Part shown: piece by piece, positions 1-53,378 of the stretch
Layout of the letters: each line of letters opens with the position of its first letter
Position numbering within the stretch: the stretch's first letter is position 1
From: Actinomycetota bacterium
Lineage (GTDB): Bacteria > Actinomycetota > Thermoleophilia > Solirubrobacterales > Thermoleophilaceae
Direction: 5' to 3'
Assembly (NCBI GenBank): GCA_019246335.1
Contig: JAFAQQ010000058.1
Span: forward strand, 1 to 53,378
DNA length: 53,378 bases
Notes under the pieces: model-generated
What the model was told of the DNA's origin: nothing
Database searches by the model: none
Seen by the model: only the letters and a program-made list of their open reading frames with translations
Position numbers and translations under genes: made by a program

Positions 1-1
1 G

Positions 2-775
2 CGCGGCAACCCGCGCCTGAAGCCGCCGTTCCCCGCCAACCAGGGCCTCTACCAGGGACCGACGCTGATCAACAACGTCGAGACCCTCTGCAACGTCCCG
101 CAGATAATCGAGCGCGGCGCGAACTGGTTCAAGCAGGTCGGGACGGAGAAGTCGACCGGCACGAAGGTCGTGTCGGTGTCGGGCAACGTGCGCCGGCCGG
201 GCAACTACGAGATCGAGCTGGGCATCCCCGCGCGCGACATCGTCTACGGCCTCGCGGGGGGGCCGCCCGAGGGGCGCCGCGTGAAGTGTTGGTTCCCAGG
301 CGGGTCGTCCGCCCCGCTCCTGACCGAGGAGGACCTCGACCTGCCGTACGACTTCGAGACGATGGCGGACGCCGGCTCGATGCTCGGTTCCGGCGCGATC
401 ATCGTCGTCGACGACTCCGTCCCGATCGTCTCCCTGGCGCTGCGGACCGCGGAGTTCTACCGCCACGAGTCTTGCGGCAAGTGCACCCCCTGTCGGGAGG
501 GCACGAACTGGACCGTGAAGATGCTCGAGCGGATCGACAACGGCGAAGCGACGCCCGCCGACCTCGACGTCATGGCCGACGTCCAGACGAACATCATCGG
601 GAACTGCCTGTGCGTGCTCGGAGACTCGATGGCGATGCCGGTGGGCTCGATGATCGAGAAGTTCCGGCCCGAGTTCGAGGCGCACATCGAGGAGGCGAGG
701 CTGCAGAACGGGGGTCTACCGCTGCGCGCCCACGGGGGGCGCGCGGACGAGGCCGTCGGGAGCCCGTCCGCTTAG
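2..775 (+). CDS. nuoF: NADH-quinone oxidoreductase subunit F, C-terminal part (5' end outside window)
   Basis: Frame 2 is open from the window edge (..NNVETLCNVPQIIERGANWF..). It carries the 4Fe-4S motif ESCGKCTPCREG and is followed by nuoG-N in canonical order. Confidence 0.93.
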   Translation, partial: RGNPRLKPPFPANQGLYQGPTLINNVETLCNVPQIIERGANWFKQVGTEKSTGTKVVSVSGNVRRPGNYEIELGIPARDIVYGLAGGPPEGRRVKCWFPGGSSAPLLTEEDLDLPYDFETMADAGSMLGSGAIIVVDDSVPIVSLALRTAEFYRHESCGKCTPCREGTNWTVKMLERIDNGEATPADLDVMADVQTNIIGNCLCVLGDSMAMPVGSMIEKFRPEFEAHIEEARLQNGGLPLRAHGGRADEAVGSPSA

Positions 776-787
776 GGACCCGGACCG

Positions 788-3334
788 ATGACCTCGCCCT
801 CACAGCGCTTCGTCACGTTCGAGATCGACGGCCGGGAGGTGACCGCCCCCGAGGGCGCGATGCTCGTCGATGCCGCCAAGTACGGCGACGTGGAGATCCC
901 GGTGTTCTGCTACGAGCCGAAGCTCGGGCAGCCCGTGGGCGCCTGCCGCATGTGCCTGGTCGAGATCGAGGGGATGCCGAAGCTCCAGACGGCGTGCTCG
1001 ACCGCGGTGAAGGACGGCATGGTCGTCGTCACCACGTCGGACAAGGTCAAGTCGGCGCAGAACGCCGTGGTCGAGTTCCTGCTGGTCAACCACCCGCTCG
1101 ACTGCCCGGTGTGCGACAAGGGCGGCGAGTGCCCGTTGCAGGACATCTCGTTCGGGTGGGGCGCCGGCCGCTCGCGCTTCATCGAGCCCAAGCGGCACTT
1201 CCGCAAGCCGATCGAGCTCTCGCCGCTGGTGGCGATCGACCGCGAGCGCTGCATCCTGTGCTACCGCTGCGTCCGGTTCTCGCAGGAGATAGCCGAGGAC
1301 TACCAGCTGGTCTTCCTCGAGCGCGGCGACCACACCTACGTGGGGACGCACGACGGCCACCCGTACGTCGGACCGTTCTCGGGGAACATCACGGAGCTCT
1401 GCCCGGTCGGGGCGCTGACCAGCACCACCTACCGCTTCCGCGCGCGGCCCTGGGACATCGAGAACGCCGGGACGGTCTGCACGCTCTGCCCGAGCCAGTG
1501 CAACGTCGAGCTGACGACGCGGGACGACAACCGCGTCCTGCGCGTGATGGCGCGCGACAACACGGACGTGGACGACGGCTGGCTCTGCGACAAGGGCCGC
1601 TACGGGTTCCAGCTCTTCCACTCGCCTGACCGCATCACGCAGCCGCTGGTGCGCGACGCGGGGGAGCTTCGGCCGGTGTCGTGGGAGCGGGCGATGGACG
1701 AGGCGGTGCGGGGCCTCGACCGGGCCGGCGAGCGGGCCGCGGCGCTCGTGGGCGGCGGGGCCACCAACGAGGAGGGCTTCCTGGTCCAGTTCCTCATGCG
1801 CTCGGTCCTCGGGTCCCCGCACGTGGACTCGCGACCGGGCGCCGCTCTGGATCGCGAGCACGCGCTCGCCCTGTCGCGCCCCGACCTGAGCGCCGCGGTG
1901 GCCGACCTCGACTCGGCGTCGGCCGTGCTCGTGATCGGAGCCGAGCTCGTCGACGAGGCTCCGATCCTCGACCTCCGTGTGCGGAAGGCGGGGCGCCGCC
2001 TCGGCGTGCCGCTGGTAGTGGCGACGAGCAGGCCGAGCTCGCTCGACCCGAACGCTGCGGCGGTCGTGCGCTACGCCCCGGGCGCCGAGGAGGCGCTGCT
2101 CGGCGCGCTCGCGGCGGAGCTCTCCGGCGGCGGCGAGTCGCATCCGAGGCAGGGTCGCGCCGGGCGTGCCTCCCTGCACGAGGCCGCGGAGCAGCTCGGG
2201 ATGCGCAGGCCCTCCGGCGACTCGGAGCGCGCGCGCCTCGCCGGAGCCCGCGAGGAGGAGCTGCGAACGGCGGCGGAGGCCCTGCGCGGCGAGCGGCCGG
2301 TCGTGATCTGGAGCGAGCGTCTCACCCACGGCGAGCGCGGGAACGAGGCCGTGGCGGCGCTCCTCGCCCTCGCGCGCGCGCTTGCGCTGAACACCGGTGA
2401 CGGCGGCGGGATGATCGGCATCCCGCGCGGCGCCAACGGCCGCGGGCTGCGCGAGGTCGGCTGCGCACCGAACATGGGGCCGGGCCTGGGAGCGGTCGAC
2501 CAGGAGGGCCTGCCCGCGACGGCCCTCCCAGCCGCGCTCGGGCGGTCCATCGAGGCGCTCCTCCTGTTCCAGGCCGATCCACTGCGGACGCACCCGGATC
2601 GCTCCGCCTGGGAGAGGGCCGTGGACGACGCCGGGTTCGTCCTCGCGTTCAGCGACTTCCGCAACGAGACGGTCGAGCGGTCGGCCGACGTCGTGCTCCC
2701 CGCGGAGGCCTATGCCGAGAAGGAGGGGACCGTGACGCACCCGGACGGCAGGCTGCAGCGCTTGCGTCAGGCCGTTGGGCGCCCGGACGGCGTGCGGGCG
2801 CAGACCGAGGTCCTGCTCGAGCTCGTGAGCCGCCTGTCGGGGACTCGCTTCGAGGCCCCGCCCGCGCAGCTGACGCACCTGGTGATGGATGCCGTCCCGT
2901 TCTACCGGGGGCTGACGCTCGACCGGATCGGCGGGCGCGGCCTGCGCTGGCAGGAGACCGACGCGGCGGGCCGCCTCCCGCAGGCGCCGCTTCCCGACCG
3001 CGAGCTCGCCCGCCCGCCCGAGCCGCCCGAGGGGCTGCGGCTCGGCACGGGACCGTCGCTCTGGGCGAGCGTCGAGACCGACCACGCCGCGAGCCTGCGC
3101 TTCCTGGCCCCTCGCCAGGAGGCGCAGCTGTCGCCGGAGGACGCCGAGCGCCTCGGGGTCGCCCCCGGCGACGAGGTCGAAGTGGCCGTGAACGGCACCG
3201 GCGTGCGCGCCCGGGCCGCGCTGCGCTCGAACGTCCCCGCCGGCAGCGTCTTCCTGATCGAGGGGACGCGTGAGGACAACGCCAACGCCCTCACTGACGG
3301 CGGCCCGCGCACCGTGGAGGTCCGAAAGGCGTGA
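788..3334 (+). CDS. nuoG: NADH-quinone oxidoreductase subunit G (848 aa)
   Basis: ATG at 788. N-terminal Fe-S motifs [28 protein letters not shown] and [10 protein letters not shown], followed by a molybdopterin-oxidoreductase-like body. Confidence 0.95.
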
Positions 3335-4350
3335 CCGCGCTCCCCCTCGCATCCGTGTCGTTCGTCGAGTCGACGGGCGTGCAGATCGTCAAGGCGATCG
3401 TGATCTTCGCGTTCGTCCTCGTCGTCGTGCCGCTGATCCTGCTGCTCGAGCGCAAGCTGCTCGGCCGGTTCCAGGCGCGCCTCGGACCGAATCGCGTGGG
3501 CCCCTTCGGCCTCCTGCAGCCGCTGGCCGACGTGCTGAAGCTCCTGTCGAAGGAGCGCTTCACCCCGCGCACGGCGGTCCCGTGGATGATGGCCATGGCG
3601 CCGGCGATCTCGATCTTCACGGCGGTGGTCACGCTCGCGATCATCCCGTTCGGAGACGTCCGCCACAACGCGCTCTTCGGCGCCAGCTACGGCCTGTACG
3701 GCATCGACGTCTCGATCGGGATCCTCTGGGCATTCGCGTTCGGGGCGCTCGCCTTCTATGGCCTGATGCTCGGCGGCTGGGCGTCGGGGTCGAAGTACTC
3801 GTTCCTCGGCGCGATGCGATCTGCCGCGCAGCTGATCTCCTACGAGGTCTCGCTCGGGCTCTCGCTCGTGGGCGTCGTCATCACCGCCGGGTCGCTGTCG
3901 CTGACGGAGATCGTCAACAGCCAGGACCACATCTGGTACGTGGTGCCGCAGTTCGTGGGGTTCTGCATCTTCATGGTCGCCGCCTTCGCGGAGACCAACC
4001 GCCCGCCGTTCGACCTGCCGGAGGCCGACGCCGAGATCGTCGCGGGCTACAACACCGAGTTCGGCGGGATGCGCTTCGGCTCGTTCTTCATGGCCGAGTA
4101 CATCAACATGGTCGCGATCGCGGGCATCGCGACCGCGATGTTCCTCGGCGGCTGGCACGGGCCCGGTCCCGGGTGGCTCGACCCCATCTGGGTGATCGTG
4201 AAGATGCTCCTGTTCGTCGTGCTGTTCATCTGGATCCGCGCGACGCTGCCGCGGCTCCGCTACGACCAGCTGATGGCGTTCGGCTGGAAGGTCCTCCTTC
4301 CGCTCGCGACGCTCAACGCGCTCGTCACCGCGATCGTGGTGTCCGCGTGA
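3331..4350 (+). CDS. nuoH: NADH-quinone oxidoreductase subunit H
   Basis: GTG at 3331 overlaps the nuoG stop (GTGA). Polytopic protein with the conserved [28 protein letters not shown] motif. Confidence 0.95.
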
Positions 4351-4880
4351 CCTGGAGCCCGAGCAGGGACGTGATCGAGGTCCAGCGCGGGCCGGACCCG
4401 GGCGGCCTCGGCGGCGCGTACCGGGCGTTCGGCGAGACGCTGCGCGGACTCAAGACCACGTTCGGGCGGCTCGTCGAAGGGCCCGTGACGCTGCAGTACC
4501 CCGAGGAGAAGACGCCGGTCTACCCGCGCTTCCGCGGGCGGCACCGTCTGCACCGGTTCGAGGACACGGGGCTCGAGAAGTGCGTGGGGTGCTCACTCTG
4601 CGCGGCGGCGTGCCCGGCCGAGTGCATCCGGGTCGTCGCCGCGGAGAACACTCCGGAGCACCAGGTGTCGGCCGGGGAGCGCTACGCGGCGGTGTACGAG
4701 ATCAACATGACGCGCTGCATCTTCTGCGGCTACTGCGAGATGGCGTGCCCGTTCGACGCGATCACGATGGGCAACGACTACGAGCTCGCGGACTACACCC
4801 GCTCGGACCTGATCTTCACGAAGGAGATGCTGCTGGCGGACCCCGTCGAGCGGACGCCGCTGCGGCGAGAGGGCGAATAG
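4347..4880 (+). CDS. nuoI: NADH-quinone oxidoreductase subunit I (2x 4Fe-4S ferredoxin)
   Basis: GTG at 4347 overlaps the nuoH stop (GTGA). Two cluster motifs, [12 protein letters not shown] and [12 protein letters not shown]. The rest of the 3270..4880 ORF is an off-frame extension over nuoH. Confidence 0.9.
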
Positions 4881-4893
4881 AGGCACGCGGCCG

Positions 4894-5610
4894 GTGTTGC
4901 TCGAGCAGATCCTGTTCTTCGTGGCGGCAGCCGGGGCCATCGGCGGCGCGCTCGGGGTCGTCCTGCTGCGCAACCCGTTCTTCAGTGTGCTCGCCCTCGT
5001 CGGTCACCTCATCTCGCTCGCGCTCCTGTTCCTCCTCCTCCGCGCCGAGTTCATCGCGGCGGCCCAGCTCGTGGTGTACGCCGGCGCGGTGATGGTCCTC
5101 TACGTGTTCGTGGTCGCATACGTCGGGGGCATCGAGGAGGCCGTCGGCGGTGAGGGGGCGATCGGCAGGCTCGGACCGCTGTTCGCGGGGGCGCTCCTCA
5201 TCGAGCTGTGCATCGCGATCGTCGGCTCGGCGCTGCCGGCGATCGACTCCCGCGGCGCCCACGTGCCCGCCGGGTTCGGCTCGCCCGGCGCGATCGGGAA
5301 GGTCCTCCTCGAGCGGTTCCTCGTCCCGTTCGAGGCCGCGTCCTTCCTGCTTCTCGTGGCCGCGGTTGGCGCCGTGGTGCTCGCGCGCCGCCGGCGCGGG
5401 CTCGAAGACGCGCCCGATGACGAGCTGCCCGAGCGCGCCGGCCGGGCGCCGCTCGGGGACCCGTCAGGGCGGGAACGCGCCGACGGCGGCGACGAGGGGC
5501 CGCCCGCCGGCACGGCCGAGGGGCCGGGCGACCCGACCCCCGAGCGCGATGCGGAGCGGCCCGACCCAGTCCGGGATCCCGAGCCGCAGCCCGCAGGGGG
5601 GACCGCCTAG
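4894..5610 (+). CDS. nuoJ: NADH-quinone oxidoreductase subunit J, with acidic/Pro-rich C-terminal tail
   Basis: GTG at 4894. Hydrophobic core of about 165 aa in the nuoJ position between nuoI and nuoK. Confidence 0.85.
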   Translation: MLLEQILFFVAAAGAIGGALGVVLLRNPFFSVLALVGHLISLALLFLLLRAEFIAAAQLVVYAGAVMVLYVFVVAYVGGIEEAVGGEGAIGRLGPLFAGALLIELCIAIVGSALPAIDSRGAHVPAGFGSPGAIGKVLLERFLVPFEAASFLLLVAAVGAVVLARRRRGLEDAPDDELPERAGRAPLGDPSGRERADGGDEGPPAGTAEGPGDPTPERDAERPDPVRDPEPQPAGGTA

Positions 5611-5910
5611 ATGGGCATCGCGTGGTTCCTGGCGCTATCGGCGTTCATCTTCTGCATCGGCGCGGGCGGTGTGATCACGCGGCGCAACCCGCTCGTGATC
5701 CTGCTCTGCCTCGAGCTGATGCTGAACGCCGGGAACCTCGCGCTCCTGTCGTTCTCGCGCATGGTCGGCAATCGCGACGGGCAGGTGTTCGCCCTGATCG
5801 TGATGGTCGTCGCGGCGTGTGAGGTGGTCGTGGGCCTCGGGCTGATCGTCGCCATGTACCGCCGGCGGCTGCCGATCGACGTCGACGAGGTCTCGGAGCT
5901 GCGCGGGTGA
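5611..5910 (+). CDS. nuoK: NADH-quinone oxidoreductase subunit K
   Basis: 99 aa with three TM segments, contains LCLELMLNAGNLA, and sits in the expected position. Confidence 0.93.
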   Translation: MGIAWFLALSAFIFCIGAGGVITRRNPLVILLCLELMLNAGNLALLSFSRMVGNRDGQVFALIVMVVAACEVVVGLGLIVAMYRRRLPIDVDEVSELRG

Positions 5911-7916
5911 CCGCCGCCGGCTGGGGTTGGCTGATCCTCGCGATCCCGCTGGCCGGGTGCGTCTTCGTAAGCCTTGGGTGGCGCGCCCTGCCGGGTCGCT
6001 CCGCGGGGTGGATCGCGAGTGCCGCGGTCCTCGGAGCCTTTGCCAGCGCGATCGGCGCTTTCGTCTCACTCCAGCAGCGTCCGCCCGCCGCGCGGCACGT
6101 CGTGTCGATCGCCTACTCCTACGCGCACACCGCGGGGGTGAACGTCGACCTCGGGATCCTCGTCGACCCGCTCTCGGTGTTCATGGCGCTCGTCGTCTCC
6201 GGCGTCTCGTTCCTCATCCACGTCTACTCCGTCTCGTACATGACGTCGGACCGCGGCTACGCGCGCTACTTCGCCTACCTCAACTACTTCGTGTTCTCGA
6301 TGCTGCTGCTGGTGATGGCGGGCAACTTCGTCCTGCTCATCGTCGGCTGGGCGTTCGTCGGCGCGGCGTCGTACCTCCTGATCTCCTTCTGGTACCGCCG
6401 GACAACCGCCACGGCCGCGGGGATCAAGGCGTTCGTGATCAACGTGATCGGCGACGTCGGGATGGTCGTCGGGGCGTTCCTCCTGTTCCGGCACGTCCAC
6501 GCGCTCGACTACGGGCATGTTTTCGCGCGCAGCGCCCACGTGTTCTCGGTCGACGACGGAACGCTCGTCGCGGCCTGCCTGCTGTTCCTGGTCGGCGCCT
6601 TCGCGAAGTCGGCGCAGCTGCCGCTGCACACGTGGCTACCGGACGCGATGGAGGGCCCCACGCCGGTGTCGGCGCTCATCCACGCGGCGACGATGGTCAC
6701 CGCCGGCGTGTACCTGATCGCGCGGCTGCACCCGCTCTTCGAGCGCGCGCCCACCGCGGCCGACGTCGCCGCGGTGATCGGGTGCGCGACGCTGATCTTC
6801 GCGGCCACCGTGGCGCTCGTGGTCACCGACCTCAAGCGTGTGATCGCGTACTCGACGATCTCGCAGATCGGCTACATGGTCCTGGGCGTCTCGACGTTCG
6901 CGTACGCCGCCGGGCTCTTCCACCTGATGACGCACGCGTTCTTCAAGGCGCTCCTTTTCATGGGGGCCGGCTCCGTGATCGGGGCCATGGGCGGCGAGCA
7001 GTCCCTCGACAAGATGGGCGGCTTCCGGCGGGCGATGCCGTTCACGTTCGTGGCGTTCACCGTCGGGGCCCTCGCGCTGGGGGCCTTCCCTTTGATGTCC
7101 GGCCTCTTCTCGAAGGACGCGATCCTCGCCTTCGCGCTGCACCGAGGCGGCGGATACGCCGTTCTCGCCGTCCTCGGCTACCTGGCCGCCCTCGTGACCG
7201 CCTTCTACGCGTTCCGGATGGTGTTCCGGGTGTTCTGGGGTGATCGCGTGCCGCAGGCGGAATCGCTCGAGCGCGGCGAGCTCTGGCACGGCGAGCACTT
7301 CAACCCGGCGACGGGCGAGGAGGAGGACACGGACGTCGGCTTCCCGGGGCCCGAGCACCACATCGCCGAGCGGGAGGTGCCGATGCGATTCGCGATGGGC
7401 CTGCTGGCGGTCCTGTCGGTGGTCGGGGGGGTCGTGGCGATTCCGGGGGTCACGAGCTGGCTCGAGAACTTCCTGCGTCCGGCGTTCTCCGACTCGCGCT
7501 ACTTCGAGCAGGCCCCGACGCACTCGGCCGAGTGGGTCGGGCTGGCGGCCGGCGCCGTTGTCGGGGTCGCGGGGATCGCGCTCGCGTACACGTTTTATGT
7601 CCGGCGCCGCGGATTCACGCTCGAGCTGCGTGACCGCTTCCCGCGGCTGCACGGGTTCCTCGAAGGCACGTGGTACTTCGACGAGCTCTACGACGCGTTG
7701 TTCGTCCGGCCGGCCGCGCGCTTCGGGCGCTTTGGCCGGACGGTCGTGGAGAGCGCGTTCGTCCAGGGCGTCGTGATCGGCGGGGCGTCGGGGGTCGTGC
7801 GAAGCGCGAGCGCGATCGCGCGCGGCCTCGAGTCCGGCCTGCTCCGTGGGTACGCGCTGCTGCTCTTGGCGGGGCTCGGCGGTCTCGCCCTCTACTTCCT
7901 ACTGGTGTCGTCGTGA
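5907..7916 (+). CDS. nuoL: NADH-quinone oxidoreductase subunit L
   Basis: GTGA overlap with nuoK. Antiporter-like motif HTWLPDAMEGPTPVSALIHAATMVTAGVYL. Confidence 0.95.
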   Translation: MTAAGWGWLILAIPLAGCVFVSLGWRALPGRSAGWIASAAVLGAFASAIGAFVSLQQRPPAARHVVSIAYSYAHTAGVNVDLGILVDPLSVFMALVVSGVSFLIHVYSVSYMTSDRGYARYFAYLNYFVFSMLLLVMAGNFVLLIVGWAFVGAASYLLISFWYRRTTATAAGIKAFVINVIGDVGMVVGAFLLFRHVHALDYGHVFARSAHVFSVDDGTLVAACLLFLVGAFAKSAQLPLHTWLPDAMEGPTPVSALIHAATMVTAGVYLIARLHPLFERAPTAADVAAVIGCATLIFAATVALVVTDLKRVIAYSTISQIGYMVLGVSTFAYAAGLFHLMTHAFFKALLFMGAGSVIGAMGGEQSLDKMGGFRRAMPFTFVAFTVGALALGAFPLMSGLFSKDAILAFALHRGGGYAVLAVLGYLAALVTAFYAFRMVFRVFWGDRVPQAESLERGELWHGEHFNPATGEEEDTDVGFPGPEHHIAEREVPMRFAMGLLAVLSVVGGVVAIPGVTSWLENFLRPAFSDSRYFEQAPTHSAEWVGLAAGAVVGVAGIALAYTFYVRRRGFTLELRDRFPRLHGFLEGTWYFDELYDALFVRPAARFGRFGRTVVESAFVQGVVIGGASGVVRSASAIARGLESGLLRGYALLLLAGLGGLALYFLLVSS

Positions 7917-9469
7917 GCGTCCCGCTGTCGGTCACGATCTTCCTGCCGCTCGCGGCCGGGCTCGCGGGCGCCGTGCTGCCGCGGGGATGGGCGCGCTGGA
8001 CCGTGCTCGCCGCGGCGCTCGCGGTGCTCGGGATCGCCATCTGGATGGTGGCGGACTACCCCGCGGGAGGCGCCGGCCTCCGTGACCTGACGAACCAGCA
8101 GTGGATCCCGGAGCTCGGCATCCGCTACTCGCTCGGGGTGGACGGCCTCAACGTCTTCCTCATCGCCCTCACCGCGCTGCTCTGGGTCGCGGCCACCGCG
8201 GCCGCCTGCTTCCGCGAGTGGGACCGCCCGCGGCTCTTCTACTTCCACATGGCGCTGGCCGAGACCGCCGTGCTCGGCGCGTTCTGCGCGCAGGACCTGG
8301 CGCTGTTCGTCTTCTTCTTCGACCTGATGCTGGTCCCGTTCTACTTCCTGATCGGCTCGTGGGGCGGCCGTCAGCGGGTGCGGGCCACGACCAAGCTCGT
8401 GATCTACACCCTCGTCGGCTCGCTGCTGATGCTCGCGGGCGCGGTGGCTCTCGGCGTGCTGGCGACGCCGGCGGGGGGACACGTGTCGTTCGCGCTGCCG
8501 GTGCTGGCCCACCGCCTCGTCGGGAAGGGCACGCAGGAGTGGATCTTCCTGCTGTTCGCCGCGGCGTTCCTCGTCAAGGCGCCGGCCTTCCCGTTCCACG
8601 GGTGGATGCCGGACGCCTACCGGGCGGCGCCGATCCCGGTGCTGGTCGTGTTCTCGGCCGTCCTGTCGAAGGTCGGGATGTACGGGTTCCTGCGGATCGT
8701 CGTGCCGCTGCTCCCGCAGGCGGCGCAGCATTACCAGACGCTGATGATCGTCATCGCGGTGGTGTCGATCCTGTACGGCTCGGCGCTGGCGTTCTCCCAG
8801 GACGATGCGCGGCTCGTCGTCGGCTACTCGTCCGTCGCCCAGCTCGGCTTCATCCTGCTCGGGATCTTCGCTCTCGACGTCGAGGGCAAGGGGGCGCAGG
8901 GCGCGGTGCTGCAGATGGTCAACCACGGGCTCGTCGTGGCCCCCCTGTTCCTCATCATCTGGGCGCTTTCGGCGCGGGCGGGGGGTTCGGAGTCGCTCGG
9001 CAGGATGGGAGGCGTCGCGTTCCGCGCACCCGCGCTCGCGGGCTTGTTCCTGATCGTGGCCCTGGCGACGCTCGCCATGCCCGGCTCCGCGAACTTCGTC
9101 GGTGAGCTTCTGATCCTGTTCGGGACGTTCTCCACCAAGCTCGCCTTCGGCCTGGTCGCAAGCGCGGGGGTGGCCCTGGCCGCGGTCTACATGATCCGGA
9201 TGTACCAGCGGTCGATGCACAACCGCGTGGGCGCGGCCGTCGAATCGCGTGACGTCACGCGCGGCGAGCTGGTCACGATCGCGCCGCTTGTGGCGGTGAT
9301 CGTCGCGCTCGGCGTCTATCCGCACTTCGTCGTGGCGCGCACGGAGCGGTCGACGGTGCGTCAGGAGCGGCCCGCGGCGTCACTCGAGCACGCAAGCGAG
9401 ACCGGGGGGCAGGCGTCCGTGCCGCCCGCAGGCACGGCCGAGCTCGGGCCGCTCGGGAGGGCGCCGTGA
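7913..9469 (+). CDS. nuoM: NADH-quinone oxidoreductase subunit M
   Basis: GTG at 7913 overlaps the nuoL stop. Contains FPFHGWMPDAYRAAPIPVLVVFSAVLSKVGMYGFLR. The upstream part of the 7670..9469 ORF is an off-frame extension. Confidence 0.92.
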   Translation: MSVPLSVTIFLPLAAGLAGAVLPRGWARWTVLAAALAVLGIAIWMVADYPAGGAGLRDLTNQQWIPELGIRYSLGVDGLNVFLIALTALLWVAATAAACFREWDRPRLFYFHMALAETAVLGAFCAQDLALFVFFFDLMLVPFYFLIGSWGGRQRVRATTKLVIYTLVGSLLMLAGAVALGVLATPAGGHVSFALPVLAHRLVGKGTQEWIFLLFAAAFLVKAPAFPFHGWMPDAYRAAPIPVLVVFSAVLSKVGMYGFLRIVVPLLPQAAQHYQTLMIVIAVVSILYGSALAFSQDDARLVVGYSSVAQLGFILLGIFALDVEGKGAQGAVLQMVNHGLVVAPLFLIIWALSARAGGSESLGRMGGVAFRAPALAGLFLIVALATLAMPGSANFVGELLILFGTFSTKLAFGLVASAGVALAAVYMIRMYQRSMHNRVGAAVESRDVTRGELVTIAPLVAVIVALGVYPHFVVARTERSTVRQERPAASLEHASETGGQASVPPAGTAELGPLGRAP

Positions 9470-11034
9470 TCGGGGCCGTCCACTCGCAGCTGGGGCCCTT
9501 CCACGCGCCGCACGTGGACTGGAAGGGAATGTCGCCGCTCCTGTCCGTGCTCGGCGGCTCGGCGGCGGTCCTGATCGCCGGCCTCTTCCCGGGCCGGCGC
9601 ACCCAGCGGGTGGTGGTCCCGGTCCTCGCCATCGCGGCGCTCATCGCGGCGATCGGCCTCACGGTGTGGATCTGGGAGCCCGGCGGCGTACGGCCGATCG
9701 TGGCGGGCGCGCTGTCGGTGGACACGCTGGCGCTCGGTGTCTCCGTCCTGTTCTACGTGGCGGGCATCGCGACGATCCTGCTTTCGCTTCGCTCGGCCGT
9801 CGTGCGCGAGTGCGGCGCGGGCGAGTACGCCTCGCTCCTGCTCGGATCGATCGGCGGGATGGTCCTGCTGGCGGGCGCCCAGAACCTCGTGACGATCTTC
9901 ATCGGGCTCGAGCTGCTGTCGATTCCGCTGTACATCCTCTGCGGCAGCCGGGTCCGGCAGGAGCACTCGCTCGAGGCGGGGCTCAAGTACCTGATCGTCG
10001 GCTCCGTCGGATCGGCCACGCTCCTCTACGGACTGGCGCTCCTCTACGGCGCGACCGGGTCCACCTCCCTCTCCGTGATCGGGCACGCGGTCGGCACGCG
10101 CGTTCCGCTCGACGACCCGCTCGTCCTGACCGGGGTCGCCCTGGCTGCCACCGGGCTGGCCTTCAAGGCGTCAATCGCGCCATTCCACACCTGGACGCCC
10201 GACGTGTACCAGGGGGCGCCGACGCCGGTCACGACGTTCATGGCCGTCGCCACCAAGGCCGCGGCGTTCGCGATCCTGCTCCGGCTGTTCGACGAGGGCC
10301 TCATCTCGGACCGGACGAACTGGGGCCCTGCGCTCGCCGCGCTCGCGGTGGCGTCGATCGTGATCGGGAACGCCGGGGCGATCGGGCAGCGGTCGATGAA
10401 GCGCCTGCTCGCGTGGTCGGGCGTGGCTCAGGCGGGCTACATCCTGGCCGGGGTCGTGGTCGGCACCCGCCTGGGGATCCAGACGAGCGCGTTCTACCTG
10501 GCGATCTACCTCCCCATGAACGTGGCGGCGTTCGCCGTGGTGATCGCGCGGATGCGCGTCTCCGAGCGAGGCGACGACATGGCCGCCCTCGAAGGCCTCG
10601 GTCGATCGAGTCCGTGGCTCGCCTGGCCGATGACGATCGCCATGCTCGCGCTGGCCGGCTTCCCGGCCACGGCCGGGTTCATCGGAAAGTTCTATTTGAT
10701 CGACGCCACGGTCGCGGGGGGCTACGCCTGGCTCGGAGTGGCGATCGTGATCGGCTCGATGATCTCGCTCGTGTACTACCTGCGGGTGATCGCGGTGATG
10801 TGGATGTCGCCCAGCGAGGTCGAGGTGCCCGCCCCGGCCCCGGCGCGCGCGTCGCCGAGCCGCCGCGTCCGGTCCGTCGCGGGCTGGTCCCCCGAGGCGG
10901 ACGTCCGCGCGCAGCCGGAGGTGGCGTTCGTGGCCATCGCCTGCGCGGCGGCGACGGTCTTCTTCGGGATCGTGCCGGAGCCCCTGCTCCACCTGGCACG
11001 CGAGGTGGGCAGCGCGATCAGCTCGGCGCTCTAG
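9466..11034 (+). CDS. nuoN: NADH-quinone oxidoreductase subunit N
   Basis: GTGA overlap with nuoM. Contains PFHTWTPDVYQGAPTPVTTFMAVATKAAAF. Confidence 0.94.
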   Translation: MIGAVHSQLGPFHAPHVDWKGMSPLLSVLGGSAAVLIAGLFPGRRTQRVVVPVLAIAALIAAIGLTVWIWEPGGVRPIVAGALSVDTLALGVSVLFYVAGIATILLSLRSAVVRECGAGEYASLLLGSIGGMVLLAGAQNLVTIFIGLELLSIPLYILCGSRVRQEHSLEAGLKYLIVGSVGSATLLYGLALLYGATGSTSLSVIGHAVGTRVPLDDPLVLTGVALAATGLAFKASIAPFHTWTPDVYQGAPTPVTTFMAVATKAAAFAILLRLFDEGLISDRTNWGPALAALAVASIVIGNAGAIGQRSMKRLLAWSGVAQAGYILAGVVVGTRLGIQTSAFYLAIYLPMNVAAFAVVIARMRVSERGDDMAALEGLGRSSPWLAWPMTIAMLALAGFPATAGFIGKFYLIDATVAGGYAWLGVAIVIGSMISLVYYLRVIAVMWMSPSEVEVPAPAPARASPSRRVRSVAGWSPEADVRAQPEVAFVAIACAAATVFFGIVPEPLLHLAREVGSAISSAL

Positions 11035-12436
11035 CTCTCCTCCCGGCACGGACCCACCCTCGGACCGCGTCGAGCGTCGCCGCGGCCCCCAACCCCGCCG
11101 CCGCCGCGACGAACGGCATCGCCGGGATCGTGTATCGCACGATCAGCGTGAGCGTCATCGCGGGCATCAGCACCAGGACGGTCCCGGCGAGGCCGAAAAG
11201 GAGGGCCGCTCGGCGCGCGGGACCGCGTGCGAGCAACGGTCCGAGGATCATCAGCACGACGAAAGCGCCGGGCACGAGGCCCCCCAGCCGCTGCGTGGTC
11301 TGCCACTCGGCGATCCGCTTGACGCCCTCGTCCACCTGCAGGGGCGCCGCCGAGTAGTCGTGGCGGACGTCCGCGAGCACGGCGCGCTCGGTCCCTTCGT
11401 CGCGACGGCTGATGAGGAACGGACCGCCGCCACTGAACCGCCGGGGGTAGGCGTCGACGTCGACGAACCGCGGCAGCTCCGCGGTCACCTGGTCGACATA
11501 TGCCCCCGGCTGGGCCAGGATCGCCCGCTTTCCGAACGTCCCGAGCAGGGCGTCGTTACTCGGGGGACCTCCGAACAGCGCGCGCGCCGGCGATCCCCGG
11601 TACCACTGGTAGAAGAGCGAGCCCGGCCTGCGCGCGGGCGGGGTCCTCTGGCACAGCCTCCGGGTGCCACGCGGGGGCGTGAACTTCCGGCAGTCCGCGA
11701 ACGGGGCTGCGCGGCCGTAGATGCTCCACCCGCTCACGCTGGTCCAGCCGGTGTGGCCCTTCGCGGCGTGGGCGGCGCCGAGGTAGAGGAGCATCACGAG
11801 CAGAGCGGCGCCCGCTCCGGCTGCGGCGCCGATGAGCCGCCCGCGCCAGGGCGCCGGCAGCGCGAATAGCGCCCAGACGACAAGCGCGGGCACCAGTACG
11901 AGCCCGACGTTCCTGAACGTGGCCGAGGCGGCGAGGGTTGCGCCGGCGACGGCGAGCCACGCCGGCCGTTGCGCACGCGGCGCCGTGATGGCCCGGACGG
12001 CGGCGTAGAGCCCGGCCGCGACGAGCGCGATGAACGGCGGCTCGGACAGGAGGGCGTGCTCGATATAAAGCTGATCGCCCGACAGCAGCAGGACGCCCGC
12101 AGGGACCAGAGCCGCCCAGCGCGGGGCGTCGGCCCGTCGCAGTGCGGCGTATACGAAGAGCGCCGCCACGGTCCCGAGGAGGTGCTGTAGCGCGATAGTC
12201 GCCTCGAGCCGGGTCGTGACCAGCCGCAGGGCGCGGAGGAACGCCTCGTATCCGACCGGGCCGAACGAGTCATGGAAGAACCGCTCGGCGTCGTGGCCGT
12301 AGTAGAGGAACCGTGCCGAGTCGGGGTTGCTGAGGGCCGCGGGCCGGTACGCGAGCATCAGGAACACGCGCGCCGCCACCCCCGCGATGAGCAGCATGGC
12401 CAACCCAACCGGGGGGCGGGACCGGGTGACCTGCAT
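11018..12436 (-). CDS. Polytopic membrane protein, putative GT-C-type (ArnT/PMT-like) glycosyltransferase
   Basis: 472 aa with about 10 hydrophobic segments. The first loop (NPDSARFLYYGHD) and the soluble C-terminal domain resemble lipid-carrier-dependent glycosyltransferases. The family call is recognition only and was not searched. Confidence 0.45.
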   Translation of the reverse strand: MQVTRSRPPVGLAMLLIAGVAARVFLMLAYRPAALSNPDSARFLYYGHDAERFFHDSFGPVGYEAFLRALRLVTTRLEATIALQHLLGTVAALFVYAALRRADAPRWAALVPAGVLLLSGDQLYIEHALLSEPPFIALVAAGLYAAVRAITAPRAQRPAWLAVAGATLAASATFRNVGLVLVPALVVWALFALPAPWRGRLIGAAAGAGAALLVMLLYLGAAHAAKGHTGWTSVSGWSIYGRAAPFADCRKFTPPRGTRRLCQRTPPARRPGSLFYQWYRGSPARALFGGPPSNDALLGTFGKRAILAQPGAYVDQVTAELPRFVDVDAYPRRFSGGGPFLISRRDEGTERAVLADVRHDYSAAPLQVDEGVKRIAEWQTTQRLGGLVPGAFVVLMILGPLLARGPARRAALLFGLAGTVLVLMPAMTLTLIVRYTIPAMPFVAAAAGLGAAATLDAVRGWVRAGRRARAPS

Positions 12437-12569
12437 CTACGCGACGACCAGGCCGCGCCACATCGTGTTCTCCGAGATCACGCGGCGGCGGCCTCCGGCA
12501 CGGCTCGAAAGCTACTGCGCCGGCCGCCCGCCTCGACATCGATCGGCGCGGACGTGACACACTGCTCAG

Positions 12570-14261
12570 ATGCGGAGGCAAGCCGGGCGGCCGGGCGTGG
12601 TGGCGACGGTGATCATGGGCGCGATACTGGCCCTGGTCCTTTCCTCGTCCGCGGCCACCGCGAAGTCGAAGCACCCGCACGTCCTGCTCGTCGGCACCTA
12701 CCACGGCCAGGCCGGGCAGTACAAGACGATCCAGGCCGCGGTTAACGCGGCGCAGCCCGGCGACTGGATCCTGGTGGCCCCCGGCGACTACCACGAGCGA
12801 GCGGACCACCGGCACAAGCACGGGCCGCAGCCGTCCGACACGCCGGCGGGGGTGATCATCACCAAGCCCGGAATCCATCTCAGGGGAATGAGCCGCAACC
12901 GCGTCATCGTCGACGGGACCCTGCCCGGCACGGGCAAGCCCTGCAGCTCGGCGGCAGCGCGTCAGGACTTCGGCGTCAAGGACTCGTCGAGCAACGCGCT
13001 CGGCCGCAACGGGATCGTCGTCTGGAAGACCGACGGCGTGGAGATCGACAACCTGACCACGTGCAACTTCCTGAACGGCTCGGGCCGCTCCGGCAACGAG
13101 ATCTGGTGGAACGGCGGCGACGGGAGCGGCAAGATCGGGCTCGGCGCCTTCCGCGGCACCTACCTCAACGCGACCTCCACCTACTACAGCGGGACCGACA
13201 CAGCCGCGGCCTACGGGATCTTCTCGAGCAACGCGAGCGGCCCAGGGGTGTGGGACCACACCTACGCGAGCAACTTCGACGACTCGAACTACTACATCGG
13301 CGCCTGCCAGCAGGTCTGCAACCAGATCCTGAATCACTCGTGGTCCCAGTACTCCGCCCTCGGGTACTCGGGGACGAACGCCGGCGGTCCACTGCTCATC
13401 GAGAACTCGGAGTTCGACCACAACAAGGACGGCTTCGACACGAACAGCCAGAACAACGACGACGCACCCTCGCCGCAGGACGGCGCCTGCCCTAACAACG
13501 GGACCAGCTCGATCACCCACACGTACTCGTGCTGGGTCTTCAGGAACAACTACGTCCACGACAACAACAACCCGAACGTCCCCGGCGCGGGCGTGGCGGC
13601 GGCCGGACCTGTCGGGACCGGGATGTCGATTTCAGGCGGGCGCGACAACACTGTCGTAGGCAACCGCTTCGTCAACAACGGCGCCTGGGGGATCGTCCTG
13701 GTCCCCTACCCCGACACCGAGACCCCGCCCGACAACGCCCCTGCCTGCCGCGGCGGCATCAACACGGGGCCCCCGTCGAACGGCTGCCTGTACGACGACT
13801 GGGGCAACGCGATCCTGAACAACTCGTTCAAGAACAACGGCTTCTTCGGCAACGACACGAACGGCGACATCGGAGAGATCACCTCGACGTCGGCGCCAAC
13901 GAACTGCTTCCACGGCAACGTCGAAGAGGGAGGCGGAACGGTGACAACCTCGCCGGCCGGGCTCCAGCAGTCGAAGCCGACCTGCAACCGTCAGACGGTG
14001 CCGCCGGACCCAAACCCGTCCATGGTCAACCAGATCGCGTGCGACTCTCAGTTCTTCGCGGGGCTCGTCCCCGGTGGCAGCAGCCCTTGCACGCCGGGCT
14101 CGACCTATCCCCGGCAGTCGCAAGTCGTCATGCACCCGCTGCCGCACGGGCTGAAGTCGATGCCGCATGTCTGCGCCGGGGTCCCGGTGAACGCGTGGTG
14201 CCCGCCGAAGTCTCAGGACCCCGATCGCGACGGCGACGTGGACGGCCCGGGCCAGGCGTAG
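12570..14261 (+). CDS. Secreted right-handed parallel beta-helix repeat protein (pectate-lyase-fold)
   Basis: Signal peptide (..LALVLSSSAATA). Repeated N/G/D-rich turns (NNYVHDNNNPN, GNRFVNNGAWGI, ILNNSFKNNGFFGND) and many Cys. Confidence 0.7.
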   Translation: MRRQAGRPGVVATVIMGAILALVLSSSAATAKSKHPHVLLVGTYHGQAGQYKTIQAAVNAAQPGDWILVAPGDYHERADHRHKHGPQPSDTPAGVIITKPGIHLRGMSRNRVIVDGTLPGTGKPCSSAAARQDFGVKDSSSNALGRNGIVVWKTDGVEIDNLTTCNFLNGSGRSGNEIWWNGGDGSGKIGLGAFRGTYLNATSTYYSGTDTAAAYGIFSSNASGPGVWDHTYASNFDDSNYYIGACQQVCNQILNHSWSQYSALGYSGTNAGGPLLIENSEFDHNKDGFDTNSQNNDDAPSPQDGACPNNGTSSITHTYSCWVFRNNYVHDNNNPNVPGAGVAAAGPVGTGMSISGGRDNTVVGNRFVNNGAWGIVLVPYPDTETPPDNAPACRGGINTGPPSNGCLYDDWGNAILNNSFKNNGFFGNDTNGDIGEITSTSAPTNCFHGNVEEGGGTVTTSPAGLQQSKPTCNRQTVPPDPNPSMVNQIACDSQFFAGLVPGGSSPCTPGSTYPRQSQVVMHPLPHGLKSMPHVCAGVPVNAWCPPKSQDPDRDGDVDGPGQA

Positions 14262-14396
14262 GCCGGCGACGGGCCGGCGGGCCGGCCGCCGGGCTCAACG
14301 GGAGCTGGTCGTCGCGCTCTGTGGAGCGACGTCCAAGGTGCGGCCCGAGCGGCGGGTAATGCAACGCCGCCGGGGCAGGCTAGGGTCCACTCCGCG

Positions 14397-14993
14397 TTGA
14401 GCGACGGACCCTCATTTCCCGCGCCGGACCCCTCTCAGCGTGCCGCGGCTCCCGGCGCTCCTTTCTCCAACCCGCCGCCCGGCTGGTACCGAGACCCGGT
14501 CGAGCCCGGCGTGGCGCGCTGGTGGGACGGCTGGAGCTGGAGCACGCACAGCCGCGTTCAGCGACCCGGCATGTCGAGGAGGAGGGCGTTCCTGGTCGCC
14601 GCGGTCGCCCTGCTCGCGGGCGCGGGCATCGCTGCGGGGATCGTGGCGGCGGCAGGGCTCGGCACCAAGACCAAGCGGGTGACCCGCACGACCACGGTCA
14701 CGAGCACGGCCACGACGGCGATCACCACGACCGTGACGAGGACCTCCAGACTCAAGCGCGGCGCGGCTACCGGACTCGGGTGCGGGCTGGCGGTGAACAC
14801 CTCGCCTCCGTGCGACCCGGCGCGCCCGCCCGCCAACTTCTGCACGACCCACCGTTGCGTGGCCGCCTTCGCGACCGCCAAGGGCAAGGCGATCGAGTGC
14901 AACGACCAGATGTGGAGCAGGTCGGGCATCAAGCGGCCCTGCGCCGGGCACGGCGGCAGGCGCCGCGGCACCGTCGGGCCGGCGCTGCGGTGA
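14397..14993 (+). CDS. DUF2510-type membrane-anchored protein with Thr-rich linker and Cys-rich C-terminal domain
   Basis: N-terminal PPGWYRDP..ARWWDGWSWS motif, one TM segment (AFLVAAVALLAGAGIAAGIVAAA), then a T-rich stretch. Confidence 0.65.
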   Translation: MSDGPSFPAPDPSQRAAAPGAPFSNPPPGWYRDPVEPGVARWWDGWSWSTHSRVQRPGMSRRRAFLVAAVALLAGAGIAAGIVAAAGLGTKTKRVTRTTTVTSTATTAITTTVTRTSRLKRGAATGLGCGLAVNTSPPCDPARPPANFCTTHRCVAAFATAKGKAIECNDQMWSRSGIKRPCAGHGGRRRGTVGPALR

Positions 14994-15037
14994 GTACTCG
15001 GGCGGGCTGCGCTCGGGCCTGGTAGGCCCTGGACGGT

Positions 15038-15895
15038 CTAGACCTTCCGGTGCTCCGGGACCCACGACCCGTCGCCGGTGCGGTGGAAGTCCTGGAACAG
15101 GTTGGGCGCCTCGGCGACCGCGATCCGGGCGATCCGGTCGAACACCATCCTCAGCTCCTCCTCGGCGCCGGGGGCGGTGCGCATCTCGATCACGTGCCTC
15201 AGCGTCCGGACGTTCGCCGTCCACAGGATGTCGGTGCTGAGCCCGATTGGAGCCAGCCGGCGCAGGGCCGACGTGACCTCCTTCTTGACGTGAAACGGAA
15301 CGCCTTCGTCCTCGATGCCGAGCTCGCCGGCGGCGGTCCGCTGGAACTCCTCGAGCCGCTCGACGATCGAGACGACCTGGTCGCGGACCGGTTCGAGGGC
15401 GGGGGGGACGCGAAAGCCGATCTCCGTGAGCCGCACGTAGCGGAGGCTCTCCTGGCTGAAGGCCGAGCCCGCGCGATGCCTGACGAGCTCGTGGGTGAAG
15501 GTCCGGCTTACGTTTCGCAGCGCGAACGAGTAGCTCGCGTGCTCGAGCACGCTTCCGTGCGCCGAGCGCAGGATGTTCTCGAAGTACTCCCGCCGGTCGG
15601 TGCGGATTCGCGTGACGTTTGGGTTGAGCCCGGGCTCCCAGCTGCGGTAGCACAGGCGCCCGGCGAACTCGACCAGCGTCTCGGCCGGGTTCGGCCCATC
15701 CGCGTCCGTGGCCTCGCCCGCTCGCCGCTCGAGCCACGAGGCGCCCCCCACGCTCTCGAGATAGCCGCGCATGCCGTCGAGGTCGATCGACGGACGGGCT
15801 ACGAGGAAGACCTGCGGCGTGGTCTCGTTCAACGCGGGACAGTCTGCCGAGTCGTCGCCTGCTCCTTCCACCCGGTTCCCATCCAGCTCGATCAT
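15038..15895 (-). CDS. thyX: FAD-dependent thymidylate synthase
   Basis: ATG at 15895 (aa 132 of the 15038..16288 ORF). ThyX signature RHRAGSAFSQESLRY. Confidence 0.9.
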   Translation of the reverse strand: MIELDGNRVEGAGDDSADCPALNETTPQVFLVARPSIDLDGMRGYLESVGGASWLERRAGEATDADGPNPAETLVEFAGRLCYRSWEPGLNPNVTRIRTDRREYFENILRSAHGSVLEHASYSFALRNVSRTFTHELVRHRAGSAFSQESLRYVRLTEIGFRVPPALEPVRDQVVSIVERLEEFQRTAAGELGIEDEGVPFHVKKEVTSALRRLAPIGLSTDILWTANVRTLRHVIEMRTAPGAEEELRMVFDRIARIAVAEAPNLFQDFHRTGDGSWVPEHRKV

Positions 15896-15977
15896 CGGGC
15901 CGAGCGTACGTCCCCGCGCGGACGGCTGGCGGGTGCGAATCGGGGACGGAGGAAAACGATGCGTTAGCGTCACGCCG

Positions 15978-16661
15978 ATGAGCCAGGCGGAGCTCCTTCG
16001 GGACCGGCGGGTGGCGCCGTCGATACTCGCGGCCGACTTCGCGCGCATCGGCTCCGCCGTGGAGGAGGTCATGGACGCCGGCGCTCGCGTGATCCACGTC
16101 GACGTGATGGACGGCCACTTCGTGCCTCCGATCTCGATCGGGCCGCAGATCGTCGAGGGCCTCAAGGGACAGGTCGACGCCGCCGGCGGGTGGCTCGACG
16201 TGCACCTGATGATCGATCGGCCCGAGCGCCATGTGACGGAGTTCGCGGGCGCCGGCGCCGATTCGATCAGCGTCCACTTCGAGGCCACCCCGCACGTTCA
16301 CCTCGCCGTGCACAAGGTGCGCGAGGACGGCTGCCGCGCGGGGGTGGCCATCACGCCGTCCACCCCGGCGTCGGCCCTGGCGGCGATCGCGCCCGACATC
16401 GACATCGCCCTCTGCATGACGGTCAACCCCGGCTGGGGGGGCCAGCCGTTCCTGCCGGAGACGCTCCCGAAGGTGACGGAGCTGCGCGGCATCCTGGACG
16501 ACGACGTGGCGATCGAGGTGGACGGCGGAATCGAGACCCACACCGCCGGTCCATGCGCCGACGCGGGCGCACGGCTCTTCGTGGCGGGCTCGTCGGTCTT
16601 CGGCCAGCCGGACCCGGCCGAGGCGTATCGTCAGCTCGCGGAGGCCGCGGGCGCCGTCTGA
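15978..16661 (+). CDS. rpe: Ribulose-phosphate 3-epimerase
   Basis: ATG at 15978. Contains APSILAADF, HVDVMDGHFVP and MTVNPGWGGQPF. Confidence 0.92.
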   Translation: MSQAELLRDRRVAPSILAADFARIGSAVEEVMDAGARVIHVDVMDGHFVPPISIGPQIVEGLKGQVDAAGGWLDVHLMIDRPERHVTEFAGAGADSISVHFEATPHVHLAVHKVREDGCRAGVAITPSTPASALAAIAPDIDIALCMTVNPGWGGQPFLPETLPKVTELRGILDDDVAIEVDGGIETHTAGPCADAGARLFVAGSSVFGQPDPAEAYRQLAEAAGAV

Positions 16662-16739
16662 TGCCGAAGACGGCGCGGATAGCGCAAACTTCACCCCGGG
16701 AGCAACCGAACCCCAACAGCGATCGACAGGGAGGCTGAG

Positions 16740-18713
<1,974 letters not shown>

Positions 18714-18795
18714 GGCGCTTGCTCGTGGGGTGGCCGGCGGGCCGGTGACCCTCCTCTCGGGTACGCTCGCTGACGCTCGCTCAGGGAGCCCCTCG

Positions 18796-21012
18796 ATGAG
18801 GGTCACCGACCCGCCTTCTCACTTCCGACGTCGTTTCTTTCTAGGCCTCCTCGCCGCCTGCCTGTTCCTCGCTCTGGCGTCGGGGGCTGCCGCCCGGGGC
18901 CGCTGCGGCAGCCATCCATGGTGCGACACGCACCTGTCGCCGGATGCGCGTGCGAACCTGTTGCTGGGCGCCCTCACAGAGGACGAGAAGATCGGCCTGC
19001 TCGGCGGCGATGACTTCAACGGCGGGGTGTCCGGCGGCCCCCACGCGCACACCGGGACGAGCGACGGCGTGCCGAGGGTGGACCTGCCCACGACCTACTA
19101 CAGCGACGGGCCGCTCGGGCCCCGGCAGGGGCAGGCCACGGCGCTGCCCGCGCCCATGGGGCTGGCCGCCACGTTCCGCCCGACCCTCGCGTTCTCGGCC
19201 GGCTCGGTCGTCGCGAACGAGGCGAAGTTCAAGGGCAACGACGTCGTGTTCGCGCCGACGGTCAACATCATGCGCAACCCGCTCGGCGGCCGCAGCTTCG
19301 AGGCGTACGGGGAGGATCCCTTCGTCGACGCCCAGATGGCTGTCCAGTGGATCCGCGGCGCGCAGTCCCAGGGCGTGATCGCGGACGTCAAGCACTTCGC
19401 GGCCAACAACCAGGAGGGCGCCGACCCGACGGGCCACGGCGGAGCGCCGGGCGCGCCGCTCGGGGCGGGGCCCTTCGGGAGCCGGTACATCGTGAACGAC
19501 GTCGTCGACGAGCGGACCCTGCGCGAGATCTACCTGCCGCACTTCGAGGCGGCGGTGAAGCAGGCGCATGTGGGGACGGTGATGTGCGCCTACAACCAGG
19601 TGAACGGCGCCTTCTCGTGTGAGAACCGGCATCTGCTGCAGCAGATCCTCGAGCACGAGTGGGGCTTCAAGGGCTACGTCATCGCCGACTACGGGGCGGC
19701 CCACAACACGATCAACAACCTGAACAACGGCCTCGACTTCGAGGCCTGGCCGCCGTGGTCGTACCGGCCGCAGGAGATCCAGCTCGCCCTGCTCTCCGGC
19801 CAGGCCAGCCAGGCCACGCTCGACGGGCACGTGCGACGCATCCTTCGCACGCTCTTCGCGTACGGGTTCTTCGACCGCGCGAGCTACCGCGACGACGACG
19901 CGCAGATCCCCAAGCGGGCTCACGCGCGCGCCGTTCGGCGGATCGAGGAATCCGGCATCACGCTGCTGCGCAACCGGCATCTCCTCCCGCTCAGGCGCCG
20001 GCGGCTGAAGTCGATCGCGGTGATCGGCTCGCCCGCGACGAAGTTCGTCACGGGGGGCGGGTCCGGGAACGTCTCCCCGTTCTCGTACGCGAGCCCGCTC
20101 GCCGCGATCCGCCGTGCCGCCGGCCGCAAGGTGAACGTGAGCTACGACGACGGTGCCGACCCGGCGACGGCGGCGGCGCACGCGAAGGCCTCCTCGGTGG
20201 CGATCGTCTTCGCCGCCGACTACGAGACCGAGGGCGCGGACCGCCAGTGCCTGACCCTCGAGTGCCCGAACGCGTACGGCGATCAGGACTCGCTCATCCA
20301 GTCGGTGGCCGCTGCGAACCCAAGGACGGTCGTGGTGCTCGAGACCGGCGCGCCTGTGCTCACCCCGTGGCGCAATCGCGTCGGGGCGTTGCTCGAGGCG
20401 TGGTACCCCGGTGAGCAGGGCGGTCCGGCGCTCGCGCGGGTGCTGTTCGGGAAGGTCGATCCGGGCGGTCGCCTCCCCGTGACGTTTCCGCAGAACGAAG
20501 GCGACACCCCGACAGCCGGCGACCAGGCGAAGTACCCCGGTATCGGCGTCAACGTCTACTACAAGGAGGGGGTCCTGGTCGGCTACCGCTGGTACGACGC
20601 GAGGCGCATCAAGCCCGCGTACCCGTTCGGGTTCGGCCTGTCCTACACGCGCTTCAGGTACTCGCATCTGCGCGTGCGAGCCAACACCGTGACGTTCACC
20701 GTCCGCAACGTCGGGCGCCGGACCGGGCGCACGGTCGCCGAGCTCTACGTGTCGATCCCGTCGCCCGGGTTCGGCGTGGTGGAGCCCCCGCGCCAGCTCA
20801 AGGGCTTCGCGGCGGTCAAGCTCAGGCGCGGCCGATCCACGCGGGTCCGGTTGCGCCTGGACGCGCGCTCGCTCTCCTACTGGGACGTGGCGCACAGCCG
20901 CTGGGCGATCCCGCGCGGCTGCTTCCTCATCTCCGTCGGGCGCTCATCGCGCGACCTGCCCCTGCACGCCGTTGTGGCGAGGGGAGGAGCGCGGTGTGGC
21001 GATCGCGACTGA
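18796..21012 (+). CDS. Glycoside hydrolase family 3 (beta-glucosidase-like), Tat-exported
   Basis: ATG at 18796. Twin-arginine signal (HFRRRFFLGLLA..). GH3 motifs KHFAANNQE and GFKGYVIADYGA, plus a C-terminal Fn3-like domain. Confidence 0.88.
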   Translation: MRVTDPPSHFRRRFFLGLLAACLFLALASGAAARGRCGSHPWCDTHLSPDARANLLLGALTEDEKIGLLGGDDFNGGVSGGPHAHTGTSDGVPRVDLPTTYYSDGPLGPRQGQATALPAPMGLAATFRPTLAFSAGSVVANEAKFKGNDVVFAPTVNIMRNPLGGRSFEAYGEDPFVDAQMAVQWIRGAQSQGVIADVKHFAANNQEGADPTGHGGAPGAPLGAGPFGSRYIVNDVVDERTLREIYLPHFEAAVKQAHVGTVMCAYNQVNGAFSCENRHLLQQILEHEWGFKGYVIADYGAAHNTINNLNNGLDFEAWPPWSYRPQEIQLALLSGQASQATLDGHVRRILRTLFAYGFFDRASYRDDDAQIPKRAHARAVRRIEESGITLLRNRHLLPLRRRRLKSIAVIGSPATKFVTGGGSGNVSPFSYASPLAAIRRAAGRKVNVSYDDGADPATAAAHAKASSVAIVFAADYETEGADRQCLTLECPNAYGDQDSLIQSVAAANPRTVVVLETGAPVLTPWRNRVGALLEAWYPGEQGGPALARVLFGKVDPGGRLPVTFPQNEGDTPTAGDQAKYPGIGVNVYYKEGVLVGYRWYDARRIKPAYPFGFGLSYTRFRYSHLRVRANTVTFTVRNVGRRTGRTVAELYVSIPSPGFGVVEPPRQLKGFAAVKLRRGRSTRVRLRLDARSLSYWDVAHSRWAIPRGCFLISVGRSSRDLPLHAVVARGGARCGDRD

Positions 21013-21045
21013 TCGCCTGCGCCCGCCGCCCGCTCGAGACCGGCC

Positions 21046-22014
21046 CTACCGCCGGCGCTTGCGCTTGCGCTTCTTCGACCGTGGGTGCGGGCTGGTCGCA
21101 CCGGCGGCGCCGGCCTCCTCAAGCTCCTCCGCCGCGCCTGCGTCGTCCCTGGCGGCGGACTCCGCCTGGGCCCGAGCCGCCCGCTCGCGCGCCTTCTGCT
21201 CCACCCGCCTCATCGCCGCGCGATCGCTCGGGCGCCCGTCGCCGCCGCCCTTCTCCGCCTCCTGGCGCTCACGGAGCTCGGCGGCGGTCGGCCAGGGGAT
21301 CGCCTCCCCCGACCTCCAGGCCGGGCCGCGTCCCTGCGGCCAGCGGTCGATGAACAGGAAGCCGAGCGCGATCGTCCAGAAGTACGCGATGACCGGCGGG
21401 CGCCCGAACAGCGGGACGAACAGCAGGACGCCGACGATGATCCCGAGGATGCCCAAGAAGTTCGAGAGCAGGCCGGCGCGGCGGGCGCCCTGGGCGATCA
21501 GGACCACCCCGACCGCGAGGACGAGCCCAAGGGCGAGCTGCACCCACGTCGTCGTCGCAACCGCGCCGTGCGTCAGCTCGTGCTTCACGACGTCGTTCGC
21601 CGCGGCCGGCGGTAGCGGGTTCGCCTGGAGCCTCGAAACCACGCGGTTCTCGGCGTCGATGAAGGCGATCTGCTGAGCGATCAGCACGACGGCATACCCG
21701 AGGGCGCCGACGAACAGCGCCGGAAGCGCGAAGCTCTGCAGGCCGGGATGGCGATGCTTCGCAGCGCGGTACAGGTAGGCGAGGGCGGCTCCGAGCAGGA
21801 GCACGGAGAGCGCCTCGAGAACGGCGGTGAGGACGAGCGCCCCCTGGTGATGATGGACGAGGAACGCGGTGTCGGTGTCGTCGCCGCCGGTCGTGGCCAG
21901 CGTGGCGTTGCCGTAGACGAGTCCCCCCATCCCGGTGACCGCCGACGCGATCGCTGCCGCGCCGGCAGGCCTTCCGGCCCGGGCTTCCCACTCGACCTGT
22001 GCCTCGGGCGCCAC
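21046..22014 (-). CDS. Hypothetical polytopic membrane protein with charged C-terminal region and polybasic end
   Basis: 322 aa with about 6 TM segments and high GC3. C-terminal coiled/charged segment ends in SKKRKRKRRR. Confidence 0.6.
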   Translation of the reverse strand: MAPEAQVEWEARAGRPAGAAAIASAVTGMGGLVYGNATLATTGGDDTDTAFLVHHHQGALVLTAVLEALSVLLLGAALAYLYRAAKHRHPGLQSFALPALFVGALGYAVVLIAQQIAFIDAENRVVSRLQANPLPPAAANDVVKHELTHGAVATTTWVQLALGLVLAVGVVLIAQGARRAGLLSNFLGILGIIVGVLLFVPLFGRPPVIAYFWTIALGFLFIDRWPQGRGPAWRSGEAIPWPTAAELRERQEAEKGGGDGRPSDRAAMRRVEQKARERAARAQAESAARDDAGAAEELEEAGAAGATSPHPRSKKRKRKRRR

Positions 22015-22051
22015 GGCGGCGCCTATGCTGACAGACGCGCGACCGGCGCCT

Positions 22052-22255
22052 TCAGTCCTGCGCCGGCGGCTGCTCGGGCTGCGCGTTGGGCGGGACGGTG
22101 GCCGGTCTGATCGGGTAGTAGTCGTCGTCCTCGCGCGATACGACGCGCGACAGGCGCTCGCCGGCGGCGAGGACGAGGTTGAGGCCGGGTGCGATAAGCC
22201 GGATCACGGTCTCCACGCGATCGCGCGTACGCCGCTGCTCGGGGGTCAACGGCAT
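22052..22255 (-). CDS. Small hypothetical protein (67 aa)
   Basis: ATG at 22255 is preceded by GAGGAGG 9 nt upstream. It lies just downstream of the CBS gene. A TTG at 22264 is an alternative start. Confidence 0.45.
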   Translation of the reverse strand: MPLTPEQRRTRDRVETVIRLIAPGLNLVLAAGERLSRVVSREDDDYYPIRPATVPPNAQPEQPPAQD

Positions 22256-22260
22256 CTGGG

Positions 22261-22707
22261 TCAACCTCCTCTCTGATGGAAGAAGAACCCCGGCACGACC
22301 GCTCGGGTCACGTCGGAGGTCATCTGCTGGGCGAGCGACGCGTCGCCGGTGCGTACCGCGAGGTCGTCCAGGGTGACGATCCCGGCAAGCCTGTCGCCGT
22401 CGGTGATCGGAAGCCGCCGGATGCGGTGCTGGACCATGAGCGCCGCGGCCTCCTCGAGGTCCATCCCCGCCTCTCCGGTCACGAGCGGCCGGTTGGCATG
22501 GGGGCCAACCTCGTCCGAGCGGTTGGCGCCATCGGCGCCCAGGACGAGCGCCACGTCGCGGTCGGTGATCAGGGCCACGGGACGGCCGTCGTCGACGATC
22601 ACGACCGAGCCGACGTTGCGGTCGCGCATCAGCCCGGCGACCGCGGCGAGAGTCGCGTGGCCCGGCGCGGACACAGGATCGCGCGTCATCACCTCGCCGA
22701 TCTGCAC
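22261..22707 (-). CDS. CBS domain pair protein
   Basis: 148 aa with two CBS repeats (..VGSVVIVDDGRPVALITDRDV.. and ..IRRLPITDGDRLAGIVTLDDL..). Start is GTG 22707 or ATG 22689. Confidence 0.85.
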   Translation of the reverse strand: MQIGEVMTRDPVSAPGHATLAAVAGLMRDRNVGSVVIVDDGRPVALITDRDVALVLGADGANRSDEVGPHANRPLVTGEAGMDLEEAAALMVQHRIRRLPITDGDRLAGIVTLDDLAVRTGDASLAQQMTSDVTRAVVPGFFFHQRGG

Positions 22708-22775
22708 GGATGCGAGTCTACGCCCGGGTGGAGGCTCCCGCCGCGCCGCGGGTGCAGCCTCTAACGTGCCTCGCG

Positions 22776-23318
22776 ATGACGCACTTCGCGCTCACGGCGG
22801 TCGGCCGCGACCGGCCGGGGATCGTCGCGGCCGTCTCGGCGGCGCTGCTCGACCACTCGGTGAACATCGAGGACTCGCAGATGACGATCCTCCGGGGGCA
22901 CTTCGCCATGGTGCTCGTCGTGGCGCCCCCGGATGGCGCCGACCTCGACCGGCTGCGCGGCGACCTCGAAGGGGTGCGCGAGCGGCTGGAGCTCGAGGTA
23001 CTTGCTCTGAGCCCGCTCGCCGAGGCGGATCCCGCCTCCGAGCCTGCGCCGACGCACATCGTCACGCTCTACGGCGCGGACCACCCCGGGATCGTGCACG
23101 CGGCAACCTCGGTGCTCGCCGAGCGCGGCGTCGACATCACCGACCTGACCACGAAGCTCGTGGTCGAGGGGGCCAGCACGCCCATCTACGCGCTGATGAT
23201 GGAGATCTCGCCACCGCCCGGGAGCGATGCGGGTGAGCTCGAGCGCGCGCTCGGGGCCGTGGCGCGGGAGCAGGGCGTGGACCTGACGGTGCGCCAGCTC
23301 GACGAGGAGGTCCTGTAG
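22776..23318 (+). CDS. Tandem ACT-domain protein (GcvR-like)
   Basis: ATG at 22776. Contains GRDRPGIVAAVSAALLDHSVNIEDS and GADHPGIVHAATSVLAERGVDITDL. Confidence 0.8.
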   Translation: MTHFALTAVGRDRPGIVAAVSAALLDHSVNIEDSQMTILRGHFAMVLVVAPPDGADLDRLRGDLEGVRERLELEVLALSPLAEADPASEPAPTHIVTLYGADHPGIVHAATSVLAERGVDITDLTTKLVVEGASTPIYALMMEISPPPGSDAGELERALGAVAREQGVDLTVRQLDEEVL

Positions 23319-23349
23319 GTGGCCGGCGCCGGTCGGCCGGCCTGACGGC

Positions 23350-23856
23350 ATGGCCGTCCGCGAGGTCCTGCGATACCCGAACCCGGTGCTGAAGCGTGAG
23401 GCGCGGCCGCTCGGGTCGGACGAGAGCGAGCTGGCGCTGCGCGTCGGACAGGACCTCGTAGACACGATGCGGTCGTTTCCGCGTTGCGTGGGCATCGCGG
23501 CGCCGCAGCTCGGGGAGCTCGTGCGCATGATCGTGGTCGACGTGACCGACCATCCGAAGGCCACCGCCTGTCACGGGGAGCTCGTGCTGGTGAATCCGAG
23601 GGTCGTCGCCTCCTCCGGCTCGGTCGTCGCGCGCGAGGGCTGCCTCTCCATCCCGGACCTCACGGCAAACGTCCGGCGCGCGACCGAGGTCACCGTCGAG
23701 GCCGTGGATCCCGAAGGCCGCGAGCGCTCGATCGACACGGAGGGGTTCGAGGCCCGCTGCCTGCTGCACGAGATCGATCACCTGGACGGGATCCTGTTCC
23801 TCGACCGCGTGGACTCGCTGGCGACGGACGTCTTCCGGCGCAAGAGCTACGGCTAG
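23350..23856 (+). CDS. def: Peptide deformylase
   Basis: Contains GIAAPQLG, EGCLSIP and HEIDHLDG. Confidence 0.95.
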   Translation: MAVREVLRYPNPVLKREARPLGSDESELALRVGQDLVDTMRSFPRCVGIAAPQLGELVRMIVVDVTDHPKATACHGELVLVNPRVVASSGSVVAREGCLSIPDLTANVRRATEVTVEAVDPEGRERSIDTEGFEARCLLHEIDHLDGILFLDRVDSLATDVFRRKSYG

Positions 23857-23862
23857 CGGCGC

Positions 23863-23881
23863 GGCGCCGCCGAGCGGCGCC
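23863..23881. terminator. GC hairpin between convergent def and SDR genes (possible bidirectional terminator)
   Basis: GGCGCCGC-cga-GCGGCGCC, a perfect 8-bp inverted repeat directly after the def stop. There is no U-tract. Confidence 0.3.
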
Positions 23882-24684
23882 TACTTGCCGACCGGGTAGA
23901 AGCGGTCGAGCACCTCGAGCACGACCGCGCGCGGCGAGACGCGGCCGGCGACGGCGCCCGCGAGGTTGGTCGGCCCCGGCACGGACGTGCGGCGCCCGCG
24001 GTCGAGCGCGCCCAGGCCGGCGCGCGCCATCTGCTCCGCCGAGTACACGATCCCCGGCAGCTCGAGCAGCCCCTCGTCGATCCCGGCGACCTCGGCGAAC
24101 TCCGTCTTCGTGGGGCCGGGACAGAGCGCCGTGACGGTCACGCCGGTGCCGCCCAGGTCCTTGTGAAGCCCCTCGCTGAAGCTGAGCACGAACGCCTTGG
24201 TGGCGGCGTACGTCGTCTGCCGCGGGATCGGCTGGAACGCGGCCGTAGACGCGACATTGAGGATCCCGCCGCGCCTGCGCTCGACCATCTCCGGCACGTA
24301 GTGCCCGCAGAGGTCGACGACCGCCTCGACGTTCGTCCGCAGCATGCGGATCTCGTTCTCGGGGTCGAGCTCCTGAAACCGCCCCGCGGTGCCGAAGCCG
24401 GCGTTGTTGATGAGGATCTCGACGGAGCGACCGCGCTTCTCGACCGTTTGGATCATCCGGCGGCGCGCCGCCGCGTTCGACAGGTCGCACGCGACGGTGT
24501 CCGCCTCGATTCCATTGCTCTCCGAGAGCTCGCGCGCCAGCTCCTCCAACCGATCCTTGCGCCGGGCGGTCAGCGTCACGCCGTAGCCGCGCTCCGCGAG
24601 CTGGCGTGCGAACTCGGCGCCGATGCCGGCGGAGGCGCCGGTCACTAGGCAGGTTGATCCGTCGCTGGGCGGGGGCAACGCCAT
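23881..24684 (-). CDS. Short-chain dehydrogenase/reductase (SDR)
   Basis: TGASAGIG Rossmann motif and YAATK catalytic motif. Confidence 0.9.
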   Translation of the reverse strand: MALPPPSDGSTCLVTGASAGIGAEFARQLAERGYGVTLTARRKDRLEELARELSESNGIEADTVACDLSNAAARRRMIQTVEKRGRSVEILINNAGFGTAGRFQELDPENEIRMLRTNVEAVVDLCGHYVPEMVERRRGGILNVASTAAFQPIPRQTTYAATKAFVLSFSEGLHKDLGGTGVTVTALCPGPTKTEFAEVAGIDEGLLELPGIVYSAEQMARAGLGALDRGRRTSVPGPTNLAGAVAGRVSPRAVVLEVLDRFYPVGK

Positions 24685-24723
24685 CGGCGGCGGCCCACGT
24701 TATACGAGCCGTAACATGCGCGT

Positions 24724-25005
24724 ATGGCCTCCGAGGAAGATCCGTTCGGCGGGCTGTTCGGCGATCCCGAGGAGTTGCGGCGCCGCATGGCCGAGCTTGC
24801 GGAGCAGATGCAGGGAGCGCAGCGGGTCGCCTGGGCCGACAACGCGATCAAGCTCGCCGTGGACATGACGGTGGCGGGCATCACCCGGCTCAACCTCCAG
24901 GGCAACGCCGAGCAGCAGGCCGCCGAGGTGCGCGACGCCGTGCGCCTCCTCTTCCCCGAGGCGGTCACCCTCGTGCGCGAGGCCCGCGAGGGATTCGGCA
25001 CCTAG
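24724..25005 (+). CDS. Small hypothetical protein (93 aa)
   Basis: ATG start, high GC3 and a non-repetitive helical-looking sequence. No family recognised. Confidence 0.5.
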   Translation: MASEEDPFGGLFGDPEELRRRMAELAEQMQGAQRVAWADNAIKLAVDMTVAGITRLNLQGNAEQQAAEVRDAVRLLFPEAVTLVREAREGFGT

Positions 25006-25009
25006 GCGC

Positions 25010-25858
25010 TTACTTCAGCAGCCGTGAGAGCCGGCGGTCCTTCAACACGCGGCCGGCGGTCTGCTCGGCGGGGCAGTAGCACATGACGTAATCCTTGAAG
25101 TGCACGGCCTCGATCCGCGCCCCGCAGCGCGGGCACGGCTCGCCGGCCTTGCGGTGGACGCGCAGGGGCATCGGAGCCTTGTCCGGGAGCGACTCGCCAA
25201 CGACCCGCTCGTAGTGCTCAAGCGCCCCGCCGAGCACCTCGCTCATCGCGGCATGTAGGGCTGCGACGTCCTCCTCACCGAGGTCGTCGCCTCGCCGGAA
25301 CGGCGACAGCCGCGCCTGCCACAGGATCTCGTCGACCCAGGAGCGCCCGATGCCGGCGATCACGTGCTGATCGCGCAGCAGCGGGTGGAGAGGGCGCGGC
25401 TGATCGAGCAGCCCCGCGAGCTCGTCCGCCGGGGGCGGCGGCCACGCCTCCGGCCCGAGCGAGGCCACCGCCTCGTCGGCTGAGAGCTCCTCCGCAGGCA
25501 GAAGCTTCGCCCAGGCGCGCTGCTGCGTGCCGAACTCGCGCAGCCGAAGCTCGCGGCCATCGCGGATGCGGATCAGCAGCCGCGACCGGCGGTCCCGGAC
25601 CGATGCGCGGTCGCCGAACAGCTGGAGCCGGCCGGCGGACATCAGGTGGACGAGGAGGACGAGGCCGCCGAAGTCGACCACCGGCATCTTGCCCACCCGC
25701 CTCACCGCCTCGATGGTCTCTCCCGACAGCGCCTCGAGCGGTGGGTCGATCGTGCGCATCGTGACCATCCCCGGCGCGACTGCGGACTCGACCTCGGCCC
25801 CGGCCAGCGCGGTGCTGAGACGCCGCGTGGCGATCTCGACCTCGGGGAGCTCGGGCAC
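25010..25858 (-). CDS. Fpg/Nei-family DNA glycosylase/AP lyase
   Basis: GTG at 25858 gives the obligatory N-terminus (M)PELPEVE. C-terminal zinc finger CPRCGARIEAVHFKDYVMCYCP. Confidence 0.88.
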   Translation of the reverse strand: MPELPEVEIATRRLSTALAGAEVESAVAPGMVTMRTIDPPLEALSGETIEAVRRVGKMPVVDFGGLVLLVHLMSAGRLQLFGDRASVRDRRSRLLIRIRDGRELRLREFGTQQRAWAKLLPAEELSADEAVASLGPEAWPPPPADELAGLLDQPRPLHPLLRDQHVIAGIGRSWVDEILWQARLSPFRRGDDLGEEDVAALHAAMSEVLGGALEHYERVVGESLPDKAPMPLRVHRKAGEPCPRCGARIEAVHFKDYVMCYCPAEQTAGRVLKDRRLSRLLK

Positions 25859-25920
25859 CCAGATGAGGTTAGGAGCGCGTCGACCTCCGGCGAGCCGGTC
25901 CCCCAACTACGCTGGACGCC

Positions 25921-26373
25921 GTGCGCATCGCCGTGGCAAGCGACGAGCGAACCGGCGTGGCCGAGGCGGTGGTCGCCGAGCTTCGCCGGCGGGGACACGA
26001 CCCGGTCCTGCACGGCGCGCTCGCCGACGGCGAGCGCGAGGATTGGGCGTGGGCGAGCGAGGCCGCTGCGCGCGACGTCGCCGACGGGCGCACCGATCAG
26101 GCCATCGTCTGCTGCTGGACGGGAACCGGTGCGTCGATCGCGGCGAACAAGGTGGACGGCATCCGTGCCGCGCTCTGCGGCGACGCCGAGACCGCGCGTG
26201 GCGCACGCAGGTGGAACGACGCCAACGTGCTGGCCCTGTCGCTGCGGACCACGAGCGCGCCGGTGCTCGGTGAGATCCTGGACGCCTGGTTCGAGGCCCG
26301 GCCGAGCGACGAGGAGGACGACACCGTCAACGTCCGACACGTCGACGAGATCCGAGGAGGCCGGGCCGGCTAA
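25921..26373 (+). CDS. rpiB: Ribose-5-phosphate isomerase B (RpiB/LacA/LacB family)
   Basis: 150 aa. Contains MRIAVASD and CCWTGTGASIAANK. Confidence 0.85.
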   Translation: MRIAVASDERTGVAEAVVAELRRRGHDPVLHGALADGEREDWAWASEAAARDVADGRTDQAIVCCWTGTGASIAANKVDGIRAALCGDAETARGARRWNDANVLALSLRTTSAPVLGEILDAWFEARPSDEEDDTVNVRHVDEIRGGRAG

Positions 26374-26422
26374 CTGAGCACGCGCGGGCGCGCCAATGCC
26401 GAGCCCCCGGCCGGCCGCGGCG

Positions 26423-26836
26423 CTACTTCACCACGTGGTAGGTCTTATCGACGGGGTGGGACGCGTTGTTCGTCGTGTCGATCGCCGTGAGCTGCATGTC
26501 CCATTGGCCGGGATACAGCTTCTTCGCCGAGAAGTGCCGCTGGTGCCATCCCGCGGTGAAGTTCTTCTTGAACAGGATGATCGGGCCCAGGGTGGGCCCG
26601 AGCGGACGGGTGGCCGCCCGCACCTCGGCGTACTCGCTGATCTTGAATCGGATCGTCCCGCCCGGGTGCTGGCACGTGTCGGACCGATGGCGGCACACCG
26701 TGGTGGGAGTCACCTTGAACTTCTCGAACTTCGGGACGACGGCGTCCTGAGCCACCGCGACTGCGGCGAGTGCAAGCGCGACAAGCGCGCCCGCGACCAA
26801 AGCCCGACGCATCCTCCTCATCCCACCCATGTTCAT
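26423..26836 (-). CDS. Small secreted protein (137 aa), unknown function
   Basis: ATG at 26836 (aa 183 of the 26423..27382 ORF). Signal peptide ..ALALAAVAVAQD. The mature part is beta-rich and relatively Lys-rich. Confidence 0.6.
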   Translation of the reverse strand: MNMGGMRRMRRALVAGALVALALAAVAVAQDAVVPKFEKFKVTPTTVCRHRSDTCQHPGGTIRFKISEYAEVRAATRPLGPTLGPIILFKKNFTAGWHQRHFSAKKLYPGQWDMQLTAIDTTNNASHPVDKTYHVVK

Positions 26837-26914
26837 ACCGCAATCCACGCGCTGAGGCAACCGCCATCCGTCGTCTCGGGCGGCCCGGGCCTGGATATCT
26901 AGGATTCCCGAGCC

Positions 26915-28009
26915 GTGCCGACCGCCCTCGAGATCGTCGATACCCATGCTGCGGCCGCGGGGCAGGAGCTCGCTCCGCTCATCGTCCGCGAGCCGCTGGC
27001 GGGCTACCTCGACGAGCGTGGCCTTGGCTCCGGCCCGCTCGAGGCGCACCGCATCGGCGAGGGCCACTCGAACGTCACCTACCTGATCACGCGAGGCAGC
27101 GAGCGCTTCGTCCTGCGCCGTCCGCCCCGGCCGCCGCTTCCGCCGACCGCGCACGACGTGCTGCGCGAGGCCCGCCTCCTGTCCGCGGTCCAGGACGCGG
27201 ACGTTCGAACGCCGCGCGTGCTCGACGCATGCGACGACGAGTCGGTGCTGGGAGTTCCGTTCTACGTGATGGAGTACCTGGAGGGGACGGTGATCACCGG
27301 CGCCGTGCCCGAGGCCCTCGACACGCCCGCCGGAAGGCGGCGGATCTCGGAGGAGCTCGTCGACTCCCTCGTGGAGATGCACGCGGTCGACTGGCGTGCG
27401 TGCGGCCTCGAGGGCTTCGGCAAGCCGACCGGCTACCTCGACCGCCAGCTGCGGCGCTTCGGCGGCCTATGGGAGATCAACAAGACGCGCGAGCTGCCGC
27501 TCGTCCAGGAGGTCGGCGAGTGGCTGGCGGCCAACAAGCCGGAGTCCCCGCCGGCCACGATCGTCCACGGCGACTACCGGCTCGGCAACACGATGTTCGC
27601 GAACGACCCGCCCGCGCAGCTGATCGCGATCTTCGATTGGGAGATGGCGACGATCGGCGATCCGCTCGCGGACCTCGGGTACATGACGGCGACGTGGTCC
27701 GAGCCGCCGCGCGGCGAGGATCGCAAGGAGACGATGTTCGACCGCCTCACCATCACGCACCAGGACGGCTTCCTCGCGCGCGATGAGCTGATAGCCCGCT
27801 ACGAGGAGAGCACCGGGAGGTCCATGTCCGACCTGCGCTGGTACCAGGCGCTCGCCCTCTGGAAGGCCGCGGTGTTCATGGAGGGCAACTACAAGCGATC
27901 GCTGGCGGGAACCACGGACGACCCGTACCTGGCCCTGTTCGACAAGGGCGTTCCGCAGCTCGCCGAGGCGGCGCACCAGATCACGAAGCTGCCGGCCCCG
28001 CGCGCGTGA
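26915..28009 (+). CDS. Phosphotransferase-family (APH/kinase-like) protein
   Basis: Catalytic loop IVHGDYRLGNTMF and IFDWEMATIGDPLADLG. Confidence 0.85.
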   Translation: MPTALEIVDTHAAAAGQELAPLIVREPLAGYLDERGLGSGPLEAHRIGEGHSNVTYLITRGSERFVLRRPPRPPLPPTAHDVLREARLLSAVQDADVRTPRVLDACDDESVLGVPFYVMEYLEGTVITGAVPEALDTPAGRRRISEELVDSLVEMHAVDWRACGLEGFGKPTGYLDRQLRRFGGLWEINKTRELPLVQEVGEWLAANKPESPPATIVHGDYRLGNTMFANDPPAQLIAIFDWEMATIGDPLADLGYMTATWSEPPRGEDRKETMFDRLTITHQDGFLARDELIARYEESTGRSMSDLRWYQALALWKAAVFMEGNYKRSLAGTTDDPYLALFDKGVPQLAEAAHQITKLPAPRA

Positions 28010-28635
28010 GCGTCGAGGGCGACGGCCGTCCGGCGGGCCTCCTGGTCGACTTCGGCGGGGTCCTGACCACGAATGTCTTCGAGTCCTTCCGCGCGTTCTG
28101 CGCGGCAGAGGGGCTCGACCCGGACGCCGTCAGGTCGCTGTTCCGCGAGCGCGGAGAGGGCCTGGACCTCCTGCGCCAGCTGGAGAAGGGCGAGATCGAG
28201 GTGCCGGACTTCGAGCGGCGGTTCGCCCCCCTGCTCGGCGTTCAGCGGGCGGATGGGATGGTCGATCGGCTGTTCGCGGGCGTCCAGCCCGACGAGAGGA
28301 TGATCGCGGCGGTGCGCGCCGTGCGCGACATCGGGACACCCACCGGGCTCATCTCGAACTCCTGGGGCGGGGTGACCTACGACACCGCCCTGATCGAGGA
28401 GCTCTTCGACGGCGTCGTGATCTCAGGCGAGGTCGGGCTCCACAAGCCCGATCCGGAAATCTTTCGCCTCGGAGCCGAGCGGATCGGCGTGCCGGCCGAC
28501 CGCTGCGTGTTCGTCGACGACCTGCGCGAGAACTGCGAGGGCGCAGAGTCGGTGGGGATGACCGCGATCCTCCACCGCGGAGCCGACGGGACGCTTCCCG
28601 AGCTTGGGCGGCTGTTCGGCGTCCAGTTGCGGTAG
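28006..28635 (+). CDS. HAD-superfamily hydrolase
   Basis: GTGA overlap with the upstream gene. Motif I LLVDFGGVLT, ISNSWG and VFVDD. Confidence 0.85.
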   Translation: MSVEGDGRPAGLLVDFGGVLTTNVFESFRAFCAAEGLDPDAVRSLFRERGEGLDLLRQLEKGEIEVPDFERRFAPLLGVQRADGMVDRLFAGVQPDERMIAAVRAVRDIGTPTGLISNSWGGVTYDTALIEELFDGVVISGEVGLHKPDPEIFRLGAERIGVPADRCVFVDDLRENCEGAESVGMTAILHRGADGTLPELGRLFGVQLR

Positions 28636-28642
28636 GACCCGG

Positions 28643-29242
28643 TTGCGCCGACGGGTCGTGGCTGTCGCGCTCGGCCTTTCGGTCGCCGCGACCGCCGGGT
28701 GCGGCCAGGGCCGCCCGCCCCTTCCGAGACCGCTCCTCTTCGGTGAGGGCGCGCTCTACCGGCCCGCACCGTACGGACCGCGCGTCGCTAGCGCTCGCAC
28801 GATCGGGCGCCTTCGATGCGAGGCGGCGGCCCCTCCGGCGCGGTTCCTCGCCCACGTCGAGGTGATCGTCGACGGCCGCGTGGCGATCGTCCCGGCGGGT
28901 ATCGGGGTGGCGCCGCCCCAGGTCCGCCGCGGGGCCTACGTGGTCCGCGGCCGATGCGAATACCCGATTCGCACGCATGAGCCGACCGGCCTCCTCGAGG
29001 TCGCAAGCTCGCGCCGGATCACGCTCGGCGAGCTGTTCGCGGTCTGGCAACAGCCGCTCACGAGGCAGAGGCTGCTCGAATTCGCGCCGCGGCGCGGGTC
29101 GATGGTGCGCGCGTACGTCGGCCGCGCGCGGTGGCCCGGCGATCCCCGGGAGATCGTCCTTCGCCGTCACCGCGCCGTGACCCTCGAGCTGGGCCGGTTC
29201 GTGCCCCCGCGCCCGCGGTACGCCTTCCCGCGCGGGATTTAG
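28643..29242 (+). CDS. Putative lipoprotein, unknown function
   Basis: TTG at 28643 gives (M)RRRVVAVALGLSVAATAGC, a lipobox-like signal. The track start at 28604 would overlap the HAD gene. Confidence 0.5.
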   Translation: MRRRVVAVALGLSVAATAGCGQGRPPLPRPLLFGEGALYRPAPYGPRVASARTIGRLRCEAAAPPARFLAHVEVIVDGRVAIVPAGIGVAPPQVRRGAYVVRGRCEYPIRTHEPTGLLEVASSRRITLGELFAVWQQPLTRQRLLEFAPRRGSMVRAYVGRARWPGDPREIVLRRHRAVTLELGRFVPPRPRYAFPRGI

Positions 29243-29276
29243 GAGTTCCACGGCGGCCGGCGTTACGCTGGCGTCG

Positions 29277-29924
29277 ATGCGCGCGCGACGCCGCACATCG
29301 ATCGCAGCCGCGACCCTCACCGCCGTGCTCGCCGCAGTGCCGCTCGCGCGCGCCGACTCCGACCCCGCGAGCGACGTCCTCCCCGTCCAGAACGTCTTCG
29401 TCCCCTACCAGCCGCAGGTCTCCCAGTCGCTCCAGCAGACGCTCCGAGCGGAGACCGCCGCGGCGGCGAAGTCCGGGTTCCCGATAAAGGTCGCGATCGT
29501 CGCCACGGCCCAGGACCTCGGTGGGGTGCCGGACTTCTTCGGAAAGCCGCAGCCCTACGCGCGCTACCTCGGCTCCGAGATCAGCTTCAGCAAGCCGCAG
29601 CCGCTGCTCGTGGTGATGCCATCGGGACTCGGGACCTATCAGGTGCCGCCGAAGGCGGCCGCGGTGGCCCGGGGCATGACGCCCGGGGCGGGCCCGGACG
29701 GGATGGCCACCACCGCGGTGAAGACGATCGAGCAGATGGCGACCGCAGCGGGCCACAAGATCGGCAGCTACAAGGCCGGCGGGAGCGGGGGTGGAAAGTC
29801 GTCGACCGCGCTGATCTTCGCCGGGCCGATCGTGCTGCTCGTGATCGCCCTCGTCGTCTTCAGCTACCGCAGGATGGGGCAGGAGGAGGAGGAGCTCGAG
29901 GAGCTCCGCTCGGGGTCCGGCTGA
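29277..29924 (+). CDS. Exported protein with C-terminal TM anchor and acidic tail, unknown function
   Basis: Signal peptide ..AVPLARA|DSD, a C-terminal TM segment (ALIFAGPIVLLVIALVVF), then QEEEELEEL. Confidence 0.6.
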   Translation: MRARRRTSIAAATLTAVLAAVPLARADSDPASDVLPVQNVFVPYQPQVSQSLQQTLRAETAAAAKSGFPIKVAIVATAQDLGGVPDFFGKPQPYARYLGSEISFSKPQPLLVVMPSGLGTYQVPPKAAAVARGMTPGAGPDGMATTAVKTIEQMATAAGHKIGSYKAGGSGGGKSSTALIFAGPIVLLVIALVVFSYRRMGQEEEELEELRSGSG

Positions 29925-29955
29925 GCCGACGCCGAAGCAGGCCGCGCCCGGCGCC

Positions 29956-30114
29956 TCACTTCTTCGCCTTCCGCCGCTCCTTCCGCTTGTTGCGCCACTC
30001 TCCGATGTAGATGTAGCCGAACAGCGCCACCACCGGGCCCATGAAGACTGGCAGCGACACGTACCAGTGTCCGAAGTGCGCGATCGGCGGGACCATCAAC
30101 CCGAGTAGCGCCAT
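29956..30114 (-). CDS. Small membrane peptide (52 aa), not in supplied ORF track
   Basis: ATG at 30114 to TGA at 29956. Product is MALLGLMVPPIAHFGHWYVSLPVFMGPVVALFGYIYIGEWRNKRKERRKAKK. GC3 is mostly G/C. It lies 76 nt downstream of the 470-aa gene on the same strand. No clear RBS. Confidence 0.4.
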   Translation of the reverse strand: MALLGLMVPPIAHFGHWYVSLPVFMGPVVALFGYIYIGEWRNKRKERRKAKK

Positions 30115-30190
30115 TACCGGATAATCGCAGGGGTCGCGAGGGCGGTCATGAGTACGTGCTCGGAATCTCCTCCGCCCGCGACGCCACGCC

Positions 30191-31603
30191 TCAGGTGTTG
30201 ACCGCGGACAGCAACCAGAGTCCGAGGCTGGTGAAGCCCACCATCACGCACAACATCCAGTACTGCGAGCGAGCCGCGTCGCGCACTCGCGAGTAGACCG
30301 CGAGGGCGCGATCGTGCGCGAGGGTCAGCCCGGCGACGTGCCCACACACGAGTGCCGCCACCTGCACGTACCAGATTCCCGCCGCGGATATCACCTTGAA
30401 GTTCACCGTCGCGCTCGCGGTCCCGAAGATGTTTGCGCCGTTTCCGAGCGGGTCGGAGATGAGGTATCCGATCGCCTGGCCCTGATAGGCGAGCAACGAG
30501 AAGTAGTGCGCTACTGCGTATGCGAAGGCGATCGGGATGAGGGTGTGGGCAAAGCGATGCGCCAGCTCCGCCTGGCGGTGGTGGTGATCGACGGTCACCA
30601 TTCCGCGTACCCCGGTGGCGTACACCCCGCCGACGAGCAGAACGCAGAACAGAAGCCCGACCGTCGACGCCAGCTCGACCGAGACCGTCGTGCTGAATCC
30701 AAGGTCGCGGAAGAGCTTCGCGAGGTCGCCGCCGAGCGAGCGCCAGACGGGCCCGTTCGAGAGACCGTCGAACGTCGTAGTCCCGATGGCGGCGCACAAG
30801 AGGACGACGGTGCCGGGAATGATCTGGAGAGGCGGAGCTCCCGAAAGCGGACGGCGCAGGTACACCGCGCCGTCGGCGTGCCGCTCGAGCGGCGAGATCC
30901 GTGAGTACAGGTTGAACAGGCACGAGAACGCGTCGCCGCGGCGGGTCCAGGTCTCGATGCCGAACGCGGACATGCCCGCGAGCTGGACGGCTGCGTAGCC
31001 GATCGAGAGCCAGGCGAGCGTCGAGGGGACGTCCTTATCTGCGTATGCCAGCTCCAGCCACGCGAAGCCGATCACGCCTGCGACGGCCGGCCATTGGCCG
31101 AGCCACGCTGGATACTCGCGGCTTCGAATCGGACGGCCCCCAAGCTTGCGCCATGTCGACGAGACGGCGAGCGCGAACGAGCGCCAGGGGTTGAAGGCGC
31201 GAAAGACGTCCCCGAAGACCGCGCTCAGGATCACGGTGCCCACCCAGAAATGGACGTAGATGAACGTCGGCTCGAGGTTCTGGAGCGGCTGCGAGGTTCC
31301 GGCGAATCCGCAGTAGACGAGAAACACGAAGCATCCGATCCCAAGCAGCCCGCATGCAGCGACGACTGCACGCGGCATCGCGAACAAGCGCCTCTTGGGG
31401 GAGTGCTGGAGCCGCGGTTCGCGCCAGAGCGACCCGAGAGCCACGAACGAGATGATCAGAACGATCGCCGCCGACCAGCCGAACAGCCACGACGGGATCG
31501 GTAGGTCCGTTCGCCCGACGAGTCCGTGCGCGGACGCCGCCGCCGGCCCGGCCAGTACGGCCAGCCCGGCGGCGAACAGTCCGAGTGCGAACCTGCGCAC
31601 CAT
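30191..31603 (-). CDS. Polytopic membrane protein (470 aa) with cleavable-looking signal peptide, unknown family
   Basis: The ATG lies 8 nt after the ycnI-like stop. N-terminus ..LAGPAAASA|HGLVGRTD. About 10 or more TM segments and a His cluster VDHHHRQAELAHRFAH. Confidence 0.8.
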   Translation of the reverse strand: MVRRFALGLFAAGLAVLAGPAAASAHGLVGRTDLPIPSWLFGWSAAIVLIISFVALGSLWREPRLQHSPKRRLFAMPRAVVAACGLLGIGCFVFLVYCGFAGTSQPLQNLEPTFIYVHFWVGTVILSAVFGDVFRAFNPWRSFALAVSSTWRKLGGRPIRSREYPAWLGQWPAVAGVIGFAWLELAYADKDVPSTLAWLSIGYAAVQLAGMSAFGIETWTRRGDAFSCLFNLYSRISPLERHADGAVYLRRPLSGAPPLQIIPGTVVLLCAAIGTTTFDGLSNGPVWRSLGGDLAKLFRDLGFSTTVSVELASTVGLLFCVLLVGGVYATGVRGMVTVDHHHRQAELAHRFAHTLIPIAFAYAVAHYFSLLAYQGQAIGYLISDPLGNGANIFGTASATVNFKVISAAGIWYVQVAALVCGHVAGLTLAHDRALAVYSRVRDAARSQYWMLCVMVGFTSLGLWLLSAVNT

Positions 31604-31611
31604 CGCTGCTG

Positions 31612-32322
31612 TCAGCCTGCGGCTCCCCGCGACCGCGGCCGCATGAGTGCGGCGAGGCCGATGAGGAGGCCGACAATCGCGACCACGAGCGCAGCGATTC
31701 CAAGCCCCTTGCTTGCGCCCTTGGTGCTCGACTTGGCGGACGTCGGGTTGGCCGCGAGCAGCTTGTTTACCTTCGCTGCCGCGTCCCCGGGGCCCGCCTC
31801 GTCGCCCGCGACGTCGATGATCGCCCCGCCCTTGGGCGCGACCGCGATCGTCGGGGCCGGCTCATTCGCACTTGGCGGGCCAATCCAGCGAACCACCTTG
31901 CCGTTGCTGTAGGTCTGGAGCGTCTTGAACGTGAGCGTTCCGGTGGCGTCATCCGGCATCGCGGTGGCGATCGCGAAGTTCTGGAAGCCCCCCGGCGGGA
32001 TCTTCCCGCCGCTCCAGATGATCTCCGAGACCTCCTCGGTGACCTTGCCCTGGTCCGTCTGGACCGGCTTCGCGAGCTTGCGAGTCAGGACCTTCGCGTT
32101 CCAGCCGGGGATCGGCTGAGTCGCCACGTCCAGGAAGCCTGGAGGAACGGCCACGTCGACCTTTGTCGTGTCGGCGTTGGTCTCCTCGTTCGGCACCCGA
32201 ATGTTGAACGTCACGTTTGCGCCCGCCGGCACGTCGTTCGGATGGAAGCTGACGTGCGCCTGGGCACCCGCTGGCACCGCCATCGTCGTCAGCGCCGCGG
32301 CAAGTACGGCTCTCTTCTTCAT
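31612..32322 (-). CDS. YcnI-family (DUF1775) copper-binding protein with C-terminal TM anchor
   Basis: ATG at 32322 is preceded by AAGGAG. Signal ..VPAGAQA|HVSFHPNDVPAG.. is typical of YcnI. The longer 357-aa ORF in the track is an R/P-rich extension. Confidence 0.85.
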   Translation of the reverse strand: MKKRAVLAAALTTMAVPAGAQAHVSFHPNDVPAGANVTFNIRVPNEETNADTTKVDVAVPPGFLDVATQPIPGWNAKVLTRKLAKPVQTDQGKVTEEVSEIIWSGGKIPPGGFQNFAIATAMPDDATGTLTFKTLQTYSNGKVVRWIGPPSANEPAPTIAVAPKGGAIIDVAGDEAGPGDAAAKVNKLLAANPTSAKSSTKGASKGLGIAALVVAIVGLLIGLAALMRPRSRGAAG

Positions 32323-32342
32323 GTTCTGTCTCCTTTGAAGAG

Positions 32343-32699
32343 TCATCGAATTGCCGGCCCGCCTATGCACACGGAGCCGGCGCGTGCAACGGCGCGCGAC
32401 GGTGGGGCGCGCCCGGCGAGAGCGGTGGCGAGGAGCAGGCCCCCCCGCGGGACCAGGGCCATCGGCGGGCGGCGACGCGTCTTGGCAAGCGTGAGCCCTC
32501 GCCGGATCCTGCGACGCCGCAGCGCGGCCCTCACAAGCAGGTCTTCGCCGGGGAATCGCCCTACGAGCAGGAGCAGCGCGAGAAGGGCGACCGGGACTCC
32601 GTACAGCAGGCCCACCCCAGCCTGCGCGACCAGGAGGCCGCACGCCAGGGGGACCACGGCTGCCATGAACGCGGCGAGGCGCCACCGTGCGGCCGTCAT
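32343..32699 (-). CDS. Small membrane protein (118 aa), paralogous to the C-terminal half of the 207-aa protein; not resolved in ORF track
   Basis: The ATG at 32699 overlaps the CopCD stop (ATGA). Two TM segments, an Arg-rich stretch, then ALAGRAPPSR. GC3 is high. It fills an otherwise 373-nt gap in a tightly packed operon. Confidence 0.6.
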   Translation of the reverse strand: MTAARWRLAAFMAAVVPLACGLLVAQAGVGLLYGVPVALLALLLLVGRFPGEDLLVRAALRRRRIRRGLTLAKTRRRPPMALVPRGGLLLATALAGRAPPSRAVARAGSVCIGGPAIR

Positions 32700-34501
32700 C
32701 GGATCGGCACCTTCACCGTCGTCGTGTACTCGTCGAACTTCGTCACGAGCACGGTCACCGTCAGCTGCCACGTGCCAGGCACGCTGAGCAGGGCTCCGGG
32801 CACGATGTAATGCCCGGGCCCTGCCTTGCTCGCGCCCTGGTTGAGGGGACCGATCCGCTTCGAAGGAAGGCTCTCCGCGATGTCGACCTCCTGCGCACGG
32901 GTGAACTGCGTGCCGTCCTTCGGGTTGAGCAGGTAGAGGTGGATTTCGTTCGATCCGACCTTCGCCGGGTCCACCGTCATCTGGAGCTGCGCCGGTCCTA
33001 CGTTGGTCGTCTTGTTCACCGGACCTGTCTGGGCGACGATCGACGGCGCGTACATGACGAGCGCAGCGGTGACGCCAAGGATGCCGAAGACCAGCATCAC
33101 CTCGCCGCGAAGCGCCCGACGGAGCAGCAGGCCACCGCGGCCGGGTGCGGCGCCCTCCGCCGCCAACCGCTTCATGAGTGGGACGCTGCGCTGCCGGTTG
33201 TAGGCAGCGAGAGGGATCAGCCCGAGTAGGACGATCGACTTGATCAGGACCGCACGCCCGAACGCCGTGTGGATGAGGTTGCCCGGATCGCGGACGTAGA
33301 TGTAGGCCTGGATCACTCCGGTCACCGCGATCGCGCCGACAGCGGCGAGGGCGAGGGGCGAGAAGCGGCCGAGCACTGCCCCGAGCAGTCGGGTCCGATC
33401 CGCCGGCTCGAGCGCGCGCGTGGCTCGAGGTACAGCGAACAGCAGGAGCGCAAGGCCGCCCGCCCACACGCTCATCGCGACGACGTGGATGACGTCGACC
33501 GGGAAGAGCACCGCCTCCGGGCTCTGCGTGGACGCGTGGCCGGCGAGCGCGGGCATCAGCACGAGGTAGACGAGCGGCGCCACCACCAAGAGGCCAACCG
33601 GACCGGGGCCTCGCCTCATCGCCAGCCCCGTCGCTCCGAGCTCGGCCGGCCGCAGGACGGGCGCGCGCTCACGGCGCGGCGAAAGCAGCGGAATCGCGAA
33701 CGCGGCCGCGACCGCCCATGCGGCCACGCCGAGGCCGAACGACCGGCCGAACCTCGTCCCTAGGACCTCGCGGACGATATTTGGCTTCAGGGCCGCCCAG
33801 CCCGAGATGCCCCCGGCGAACGCGCCCTCCAGTACCACGAGCGCCGCGGCGGTCACAGCGCCCGCGATCGCGACGACGATGACGACGGTCCGCAGCCGTC
33901 GCAGGAAGGCCTCGGATGCACCGGCCCATTCCGGGCTTCCGCCGCCCGTCGCCCGAAGCGCGGGCAGCCAGGTCCAGAGCATGAACATCAGAGCGCCAAC
34001 CGCGACCGCGATCGATGCGTATTGCAAGCCGCGGGCGATCCCGAACGCGATCTCCGTTGGCGGCCCGGTCTTCGAGCCCTTGGTTAGCTGGGCGACGGTC
34101 TGACCCGGTGCCGTACCGGGCTTCCCGATCGAGAACACAAACCCGCTGGACACCACGTGCCCATCCGCGGAGATCACGCGGTAGGTCGCCGTGTACGTTC
34201 CCTCCGCCAGATGCGGCTTGAGGTGAACGCCGAGCTCCGACCCAGTGCTGTTCGGGTGGAAGGCGTCGCCCTGGTCGACCCGCTTGCCGGAGGAGTCGAA
34301 CACGCGCACGGCGCCGAAGTTCCCCTCGACCGTCTGGTCGAACTTGAACACGACGGCCGAGGGCTCCCGCTTGACGACGGCGCCTCGAGTCGGCGACGTC
34401 GATTGGAGCTGCGCATGGGCCCACGCCGCCGGCGCGCCGACGAGCAACGCCGCCGCTGCCGCGACGGCAGCGGCGGCGGCGCGTTGGCGTAGCGCCGTCA
34501 C
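32696..34501 (-). CDS. CopC-CopD fusion protein with C-terminal YtkA/FixH-like domain (YcnJ-like)
   Basis: The GTG at 34501 overlaps the upstream stop. Signal ..APAAWA|HAQLQSTSP (CopC N-terminus), 8 or more TM segments of CopD type, and a C-terminal beta domain (..GPGHYIVPGALLSVPGTWQLTVTV..). Confidence 0.88.
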   Translation of the reverse strand: MTALRQRAAAAAVAAAAALLVGAPAAWAHAQLQSTSPTRGAVVKREPSAVVFKFDQTVEGNFGAVRVFDSSGKRVDQGDAFHPNSTGSELGVHLKPHLAEGTYTATYRVISADGHVVSSGFVFSIGKPGTAPGQTVAQLTKGSKTGPPTEIAFGIARGLQYASIAVAVGALMFMLWTWLPALRATGGGSPEWAGASEAFLRRLRTVVIVVAIAGAVTAAALVVLEGAFAGGISGWAALKPNIVREVLGTRFGRSFGLGVAAWAVAAAFAIPLLSPRRERAPVLRPAELGATGLAMRRGPGPVGLLVVAPLVYLVLMPALAGHASTQSPEAVLFPVDVIHVVAMSVWAGGLALLLFAVPRATRALEPADRTRLLGAVLGRFSPLALAAVGAIAVTGVIQAYIYVRDPGNLIHTAFGRAVLIKSIVLLGLIPLAAYNRQRSVPLMKRLAAEGAAPGRGGLLLRRALRGEVMLVFGILGVTAALVMYAPSIVAQTGPVNKTTNVGPAQLQMTVDPAKVGSNEIHLYLLNPKDGTQFTRAQEVDIAESLPSKRIGPLNQGASKAGPGHYIVPGALLSVPGTWQLTVTVLVTKFDEYTTTVKVPIR

Positions 34502-35175
34502 CAGGCCTCCGCGGCCCCCCTCGGTGTCGCCTCACGTTCATCAGCCGTGCGGCGGCGCCGGATGAACCAGACGAGGGCGATCCCCAGCAGCGCGATCACT
34601 ATCAACGCGACGATCGCGGCGGCCGGGAACCCCTTCGGCTGCCCCGCCCAGAACAGCGTTCCGTTGATGGCAGCCGGCTTTCCGCCGACGCTCACCGGGA
34701 TCGTGTAGTCGAAGATCTTGGTCTTCTTGTGCTTGTCCTTCACCTGTGACGGGATGGTGTGGGCCATCCAGTGCATGCGATGGTCATGCCACACAAAACG
34801 TCCGGACTGGTCGATGACCTGCCACTGGGGCGCCCCCTTACCCGTCACGCTCTTCGGCACCGGCGTCGTGGCGAAGCGATCCTGGTTCAGGTAGACCGCG
34901 GGACTGTTCTTGTTCTGCTCGACCGTCCCGTTCGGGAGGAGTTCGGCATACGGGTAGCCGTTGTAGTCCCGGATGACGACCGGCTTCCCGGTCTTGTTGA
35001 CGAGCTCGAGCTGGTTGTCATAGCCCAGTACCTGTACCTGCAGGCCCTGGATGTTCGGGAAGACGCCGTTGACCACCGACCGGTAGTCGGGATTCCCTTC
35101 GTGTGCTGCAGCTGGTTGGGCAGACGCCGCGACCAGCACGGCCGCGATTGCGACTGCCCGTCGAAGACGCGACAT
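34498..35175 (-). CDS. Exported His/Met-motif protein (225 aa) with C-terminal TM anchor, unknown family
   Basis: ATG at 35175 is preceded by GAAGGAG. Signal ..ASAQPAAA|HEGNPDY. Internal WHDHRMHWMAH motif and a C-terminal TM segment (AAAIVALIVIALLGIALVWFI). Confidence 0.8.
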   Translation of the reverse strand: MSRLRRAVAIAAVLVAASAQPAAAHEGNPDYRSVVNGVFPNIQGLQVQVLGYDNQLELVNKTGKPVVIRDYNGYPYAELLPNGTVEQNKNSPAVYLNQDRFATTPVPKSVTGKGAPQWQVIDQSGRFVWHDHRMHWMAHTIPSQVKDKHKKTKIFDYTIPVSVGGKPAAINGTLFWAGQPKGFPAAAIVALIVIALLGIALVWFIRRRRTADEREATPRGAAEAW

Positions 35176-35231
35176 CGCTGCTCCTTCGGGTCGGGGCTTC
35201 ACGCAGCGCCCGGTCCCTAGGGGCCGGCGCG

Positions 35232-35855
35232 CTACGTCGCTATCAGCTTGCGCACGGGGGGTGCCCGCCCTGCCGCAGATGCAGCGAGCGGGTCGAGCAA
35301 GCGGATGGGCGCGGTGGGCTGCCGCTTCCCTGCCGGCTGGTCGCGGCGGGTCGGAGCGGAGCGGACACGGGCTCGCGATGCGAACCGGACGACCGCGTGG
35401 GCACCACGCATGAGCAGCGTCATGGCAAACGCCACGGTCATCGCAACGGGCACGCTCCAGAGCCCGCCGTGCCCGAAAACGCCCGCCAGGCTCGGTGGGT
35501 GGCCGGCGGCGAAGGCCCCCTCGAGGAGCTCCTGGCAGATGTAGATGAGGACGAGCCCCAGCGCCGTCACGAGCCAGAGTGCCGCCACCGGACGCGCGGC
35601 ACCCGAACTCTCCTGCGTTCGCCATGCACGCGCAACGCGCGTCAGAAACAGACCGAATGCAACAGCGGTCAGCGCGACGATCCACGGAGTCACCCAATTG
35701 AGATAGGCATGGCCCTGCCTGGATAGCTGGCCGTCGGCATGTGACCCGTAGGCCAGGTAATAACGCGCCTGATGGACGACCAGAGCCGCGGCGGGCATCA
35801 GCGCTGCGGCACCGAGCCGGCGTAACGCGGTACGTGTCGCGGATCCGCGACTCAT
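35232..35855 (-). CDS. Membrane protein (207 aa), unknown family
   Basis: About 4 TM segments, His-containing loops (HQARYYLAYGSHADG.., GHPPSLAGVFGHGG) and a C-terminal Arg-rich tail ending AAGRAPPVRKLIAT. Confidence 0.7.
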   Translation of the reverse strand: MSRGSATRTALRRLGAAALMPAAALVVHQARYYLAYGSHADGQLSRQGHAYLNWVTPWIVALTAVAFGLFLTRVARAWRTQESSGAARPVAALWLVTALGLVLIYICQELLEGAFAAGHPPSLAGVFGHGGLWSVPVAMTVAFAMTLLMRGAHAVVRFASRARVRSAPTRRDQPAGKRQPTAPIRLLDPLAASAAGRAPPVRKLIAT

Positions 35856-35882
35856 CGCGTCCTCAACTGTACTCCCGGCCGA

Positions 35883-37814
35883 TTACGACGCCGCGCCGAC
35901 CGACCCGCCGCCCGGCGCCGGCGCCACGCGCGGCGACGCCTGCGGGCGCCGGCGCCGCGGGGGCGGCAGCGACCCGATCTCCCGCGAGATGCTCCGCAGC
36001 CCCCAGGTCAGCAGGGCGATCACCGCGAGCCCGATCGCGAGCACGATCAGGTACGCGAACGTCGTGAGGAACGGCGACACGCCCGGCTTCTGCTCCCGCT
36101 GCAGAAGCTTCTTGTCCCGTTCGAACGGCCGGGTGAACTGCGCCGGCGCCGGGATGCCCTTGACGGGGATCGCCGAGTCGGCGGGCATGTAGAGCGGCAG
36201 GCCGAGCACCTCACGGCCGCGCGCCAGACGCAGGGTCGACTTCCACTTCGGACCGGAGACGGGGATCGCCTGCGTCGTCCTGTACTTCCCGGGCCCGATC
36301 TCCTTGAGACGATCGACGACCGCGCCGTGGCCCTGCCATGCGGTCACCGTGAGCCAGTACTTGTGCTTTGCCGCGTTCGCCGGATGCAGCTGGATCGTGG
36401 CCGACACCTTGCGCGTCGACCCCGAGCTCGGGATGTTGCGCAGCGCGACCGTCGCCGACGGCGGGTTCGACGGCACCGGCATCGGTACGCACCAGACGAC
36501 CAGGCCCACCACCGCGGCCGCCGCCAGCGGAATCGCCCAGCGCCCGTAGCGCTCGGTGCCGGTCTCGGGGGTGATCGAACGGCCGATGAAGCCGCCGAGG
36601 ACGCCTCCTGCCAGGCCCGCGACGATCGCGCACGGAATGGCCTCCGGCAGCAGCGAGGCGGGCCACGGGTTGTAGCCCCAGACATGCGACCAGCCGAACT
36701 CGCCCGCGAAGCCCAGGGTCCCGATCAGAAGGCCCGACACCGCCCCGAGCGCGATCGGCCGCCGCCGGCCGAAGCGCAGCCCCACGAGCTCGACGCACAG
36801 GCCCTCCACGATGTAGAGCGGGAAGTGCGGCGTGGTCTGGCCGAGGATCGGCCCGACCATCAGGGCCAGGAAGCCGCGAAGCCCGATGAAGAAAACGACG
36901 CCGGCCAGCGCGCCCCCGCGCCCGAGCCGCACGCGGGCGGTGACGAGCGCGATGCCCGCGGCGAGCGCCAGCAGCACCGGCTGCCAGACGAGCCGGAACT
37001 GCGGCACTCCGAAGTCGAACTCGCCCTGGAAGGTGGACATGCCCACGAGCAGGGAGCCCGCGAGGCTGAGGTCACGAAAGCGCTGTAGCGGCGTCTTGGC
37101 GACGGGCGAATGGCCGGTTTCCTTGGCGCCCTCGACCTGCAGCACCCAGAGCCCGATGATCGACAGGCTCGCGCCGCCGAAGAGCAGCAGGTGCGTCGGG
37201 CCCCAGAGCGTCACGTCCTGGCCGAAGAGCCGGTGCCAGATGTCGTCGAGCGGGAAGGCCAGCAGCGAGACCGCGGAACAGACGAGGATCAGGATCCCGC
37301 CGAGCGGGGCCCACCATTGCGTCGCGAAGTTCTTCGCGACGTTGCTCGGCCGCTCCCGCGGCAGCGCGAGGGTCAGGGCGCCGCAGACGAAGACGCCGAA
37401 GAGCCCGACGAGGATGAAGTAGTGGGCCGGGTTGGCGAGCGGCCCGGGGTCGCGGCCGTTGTCGAGGTGGAGGGAGATGTCCCAGTACATCCCGAAGACC
37501 GCTACAAGCAGCGAGGCCCCGAGGACCGTCGCCGGGATCGAAGCCCAGCTCGGAAGGCCGGTGAGACGCTCCGCGACGCCGGCGAGCCGGCCGAGCCACT
37601 GGATACGGCCGCTGCGATGGGCGTTGATGACCCAGAGGAGCACCAGCGTCGCGATGGTCGCGCCGGCGGTGGCGCCGATGACCTGGCCGATCCCCGCCCC
37701 GGCCGCGGGCGGCTGGCCGGCCGCGAGCGCGCCGGCGGGAGTGGCGAGGCTCGCCGCTGCGGCGGCCACCGCCCCTACAAGAGCTCGGCTTGCCAGGCGC
37801 CCTGCTCGCTTCAT
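35883..37814 (-). CDS. Large polytopic membrane protein (643 aa) with C-terminal extracytoplasmic beta domain and terminal TM, unknown family
   Basis: ATG at 37814 is preceded by AGGGGG about 10 nt upstream. The ATG at 37853 is the alternative track start. Contains YWDISLHLDNGRDPGP and DDIWHRLFGQDVTLWGPTH loops. Confidence 0.8.
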   Translation of the reverse strand: MKRAGRLASRALVGAVAAAAASLATPAGALAAGQPPAAGAGIGQVIGATAGATIATLVLLWVINAHRSGRIQWLGRLAGVAERLTGLPSWASIPATVLGASLLVAVFGMYWDISLHLDNGRDPGPLANPAHYFILVGLFGVFVCGALTLALPRERPSNVAKNFATQWWAPLGGILILVCSAVSLLAFPLDDIWHRLFGQDVTLWGPTHLLLFGGASLSIIGLWVLQVEGAKETGHSPVAKTPLQRFRDLSLAGSLLVGMSTFQGEFDFGVPQFRLVWQPVLLALAAGIALVTARVRLGRGGALAGVVFFIGLRGFLALMVGPILGQTTPHFPLYIVEGLCVELVGLRFGRRRPIALGAVSGLLIGTLGFAGEFGWSHVWGYNPWPASLLPEAIPCAIVAGLAGGVLGGFIGRSITPETGTERYGRWAIPLAAAAVVGLVVWCVPMPVPSNPPSATVALRNIPSSGSTRKVSATIQLHPANAAKHKYWLTVTAWQGHGAVVDRLKEIGPGKYRTTQAIPVSGPKWKSTLRLARGREVLGLPLYMPADSAIPVKGIPAPAQFTRPFERDKKLLQREQKPGVSPFLTTFAYLIVLAIGLAVIALLTWGLRSISREIGSLPPPRRRRPQASPRVAPAPGGGSVGAAS

Positions 37815-37937
37815 CTGCACTCGCCCCCTGTTGTTCGCCTTGCTACGTGACATGCGCGCCGTTGCGGGTCGGGGCCCTTGGATCGTCGCGGGTCGCGCGC
37901 CGCCGACACCGCCGCAGCCCGCACGCCGACCGGCCCA

Positions 37938-37968
37938 GGATAACTGACTAACCGTTCAGTCAGTATCC
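37938..37968. promoter_or_regulatory. Near-perfect inverted repeat, candidate operator upstream of the membrane-protein operon
   Basis: GGATAACTGACT-aaccgttc-AGTCAGTATCC (11 of 12 bp arms, 8-nt spacer). It sits in the least GC-rich part of the 231-nt intergenic region, 124 nt upstream of ATG 37814. Confidence 0.45.
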
Positions 37969-38084
37969 CGTACCGGCCCGTCCCAAACGTGAGCTGCATC
38001 ACCGTCCGTGGTGCGGCGGTCGCTCCCAGGGGCGCGCCGCTTCGCCCTCTCGCCCACTCCAGGAACGCGCGCCGGTGCCGCGCG

Positions 38085-39647
38085 TCAGCCGCGGCCTCGG
38101 AACCGCCGCGGCACCCGCCCGTAGAGCAGCACCGAGAGCCGCTCCACGATCCTGCTCTTGGTCGGCGTGTACGGGTACATGTAGATGTCGCTCTTCGGCG
38201 CGAAGCGTGTGACGAGGACCGACTGCACCTCGCAGTACTTCTGGATCCCCTGCGCGCCATGGCGCACCCCGATCCCGGACTCGTGCGTGCCGCCGAACGG
38301 CAGCTCGGTGGCGCCGTAGTTGACCAGCGCGTCGTTGACGCAGGCGTTACCCGCACTGAGCTCGCGCGCGATCCGCTCCCCCTTCTCCACGTCGCGGGTG
38401 AACACGCTCGAGTTGAGCCCGTAGCGCGTGTCGTTCGCGTAGTGGACCGCCTCGTCCTCGTCGCGGACCTTCATGATCGGGAGCGTCGGACCGAACGTCT
38501 CCTCGGTCATGATCTCCATCGAATGGTCGACCCCGGTGAGGACGGTCGGCTGGAAGAACCGTCCGGGGCCGTCGGCCGGCTTCCCGCCGAGCTCGACCCT
38601 GGCGCCCTTCTCCACCGCGTCACGGATGTGGCGCTCGATGATCTCCACCTGCGGCGCGAACGTGACGGCGCCGACCTCGACCGAGCCGGCGCCCTCCGGC
38701 CGGCCCTGGCGCAGGGCGCGCGTCTTCTCGATCACCTTCGAGACGAACTCGTCGTACACGGGCTCCTCGACGTACACGCGCTCGATCGACTGGCAGATCT
38801 GCCCGCCGTTGGCCATCCCCCAGTAGACGGCGGTGTTCGCCGCCCGCTCGACGTCGGCGTCGCGGAGCACGATCATCGGGTCCTTGCCGCCGAGCTCCAG
38901 CGACACGGGCGTGAGCGTCTCGGCCGCGCGCGCCATGATCTTCTTGCCGGTCCTGGTCGAGCCCGTGAACATGATCATGTCCGCCTCGTCGACCAGCGCG
39001 GCTCCCGTCTCCCCGGTGCCGGTGGCGACGAGCAGGACGCCGCCCGGCAGGCCGGCCTCGCGCAGCCCCTCCTCGACGAGCAGCGACGAGAGCGGGGTCA
39101 CCTCGCTGGGCTTCATGACCACCGCGTTCCCCGCCATGAGCGCCGGGATGGCGTCGCCGAAGCAGTTGGCGATCGGGTAGTTCCAGGGACCGATCACGCC
39201 CACGACCCCGCGCGGCCGGTAGCGCACCACGAGCTTGCGACCGAGCGTGAACATCGAGTGCGAGCGCACGCGCTCGTCCGCCAGGTAGTGGGCCGCCTTC
39301 TTCGCCCAGAAGCCGAGGGCGTCGGCCGTGATGAAGACGTCGGCGAGCAACGCGTCCTCGCGCGTCTTCCCGTTCTCCTCCATGACCGTCCTTGCCACTC
39401 GGTCACGGTTGTCGATCATCCACTTGCGCATGCGGTACATCACCGCGGCGCGGTCGTCGAAGCTGCGGGCCGCCCAGTCCTTCTGCGCCACCCTCGCGCG
39501 CGCCACGAGCTCGCGCACCTGGTCGGCGTCCATGTCCGGGAGATGGCTGATGGTCTCCCCGGTCGCCGGGTTCTCGACCGCAAACGTGCGCCCGTCGCCA
39601 CCTCCGTTCCGGCTCGTATCGACGGTCTTCTGCTCGACGGTCGCCAT
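38085..39647 (-). CDS. NAD(P)-dependent aldehyde dehydrogenase (succinate-semialdehyde DH-like)
   Basis: 520 aa. Contains ELGGKDP, the catalytic Cys region GGQICQSIERVYV and EETFGP. Confidence 0.9.
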   Translation of the reverse strand: MATVEQKTVDTSRNGGGDGRTFAVENPATGETISHLPDMDADQVRELVARARVAQKDWAARSFDDRAAVMYRMRKWMIDNRDRVARTVMEENGKTREDALLADVFITADALGFWAKKAAHYLADERVRSHSMFTLGRKLVVRYRPRGVVGVIGPWNYPIANCFGDAIPALMAGNAVVMKPSEVTPLSSLLVEEGLREAGLPGGVLLVATGTGETGAALVDEADMIMFTGSTRTGKKIMARAAETLTPVSLELGGKDPMIVLRDADVERAANTAVYWGMANGGQICQSIERVYVEEPVYDEFVSKVIEKTRALRQGRPEGAGSVEVGAVTFAPQVEIIERHIRDAVEKGARVELGGKPADGPGRFFQPTVLTGVDHSMEIMTEETFGPTLPIMKVRDEDEAVHYANDTRYGLNSSVFTRDVEKGERIARELSAGNACVNDALVNYGATELPFGGTHESGIGVRHGAQGIQKYCEVQSVLVTRFAPKSDIYMYPYTPTKSRIVERLSVLLYGRVPRRFRGRG

Positions 39648-39674
39648 CTCCCGCTCCTCCTCTGTTCGCGCGCT

Positions 39675-39692
39675 CCTGGCCCGGTGGCCAGG
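39675..39692 (-). terminator. GC hairpin downstream of cyclophilin gene (possible terminator)
   Basis: CCTGGCC-cggt-GGCCAGG, a perfect 7-bp stem 8 nt after the stop at 39700. There is no U-tract. Confidence 0.35.
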
Positions 39693-39699
39693 CCGGAGT

Positions 39700-40167
39700 C
39701 TACGCCTGCGCGTCCGCGAGCTCGACGCGTTCGATCACGCAATCCTCCACCGGACGGTCGCGCGGGCCGGTCGGCTGCGACTCGATGGCACCGACCGCAT
39801 CCATGCCGTCAGCGACGCGCCCGAACACCGTGTGCTTTCCGTCGAGCCAGGGGGCGGCGTCGGCCGTGACGATGAAGAACTGGCTCCCATTGGTGTCCGG
39901 CCCCGAGTTCGCCATCGCGAGGGCGCCGCGCACGACCTTGTGGTCGTTTATCTCGTCCTCGAACGTGTAGCCCGGGCCGCCGGTCCCGGTGCCCTGCGGA
40001 CACCCGCCCTGGATCATGAATTCGGGGATCACGCGGTGGAAGACCAGGCCGTCGTAGAAGCCGTCGGCCGCGAGCTTGCGGAAGTTCTGCACCGTCTTCG
40101 GCGCGTCCCCGTCGAACAGCTCGAGCCGGATCGGTCCGTGGCTCGTGTGCATCGTCGCCTGGCTCAT
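39700..40167 (-). CDS. Peptidyl-prolyl cis-trans isomerase, cyclophilin type
   Basis: The ATG at 40167 overlaps the helicase stop (ATGA). Contains [19 protein letters not shown] and HTVFG. Confidence 0.92.
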
Positions 40168-41588
40168 CTTCCAGCCACCTCCAGCTTCAGCTCGGTTCCA
40201 CGAACTCTCTTCCCCGCCACGCTGCGCACGACCTCGTCCGCCTTCGCCGGCGGGACCTCGGCGAAGCTGAACCGCTCCAGCACCCGCACGCCGGTCACGT
40301 CCTCCCCATCCAGGTGCGAATGGTCCACGATCGCGCCGATCAGGTCTGCCGGCTCCAGCCCCTGCGCGCGGCCCGCGCCGATCATGAGCTTCACGCGGCG
40401 GCCCTGCGCGCCGTCGCGGGCGTGCGGCTTCGTATGCCGCGGGCGCCGCGGTTGATCGTCGCTCCGCTCGGGGGGCCCGCCGTTCGACGACCATTCTCCG
40501 ATCCGCGTGTTCGCATGCCGCTCGATCGCGGCGAGCTCGCGCCGCTGCTTGTGTGTGATCAGGGAGATCGCCCGGCCCGATCGGCCTACCCGCCCGGTTC
40601 GGCCGATGCGGTGGACGTAGACGTCCGGCGAGTTCGGCAGGTCGTAGTTCACGACGTGGCTTACGCCGGAGATGTCCAGCCCGCGCGCGGCGATGTCGGT
40701 CGCAACGAGCAGCCGCTCGCGGCCGCCCTTGAAGGCGAGCATGACGCCGTCGCGCGAGCCCTGCGTCATGTCGCCGTGGAGAGCCTTCACGCGCACCCCC
40801 CGGTCGCCGAGAGCGCGTGCGAGGCGGTCGGCGCCGATCTTCGTGCGAACGAAGATGATCGCCTGGTCAGGGCGCTCGGACTTCAGCACCCGCGCCAGGG
40901 CCCCAGCTTTCTCGCGCTCCCCGACCTCGACGTAGAACTGGTCCACGGTGTCGATCGTCAGCGTCTCGGCGCGGACCTTGATCGTGATCGGGTCGAACAT
41001 CCGGGTCTCCGCCAGACGGCGGATCTCGGGCGGCATCGTGGCCGAGAAGAGCGCGGTCTGGCGTCCGGACGGACACCTGGACAGGATCGTCTCAACGTCC
41101 TCCAGGAACCCGAGGTCGAGCATCTCGTCCGCCTCGTCGAGGACCACGTAGCGGGCATCGGAGAGCATCAGGTAGTGGCGGCTCATCATGTCCATGACGC
41201 GACCGACGGTGCCCACCACGACCTGCGCGCCCTGGCGGAGGTAGGCGGCCTGGTCGCGGATGGGAGCGCCTCCGAAGATCGCCACGATCTCCACCCCTCT
41301 CCTCTCCCCGTACGCTCGCAGCGCCTGCGTCACCTGGATGCAGAGCTCGCGCGTTGGCGTTAGGACCAGCGCCTGGACCTCGGGGTCCGCCGGTTCGACG
41401 AACTCGAGCAGCGGCAGCCCAAAGGCGGCGGTCTTGCCGGTGCCCGTCTGAGCCTGCCCGATCACGTCCCGGCCGGCGAGGAGCTCGGGGATCGCCTGCT
41501 CCTGGATCGGCGTCGGGCGCTCGTATCCGAGGTGGGCCAGAGCCTCGAGCAGGGGCCGTGAAAGCCCGAGGTCCGCAAAGGTCGGCAC
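40164..41588 (-). CDS. DEAD-box ATP-dependent RNA helicase with DbpA-type C-terminal RNA-binding domain
   Basis: GTG at 41588 gives (M)PTFADLGL. Contains [19 protein letters not shown] and [10 protein letters not shown]. The 208-aa R/P-rich N-terminal extension in the track was discarded. Confidence 0.9.
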
Positions 41589-41611
41589 GCTCCGAGGGTA
41601 CTCGCGCCGGC

Positions 41612-42586
41612 TCAGGCCGACGGGTCGAGGAGCAGCTTGCCGGAGGTTCGGCGGCCCGTGAGGTCCTCGTGCGCGCGCCGCGCCTCGGAGAGCGGATACG
41701 TGCCGCCAACCACGGTTCGCAGCTCGCCGCGCGCGGCGCGGAGGTAGAGGTCCTGCAGCGGTTCGCGCAACATCTCGGGGCGCTCGAGGCAGTGCATGAG
41801 CCAGAACCCCACGACCCCCCGGCTGCCGCGCAGGAGCGAGCCGGTCGAGAGCTCGACCTGCTCGCGGCTCGAGATCCCGTAGACGACGACGCGCCCGAAG
41901 GGCGCGAGCGCGGCGTAGCTCTGCTCGAAGGTCCGGCCGCCGGCCTGCTCCAGCACCAGGTCGACGTGGCGCCCGCCGTTCGCCTCGAGCAGCGCGGCGG
42001 TCAGGTCCTCCACGCGGTAGTCGATCGCCGCGTCCGCACCGAGCTCCAGCGCCAGCGACCGCCTGTCCTCCGAACCGGCGGTTGCGATCGTGCGCCCAGC
42101 CCCGAAGGGCTTCGCGAGCTGTAGCGCGAGGCTGCCGACGCCGCCCGCCGCCGAATGGACGACCACGCTCTCCCCGGGGCGTATCTGCGCCGATGTGCGG
42201 TAGAGGTGCCACGCGGTGAGCCCCTGGATGAGGAGCGCCAGGGCGGCGCCGTCTTCCACGCCGTCGGGCAACGGGAATGTGGTGAGCGCCGGCGCGACCG
42301 CGAGCTCCGCGTAACCCCCGCGCCCGCCGGTCATCGCGACCACCCGCGTTCCCTTGGCCAGCCCGCCGGCGCCGCGCTCCACGACCCCGGCGACCTCGCC
42401 CCCGGGCACGAGCGGAAGCTCCTGCCTGGCGATGTAGGCGTTCTCGCGCTGGTGGGTGTCGGCGAAGTTGACGCCCGCCCGCGAGACCCGGATGAGCACC
42501 TCGCCCTCCCCCGGCTCGGGCGGGTCGAGGTCCACGAGCTCGAGCACGTCCGGGCCGCCGAACTCGGTGATCTGGACCGCGCGCAC
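41612..42586 (-). CDS. Zinc-type alcohol dehydrogenase-like quinone oxidoreductase (MDR family)
   Basis: GTG at 42586 gives (M)RAVQITEFGGPDVLELV. Contains GVNFADT and HSAAGGVGS. Confidence 0.88.
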   Translation of the reverse strand: MRAVQITEFGGPDVLELVDLDPPEPGEGEVLIRVSRAGVNFADTHQRENAYIARQELPLVPGGEVAGVVERGAGGLAKGTRVVAMTGGRGGYAELAVAPALTTFPLPDGVEDGAALALLIQGLTAWHLYRTSAQIRPGESVVVHSAAGGVGSLALQLAKPFGAGRTIATAGSEDRRSLALELGADAAIDYRVEDLTAALLEANGGRHVDLVLEQAGGRTFEQSYAALAPFGRVVVYGISSREQVELSTGSLLRGSRGVVGFWLMHCLERPEMLREPLQDLYLRAARGELRTVVGGTYPLSEARRAHEDLTGRRTSGKLLLDPSA

Positions 42587-42690
42587 GCGAGCGCTACCCC
42601 CGCACCCAGCTCGTCGCCGCCTGCACCCGGCGATTATCCCGGGTGCAGGAGCGCCCGTGTCGGATGGATGGGCACTAGCCTCCGCCGGCC

Positions 42691-43623
42691 GTGAGCCTGG
42701 TCGTCGTCGGATCGATCGCATTCGACTCCGTGCGCACCCCGTTCGGGGAGCGCGAGCGGATGCTCGGCGGCTCCGCCGTCCACTTCTCGCTCGCGGCGAG
42801 CTTCTTCACGCCCCCGCGCGTGGTGGGCCCGGTCGGCGACGACTTCGGCGATCGCGAGCTGGCCGTGCTCCACGAGCGCGGAGTGGACACGAGCGACGTC
42901 GAGCGGATCCCCGACGGGCGGACGTTCTTCTGGCGGGGCCGCTACGAGTTCGACCTCAACACGGCGCACACCGAGGACACACAGCTCGGCGTCTTCGGCG
43001 ATTTCGACCCCAAGCTCTCCGCGGAGGCGCGGGCGACCGACACGCTGTTCCTGGCCAACATCCAGCCCGACCTCCAGCGCGCCGTCCGCGCGCAGTGCGG
43101 CGGCGCTCGGCTCGCGGGGCTCGACTCGATGAACCTGTGGATCGAGGCGGCCCGAGACTCGCTCCTGCGGGCGATCGGGGAGGTCGACCTCGTGTTCATG
43201 AACGACGCCGAGGTGCGGATGCTGACCGAGGAGCCCAACCTGGTGCGCGCCGCCCGTCACCTGCTCGACCGCGGACCGCGCGCGGTCGTCGCCAAGCAGG
43301 GCGAGTACGGGGCGGCGCTGTTCGCCCGCGACCGCTTCTTCTCGCTACCCGCCTACCCGCTCGAGACGGTCGTCGACCCGACCGGCGCGGGCGACTCGTT
43401 CGCGGGCGGCTTCATGGGCTACCTCGCCTCACGCCCGGCGGCCGACGTCGCGGACGAGGCCGAGGTCCGGCGCGCGATGACCTACGGCTCGGTTCTGGCG
43501 TCCTTCAACGTCGAGGGCTTCGGGACAGAGCGCGTCGTGGCGTTGACGCGGGAGGAGATCGACGAGCGGTATGAGGAGTTCAGGTCGATGACCGCGCTCG
43601 CGGGGTCGTCCCCGGCCCCGTAG
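42691..43623 (+). CDS. PfkB-family carbohydrate kinase
   Basis: 310 aa. N-terminal VVVGSIAFD and the C-terminal signature DPTGAGDSFAGGF. Confidence 0.88.
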   Translation: MSLVVVGSIAFDSVRTPFGERERMLGGSAVHFSLAASFFTPPRVVGPVGDDFGDRELAVLHERGVDTSDVERIPDGRTFFWRGRYEFDLNTAHTEDTQLGVFGDFDPKLSAEARATDTLFLANIQPDLQRAVRAQCGGARLAGLDSMNLWIEAARDSLLRAIGEVDLVFMNDAEVRMLTEEPNLVRAARHLLDRGPRAVVAKQGEYGAALFARDRFFSLPAYPLETVVDPTGAGDSFAGGFMGYLASRPAADVADEAEVRRAMTYGSVLASFNVEGFGTERVVALTREEIDERYEEFRSMTALAGSSPAP

Positions 43624-43784
43624 TCGTCCGCCGCGCCGGAGGCCCGGCTCCCGGGCGCGCGCGCGATCCGTCGTCCATCCGTACCACCTATAGCTTGCAC
43701 TCGTGGACGATCGCCCCGGTCGACCCACGATCGCGCGTCGCACACGGCGCCATCCCGGCCATCCGCGGCTCCGCCGGCGCGCCG

Positions 43785-45185
43785 TCACCGGTCCTTGCGT
43801 ACGTGCGGGTAGTGCGTCGCGCGACCACGGAACAGCAACGGCGGCGAGACCAGGCACGGCGGCGCGGGCTCGAAGCCGGGGTTGTCGACGTTCGAGCAGT
43901 CGAACGCGCGCAGCCCGGTGTTCCCGGCGCTCATCCGGCTCAGCTCGAGCGGCAGGAAGTACGGGTTGTGGCGGTTGGAGCCCAGCCGCTTGCTGTAGGC
44001 GACCGCCCCCTCCGAGGTGAACGGCGCAACCACGCGGAGGTAGTGGAGCGGCGTCGCGGCGCCGGAGGCCGTCGAGGCCTGCGAGGCGGCTGCGACCCCC
44101 GCGAGCTGCGAGACGAGCTCCTCCTTGTAGAGCGCGAGGTAGTCCACCACCGGCTGCGCCTCGCGGAGCACGGGGACCAGGAGCCGCAGGAGCGGGTGAG
44201 CTGCGCGTACGATCCGGGTGAGCGCGGGCACGCCGCGCCTCGACGCCGCGATCACGCGGTCGACGTCCCCGAACAGGCCCTCGAGCTGCGGCGAGAGCAC
44301 CGCCACGTCCTGCAGGGCGGGCCCCAGCGCGCGCGCCCCAGGCCGCAGGTCGTGCACCACCGGCCCGGCCTCCCCGGAGAGCAGGCGCACCTGCTCGAGC
44401 GTCGGACGCAGCTCGGCCAGCGTCACCGGCAGGATGCGGACCGTGTCCGCCAGATCGCGGTCGCGCGCGGCGGTGGTCGACAGCACGCGGTCACCGGCCT
44501 GGATCAGCCCGGCGATCTCCCCCTGGCGGCGACCGAGCGCGCCGAACACCACGCCGCTGTCGGAGATCAGCTTGCGCACGGCGCGCTGCTGCGAGTCCAG
44601 CGTGCGCAGGAGGGTCGTGCCGCTGTCGGTCAGCGCCGGGAGGTTCCCGAGCGCGTAGTTCAGGTCCTGGCCGCGCCCGGCGAGCCCGACGGACAGCCCG
44701 TGGACGAAATGCTGGAGGTCCTGGCGGGTGCGCGTGTCGAGGGCGCGCGTTACCTCGTCCAGCTCGGTCGTGCTGGCGATCTGCGTGTTCGGGATGCGGC
44801 CGCCGTCCGGGAGCGAGCCCGATCGCGGGTCGCCGGGCGTGAGCTCGACGTAGGTCTCCCCGAGGAGCGTCTTGAGCCTGAGGATCGCGCGCGTGTCGCG
44901 CGGGATCGGCGCGTAGCGCGGGTCGATCTGCATGGTCGCCTGCGTTCGCCCGCCACCCTCGGACAGCTTGACCACCCGTCCGACGCTGACCCCCGATATG
45001 CGCACGTCGGCCGTGTCCGAGAGCGAGGTCGCCTCCTCGAACCCCGCAACCACCTGGTACCCCTTCGGAGCGAGCGGGATCGGGCCGCCGAAGGAACGCC
45101 AGACGTACAGCAGGATCCCGAAGCACGTGAGCGTGAACGCGACCATCACGGCGATCTGCACGGCGGAGGGCGGGCGCTTCTGCAT
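43785..45185 (-). CDS. MCE-family (MlaD-domain) protein, 6th in array
   Basis: N-terminal TM segment (AVQIAVMVAFTLTCFGILLYVW), then an MlaD domain (..YQVVAGFEEATSLSDTADVRISGVSVGRVV..) and a long helical region. Confidence 0.9.
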   Translation of the reverse strand: MQKRPPSAVQIAVMVAFTLTCFGILLYVWRSFGGPIPLAPKGYQVVAGFEEATSLSDTADVRISGVSVGRVVKLSEGGGRTQATMQIDPRYAPIPRDTRAILRLKTLLGETYVELTPGDPRSGSLPDGGRIPNTQIASTTELDEVTRALDTRTRQDLQHFVHGLSVGLAGRGQDLNYALGNLPALTDSGTTLLRTLDSQQRAVRKLISDSGVVFGALGRRQGEIAGLIQAGDRVLSTTAARDRDLADTVRILPVTLAELRPTLEQVRLLSGEAGPVVHDLRPGARALGPALQDVAVLSPQLEGLFGDVDRVIAASRRGVPALTRIVRAAHPLLRLLVPVLREAQPVVDYLALYKEELVSQLAGVAAASQASTASGAATPLHYLRVVAPFTSEGAVAYSKRLGSNRHNPYFLPLELSRMSAGNTGLRAFDCSNVDNPGFEPAPPCLVSPPLLFRGRATHYPHVRKDR

Positions 45186-46676
45186 CTACCGGCCCCCGAC
45201 CTTCGTGGGTGAGGACGGCTTCGCCGGCCGCGCGGGCTCCGATCCGGCGGGCGGCGGCGGCTGCGTCGAGGATCCGCTCCGCGCCTTCGGACGCGCTGCG
45301 GCGCCCTGCGTCTGCCGGTACCACTTCTCGATGGCGCTCCTGATCTGGTCGGGGGAGCCCGGCTTGAACTTCGGCGGCGCCGGGTGGATCGGGCAGAGCG
45401 GGAGCTGGAGGAACGGGAAGAGCGCCGGGTTGGCGAGGATGACCGCCGGGAGGCTCGTGCACCCGACCAGCACCAGGCCGCGGAACGCGGCGCCGTGCGC
45501 GTCCTCGATCGAGAGCACCGAGTTCGAGTTGTGCATGAACCAGGGGAGCCAGAACAGGTAGCCCTCCTCCTTGCCGGGCGGGTTGTACGCGAGCTCGTTC
45601 GCGACGCGGTTGAGCGCATGGCCCGCGTCGACCAGCCCGGGCGTCGTCGAGTCGACGCGCGCGAGCTCCGGCCCGAACTTCGCGAGCAGGGGGATCGCGG
45701 CGCGGACGAAGGGGCGCACCCCGTTCGCGACAACCGGCGTGGCCTCGCTCAGCAGCGGCCTGGCCTGGACGAGTGCCGGCGCGAGCTCCTGCGCGACCGG
45801 CAGCAGCGCGGTGAGCGCCGGCCTGGCGTCGACCGCGAGCCCGCGCGTTGCCACGAGCGCGTTGCGCGTGGCGTGGAGCGCGCCCGGCAGCCGCGCCACC
45901 GCGGACTGCAGGTCGGCGTCGCGCGCGGCGAGCGTGCCGAAGACCGCCGACGAAGAGTCGACCAGCCGGCCCAGGTCCGCATCCCGGCCCGCCGCCGCGG
46001 ACGCCAGCCGGTGGAGATTCGTGACGAGCCGGGCGAGCTTCGTGCGCCGGTCGGCGATCGCCCGAGCTATGCGGGACGTCTGGGCGAAGGTCGGCTGCGT
46101 GGCGCGCAGGACGCGACGCAGGTCCGCGCCCCGTCCGCGGAGCCCCTGACCGCTTGCGTCCACGAACGCGGCGAGGTAGGCGCGCGTGTCGGCGTCGAGC
46201 GACGCCAGGACCTCGTCCGGGTTGACGTTCGGGCGCGTGTTCTCGATCGGGAGGGTGCTCCCGTCGTGCAGGCGGCCGCGGTCGGGGAGCGACGGGTCCG
46301 GGCGGCCCGGGTCCATCTCGATCGCCATGTCGTTGAGGCCGGTCTTCGGCCGCAGCTGCAGGTGCGCGCTTCGGTACATCCCGCCGGGGACGCGCGACTG
46401 GATGTCGAGCTCCACGACGGCGCGGCCCTCCTTCAGCGTCACCCCGCCGATCTCGCCCACCTTCACGCCGGCGACGTTCACGGTCTGTCCCTGGCCCGGC
46501 GTGACCGACTGCGCGTTCTCGAATTCCGCGTAGATCCGCGTCTCGTGCTGCCAGGGGAAGCGCAGGCGCTCGTGGACGCTCACGTACACGGTCACGGCCA
46601 GGGCGAGTCCGACCATCCCGGCCAAAGCGAGCAGGTGCTGCAGGTACTGCGTGGCGATCTTGCGCAGGCTCGGCAT
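45186..46676 (-). CDS. MCE-family protein, 5th in array
   Basis: ATG at 46676 (aa 121 of the track ORF). TM segment plus ..IYAEFENAQSVTPGQGQTVNVAGVKVGEIGGV... Pro-rich C-terminal tail. Confidence 0.9.
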   Translation of the reverse strand: MPSLRKIATQYLQHLLALAGMVGLALAVTVYVSVHERLRFPWQHETRIYAEFENAQSVTPGQGQTVNVAGVKVGEIGGVTLKEGRAVVELDIQSRVPGGMYRSAHLQLRPKTGLNDMAIEMDPGRPDPSLPDRGRLHDGSTLPIENTRPNVNPDEVLASLDADTRAYLAAFVDASGQGLRGRGADLRRVLRATQPTFAQTSRIARAIADRRTKLARLVTNLHRLASAAAGRDADLGRLVDSSSAVFGTLAARDADLQSAVARLPGALHATRNALVATRGLAVDARPALTALLPVAQELAPALVQARPLLSEATPVVANGVRPFVRAAIPLLAKFGPELARVDSTTPGLVDAGHALNRVANELAYNPPGKEEGYLFWLPWFMHNSNSVLSIEDAHGAAFRGLVLVGCTSLPAVILANPALFPFLQLPLCPIHPAPPKFKPGSPDQIRSAIEKWYRQTQGAAARPKARSGSSTQPPPPAGSEPARPAKPSSPTKVGGR

Positions 46677-46678
46677 GG

Positions 46679-48082
46679 CTACTGCTCCGCCGGCCCGGTA
46701 TCGGCATGGAGGTTCGGACGGCGCTGCTTCAGGCAGGACGCGTGCGGCCGGAGCGGTGGCTGCACGTGCGTGAACCGCGGCCGCGAGCCGAGCAGCTTGT
46801 TCTCGGTGATCCCGACCAGCTGCTGGCCCTCGGCGGGGATCGTCCCTGTGAGGAACGTCTGGTCGCCGAAGCCCGCGTGGTAGCGGATGGCGGGCCCGTC
46901 CCCGGTGAAGTTCTGGGACTCGCTGGCGAGGCCGACCCAGGCGTGGAGGAGCTCCCGGTAAGGGGGGTCGCCGGTCGTGTGCGGCGGGTCCTGGACGGGC
47001 GTCCCCAGCGTCGGCACCGCGTCGCGCCGCAGGCACTCCGTCACCGGGTAGAGCAGCCGCAGGATCGTGCGGAGGTGCGGCTCCGCGCTTGCGAGCGTCC
47101 TGATCGCGGGCGTGCCCACCTGCACGAGCCGCGGCAGCTCAGGTGGCGAGAGCAGCCCCTGGAGCTGCGCGAGCAGCGGGTTCGCCACCTCGAGGGTGGC
47201 GGGAGCCTCGCGCAATCCGGGGCGGACGGCCGCGACGAACGTGCGCGCGATCGGGAACAGCGCGTTGAGCTCGACGAAGGTGGGGCGCGCCTCTCGAAGG
47301 AGCGCGTCGAGCTCGGGGAGCGAGGCGGCCAGCGCCGTGCTCCGCGAGGCGAGCGCCTCCAGCGTCAGGTCGAGCGACGAGATCAGGGACGTGAGGGAGG
47401 CGCGGTGCCGCGAGAGCGTGCCCGCCAGACGCTCGAGGTCGGCGATCGAGCCGGAGAGGTCGTGCGCGTGGAGCCCGCGCGTGGCCTCGGCCGCGATCGC
47501 CGAGCTCAGGAACGCCGGCTGCCAGTAGGGCAGCGATTGCTTGAGGGCGTCGGCGCCGCCCTTCCCGAGCGCCGCGGCGAGCTCGTGCACGACCGACGCG
47601 AGGTCCTCGCGGGTCCCGCGGCGCAGGACGTCGAGGACCTGGTCGAGCTGGACGGGGATCGCCGTCTGGGTGACCGGGATCTCGTATCCGGAGCCCACCG
47701 TCGGCGAGGCCGGCGTCCCCGGCTGGAGGTCGACGAAGAAGTTCCCCTCGAGGAAGATCCGCGGGCGGATCTTGAGGGTGGCGTCCCGGTGGATCGGGAG
47801 CGCGCTGTCCTGAAGCGACATCGTGACCGTCGCAAGGCGCCCCGGCCCGCGCTTGATCCCCTCGACCCGGCCCACGTCGATTCCCGCTATGCGCACCGGC
47901 GTTCGGGAGTGCAGCTGGTTGGCCGAGGTCACCACCGCGCGGAGCTGGAAGCTCGACTGCCACGGGAGGGAGCCGCCGAAGGCGAAGTACAGGGCGACCA
48001 CCGTCAGAGCGATCGCGATCAGGCCCGCCTGGAAGGTCGAGATCCTGCTCGCGCGATTGCGCACCCTCGAGAGCACGCTCAC
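46679..48082 (-). CDS. MCE-family protein, 4th in array
   Basis: The GTG at 48082 overlaps the upstream stop (GTGA). TM segment (FQAGLIAIALTVVALYFAF) plus ..LRAVVTSANQLHSRTPVRIAGIDVGRVEGI.. Confidence 0.88.
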   Translation of the reverse strand: MSVLSRVRNRASRISTFQAGLIAIALTVVALYFAFGGSLPWQSSFQLRAVVTSANQLHSRTPVRIAGIDVGRVEGIKRGPGRLATVTMSLQDSALPIHRDATLKIRPRIFLEGNFFVDLQPGTPASPTVGSGYEIPVTQTAIPVQLDQVLDVLRRGTREDLASVVHELAAALGKGGADALKQSLPYWQPAFLSSAIAAEATRGLHAHDLSGSIADLERLAGTLSRHRASLTSLISSLDLTLEALASRSTALAASLPELDALLREARPTFVELNALFPIARTFVAAVRPGLREAPATLEVANPLLAQLQGLLSPPELPRLVQVGTPAIRTLASAEPHLRTILRLLYPVTECLRRDAVPTLGTPVQDPPHTTGDPPYRELLHAWVGLASESQNFTGDGPAIRYHAGFGDQTFLTGTIPAEGQQLVGITENKLLGSRPRFTHVQPPLRPHASCLKQRRPNLHADTGPAEQ

Positions 48083-49461
48083 TTCCCGACCCCCGGTGGC
48101 GGCGACGTGTCCTCCGTGTAGCGCGCGGTGACGCCCGGCACGTGCCCGAACCGCTGTCCCGGCAGGTACGGCTCGTTTCCCGCCTCGCAGAGGCCGTGCT
48201 GCCCGGGCGCAGCGGTGTAGGGGTAGGGATTCGTGTGGAGGTCCGGCGACGGCGCCGAGCGGGCCACGAACTGGTTGGTCTGCGCGATCACGACCGTGCG
48301 CAGCCAGGTGCCGGCGTCGTTGCCCTCGGAAATCGCTGAGCCCAGGTTTCGCAGGTAGACGCCGAGGTAGTTGCACTGCGTCTGAGCGGGGACGATGAAG
48401 CGGAGCAGCGGCAGCGCGGAGTCGAGGGCGACGTTCAGGCGCCGTGCTGCGTCTCTCACGCGCGGGTCGGAGGCGAGCGCGGTCACGGCGTCGAGCGCCG
48501 CTCGCAAGCGGTCATAGAGCGGCGCGGCGTGGCCGAGCACGGGGATCCCGCGCTGGAGCGCCTCGTGCAGCCGCTCGGCCGCGACCGGGAGCACGCCGAT
48601 CCCCGGGCGGAGGTCGTGGACCAGCCCGCGCGCGTCCGCGAGCACGGGCCGAGCCGCAGCCAGTGCGTCGATCCCTGTCTGCTCGGTGCCCGGCAGCTCG
48701 TCGAGCACGGCGCCCAGCTGCGGTCGCACCGAGTCGAGGGCGGCCGCCGTCCGGTTCGCGCCGGTGACGAGGGAGCCGAGCTCGGGCGCCACGGTGGCGA
48801 CCTGGCCCGTGAGCGACGTGAGCGAGCGCAGCGTCGTACGCAGCCCGGTCCGCGGATCGGCGAGGACCGCTGCGACCCGCTGCAGGTGGTAAAGGAGCTC
48901 GGGAGCCGCCGCGAGCGCCTGGTTGAAGCCGGCGCCGCGACCGGCGAGCCCGGGCCCGAGCTGGTCGAGCGCCTGGCTCAGCGCGTTGCGGGTCTGGGTG
49001 TTGAAGGCGTCGATCACCTCGTCGAGCTCGACGCTGCGACGCGACTGCGCCAGCGAGAGGCGTCCGCCTTCGGGCACCGCGCGGCCGCGGCCGCCGGGCA
49101 CGAGCTCCAGGTACTTCAGCCCGAGCGGCGAGCGCGGCCGCACGGTCACCACCGAGTCGCTGCGGATGGGCTCGACGGTCTTGTCGAGCTTCAGCTTGAG
49201 GACGGCGTAGGGCCCGTGCCGTCCGACTCGGCCGGCGATGCCGTCGACCACCCCCACGCGCTTGCCGCCGATGCGGACCTCGTTGCCGTCGACCAGCCCG
49301 GACGCATCGTGGACCTCGGCCTTCACGTGGTAGGTCGGGACGAAGGGCAGGCCCGAGTTCGCGTTGTACGAGAGCAGGACCGCCACCACGGTGACGAGCA
49401 CGGTCACCGCACCGATCAGGATCGGAGAGCCGGCGATGCTCTGTGGCTGGCGCGGGTTCAC
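48079..49461 (-). CDS. MCE-family protein, 3rd in array
   Basis: The GTG at 49461 overlaps the upstream stop (GTGA). TM segment (ILIGAVTVLVTVVAVLL) plus ..YHVKAEVHDASGLVDGNEVRIGGKRVGVV.. Confidence 0.88.
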   Translation of the reverse strand: MNPRQPQSIAGSPILIGAVTVLVTVVAVLLSYNANSGLPFVPTYHVKAEVHDASGLVDGNEVRIGGKRVGVVDGIAGRVGRHGPYAVLKLKLDKTVEPIRSDSVVTVRPRSPLGLKYLELVPGGRGRAVPEGGRLSLAQSRRSVELDEVIDAFNTQTRNALSQALDQLGPGLAGRGAGFNQALAAAPELLYHLQRVAAVLADPRTGLRTTLRSLTSLTGQVATVAPELGSLVTGANRTAAALDSVRPQLGAVLDELPGTEQTGIDALAAARPVLADARGLVHDLRPGIGVLPVAAERLHEALQRGIPVLGHAAPLYDRLRAALDAVTALASDPRVRDAARRLNVALDSALPLLRFIVPAQTQCNYLGVYLRNLGSAISEGNDAGTWLRTVVIAQTNQFVARSAPSPDLHTNPYPYTAAPGQHGLCEAGNEPYLPGQRFGHVPGVTARYTEDTSPPPGVGK

Positions 49462-50900
49462 GGTCTGAGCAGCCAGTCGAGGAGCTGTGACGGGTCTGTC
49501 GGAGGCGAGCCCGGCCGCTGCTCGAGAGCGCGTGACGCCGCACTCGCGGCGCGCCTCGCGAGGCCGCCCGAGGGCACGCCTCCACCTGGCGCGGTCGGGC
49601 CAGTCGGCGAGCCGGCCGGGGCGGCGCGGGCGCGGGCGCCGTGGCTCGAGGGCGAGCCGTTCGATGCGCCCGCTGCAGCGGTCTGCGGCGCGCCTTTGCC
49701 GGTGCCGCTGAAGTGCGCCGAGCAGCCCGCCGTGGGGGTCGTCGCGTACGTGTTGCACGTGCCGCCGAGCTGGTAGGAGGGAAGGACGTGCGACACCTGG
49801 TCGAACCGCGCCGAGGCCGCGGTGGAGAGCCAGACGAAGCGCAGCAAGAGCTCGGGGACGCCGCGGCTGACCAGCGAGTCGACCAACCCCTTCGCGATCG
49901 CGACTGTCGGCGGCAGCTTGCGCGAGACCGGATCGAGCAGGTCGACCACCGGCTGCAGGGCCCCCACCGCGCGCAACCCGCTCGACGACAGGGCGGAGAG
50001 GTTCACGAGCGTCGGTCTCACGGCATTCGCGAGCGGCTGGAAGTCCGCGAGGAGCGCGCGGGCCTGGGGCGCCGCCGCGCCCAGCGCCCGCACGACCGGA
50101 CGCGCGTCGGTCGCGAAGCCCGCCAGCTCGTTGGCCGCGGGCTCGAGCTCGGCCAGCAGGGTCGGCAGGCGGCGCACGCCCGCGTCGAGGCCGGCGCGGT
50201 GCGCGGCGACCGTCTCCCCCACGCGGCTCGCGTGCGAGATGAAGCCGGCCACGTCGCCGCGCCGGTTGGCCAGCTCGCGGAGCACGGTGTCCGACGCGTC
50301 GATCAGCCGGCCGAGCGTGGAGCGCTCGGAGTCGAGGATCGCCAGGGTGCGGTTCGCCTGCTCCAGGGCCGGGTTCGCCTGGCGGATTGCCGCGTTCAGC
50401 TCCGCGGGTCGGCCCGCCAGGCCCGTGCCGAGCTCGTTCACGATGATCGAAAGCCGGTCACGAAGCGGCCGGCGCAGAGTCGTGAAGACGAGATCGAGGT
50501 CCACCGGCGAGTGGTCGTGCGTCACGGGGACGGTGGGCACTCCGCCGCGGGGCGCCTGGAGCACCGGAGCGTCCGGCGTGCCCGGATCGCACTCCACGAA
50601 CTTCTCGCCGATCAGGCTCTGGGGGCGGATCGCGCAGTCCGCGTTCGTCCGGAAGGGCGCGAAGGCCCGGCCCACCTCCATCTCGACCAGCGCACGGCGG
50701 TCGTTCGTGAGCGTCACCTTCGTCACCTGGCCCACGCGGGCGCCCGCGACCTCCACGTCCTGGCCGGAGATCAGGAAGTCGGCGTTGTCGAAGATCGCGG
50801 CCACGCTGTACTGGTCCGAGCCGCCGCCGGCGCCCACCGTCAGCGCCGCCGCCACGGCGACCGCCGCGCCGACCGCCGCTATGCCAAGCGCGCGCCTCAC
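49458..50900 (-). CDS. MCE-family protein, 2nd in array
   Basis: The GTG at 50900 overlaps the upstream stop (GTGA). Signal/TM segment plus ..YSVAAIFDNADFLISGQDVEVAGARVGQV... Low-complexity P/S/A-rich tail. Confidence 0.88.
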   Translation of the reverse strand: MRRALGIAAVGAAVAVAAALTVGAGGGSDQYSVAAIFDNADFLISGQDVEVAGARVGQVTKVTLTNDRRALVEMEVGRAFAPFRTNADCAIRPQSLIGEKFVECDPGTPDAPVLQAPRGGVPTVPVTHDHSPVDLDLVFTTLRRPLRDRLSIIVNELGTGLAGRPAELNAAIRQANPALEQANRTLAILDSERSTLGRLIDASDTVLRELANRRGDVAGFISHASRVGETVAAHRAGLDAGVRRLPTLLAELEPAANELAGFATDARPVVRALGAAAPQARALLADFQPLANAVRPTLVNLSALSSSGLRAVGALQPVVDLLDPVSRKLPPTVAIAKGLVDSLVSRGVPELLLRFVWLSTAASARFDQVSHVLPSYQLGGTCNTYATTPTAGCSAHFSGTGKGAPQTAAAGASNGSPSSHGARARAAPAGSPTGPTAPGGGVPSGGLARRAASAASRALEQRPGSPPTDPSQLLDWLLRP

Positions 50901-52258
50901 TTCGGCGAGTCCGACTTCCGGCAGGGGAACCCCTTGCGCGGGATCCAGGGATTCGAGTGGTCGAGCGAGCTGGTCTGGGTCGCCGCTCCCGGGCAGCGAC
51001 GAAGGATGTCCTTGCGGTAGCCGGTCAAACCGCCCTGCGAGGGCGGCACGGGCACGAGCGAGCCCTGGTTGTTGAGCGTGTAGCCGCTTCCCTGGAAGGA
51101 GATTCGCGTGTAGCGGCCATTGGCGTCGTAGTAGGTGCTCGTGGTGCCGCCGAACCCGTTCAGCTGGCCGCCCACGAAGTCGGGCGTGTAGGGGCGAACC
51201 TCGTCGAGGATCGGCAGGGAGAGCGTTGTGGTCCGGACGCCCGAGCGCAGCGCTGGGAGCGCGATGCGCTCGAGCGGCGGAAGCGCGCGCAGGACCCCGA
51301 GCAGGTCGAGCCGGCCCGGGCTGTCGATCAGGGCGCGCAGCGCCGGTATGACCTGCACCCCCTGCTCGGCCACCGGCTGGAGCCGCGTGAGGAACTCGTT
51401 GAGCAGCGGCGCCACGGGCCGCGCCTCGCGGACCGCTGGCCGGACGTCCTCGATCGTGCTGCGGAGGTTGACGAGCGTCGTGTTCGCCTCGCGCAGCGTC
51501 GGCGGCAGCTGGCGGAGGGAGTCGTCGAGCGCCGCGGTCTGCGAGGCAACCGCGGAGAGGGTCTGGCCGGCAGCGGGAACAAGCCGCTCGACCGCGCCGC
51601 TTCGCGAAGCCACCGCGCCCACGACGTCCGCGGACTCGAGCAGGAACCGCTCGAACCGAGGCTGGTCTCGCACGATCTCGGCCGCTGTCGTGGCGGTCTG
51701 CGAGAGCGCCGGGTTGAGGTCGTGGATCGCCGCGTTGAACTCCTGAGGCGCATGCCCGCCGCTCGCCCGGCCCAGCCCCCGCACGGCGGCCTGGAGGTCG
51801 CTCAGGGTGCGCGGATCGAGCGAGTTCAGCACCTCGTCGAGGTCGACCTCGGCGCCCGAGTTGCTCGCGCCGATCTCGCCGCCGTTCGGGATCCGCGGCC
51901 CGTTGCTCGGGCCGGGCGTGAGGGTCACGTAGCGCCCGGCGATGCTCGCCAGCCCGACCGAGCGGACCTCGATCCGGCTCGGCTGGTGCAGCGGCACCAG
52001 CGAGCCATCGTCGATCGAGAGGGTGAGCTGCGCCTGGCCGCTTCGGTCGAGGGTGATCGAGTCGACCGACCCGACCGGTACGCCTCCGACCTTGACCTGG
52101 TCGCCGGCGATCAGCTGGCTCGCGTTCTCGAGCGTCGCGTGCACCCGGTAGGACGGGCCCGAGCCGAGGACGAGCAGCGCGACGAGGACGATGGCGAGGG
52201 CGATCGCGGCACCGGTCAACAGGCGGCGCGCGAGCTGCGCGCCCCTACCGATCGGCAA
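50897..52258 (-). CDS. MCE-family protein, 1st in array
   Basis: TTG at 52258 is preceded by GGGGAGGAG. TM segment (AAIALAIVLVALLVLG) plus ..YRVHATLENASQLIAGDQVKVGGVPVGSV.. Confidence 0.88.
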   Translation of the reverse strand: MPIGRGAQLARRLLTGAAIALAIVLVALLVLGSGPSYRVHATLENASQLIAGDQVKVGGVPVGSVDSITLDRSGQAQLTLSIDDGSLVPLHQPSRIEVRSVGLASIAGRYVTLTPGPSNGPRIPNGGEIGASNSGAEVDLDEVLNSLDPRTLSDLQAAVRGLGRASGGHAPQEFNAAIHDLNPALSQTATTAAEIVRDQPRFERFLLESADVVGAVASRSGAVERLVPAAGQTLSAVASQTAALDDSLRQLPPTLREANTTLVNLRSTIEDVRPAVREARPVAPLLNEFLTRLQPVAEQGVQVIPALRALIDSPGRLDLLGVLRALPPLERIALPALRSGVRTTTLSLPILDEVRPYTPDFVGGQLNGFGGTTSTYYDANGRYTRISFQGSGYTLNNQGSLVPVPPSQGGLTGYRKDILRRCPGAATQTSSLDHSNPWIPRKGFPCRKSDSPK

Positions 52259-52353
52259 GCGGCTCCTCCCCTGGAACGCTCACTCCCCAGGCGACGGTAT
52301 ACGAGCGTCGCTCGCCGTGCGCCGGATGCCCCCCGGAGCGGGGCGGGCGCGGG

Positions 52354-53187
52354 CTACGCGGCCGCCGCCGCGCGGTCCACGCGGCGGTCCGCGCTGCGGG
52401 CGGGCGGAAACTCGCGCATGATCCGCGGCAGGACGGGGAGGAGCGAGCTGATCATCACGCGCGAGGCCTCCAGCAGGCGCTCGCGACCAGGGCTCCACGG
52501 CACCCCGATCTCGGCGCGCAAGCGCTCGGGGAGCAGGCCGACGGTCACGAGGTTCAGCGCGGCAAGGAGGGGCCGGGCGACGAACGGGAGGTCCGGCCGC
52601 AGCGTGGCGTCGACCACGTCGCGCAGGGCGTCGGTGACCGCCAGGCGATCGCTCGCCAGCATGTCGCGCACGTACAGGTTGAAGTCCGAGAAGCTGTCCG
52701 GCTGCCGCTCACGCGGAATCCCGAACTTCTCGCCGAGCAGCTTCTGCTCCTCGTAGTAAGCGCGCTGCTCCGCGATCGTGAGGCGTCCGACGTAGCGCGT
52801 GTAGACGAGCAGCGACGTATCGACGAGCGTCGCGTGGACCCACATCAAAAGCTCGGGGTCCTGGGCGTCGTACGGCGTGCCAGCCGGGTATCCGCCACCG
52901 GCCTCGGACGTCTCACCGTGGACCCGCTTGTGGACAGCGCGGATGCGTGCGGCCGCCTCCTCCGCGGTCTCGGCGCCGCCGAACACGATCTTCGTCGTCA
53001 AGTCGAGCGTGCGGTAGAGCCGCCCCCATGGGTCCTCCCGGTAGTTCGAGTGCTCGGCCACCCCGGCGGCGACGAGCGGATGGGCCACCTGCAGCACCAG
53101 CGCGCGGCCGCCGCCGAGCAGCAGGACGCCCTCCCTATTGACGCGCCAGGTCATGGACCCTGGGCCGAACAGACCGGCGTCGGCCAT
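52354..53187 (-). CDS. DUF2236 / MpaB-family (putative oxygenase) protein
   Basis: Contains ..GLFGPGSMTWRVNREGVLLLGGGRALVLQVAHPLVAAGV.. and ..RIRAVHKRVHG.., typical of the family. The start is uncertain (ATG 53187, 53220 or 53241) and no good RBS is visible. Confidence 0.65.
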   Translation of the reverse strand: MADAGLFGPGSMTWRVNREGVLLLGGGRALVLQVAHPLVAAGVAEHSNYREDPWGRLYRTLDLTTKIVFGGAETAEEAAARIRAVHKRVHGETSEAGGGYPAGTPYDAQDPELLMWVHATLVDTSLLVYTRYVGRLTIAEQRAYYEEQKLLGEKFGIPRERQPDSFSDFNLYVRDMLASDRLAVTDALRDVVDATLRPDLPFVARPLLAALNLVTVGLLPERLRAEIGVPWSPGRERLLEASRVMISSLLPVLPRIMREFPPARSADRRVDRAAAAA

Positions 53188-53233
53188 CTGTGGATCGTAA
53201 ACCGCGGAGCCGGGTACCATGCGGCCCGTGGCG

Positions 53234-53378
53234 ATGTTCATCTGGATGATGTTCGTCCTGAAGATCCCGATCGTCATGCTCCTGGCGCTGGTGTGGTGGG
53301 CGGTCAAGAACACCGACCAGCAGCACGAGCAGGAGCTCGACAGCCGCGGGGGCGGGGGCGCGCACCATCCGCGGCCGA
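53234..53378 (+). CDS. N-terminus of a membrane protein (3' end outside window), not in ORF track
   Basis: ATG at 53234. Product MFIWMMFVLKIPIVMLLALVWWAVKNTDQQHEQELDS.. has nearly uniform G/C third positions. It is divergent from the DUF2236 gene. Confidence 0.4.
   Translation, partial: MFIWMMFVLKIPIVMLLALVWWAVKNTDQQHEQELDSRGGGGAHHPRP

Follow-up and report, generated by a model that had tools for sequence, protein, structure and literature searches.

CopC and CopD were originally named as resistance proteins, and the plasmid-borne CopABCD system of P. syringae is the paradigm of copper resistance. In methanotrophs, the operons for copper monooxygenases carry accessory copC, copD, pmoD and PCuAC genes alongside. 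Cu(II) binding and exchange have been established experimentally for the YcnI and YcnJ proteins of B. subtilis (PMC12362106), as has their support of the aa3 and caa3 oxidases in copper limitation (PMC13344008). The C. glutamicum copper-deprivation genes, which encode CtiP (a CopD-Caa3_CtaG fusion), CopC (cg1884) and the PCuAC-type Cg1883, link actinobacterial CopC/CopD-type import to Caa3_CtaG-type oxidase assembly (PMC9145763). Here we compare with these systems a locus in a 53,378-nucleotide stretch of actinobacterial DNA (the window), in which YcnI and CopC-CopD homologues lie among six envelope proteins that are possible novel components of an extended copper acquisition and delivery system.

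Gene layout and the two recognisable products

Eight open reading frames, designated here G1 to G8 in descending order of position, lie on the minus strand between 29956 and 37814. A first-pass annotation had described closely spaced same-strand genes whose products are all secreted or membrane-bound and of which only YcnI/DUF1775 and CopC-CopD are recognisable, and each part of that description is borne out. All eight frames are read directly in the window at the positions given below; G3 and G4 overlap by GTGA and G4 and G5 by ATGA, G6 and G7 are 8 nt apart, and the remaining gaps are 27, 56, 20 and 76 nt. The eight genes may be co-transcribed. GC3 is mostly 0.8–0.97 in the coding parts of this DNA of about 70% GC. 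Each of the eight products carries hydrophobic transmembrane stretches, an N-terminus resembling a signal peptide, or both, and profile searches with G1, G2, G3, G5, G7 and G8 returned no Pfam or NCBIfam family, leaving G4 and G6 with the only curated-family matches.

G4 (601 aa, 32696–34501) is a CopC-CopD fusion. It had been read, like YcnJ, as CopC-CopD-YtkA, and Pfam confirms CopC (9.5e-20) and CopD (1.8e-18), but the Ig-like C-terminal domain matches YtkA only below the cut-off (E=0.065; 14.3 bits against 25.9). Its CopC domain aligns with that of B. subtilis YcnJ (PDB 9C14, 4.9e-10) from His29, and a SADGH motif falls within the alignment. G6 (236 aa, 31612–32322) matches DUF1775 at 5.1e-43, has a predicted cleavage site at AQA|HVSFHP and a C-terminal transmembrane anchor (residues 209–227), and aligns with PDB 3ESM (7.2e-12) and, from His23, with B. 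subtilis YcnI (7ME6, 3e-10). We regard G4 and G6, on these alignments, as homologues of YcnJ and YcnI, N-terminal histidine included.

The likeness to ycnKJI extends to the order of CopC and CopD, the N-terminal histidine and the DGH motif in G4, to DUF1775, the N-terminal histidine and the C-terminal anchor in G6, and to the expected capture and import of Cu(II) for heme-copper oxidases (PMC12362106, PMC13344008). The differences are that a YcnK-type repressor is absent from this window, that YtkA gives no more than a weak match, and that the genes here run copCD-G5-ycnI, in the company of six other envelope genes that have no ycnKJI counterpart. We also scanned 38 window products; several small genes (4.9–5.9 kb and 14.5–16.7 kb) and the mce genes past 49.5 kb lay outside this set. 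The scanned products include no P-type ATPase, CopZ, CsoR/CopY or multicopper oxidase, in agreement with the earlier observation that classical efflux or resistance genes are missing, and likewise no CtaG, Sco, oxidase gene or copper regulator.

G7 and its partners in other genomes

G7 (470 aa, 30191–31603) is a polytopic protein with a signal peptide followed by the conserved sequence A|H-G-x-V-G-x-x-D-L-P-I-P. Across haloarchaea and three bacterial phyla, residues H26, H366, H422, H430, D279, D384 and M454 do not vary. The family, present in bacteria and haloarchaea alike, comprises 5,693 clusters at 50% identity. G7 has no Pfam, NCBIfam or PDB sequence match, and its confidently predicted model (pLDDT 84, pTM 0.83) finds no PDB fold, with TM-scores of at most 0.16 among the best 50 matches. 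Homologues from Mycobacteriales and Pseudonocardia have no signal peptide and carry only 5–10 residues before A-H-G, and the N-terminal-histidine idea is not universal for G7. Longer relatives are fused to BNR/Sortilin and TPR domains, which are uninformative partners.

The commoner of two single-pass partners of G7 is G3 (225 aa, 34498–35175), which has a signal peptide, an ectodomain of about 160 aa, a C-terminal transmembrane anchor, RRRR, and an invariant C-terminal E-A-W. His25 is the predicted first residue of the mature form, and the motif W-H-D-H-R-x-H-x-M is conserved both in alignment A3 and in a broader alignment of 85 sequences. Profile comparison of G3 with YcnI, CopC and the cupredoxin-like protein described below showed no relation.

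In a sample of 80 species-level Thermoleophilia genomes or loci, G7 is accompanied by G3 in 58 and by a cupredoxin-like protein in 15, and never by both; the Pfam Cupredoxin_1 matches of the cupredoxin-like proteins (7e-5 to 3e-4) fall short of the cut-off. CopCD is present at 28 of the 58 G7-G3 loci, 25 of which also have YcnI, and neither occurs at any of the 15 cupredoxin-type loci. The conserved core is a member of the unnamed G7 family with a single-pass partner, to which YcnI/CopCD is an optional add-on, a further departure from ycnKJI. Neighbourhood conservation, on which the proposed association of the unassigned genes depended, holds for G3 and G7 at these loci, and also for G5 (at least 22 loci) and G8; for G2 it holds in a subset of loci only. 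A single metagenome-assembled contig (sampled as both L007 and L014) carries G2-G3-CopCD-G5-YcnI-G7-G8 in the same order as the window.

Caa3_CtaG and/or Sco are encoded at 51 of 73 Thermoleophilia G7 loci (Pfam matches of 2.4e-47 and 1.2e-22 respectively), with CtaG usually divergent from and immediately adjoining G7. The link of the unassigned proteins to CtaG and Sco is at least as strong as that to YcnI/CopCD. The Thermoleophilia loci, with CtaG and Sco beside CopCD/YcnI, show a linkage comparable to that of C. glutamicum; their CtaG is however a separate gene, absent from this window, neither G7 nor G1 is homologous to CopD or CtaG, and G3, G2/G5 and G8 have no described counterpart.

Similar associations are seen outside Thermoleophilia. 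On plasmids of M. dioxanotrophicus and M. chubuense a cupredoxin-like gene is translationally coupled with G7, and in both the pair adjoins sigC and hmoCAB-type copper membrane monooxygenase genes. SigC of M. tuberculosis is a copper-starvation sigma factor (PMC7924339), and in a review of the NBB4 cluster the two genes that follow sigC are given no names and appear as 'other genes' (PMC8784404). The placement beside hmoCAB-type genes is consistent with a role in supplying such a membrane enzyme with copper and recalls the accessory genes of methanotroph monooxygenases, although G7 and the cupredoxin-like protein fall outside the copC, copD, pmoD and PCuAC families. G7 adjoins PCu(A)C in Sulfitobacter, a DyP peroxidase in Haladaptatus and a multicopper oxidase with a P-type ATPase in M. 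gallinarum, and some homologues, for example in Neorhizobium, have no copper neighbours.

G2 (207 aa, 35232–35855) has three to four transmembrane segments, outer loops with histidines and a basic C-terminal tail ending A-x-R-[AG]-P-P; it is the first gene of the interior cassette, and its homologues lie immediately 5' of the cupredoxin-like gene and G7, or of G3-CopCD. G5 (118 aa, 32343–32699) has a G(R/Y)(F/Y)PGE motif, a basic linker and a C-terminal RGGLLLA..LAxRxPP. Its own coding statistics are weak (GC3 0.82), and we accept it as a gene because the family is conserved in at least 22 other loci, mostly bearing CopCD/YcnI; it is 44% identical to the L007 copy. The suggestion that G2 and G5 are paralogues stands only for their common C-terminal motif, a weak relation to which both the BLASTP match (E 0.027) and the profile comparison (E 0.0019, probability 14%) are confined.

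Mosaic structure of the locus

The nearest relative of the locus, L003, is mostly about 82–89% identical to the window in its flanks, G1 and G8 (86% for G8), and only 42% and 62% identical in G2 and G7. The slot between G1 and G8 is filled there by a three-gene cassette of G2, a cupredoxin-like protein and G7, and YcnI, CopCD, G3 and G5 are all absent. The same slot thus holds two different cassettes, and the locus is a mosaic of an outer pair, G1 and G8, and an interior cassette, G2 to G7; the operon probably arose by placement of this cassette between the outer two.

G1 (643 aa, 35883–37814; alternative starts are the ATG at 37853, further upstream, and that of a 628-aa call) has about 12 transmembrane helices, an extracytoplasmic beta-sandwich (residues ~453–563) and a C-terminal transmembrane anchor. 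Its invariant motifs, WDISxHxDxGRD and DDxWH...D...H, are placed on the extra-membrane side by a charge-bias estimate. At least 6,380 clusters make up its family, and G1 has no Pfam, NCBIfam or PDB sequence match; the AlphaFold model, a confident one (pLDDT 82.7, pTM 0.84), has no PDB structural match, with TM-scores of at most 0.17 among the best 50, and there is no homology between G1 and G7. G1 is usually not near copper genes: at 46 of 49 loci none of G2 to G7 is present, and the commonest neighbour is a MerR-family regulator of the Rv1828 type. Apart from the window, it was seen beside the G2 to G7 module only in two close relatives, L003 and L004, and it follows G7 on two metagenome contigs. 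An M. vanbaalenii plasmid carries a G1 homologue (43% identity) directly downstream of a membrane-anchored CopC. This heme-copper oxidase island also contains ctaD, TlpA, genes for oxidase subunit III and for cytochrome c oxidase assembly, and a regulator of the CopY family, and a cupredoxin-like/G7 pair lies 8 kb away from the G1 homologue.

G8 (52 aa, 29956–30114) is a single-pass peptide with an N-terminal A-H-x-G-H-W-Y-V-S and a Lys/Arg-rich C-terminus, and its family members follow G7, G3 or G1, depending on the genome. G1 and G8 are adjacent in many other genomes; a G8-type peptide follows G1 at 26 of 71 G1 loci, in 24 of these overlapping the G1 stop codon. The earlier proposal of an eight-gene operon built around YcnI and CopCD does not survive these comparisons, since G1 mostly occurs without the interior genes and L003 has neither YcnI nor CopCD. 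The broader proposal of an enlarged envelope copper machine fares better, its copper link being strengthened by the neighbourhoods, but not as a single, co-evolving eight-gene unit.

Proposed copper delivery and alternative explanations

We lean, by no great measure, towards a composite system at the outer face of the cytoplasmic membrane which acquires copper and hands it to membrane copper enzymes, the main client most likely being a heme-copper oxidase. The widespread but unnamed membrane proteins are probably undescribed copper-delivery parts, because in other genomes the set adjoins copper enzymes and their assembly factors. By homology, the N-terminal histidine sites of G6 and of the G4 CopC domain would bind Cu(II) exchangeably, and the CopD domain would move copper across the membrane. 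G7 would form a second membrane complex with an ectodomain partner (G3 here, replaced in the alternative cassette by the cupredoxin-like protein), a small membrane protein of the G2/G5 type and the G8 peptide. Copper binding is presumed for G1, G2, G3, G5, G7 and G8, with the seven invariant residues of G7, WHDHRxHxM of G3 and AHxGH of G8 as candidate ligands. This complex could pass copper on to, or take it from, its client enzymes and the CtaG and Sco assembly factors, and G1, normally paired with a G8-type peptide, might be a second device of analogous layout. Against this reading, no structural, motif or remote-homology tie connects any of the six unassigned products to a known transporter, chaperone or reductase.

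Transport in the direction of supply is itself inferred, and the locus could instead sequester or remove excess envelope copper in the manner of cop systems. The naming history of CopC and CopD is in keeping with this, as are an M. gallinarum plasmid on which the neighbours of G7 homologues are a multicopper oxidase, an ArsR regulator, a CDF transporter and a P-type ATPase for heavy metals, and a P1B-type ATPase with an HMA domain downstream of G7-G3 at L034; contexts with a multicopper oxidase or P-type ATPase fit resistance as well as supply. We nevertheless consider resistance rather unlikely. CopC and CopD functions are common to P. syringae CopABCD and this locus, but CopA multicopper oxidase, CopB and CopRS, like P-type ATPase, CopZ and CsoR/CopY, are absent among the window products scanned, and the neighbours of the relatives, dominated by CtaG and Sco, point to enzyme maturation rather than detoxification. 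Moreover, B. subtilis YcnJ and YcnI work in copper limitation (PMC13344008, PMC12362106), and the sigC gene beside the mycobacterial homologues encodes a copper-starvation regulator (PMC7924339).

It is unlikely that G7 and its G3 or cupredoxin-like partner are themselves a copper-dependent membrane enzyme metallated by YcnI/CopCD, a cupric reductase or other membrane-surface oxidoreductase being the candidate activity. The invariant His, Asp and Met residues would suit such an enzyme, as would a cupredoxin-like partner, whose fold typically serves electron transfer, and Gram-positive models of oxidase assembly are acknowledged to lack a dedicated cupric reductase (PMC13344008). However, no component has a recognisable cofactor or redox motif or a Pfam match, electron-donor genes are not consistently linked, the commoner partner, G3, has no cupredoxin similarity, and the fusions of longer relatives are uninformative. 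That G1 and G8, and perhaps G2/G5, are unrelated to copper and adjacent only through lineage-specific insertion seems quite unlikely, even though the exchanged interior, the rarity of G1 beside the module and the lack of G1/G7 homology speak for it: one G8-type family trails G1, G7 or G3 across genomes, two different cassettes occupy the same G1-G8 slot, and the M. vanbaalenii island brings G1, CopC and G7 together.

Two convergent plus-strand genes may also belong with the operon, a tentative assignment. They encode a 212-aa lipoprotein-like protein (28604–29242) and a 215-aa protein (29277–29924) with a signal peptide, a C-terminal transmembrane anchor and the motif DGDPASDVLL.Q.V..PYQP, neither with a Pfam match. 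The 212-aa family is seen at three other loci and the 215-aa family at nine other G7 loci (eight by clustering, and L002), in four of which (L002, L016, L019 and L046) its gene immediately precedes G2 in the same orientation. Upstream of G1 no sigma-70-like promoter was scored. A 22-bp inverted repeat, ACTGACTGAACGGTTAGTCAGT (37943..37964, minus strand), is present there as a single copy in the window (chance expectation 0 matches). It sits inside a block that is conserved upstream of G1 in L003 and L004, where the rest of the region has diverged; the repeat itself is the same there save for one base in the left arm, and is a candidate operator.

The eight-gene run and its recognisable copper pair

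Eight minus-strand genes, referred to here as G1 to G8, run from 37814 down to 29956, and since the window is about 70% GC we used third-position GC to tell genes from spurious ORFs. G1 (35883-37814, 643 aa) is followed by G2 (35232-35855, 207 aa), G3 (34498-35175, 225 aa), G4 (32696-34501, 601 aa), G5 (32343-32699, 118 aa), G6 (31612-32322, 236 aa), G7 (30191-31603, 470 aa) and G8 (29956-30114, 52 aa). The first-pass annotation had described these as same-strand envelope ORFs with a GTGA overlap, an ATGA overlap and an 8-nt gap; the ORFs are real and the three junctions exact, the other intergenic gaps are 27, 56, 20 and 76 nt, and all eight products have a signal-peptide-like N-terminus and/or a transmembrane stretch. 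It had also recognised only two of the eight, and we agree: Pfam gives CopC and CopD in G4 and DUF1775 in G6, and our searches returned no Pfam or NCBIfam family for G1, G2, G3, G5, G7 or G8. A promoter and terminator scan of the DNA gave nothing above shuffle background, and the gene spacing, together with the lack of any convincing terminator, makes co-transcription of G1-G8 a plausible prediction.

Upstream of G1 lies a 22-bp inverted repeat with 7-bp arms (ACTGACTGAACGGTTAGTCAGT, 37943-37964) that is unique in the window. It falls within a block conserved in two related loci (L003 and L004) in which the remaining intergenic region is diverged, and the window has about 95 additional bases between the repeat and the G1 start. 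The repeat may be an operator; there is no regulator gene near it. The ycnKJI paradigm includes a linked YcnK repressor, whereas here we see only this palindrome, with no regulator gene in or beside the operon and none among the window products scanned.

G4 matches Pfam CopC (9.5e-20) and CopD (1.8e-18, above cut-off). Its CopC domain aligns with that of Bacillus subtilis YcnJ (PDB 9C14, 4.9e-10) from His29, SADGH motif included, and His29 is the residue after the signal-peptide cleavage site predicted from the sequence (AWA|HAQ). G4 has both the first mature His and the D-x-H motif expected for the Cu(II) site of a YcnJ-type CopC domain, together with a polytopic CopD domain. It scores 88.8 bits against the NCBIfam CopD equivalog model, under the 195-bit cut-off, and we therefore class it by sequence score as a CopD family member and not as an equivalog. 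Beyond the last transmembrane segment is an extracytoplasmic tail of about 115 residues. The proposal of a CopC-CopD-YtkA fusion like YcnJ holds for CopC and CopD, with the YtkA assignment weak (E 0.065, 14.3 bits against a cut-off of 25.9, sub-threshold). A match of designed 'Cake' repeats to a stretch of this tail was rejected as a repeat-inflated chance match.

G6 matches DUF1775 (5.1e-43) and aligns with B. subtilis YcnI (7ME6, 3e-10) from His23, the predicted cleavage being AQA|HVS. It also aligns with Nocardia 3ESM, where the conserved Trp in VVRW can be seen, and this Trp is probably equivalent to B. subtilis Trp137; a transmembrane stretch at 209-227 forms the C-terminal membrane anchor. 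The first mature His, conserved Trp and C-terminal anchor of the YcnI/DUF1775 type are thus all present. In B. subtilis, the YcnJ CopC and YcnI domains show tight Cu(II) binding and exchange in vitro (PMC12362106), and YcnJ supports the aa3 and caa3 oxidases under copper limitation, for which residues in both CopC and CopD are needed (PMC13344008). The copper link claimed for the pair stands, by homology to these domains.

The aldehyde dehydrogenase gene upstream of the operon, on the same strand, is an ordinary flanking gene, and the rest of the window contains housekeeping genes along with nuo and mce operons; scans of the window for Rfam families and tRNAs were negative. Part of the nuo operon (170-11034, plus strand) encodes homologues of NuoG, NuoH, NuoL, NuoM and NuoN, so that respiratory-chain genes share the 53-kb window with the copper locus; no cytochrome oxidase turned up among the window products scanned. 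The mce-type operon (43785-52258, minus strand) is a six-gene run with MlaD domains in all four genes scanned and Mce4_CUP1 matches in two of these; its long apparent ORF overlaps are probably over-extended start calls in high-GC DNA.

Properties of the unnamed membrane proteins

G7 has a signal peptide, an almost invariant A|H-G-x-V-G-x-x-D-L-P-I-P-x-W and then about 11-12 helices. Comparison of eight homologues from Thermoleophilia, Mycobacteriales, Pseudonocardiales, Alpha- and Betaproteobacteria and haloarchaea showed A25-H26, H366, H422, H430, D279, D384, M454, W171 and W219 to be invariant; hydropathy and charge alone do not settle the orientation of the later helices. G1 has about 12 helices followed by an Ig-like beta-sandwich and a terminal anchor, and its strictly conserved motifs WDISxHxDxGRD and DDxWH...D...H lie in loops placed outside by a charge-bias estimate. 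The AlphaFold models of both are confident (pLDDT 84 and pTM 0.83 for G7, 82.7 and 0.84 for G1), and Foldseek comparison with the PDB returned no analogue and no known transporter or enzyme fold for either (best E 9e-3 and TM-score at most 0.16 in the top 50 matches for G7; 6.7e-2 and at most 0.17 in the top 50 for G1). Their profiles gave 0 matches to PDB sequences at E up to 10. Neither protein has a Pfam or NCBIfam match to CopD or Caa3_CtaG, the membrane-domain profile probability being at most 0.4%, and a 12% probability match between G1 and CopCD (the CopC-CopD fusion) involves the signal-peptide region only. Profile comparison revealed no internal repeats in G7 or G1 and no relation among G1, G7, CopD and CtaG, and remote-homology comparisons did not bear out a view of G1 as a G7-like part fused to a G3-like one.

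The G7 family comprises at least 7,969 clusters at 90% identity and 5,693 at 50%; an exact-sequence look-up of G7 itself returned no record. The sole name carried by its relatives in public records is 'fenitrothion hydrolase' (Paraconexibacter, Conexibacter and MAG proteins), which we treat as unreliable because G7 is polytopic and membrane-embedded, the gene contexts are copper-related and NCBIfam has no curated model behind the name; a literature search on it yielded nothing useful. Longer relatives carry BNR/Sortilin or TPR fusion partners, or none, and the JGI name 'polyferredoxin' for one relative was not borne out by Pfam. Motif-based ideas of kinship with GT-C glycosyltransferases, PmoC-like proteins, heme-handling WWD proteins, FTR1/EfeU or CtaM were dropped, no match being found.

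G3 has a conserved W-H-D-H-R-x-H-x-M, an RRRR stop-transfer and an invariant C-terminal E-A-W, and its N-terminal His is conserved in the Thermoleophilaceae branch only. The E-A-W ending (34498-34510 in the window), a cytoplasmic tail motif, is seen in every homologue, even where there is no gene overlap at the stop codon. Pfam gave no cupredoxin match for G3, profile comparison with the family of cupredoxin-like partners whose place it takes gave a probability of 0.7%, and such comparisons likewise failed to relate G3 to YcnI or CopC. The only PDB sequences matched by the G3 profile were designed Symfoil trefoils; these matches came from a short repeated 'Y.R.lpDGTV' motif and were rejected as repeat-inflated chance, and a PF26259 match precomputed for two G3 relatives was not reproduced by our own scan.

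G5 is a real gene despite weak coding statistics, since this type of small membrane protein forms a conserved family in at least 22 loci, mostly with CopCD and YcnI, marked by RRYPGER and a C-terminal RGGLLLA.SLAVRPPP. G2 and G5 have in common only a C-terminal A-x-R-x-P-P motif and tail architecture; in homologues the regions corresponding to 35232-35290 (G2) and 32343-32420 (G5) carry a cytoplasmic A-x-R-[AGP]-P-P near the end. G8-type peptides combine an AHxGH or CLxHWY motif with a single transmembrane segment and a basic tail, and come after G7, G3 or G1 depending on the genome.

Gene neighbourhoods and exchange of the interior cassette

Scanning species-representative genomes with a G7 profile yielded at least 589 loci, of which we analysed the best 80, nearly all from Thermoleophilia (Solirubrobacterales, Thermoleophilaceae). 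Among these best 80, the partner of G7 is G3 in 58 loci and the cupredoxin-like protein in 15, and no locus has both. CopCD is present in 28 of the 80, with YcnI too in 25 of the 28; all 28 belong to the G3 type, and CopCD and YcnI are both missing from every one of the 15 cupredoxin-type loci. When neighbours were clustered over 84 loci, the commonest after G3 was a membrane protein of about 316 aa that proved to be Caa3_CtaG (Pfam 2.4e-47), usually divergent from G7 and immediately upstream, and a 231-aa neighbour is SCO1/SenC (1.2e-22). CtaG occurs in 42, Sco in 23 and one or both in 51 of the 73 G7 loci having upstream sequence. The typical Solirubrobacterales layout is Sco> CtaG< G7> G3> (CopCD> YcnI>) G8>, and DsbA/VKOR-type genes come next in other G7 loci.

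The closest relative of the window that we found, a soil metagenome scaffold from ENA (L003), has flanks that are mostly 82-89% identical in protein sequence (aldehyde dehydrogenase 84%, APH 89%, HAD 82%, RpiB 83%, Fpg 82%), and G1 and G8 are 82% and 86% identical. In the stretch that corresponds to 29956-37814 of the window (L003:2008-6516), it has three genes only between G1 and G8, for G2, a 120-aa secreted cupredoxin-like protein and G7, in the slot that holds the six genes G2-G3-CopCD-G5-YcnI-G7 in the window, and its G2 and G7 are just 42% and 62% identical to the window copies. The similarity of G1, G8 and the flanks around a different and diverged interior means that the whole interior is an exchanged cassette. 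The alternative partners, of 120-141 aa, match Pfam Cupredoxin_1 weakly and consistently (7e-5 to 3e-4, under the gathering score). The six-gene cassette recurs without G1 in another MAG (L007, same contig as L014), in the order G2-G3-CopCD-G5-YcnI-G7-G8 and with 44-63% identity to the window.

G1 has a wider distribution of its own, and occurs without any of G2-G7 in 46 of the 49 metagenome loci having enough downstream sequence; with the interior exchange in L003, this argues against the eight genes being a single machine. The expectation that the unassigned genes accompany ycnI and copCD in relatives was borne out for G3, G5, G7, G8 and partly G2; the linkage of G1 is not general. A G8-type peptide directly follows G1 in 26 of 71 loci, overlapping its stop codon in 24 of the 26. 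A MerR-family gene of Rv1828 type lies within 24 of 37 long G1 loci, an association that may reflect either a functional link or just conserved gene order; the window products scanned include no such gene. In L005 (9128-9853) the regulator is a divergent 241-aa protein, encoded immediately upstream, with MerR_1 and Rv1828-type C-terminal domains.

Two convergent genes downstream of G8 (28604-29924, plus strand) are more diverged between the window and L003 (70% and 61%), and may be further members of the system. One product is lipoprotein-like (212 aa), the other (215 aa) has a signal peptide and a C-terminal anchor, and neither matches Pfam. The 215-aa family is found in nine other G7 loci, four of which have its gene immediately before G2 and on the same strand as G2, and the 212-aa family in three other loci.

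A proposed membrane copper-handling assembly

A translated search of plasmids and chromids recovered G7 homologues in 65 records, including Mycobacteriaceae, Pseudonocardia, Rhodococcus, Variovorax, Ralstonia, Rhizobium, Sulfitobacter and several haloarchaea. A cupredoxin-like gene precedes G7 in Pseudonocardia, Variovorax, Rhodococcus, M. rufum and M. vanbaalenii, with a four-base overlap in all except Variovorax. G7 is divergent from PCu(A)C in Sulfitobacter and is followed by a DyP-type peroxidase gene in Haladaptatus. For G1, one copper link is gained from the M. vanbaalenii JOB5 plasmid (NZ_CP126903.1, L184:10502-13263), where a membrane-anchored CopC immediately precedes a G1 homologue (43% identical) and not a CopD, 8 kb from a cupredoxin-like/G7 pair. 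This island includes ctaD (heme-copper oxidase subunit I), subunit III, a cytochrome c oxidase assembly gene, TlpA and DUF305, as well as a BlaI/CopY-family regulator with an M56 peptidase.

Envelope copper trafficking around CopCD and YcnI is an already known kind of system, in which YcnI and CopC capture Cu(II) and CopD lets it through, a step established by homology. A 2026 B. subtilis study does not settle which route copper takes after import, what exports or inserts it, or whether a cupric reductase takes part (PMC13344008), and the copper route to membrane copper enzymes in Gram-positive bacteria is still unsettled. We suggest, tentatively and at somewhat less than an even chance, that G7, its single-pass partner, a G8-type peptide and a G2/G5-type protein form a new membrane copper-handling complex filling this recognised gap. 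In the most likely mechanism, G7 would form a second membrane assembly with G3 or its cupredoxin-like counterpart, G8 and a protein of G2/G5 type, which would bind copper on the outer face through the conserved His, Asp and Met residues and, together with CtaG and Sco, link copper uptake to the supply of membrane copper enzymes. The new complex could serve copper hand-over or Cu(II) reduction for these enzymes, with heme-copper oxidases and copper monooxygenases as possible clients, or could be a second importer beside CopD; on sequence evidence it may carry, insert, reduce or export copper. The complex would be phylogenetically wide (Actinomycetota, Pseudomonadota, haloarchaea) and have a fold of its own.

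Copper resistance is a rival reading. A P-type ATPase gene, an Ig-like protein gene, G7 and a multicopper oxidase gene lie together in M. gallinarum, and an HMA-domain P-type ATPase continues one locus of the typical Solirubrobacterales layout; at the window itself, the first-pass annotation had cited the lack of a P-type ATPase, CopZ, CsoR/CopY and multicopper oxidase against a resistance island, and that absence holds for the products scanned, which exclude several small genes and the mce genes beyond 49.5 kb. The G7 system may instead be a copper-dependent enzyme and not a carrier. An N-terminal histidine brace in G7 would have to be qualified, since the homologues of Mycobacteriales and Pseudonocardia are without a signal peptide and have only 5-10 residues before the conserved A-H-G.

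The association of G1 and G8 with the cassette could likewise be purely positional, given how often G1 occurs alone. G1 and G8 have the same parts list in one chain plus a peptide (polytopic core, beta-sandwich, anchor, His peptide), and this likeness and their positions flanking the cassette make them a possible, if less well supported, analogue of the G7 assembly. If the copper-handling complex exists as proposed, the G1-G8 pair would represent a fused version of its layout.

What is new here is the set of partner families (G7, G3, G8, G2/G5 and G1), none of which is in Pfam, NCBIfam or the PDB and for which we found no published description, together with their exchangeable modular cassettes and their cross-phylum distribution beside copper enzymes. 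The locus points to at least four unnamed families (G7, G3, G8, G2/G5) plus G1, and in distant lineages these are accompanied by CopCD/YcnI, Sco, CtaG, PCu(A)C, copper monooxygenases and a copper-starvation sigma factor. The G7 family by itself runs into the thousands, with His, Asp and Met residues conserved, and resembles no solved structure. The hypothesis is directly testable because cultured, genetically tractable carriers exist (M. chubuense NBB4, M. vanbaalenii JOB5 and the Conexibacter group).

SigC of M. tuberculosis counters copper starvation (PMC7924339), and a review of the NBB4 monooxygenase cluster notes a SigC-like gene and leaves the two genes after it unnamed (PMC8784404). The order in M. 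dioxanotrophicus PH-06 is sigC, a hypothetical gene, cupredoxin-like, G7, an anti-sigma gene (zf-HC2) and copper membrane monooxygenase subunits C, A and B, and in NBB4 monooxygenase subunits A and B are followed, further on, by sigC, cupredoxin-like and G7. In both (L173:6480-8383 in PH-06, L176:6525-8320 in NBB4) a cupredoxin-like lipoprotein gene and a G7 homologue come after sigC, and the pairs adjoin copper membrane monooxygenase genes and a soluble di-iron monooxygenase cluster. These pairs are candidates for roles in the proposed copper-dependent switch between the two monooxygenases, and give a concrete candidate for the 'copper switch' genes beside hmoCAB/smo in NBB4.

Follow-up and report, generated by a model that had tools for sequence, protein, structure and literature searches.

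Predicted N-terminal histidines in a copper operon of a Thermoleophilia-type actinobacterium, and two candidate copper-protein families

Histidine exposed by signal-peptide cleavage is a known copper ligand in some exported proteins. In the window analysed here (the whole stretch of 53,378 nucleotides), four consecutive minus-strand genes at 30191-35175 each encode a signal-peptide-like N-terminus that ends in A-x-A and is followed directly by His. Do these four residues all form the same kind of copper site, and what might the proteins that carry them do together? The four N-termini that raised the question in an earlier note are all present as quoted. The feature is real, and the interpretation put on it, a histidine-brace site in every protein, is partly supported.

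Four adjacent genes and their predicted N-termini

The genes lie on the minus strand between 30191 and 35855 in the order P207, P225, CopC-CopD (YcnJ-like), YcnI and P470. The conserved module opens with the gene for P207 (35232..35855), a 207-aa membrane protein, which precedes the four His-bearing genes. All four leaders have a basic n-region, a hydrophobic core without charge, and small residues at –3 and –1. Cleavage positions are predictions from the –3/–1 rule and homology; the N-terminal coordinates were verified codon by codon. Shine-Dalgarno-like sequences (AAGGAG or GGAGG) are found upstream of the chosen starts of the P225, CopC-CopD and YcnI genes, and the GTG start of the CopC-CopD gene overlaps the P225 stop codon. 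The region 30191-35855 (minus strand) is best explained as an operon with which a soil actinobacterium of Thermoleophilia type acquires and traffics copper, a reading that we hold to be reasonably probable with the roles proposed below for P470 and P225 included.

To estimate how often His follows a cleavage site by chance, a crude signal-peptide heuristic was applied to the window and 80 related loci. It returned 721 signal-peptide-like ORFs, 116 of which have His after any candidate site, and roughly 90 of these 116 were assigned by eye to the four families. Among unrelated signal-peptide-like ORFs the proportion is about 4%, which gives, as a rough estimate, about 3e–6 for four neighbouring genes. 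The conservation of the His in homologues is a stronger argument than this chance estimate.

Two of the four proteins are, by sequence, ordinary members of known families. The 236-aa YcnI-like protein (31612..32322, minus strand) matches DUF1775 in Pfam (PF07987, E 5.1e–43, residues 23-161) and has a C-terminal TM anchor. Its leader MKKRAVLAAALTTMAVPAGAQA is followed by HVSFHP, with the His23 codon at 32256-32254 (minus strand). In an alignment to the crystal structure of mature B. subtilis YcnI (7ME6), His23 falls on residue 1, and the Glu and Trp ligands are kept (RVPNEE versus KVPSEK, VVRW versus IVEW); the copper site of the B. subtilis protein consists of His27, Glu50 and Trp137 (PMC8424229). 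The 601-aa YcnJ-like fusion (32696..34501, minus strand), whose CopC domain is of C0-1 type, has Pfam matches to CopC (PF04234, residues 29-125) and CopD (PF05425, residues 375-481), while its NCBIfam CopC and CopD matches fall below the equivalog cut-offs. It begins ...LLVGAPAAWA and then HAQLQSTSP, with the His29 codon at 34417-34415 (minus strand). In alignments to the CopC domain of B. subtilis YcnJ (9C14) and to 5ICU, His29 likewise falls on residue 1, and the D-x-H ligands are retained as D113 and H115 in SADGH. Proteins of both families are exported and cut before His, and the N-terminal His then binds Cu(II) (PMC8424229, PMC12362106, PMC13344008). The assignment of a mono-histidine brace to YcnI and of a histidine brace to CopC is thus established here by homology, as had been claimed.

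These two proteins make the locus resemble the B. subtilis ycnKJI copper uptake system, since they are homologues of YcnI and YcnJ (CopC-CopD-YtkA). No Pfam YtkA match was found in the 601-aa fusion, in which about 110 extracytoplasmic residues follow the CopD domain. Unlike the B. subtilis locus, the cluster has no YcnK-type regulator that we could see, and B. subtilis has no equivalent of the conserved genes for P207, P225 and P470.

P225 and its invariant histidines

P225 (34498..35175, minus strand) consists of a signal peptide (35175-35104), a predicted His1, a beta-rich ectodomain, and a C-terminal end with a TM helix, RRRR and a terminal EAW. The leader MSRLRRAVAIAAVLVAASAQPAAA is followed by HEGNPDY, with the His25 codon at 35103-35101 (minus strand). 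The AlphaFold2 model, a confident one (mean pLDDT 91), places the beta-rich ectodomain before the C-terminal anchor, so that P225 repeats the layout of YcnI: signal peptide, His1, beta ectodomain, C-terminal TM. Neither P225 nor P470 resembles YcnI, CopC or CopD in sequence or in fold. A search of PDB folds with P225 gave no match (best E 0.2), nor did Pfam; PDB sequences gave no credible match, the profile's only hits being 33-residue stretches of beta-trefoils designed de novo.

We found 402 homologues of P225. His occupies the predicted +1 position in 120/120 of those compared, with Ala at –1 in 118, and the motif WHDHRxHW is invariant in the same 120; here it reads WHDHRMHWM (34791-34765). 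Its invariant histidines H130, H132 and H135 are candidate second ligands, and His/Met-rich motifs such as WHDHRMHWM are typical of copper sites. The family has so far been seen only in Thermoleophilia, save one distant Pseudonocardia homologue (hhalign probability 94%) that lacks both His1 and the His cluster. The suggestion that P225 carries the same kind of site as YcnI and CopC, a copper site of histidine-brace type at its N-terminus, is plausible.

P470, a widespread polytopic family

P470 (30191..31603, minus strand) is a 470-aa membrane protein for which an N-out topology with 10 TM helices is predicted, in agreement with the positive-inside rule at every loop (K+R counts). The leader MVRRFALGLFAAGLAVLAGPAAASA is followed by HGLVGRTD, with the His26 codon at 31528-31526 (minus strand), and the tail after the signal peptide reads H26-GLVGR-T-D33-L-P-I-P. 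Only 12 residues, with no folded domain, lie between His26 and TM1. The AlphaFold2 model is confident overall (mean pLDDT 94.2, pTM 0.90), and residues 22-31, His26 included, have pLDDT below 50. P470 gave no match to PDB folds (best Foldseek E 0.047, TM about 0.1), PDB sequences, Pfam or NCBIfam. At least 7969 homologues exist, in 4522 clusters at 50% identity; this unannotated family spans Actinomycetota, Pseudomonadota and haloarchaea.

In 101 P470 sequences, down to 31% identity, H26, D33, L34, P35, P37, E184, D279, H366, H422, H430 and M454 are at least 90% conserved. By depth in the membrane, the conserved residues E184, D279, H366 and Q376 lie in the outer half, H422 and M454 in the middle, and H430 and Q447 in the inner half. 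The His directly follows a signal-peptide-like leader in 293/354 scorable members, as is predicted for the P470 of the window, and one seeming exception was traced to a wrongly called start codon, which conceals a true signal peptide ending in ALA before His. Members from Mycobacteriales and Pseudonocardia have no signal peptide, and their His is internal, at residue 5-22. In Mycobacterium, Mycolicibacterium and Pseudonocardia the proteins start VTEVVLAHG, VTPRVDILAHG or VTVPAHG, and the in-frame sequence upstream of these genes is not signal-peptide-like. The His is absent from a few members (P0253, P0255, P0257) and from a Haloferax/Haloarcula clade. The proposal that His is mature residue 1 across the whole family thus fails, given 293 of 354 members and one large clade without a signal peptide. 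Since the His is internal in members without a signal peptide, its conserved role cannot need a free alpha-amine everywhere, and a strict N-terminal histidine brace is not family-wide. What survives of the brace proposed for P470 is a residue conserved across phyla and usually placed at +1. The orthologue alignment that the earlier note had asked for thus bears out an invariant +1 His in P225 but not throughout the P470 family.

At most of the 80 Thermoleophilia loci the P470 and P225 genes are no more than about 4 kb apart, usually side by side and often accompanied by CopC-CopD and YcnI. At 13 loci a small HxHGYD protein is encoded directly upstream of P470 instead, and P225 is found at none of the 13. 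The small protein also precedes P470 in Proteobacteria, Mycobacteriales and Pseudonocardia; it has a weak Pfam match to the cupredoxin domain Cu-oxidase_2 (E 6e–4), and homology between it and P225 is not detectable. P207 has the conserved motifs VHQLRY, GHAYL, QELLEG and GHP and no match in Pfam or NCBIfam; its homologues lie directly upstream of the P225 gene or of the small HxHGYD gene at 15/80 related loci. One P470 homologue adjoins a Cu membrane monooxygenase CAB operon with sigC. Other copper-related neighbours of P470 are multicopper oxidases, PCuAC, a galactose-oxidase-like protein and heavy-metal P-type ATPases; some contexts contain no metal genes at all.

Alternative roles, known systems and significance

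Copper trafficking is one of several roles that these data could describe. P470 might instead be an integral-membrane metalloenzyme, a hydrolase or an oxidoreductase, in which the conserved His/Asp/Glu residues form a catalytic metal site supplied with metal by the neighbouring proteins. No known transporter matches its predicted fold, the His/Asp/Glu cluster could form an active site, and hydrolases are encoded near some P470 genes (a tannase/feruloyl esterase with stop/start overlap, amidohydrolases). Several Thermoleophilaceae homologues are moreover named 'fenitrothion hydrolase' by NCBI; however, the literature searched did not reveal what the FedA label is based on, and no NCBIfam model stands behind it. 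The conserved residues are distributed across the membrane, from outer leaflet to inner, and not grouped on one side, and tight coupling to extracytoplasmic metal-binding partners and copper chaperones suits trafficking better than an enzyme. We therefore consider the enzymatic role improbable. To a similar degree we doubt that the module formed by P470 with P225 or the small partner handles another metal (Ni, Co, Fe or Zn), its proximity to ycnI and copCD being incidental or a matter of cross-talk. N-terminal His chelates in NikM and Ni-SOD bind nickel. Nickel binding is also described for DUF4198 and Ang-1 (PMC12537917). In some genomes the neighbours of P470 hint at metals besides copper: CbtA, a CDF transporter, an 'iron transporter', or a DyP peroxidase of the sort present in EfeUOB-type iron systems; and the metal of the nearby P-type ATPases is unspecified. 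Yet the neighbours that are explicitly metal-specific are copper proteins in three phyla (YcnI/CopCD, PCuAC, multicopper oxidases, Cu monooxygenase), one P470 partner is cupredoxin-like, and the WHDHRMHWM of the other is rich in His and Met.

It is very unlikely, in our view, that the His after the cleavage site of P225 and P470 is conserved for structure or processing, for example as part of a docking motif in the tail, and binds no metal. Conservation in the P470 tail is equally high at R31, D33, L34, P35 and P37, suggestive of a structural element, and relatives without a signal peptide keep 'LAHG' with no free amine. Against this, the scarcity of His after the cleavage site in unrelated ORFs of the same lineage makes its presence in four out of four proteins of a copper operon otherwise hard to explain, and both families have further conserved His and Met residues. 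Moreover, wherever it has been characterised, His1 acts as a chelate whatever the fold (PMC12537917, PMC10952591).

The earlier note did not recognise a histidine brace outside a transporter-like multi-pass protein as described. To call the combination undescribed is too strong, because the CopC-CopD fusion of the same operon already has a histidine brace so placed; a further partial precedent is the fusion of Ang-1/Ang-2 'anglerase' domains to HupE/UreJ-2 permeases (Franco Cairo et al. 2025, PMC12537917). In the Ang domains His1 is 100% conserved and copper is bound with Kd values estimated at about 60-75 nM by thermal-shift assay (PMC12537917). As predicted for P470, signal-peptide cleavage there exposes His1 outside a multi-pass protein, but it does so on a folded Ig-like domain, in proteins whose membrane domain is PF13795, whereas P470 has a 12-residue tail before TM1. 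P470 is not such a permease: it has no Pfam match, PF13795 included, and no folded His1 domain. Relative to these precedents, P470 differs in having its His on a 12-residue tail without a folded domain. In NikM/CbiM, the S-components of ECF Ni/Co transporters, the extreme N-terminus folds back among the helices, where its amine and His2 make up the metal site. They too are a partial precedent and, in function, the nearest analogue to a short N-terminal tail that bears a His, although P470 proteins without a signal peptide cannot use a terminal amine. We rejected P470 as an S-component of this type, as there is no CbiM match in Pfam or NCBIfam and no CbiN/Q/O gene in the cluster. With canonical histidine braces (LPMOs, CopC, PmoB CuB) the family shares the vicinity of a Cu membrane monooxygenase operon in one homologue; it differs in that the operon studied here has no oxygenase context and in that one large P470 clade has its His away from the N-terminus.

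Returning to copper trafficking, P470 would be the membrane part of a second, widespread copper-handling module, most probably acting as a permease or in the insertion of copper into enzymes, and would always be paired with a membrane-tethered extracytoplasmic partner, P225 here and the small cupredoxin-like HxHGYD protein elsewhere. P225 may capture or store copper through His1 and WHDHRMHWM and exchange it with P470, CopC or YcnI. The outside tail of P470, H-G-x-x-x-R-x-D-L-P-x-P, would offer its conserved His and Asp near Glu184, Asp279 and His366 in the outer leaflet, from which a ladder of residues, His422/Met454 and then His430/Gln447, could lead through the membrane. In members with a signal peptide, cleavage would make His residue 1 and an amine-plus-imidazole chelate possible; relatives without one could use the imidazole alone. 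In its fullest form this proposal is tentative, and we rate it as possible but doubtful: P470 proteins of Actinomycetota, Pseudomonadota and haloarchaea would be a new broad family, either copper permeases or factors for cuproenzyme metallation, in which the tail His plugs into the helix bundle in a NikM-like manner above a His/Met ladder, and which, with P225 or the HxHGYD cupredoxin as interchangeable partners, serve Cu monooxygenases, multicopper oxidases and galactose-oxidase-like proteins.

On sequence grounds, P225 and P470 are two new candidate copper-protein families, and signal peptide plus His scanning still uncovers families that had gone unrecognised. Bacterial copper import and the loading of copper onto membrane and extracytoplasmic enzymes are poorly understood, and very few candidates for an importer are known, CopD/YcnJ among them. 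If the proposed role is true, P470 and its two alternative partners would add two new folds to the few known N-terminal-His metal holders, and P470 would be a concrete new candidate for the missing step of copper import or loading.

Four predicted N-terminal histidines in one gene row

The genes considered here lie on the minus strand of a window with ~70% G+C, in one closely packed row that runs from the gene of a 656-aa polytopic protein (35883–37853) to that of P470, a 470-aa polytopic protein (30191–31603). Between them are P207, a conserved small membrane protein of 207 aa (35232–35855, with the 656-aa gene 27 nt upstream), P225, a 225-aa protein (34498–35175), a 601-aa YcnJ-like CopC-CopD fusion (CopCD, 32696–34501) whose GTG start overlaps the P225 stop, and a 236-aa YcnI-like protein (31612–32322), with the P470 start 8 nt past the YcnI stop. 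The sole sizeable gap in the row, from the copCD stop to the ycnI start (32323–32695), is non-coding and measures 349–373 nt. An Rfam scan of the gene cluster, this gap included, found no family (a mir-23 match was sub-threshold and equals chance), and promoter and terminator scans, again with the gap included, gave no signal exceeding shuffled background. Homologues closest to the window proteins belong to Thermoleophilaceae, Solirubrobacterales and Conexibacter.

The earlier note had listed four N-termini of this operon in which A-x-A is followed by His. All four are present in the window, with the His codons exactly at 35103–35101 (P225), 34417–34415 (CopCD), 32256–32254 (YcnI) and 31528–31526 (P470). 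All four leaders combine a basic n-region with a hydrophobic core free of charged residues, and Ala occupies both –3 and –1; three of the four starts are preceded by a Shine-Dalgarno-like AAGGAG or GGAGG. Among unrelated signal-peptide-like ORFs, picked by a crude heuristic from the window and 80 related loci, His follows any candidate site in ~4%; at that rate, 4/4 adjoining genes would hardly arise by chance, and the conservation of the predicted His in homologues is a stronger argument to the same effect. Two of the related loci, L036 (1919–3652, minus strand) and L060 (5040–6692, minus strand), encode homologous secreted proteins of 551–578 aa with a signal peptide and then H-[PA]-E-R. Located several kb from P470, these may represent a further family predicted to begin with His once mature; the L036 protein, the sole one of the pair scanned, has no Pfam match.

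The YcnI and CopC half of the finding is textbook. The 236-aa protein belongs to Pfam DUF1775 (E 5e–43), and it retains the Glu and Trp of the YcnI mono-histidine brace (ligand set from PMC8424229). The 601-aa protein contains both CopC and CopD domains (Pfam) and retains the D-x-H motif. In alignments with B. subtilis structures, His23 of the former falls on the first residue of crystallised mature YcnI (7ME6), and His29 of the latter on that of the YcnJ CopC domain (9C14); His29 likewise matches residue 1 of 5ICU. With the other ligands kept, both N-terminal histidines are thus predicted at the position of a Cu ligand, as had been claimed. In B. subtilis, the YcnI and YcnJ-CopC sites bind Cu(II), swap it in vitro and are required in copper limitation (PMC12362106; PMC13344008).

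The P225 and P470 families

P225 has no match in Pfam, NCBIfam or PDB sequences. Every one of its 402 homologues that bears an organism name is from Thermoleophilia. In all 120 sequences retrieved, a His stands ahead of a conserved x-G-N-P-x-[YF]-x-S; position –1 is Ala in 118 of them and position –3 is small or aliphatic, and WHDHRxHW is likewise found in 120/120. The AlphaFold2 model (mean pLDDT 91) predicts a beta-rich ectodomain, a C-terminal TM helix and then RRRR, and P225 has a layout in common with YcnI: signal peptide, His1, ectodomain and C-terminal anchor. A Foldseek comparison of the model with PDB folds found no relative (best E 0.2; TM scores ~0.1–0.2). Designed symmetric beta-trefoils, returned by a PDB profile search, matched over short stretches only and were dismissed as a low-complexity or repeat artefact. 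At the P225 C-terminus (34498–34510), a nearly invariant Glu-Ala-Trp-COOH lies on the cytoplasmic side after the TM helix, RRRR and a tail of variable length; some family members are labelled 'MYXO-CTERM' by JGI.

Pseudonocardia has a remote P225 relative of 385 aa (hhalign probability 94%, E 9e–8), its gene lying two places upstream from that of a P470 homologue; both His1 and the His cluster are missing from this protein. The putative metal site of P225 is therefore best described as a Thermoleophilia-only elaboration and not a property of the fold. The proposal that P225 carries the same kind of N-terminal His site as CopC and YcnI is plausible for the retrieved sequences and does not extend to this relative.

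P470 has no match in Pfam, NCBIfam or PDB sequences, profile search included. Its family is large (at least 7969 matches; 4522 clusters at 50% identity). K+R counts in the alignment loops predict a clean N-out topology with 10 TM helices. The AlphaFold2 model (pLDDT 94.2, pTM 0.90) has one low-confidence stretch, residues 22–31 at the cleavage site, and no PDB fold relative (no E < 0.04; TM scores ~0.1–0.2). On a 101-sequence alignment down to 31% identity, the positions conserved at ≥90% are A25, H26, D33, L34, P35, P37, E184, D279, H366, Q376, H422, H430, Q447 and M454. From the places of these residues within the helices, the outer half of the membrane would contain E184, D279, H366 and Q376 and the inner half H430 and Q447, with H422 and M454 midway between. 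CopD was rejected as a homologue (hhalign probability 0.5%, signal peptides alone matched). The nearest functional analogue of the bare-tail His is NikM/CbiM; a test for membership of P470 in that group was negative. Long homologues are fused to BNR/Sortilin and TPR domains, which are uninformative.

Among the 354 P470 family members with a locatable N-terminal motif, the His is at +1 of a signal-peptide-like leader in 293 and is preceded by < 14 residues in 37; a handful lack it. One short member proved to be a mis-called start, with upstream DNA encoding MPRCWLRLVGVLSHLLGFVCTSSALA directly before HGF. Starts read from RefSeq-annotated plasmids are VTEVVLAHG (Mycobacterium dioxanotrophicus), ...AILAHG (M. 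gallinarum), VTPRVDILAHG (Mycolicibacterium rufum) and VTVPAHG (Pseudonocardia). On three of the four plasmids (not that of M. gallinarum) the start codon overlaps the preceding gene's stop; in the two records examined, those of M. dioxanotrophicus and Pseudonocardia, what lies in frame ahead of the start is rich in Arg and unlike a signal peptide. The mycobacterial and Pseudonocardia members genuinely lack one, and hence the conserved feature is the extracytoplasmic tail His and not residue 1. The Haloferax/Haloarcula clade (L090 5358–7119; L094 5420–7074) lacks the His altogether. An N-terminal His, claimed earlier for P470, is predicted for the window protein and is the majority state of its family, but it is not universal, and a histidine brace cannot be the family-wide mechanism.

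Partners and genomic contexts of P470

In most of 80 Thermoleophilia loci P225 adjoins P470 or lies within ~4 kb, in the orders P470-P225-CopCD-YcnI, P207-P225-CopCD-YcnI-P470, or P470-P225 alone. The gene of P207 precedes P225 or a small HxHGYD gene in 15 loci, so P207 probably belongs to the P470 module as its third component. The P207 motifs are VHQLRY, GHAYL, QELLEG, GHP and a C-terminal GRAPP, with His and Glu that look invariant. The 656-aa protein, present in 0/80 related loci, has no Pfam or NCBIfam match and no similarity to P470 or CopCD on comparison; it has a signal-peptide-like start (…PAGALA/AGQ) and a C-terminal extracytoplasmic domain. Downstream of P470 and convergent with it, the plus strand (28604–29924) encodes two small exported proteins of 212 and 215 aa; at least 9 related loci have them close to P470 as well, and neither matches Pfam.

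In 13 Thermoleophilia loci a small membrane-anchored protein (~120–165 aa, with an invariant H-x-H-G-Y-D) is encoded directly upstream of P470, at about 9450–9990 (L002, L003, L013, L025, L036, L044, L051, L060, L065, L066, L070, L073 and L075). P225 is found in 0/13 of these, and the two partners are mutually exclusive in Thermoleophilia. This exclusivity, together with the resemblance of 'VLGYDNQLEL' to 'HLHGYDIKLEL', led us to suspect homology, which was not supported (hhalign probabilities 0.6–3% over 13–17 columns). The small protein matches the Pfam Cu-oxidase_2 cupredoxin domain weakly, just short of threshold (E 6e–4).

Since a genome scan with 21 P470 sequences returned Thermoleophilia loci only, plasmid records and metagenome contigs were used for distant contexts. 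In four lineages the gene of the small partner immediately precedes that of a P470 homologue, and the stop and start codons frequently overlap. Outside Thermoleophilia (L081 5430–5831; L083 5533–5922; L085 6480–6971; L086 6558–6974) these lineages are Proteobacteria, Mycobacteriales and Pseudonocardia, and in the latter two the partner is a lipoprotein. L085, on the Mycobacterium dioxanotrophicus plasmid NZ_CP020812, is a copper membrane monooxygenase locus (4475–12548) with the order sigC, His-rich 353-aa protein, small HxHGYD lipoprotein, P470 homologue, zf-HC2 anti-sigma factor and monooxygenase CAB operon. In a proteobacterial subfamily, a Kelch-repeat beta-propeller of ~350–377 aa recurs beside the pair of small partner and P470 (L081 55–1188; L083 7411–8463; L095 3307–4389; L096 3352–4428), with a TctC gene next to it in 3/4 loci (L081, L095 and L096); it may be a galactose-oxidase-like copper enzyme. 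Elsewhere, neighbours of P470 homologues include multicopper oxidases, a PCuAC chaperone, a galactose-oxidase-like protein, DyP peroxidase and heavy-metal P-type ATPases. The Haloarcula/Haloferax homologues adjoin heavy-metal P-type ATPases, and in place of the cupredoxin-like partner the gene ahead of them encodes a small membrane protein that has a C2H2-like motif (CxxC...HxxxxH).

A proposed copper module and its alternatives

The best reading of the gene cluster is an operon for copper acquisition and trafficking, in which the known YcnI/YcnJ-type system is joined by a second module; this would consist of P207, P470 and either P225 or the small cupredoxin. Copper would be captured or stored by P225 through His1 and WHDHRMHWM. 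Within the module, P470 would act as a membrane permease or as a metallation factor, and its entry site could comprise the tail His with D33, plus the outer-leaflet E184, D279 and H366. A different role, that of an integral-membrane metalloenzyme, is suggested by the 'fenitrothion hydrolase' label on some P470 homologues, the origin of which could not be traced in a literature search. Alternatively, the P470/P225 module may handle a different metal: some P470 contexts are uninformative and others hint at other metals (CbtA, CDF transporter). The link of P470 to copper is circumstantial but consistent in three phyla. The His of P225 and P470 could also have a non-metal role. Histidine-brace sites in these two proteins are putative, and the earlier interpretation as a whole is partly supported.

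LPMOs, CopC, YcnI and PmoB are established cases of chelation by an N-terminal His (PMC10952591, PMC8424229), and searching for proteins with His directly after a signal peptide was published as a discovery method in 2025 (PMC12537917). That search yielded DUF4198 and DUF6702 as well as Ang-1/Ang-2, domains that are fused to HupE/UreJ-2 permeases, and the CopC-CopD fusion of the same operon already places a histidine brace outside a multi-pass protein. Because of these two precedents, the suggestion that such a combination had not been described was overstated. What appears new is the P225 and P470 families themselves, for which Pfam and NCBIfam have no model and the PDB no relative, the placement of the P470 His on a bare 12-residue tail, and the interchangeable partner proteins of P470.
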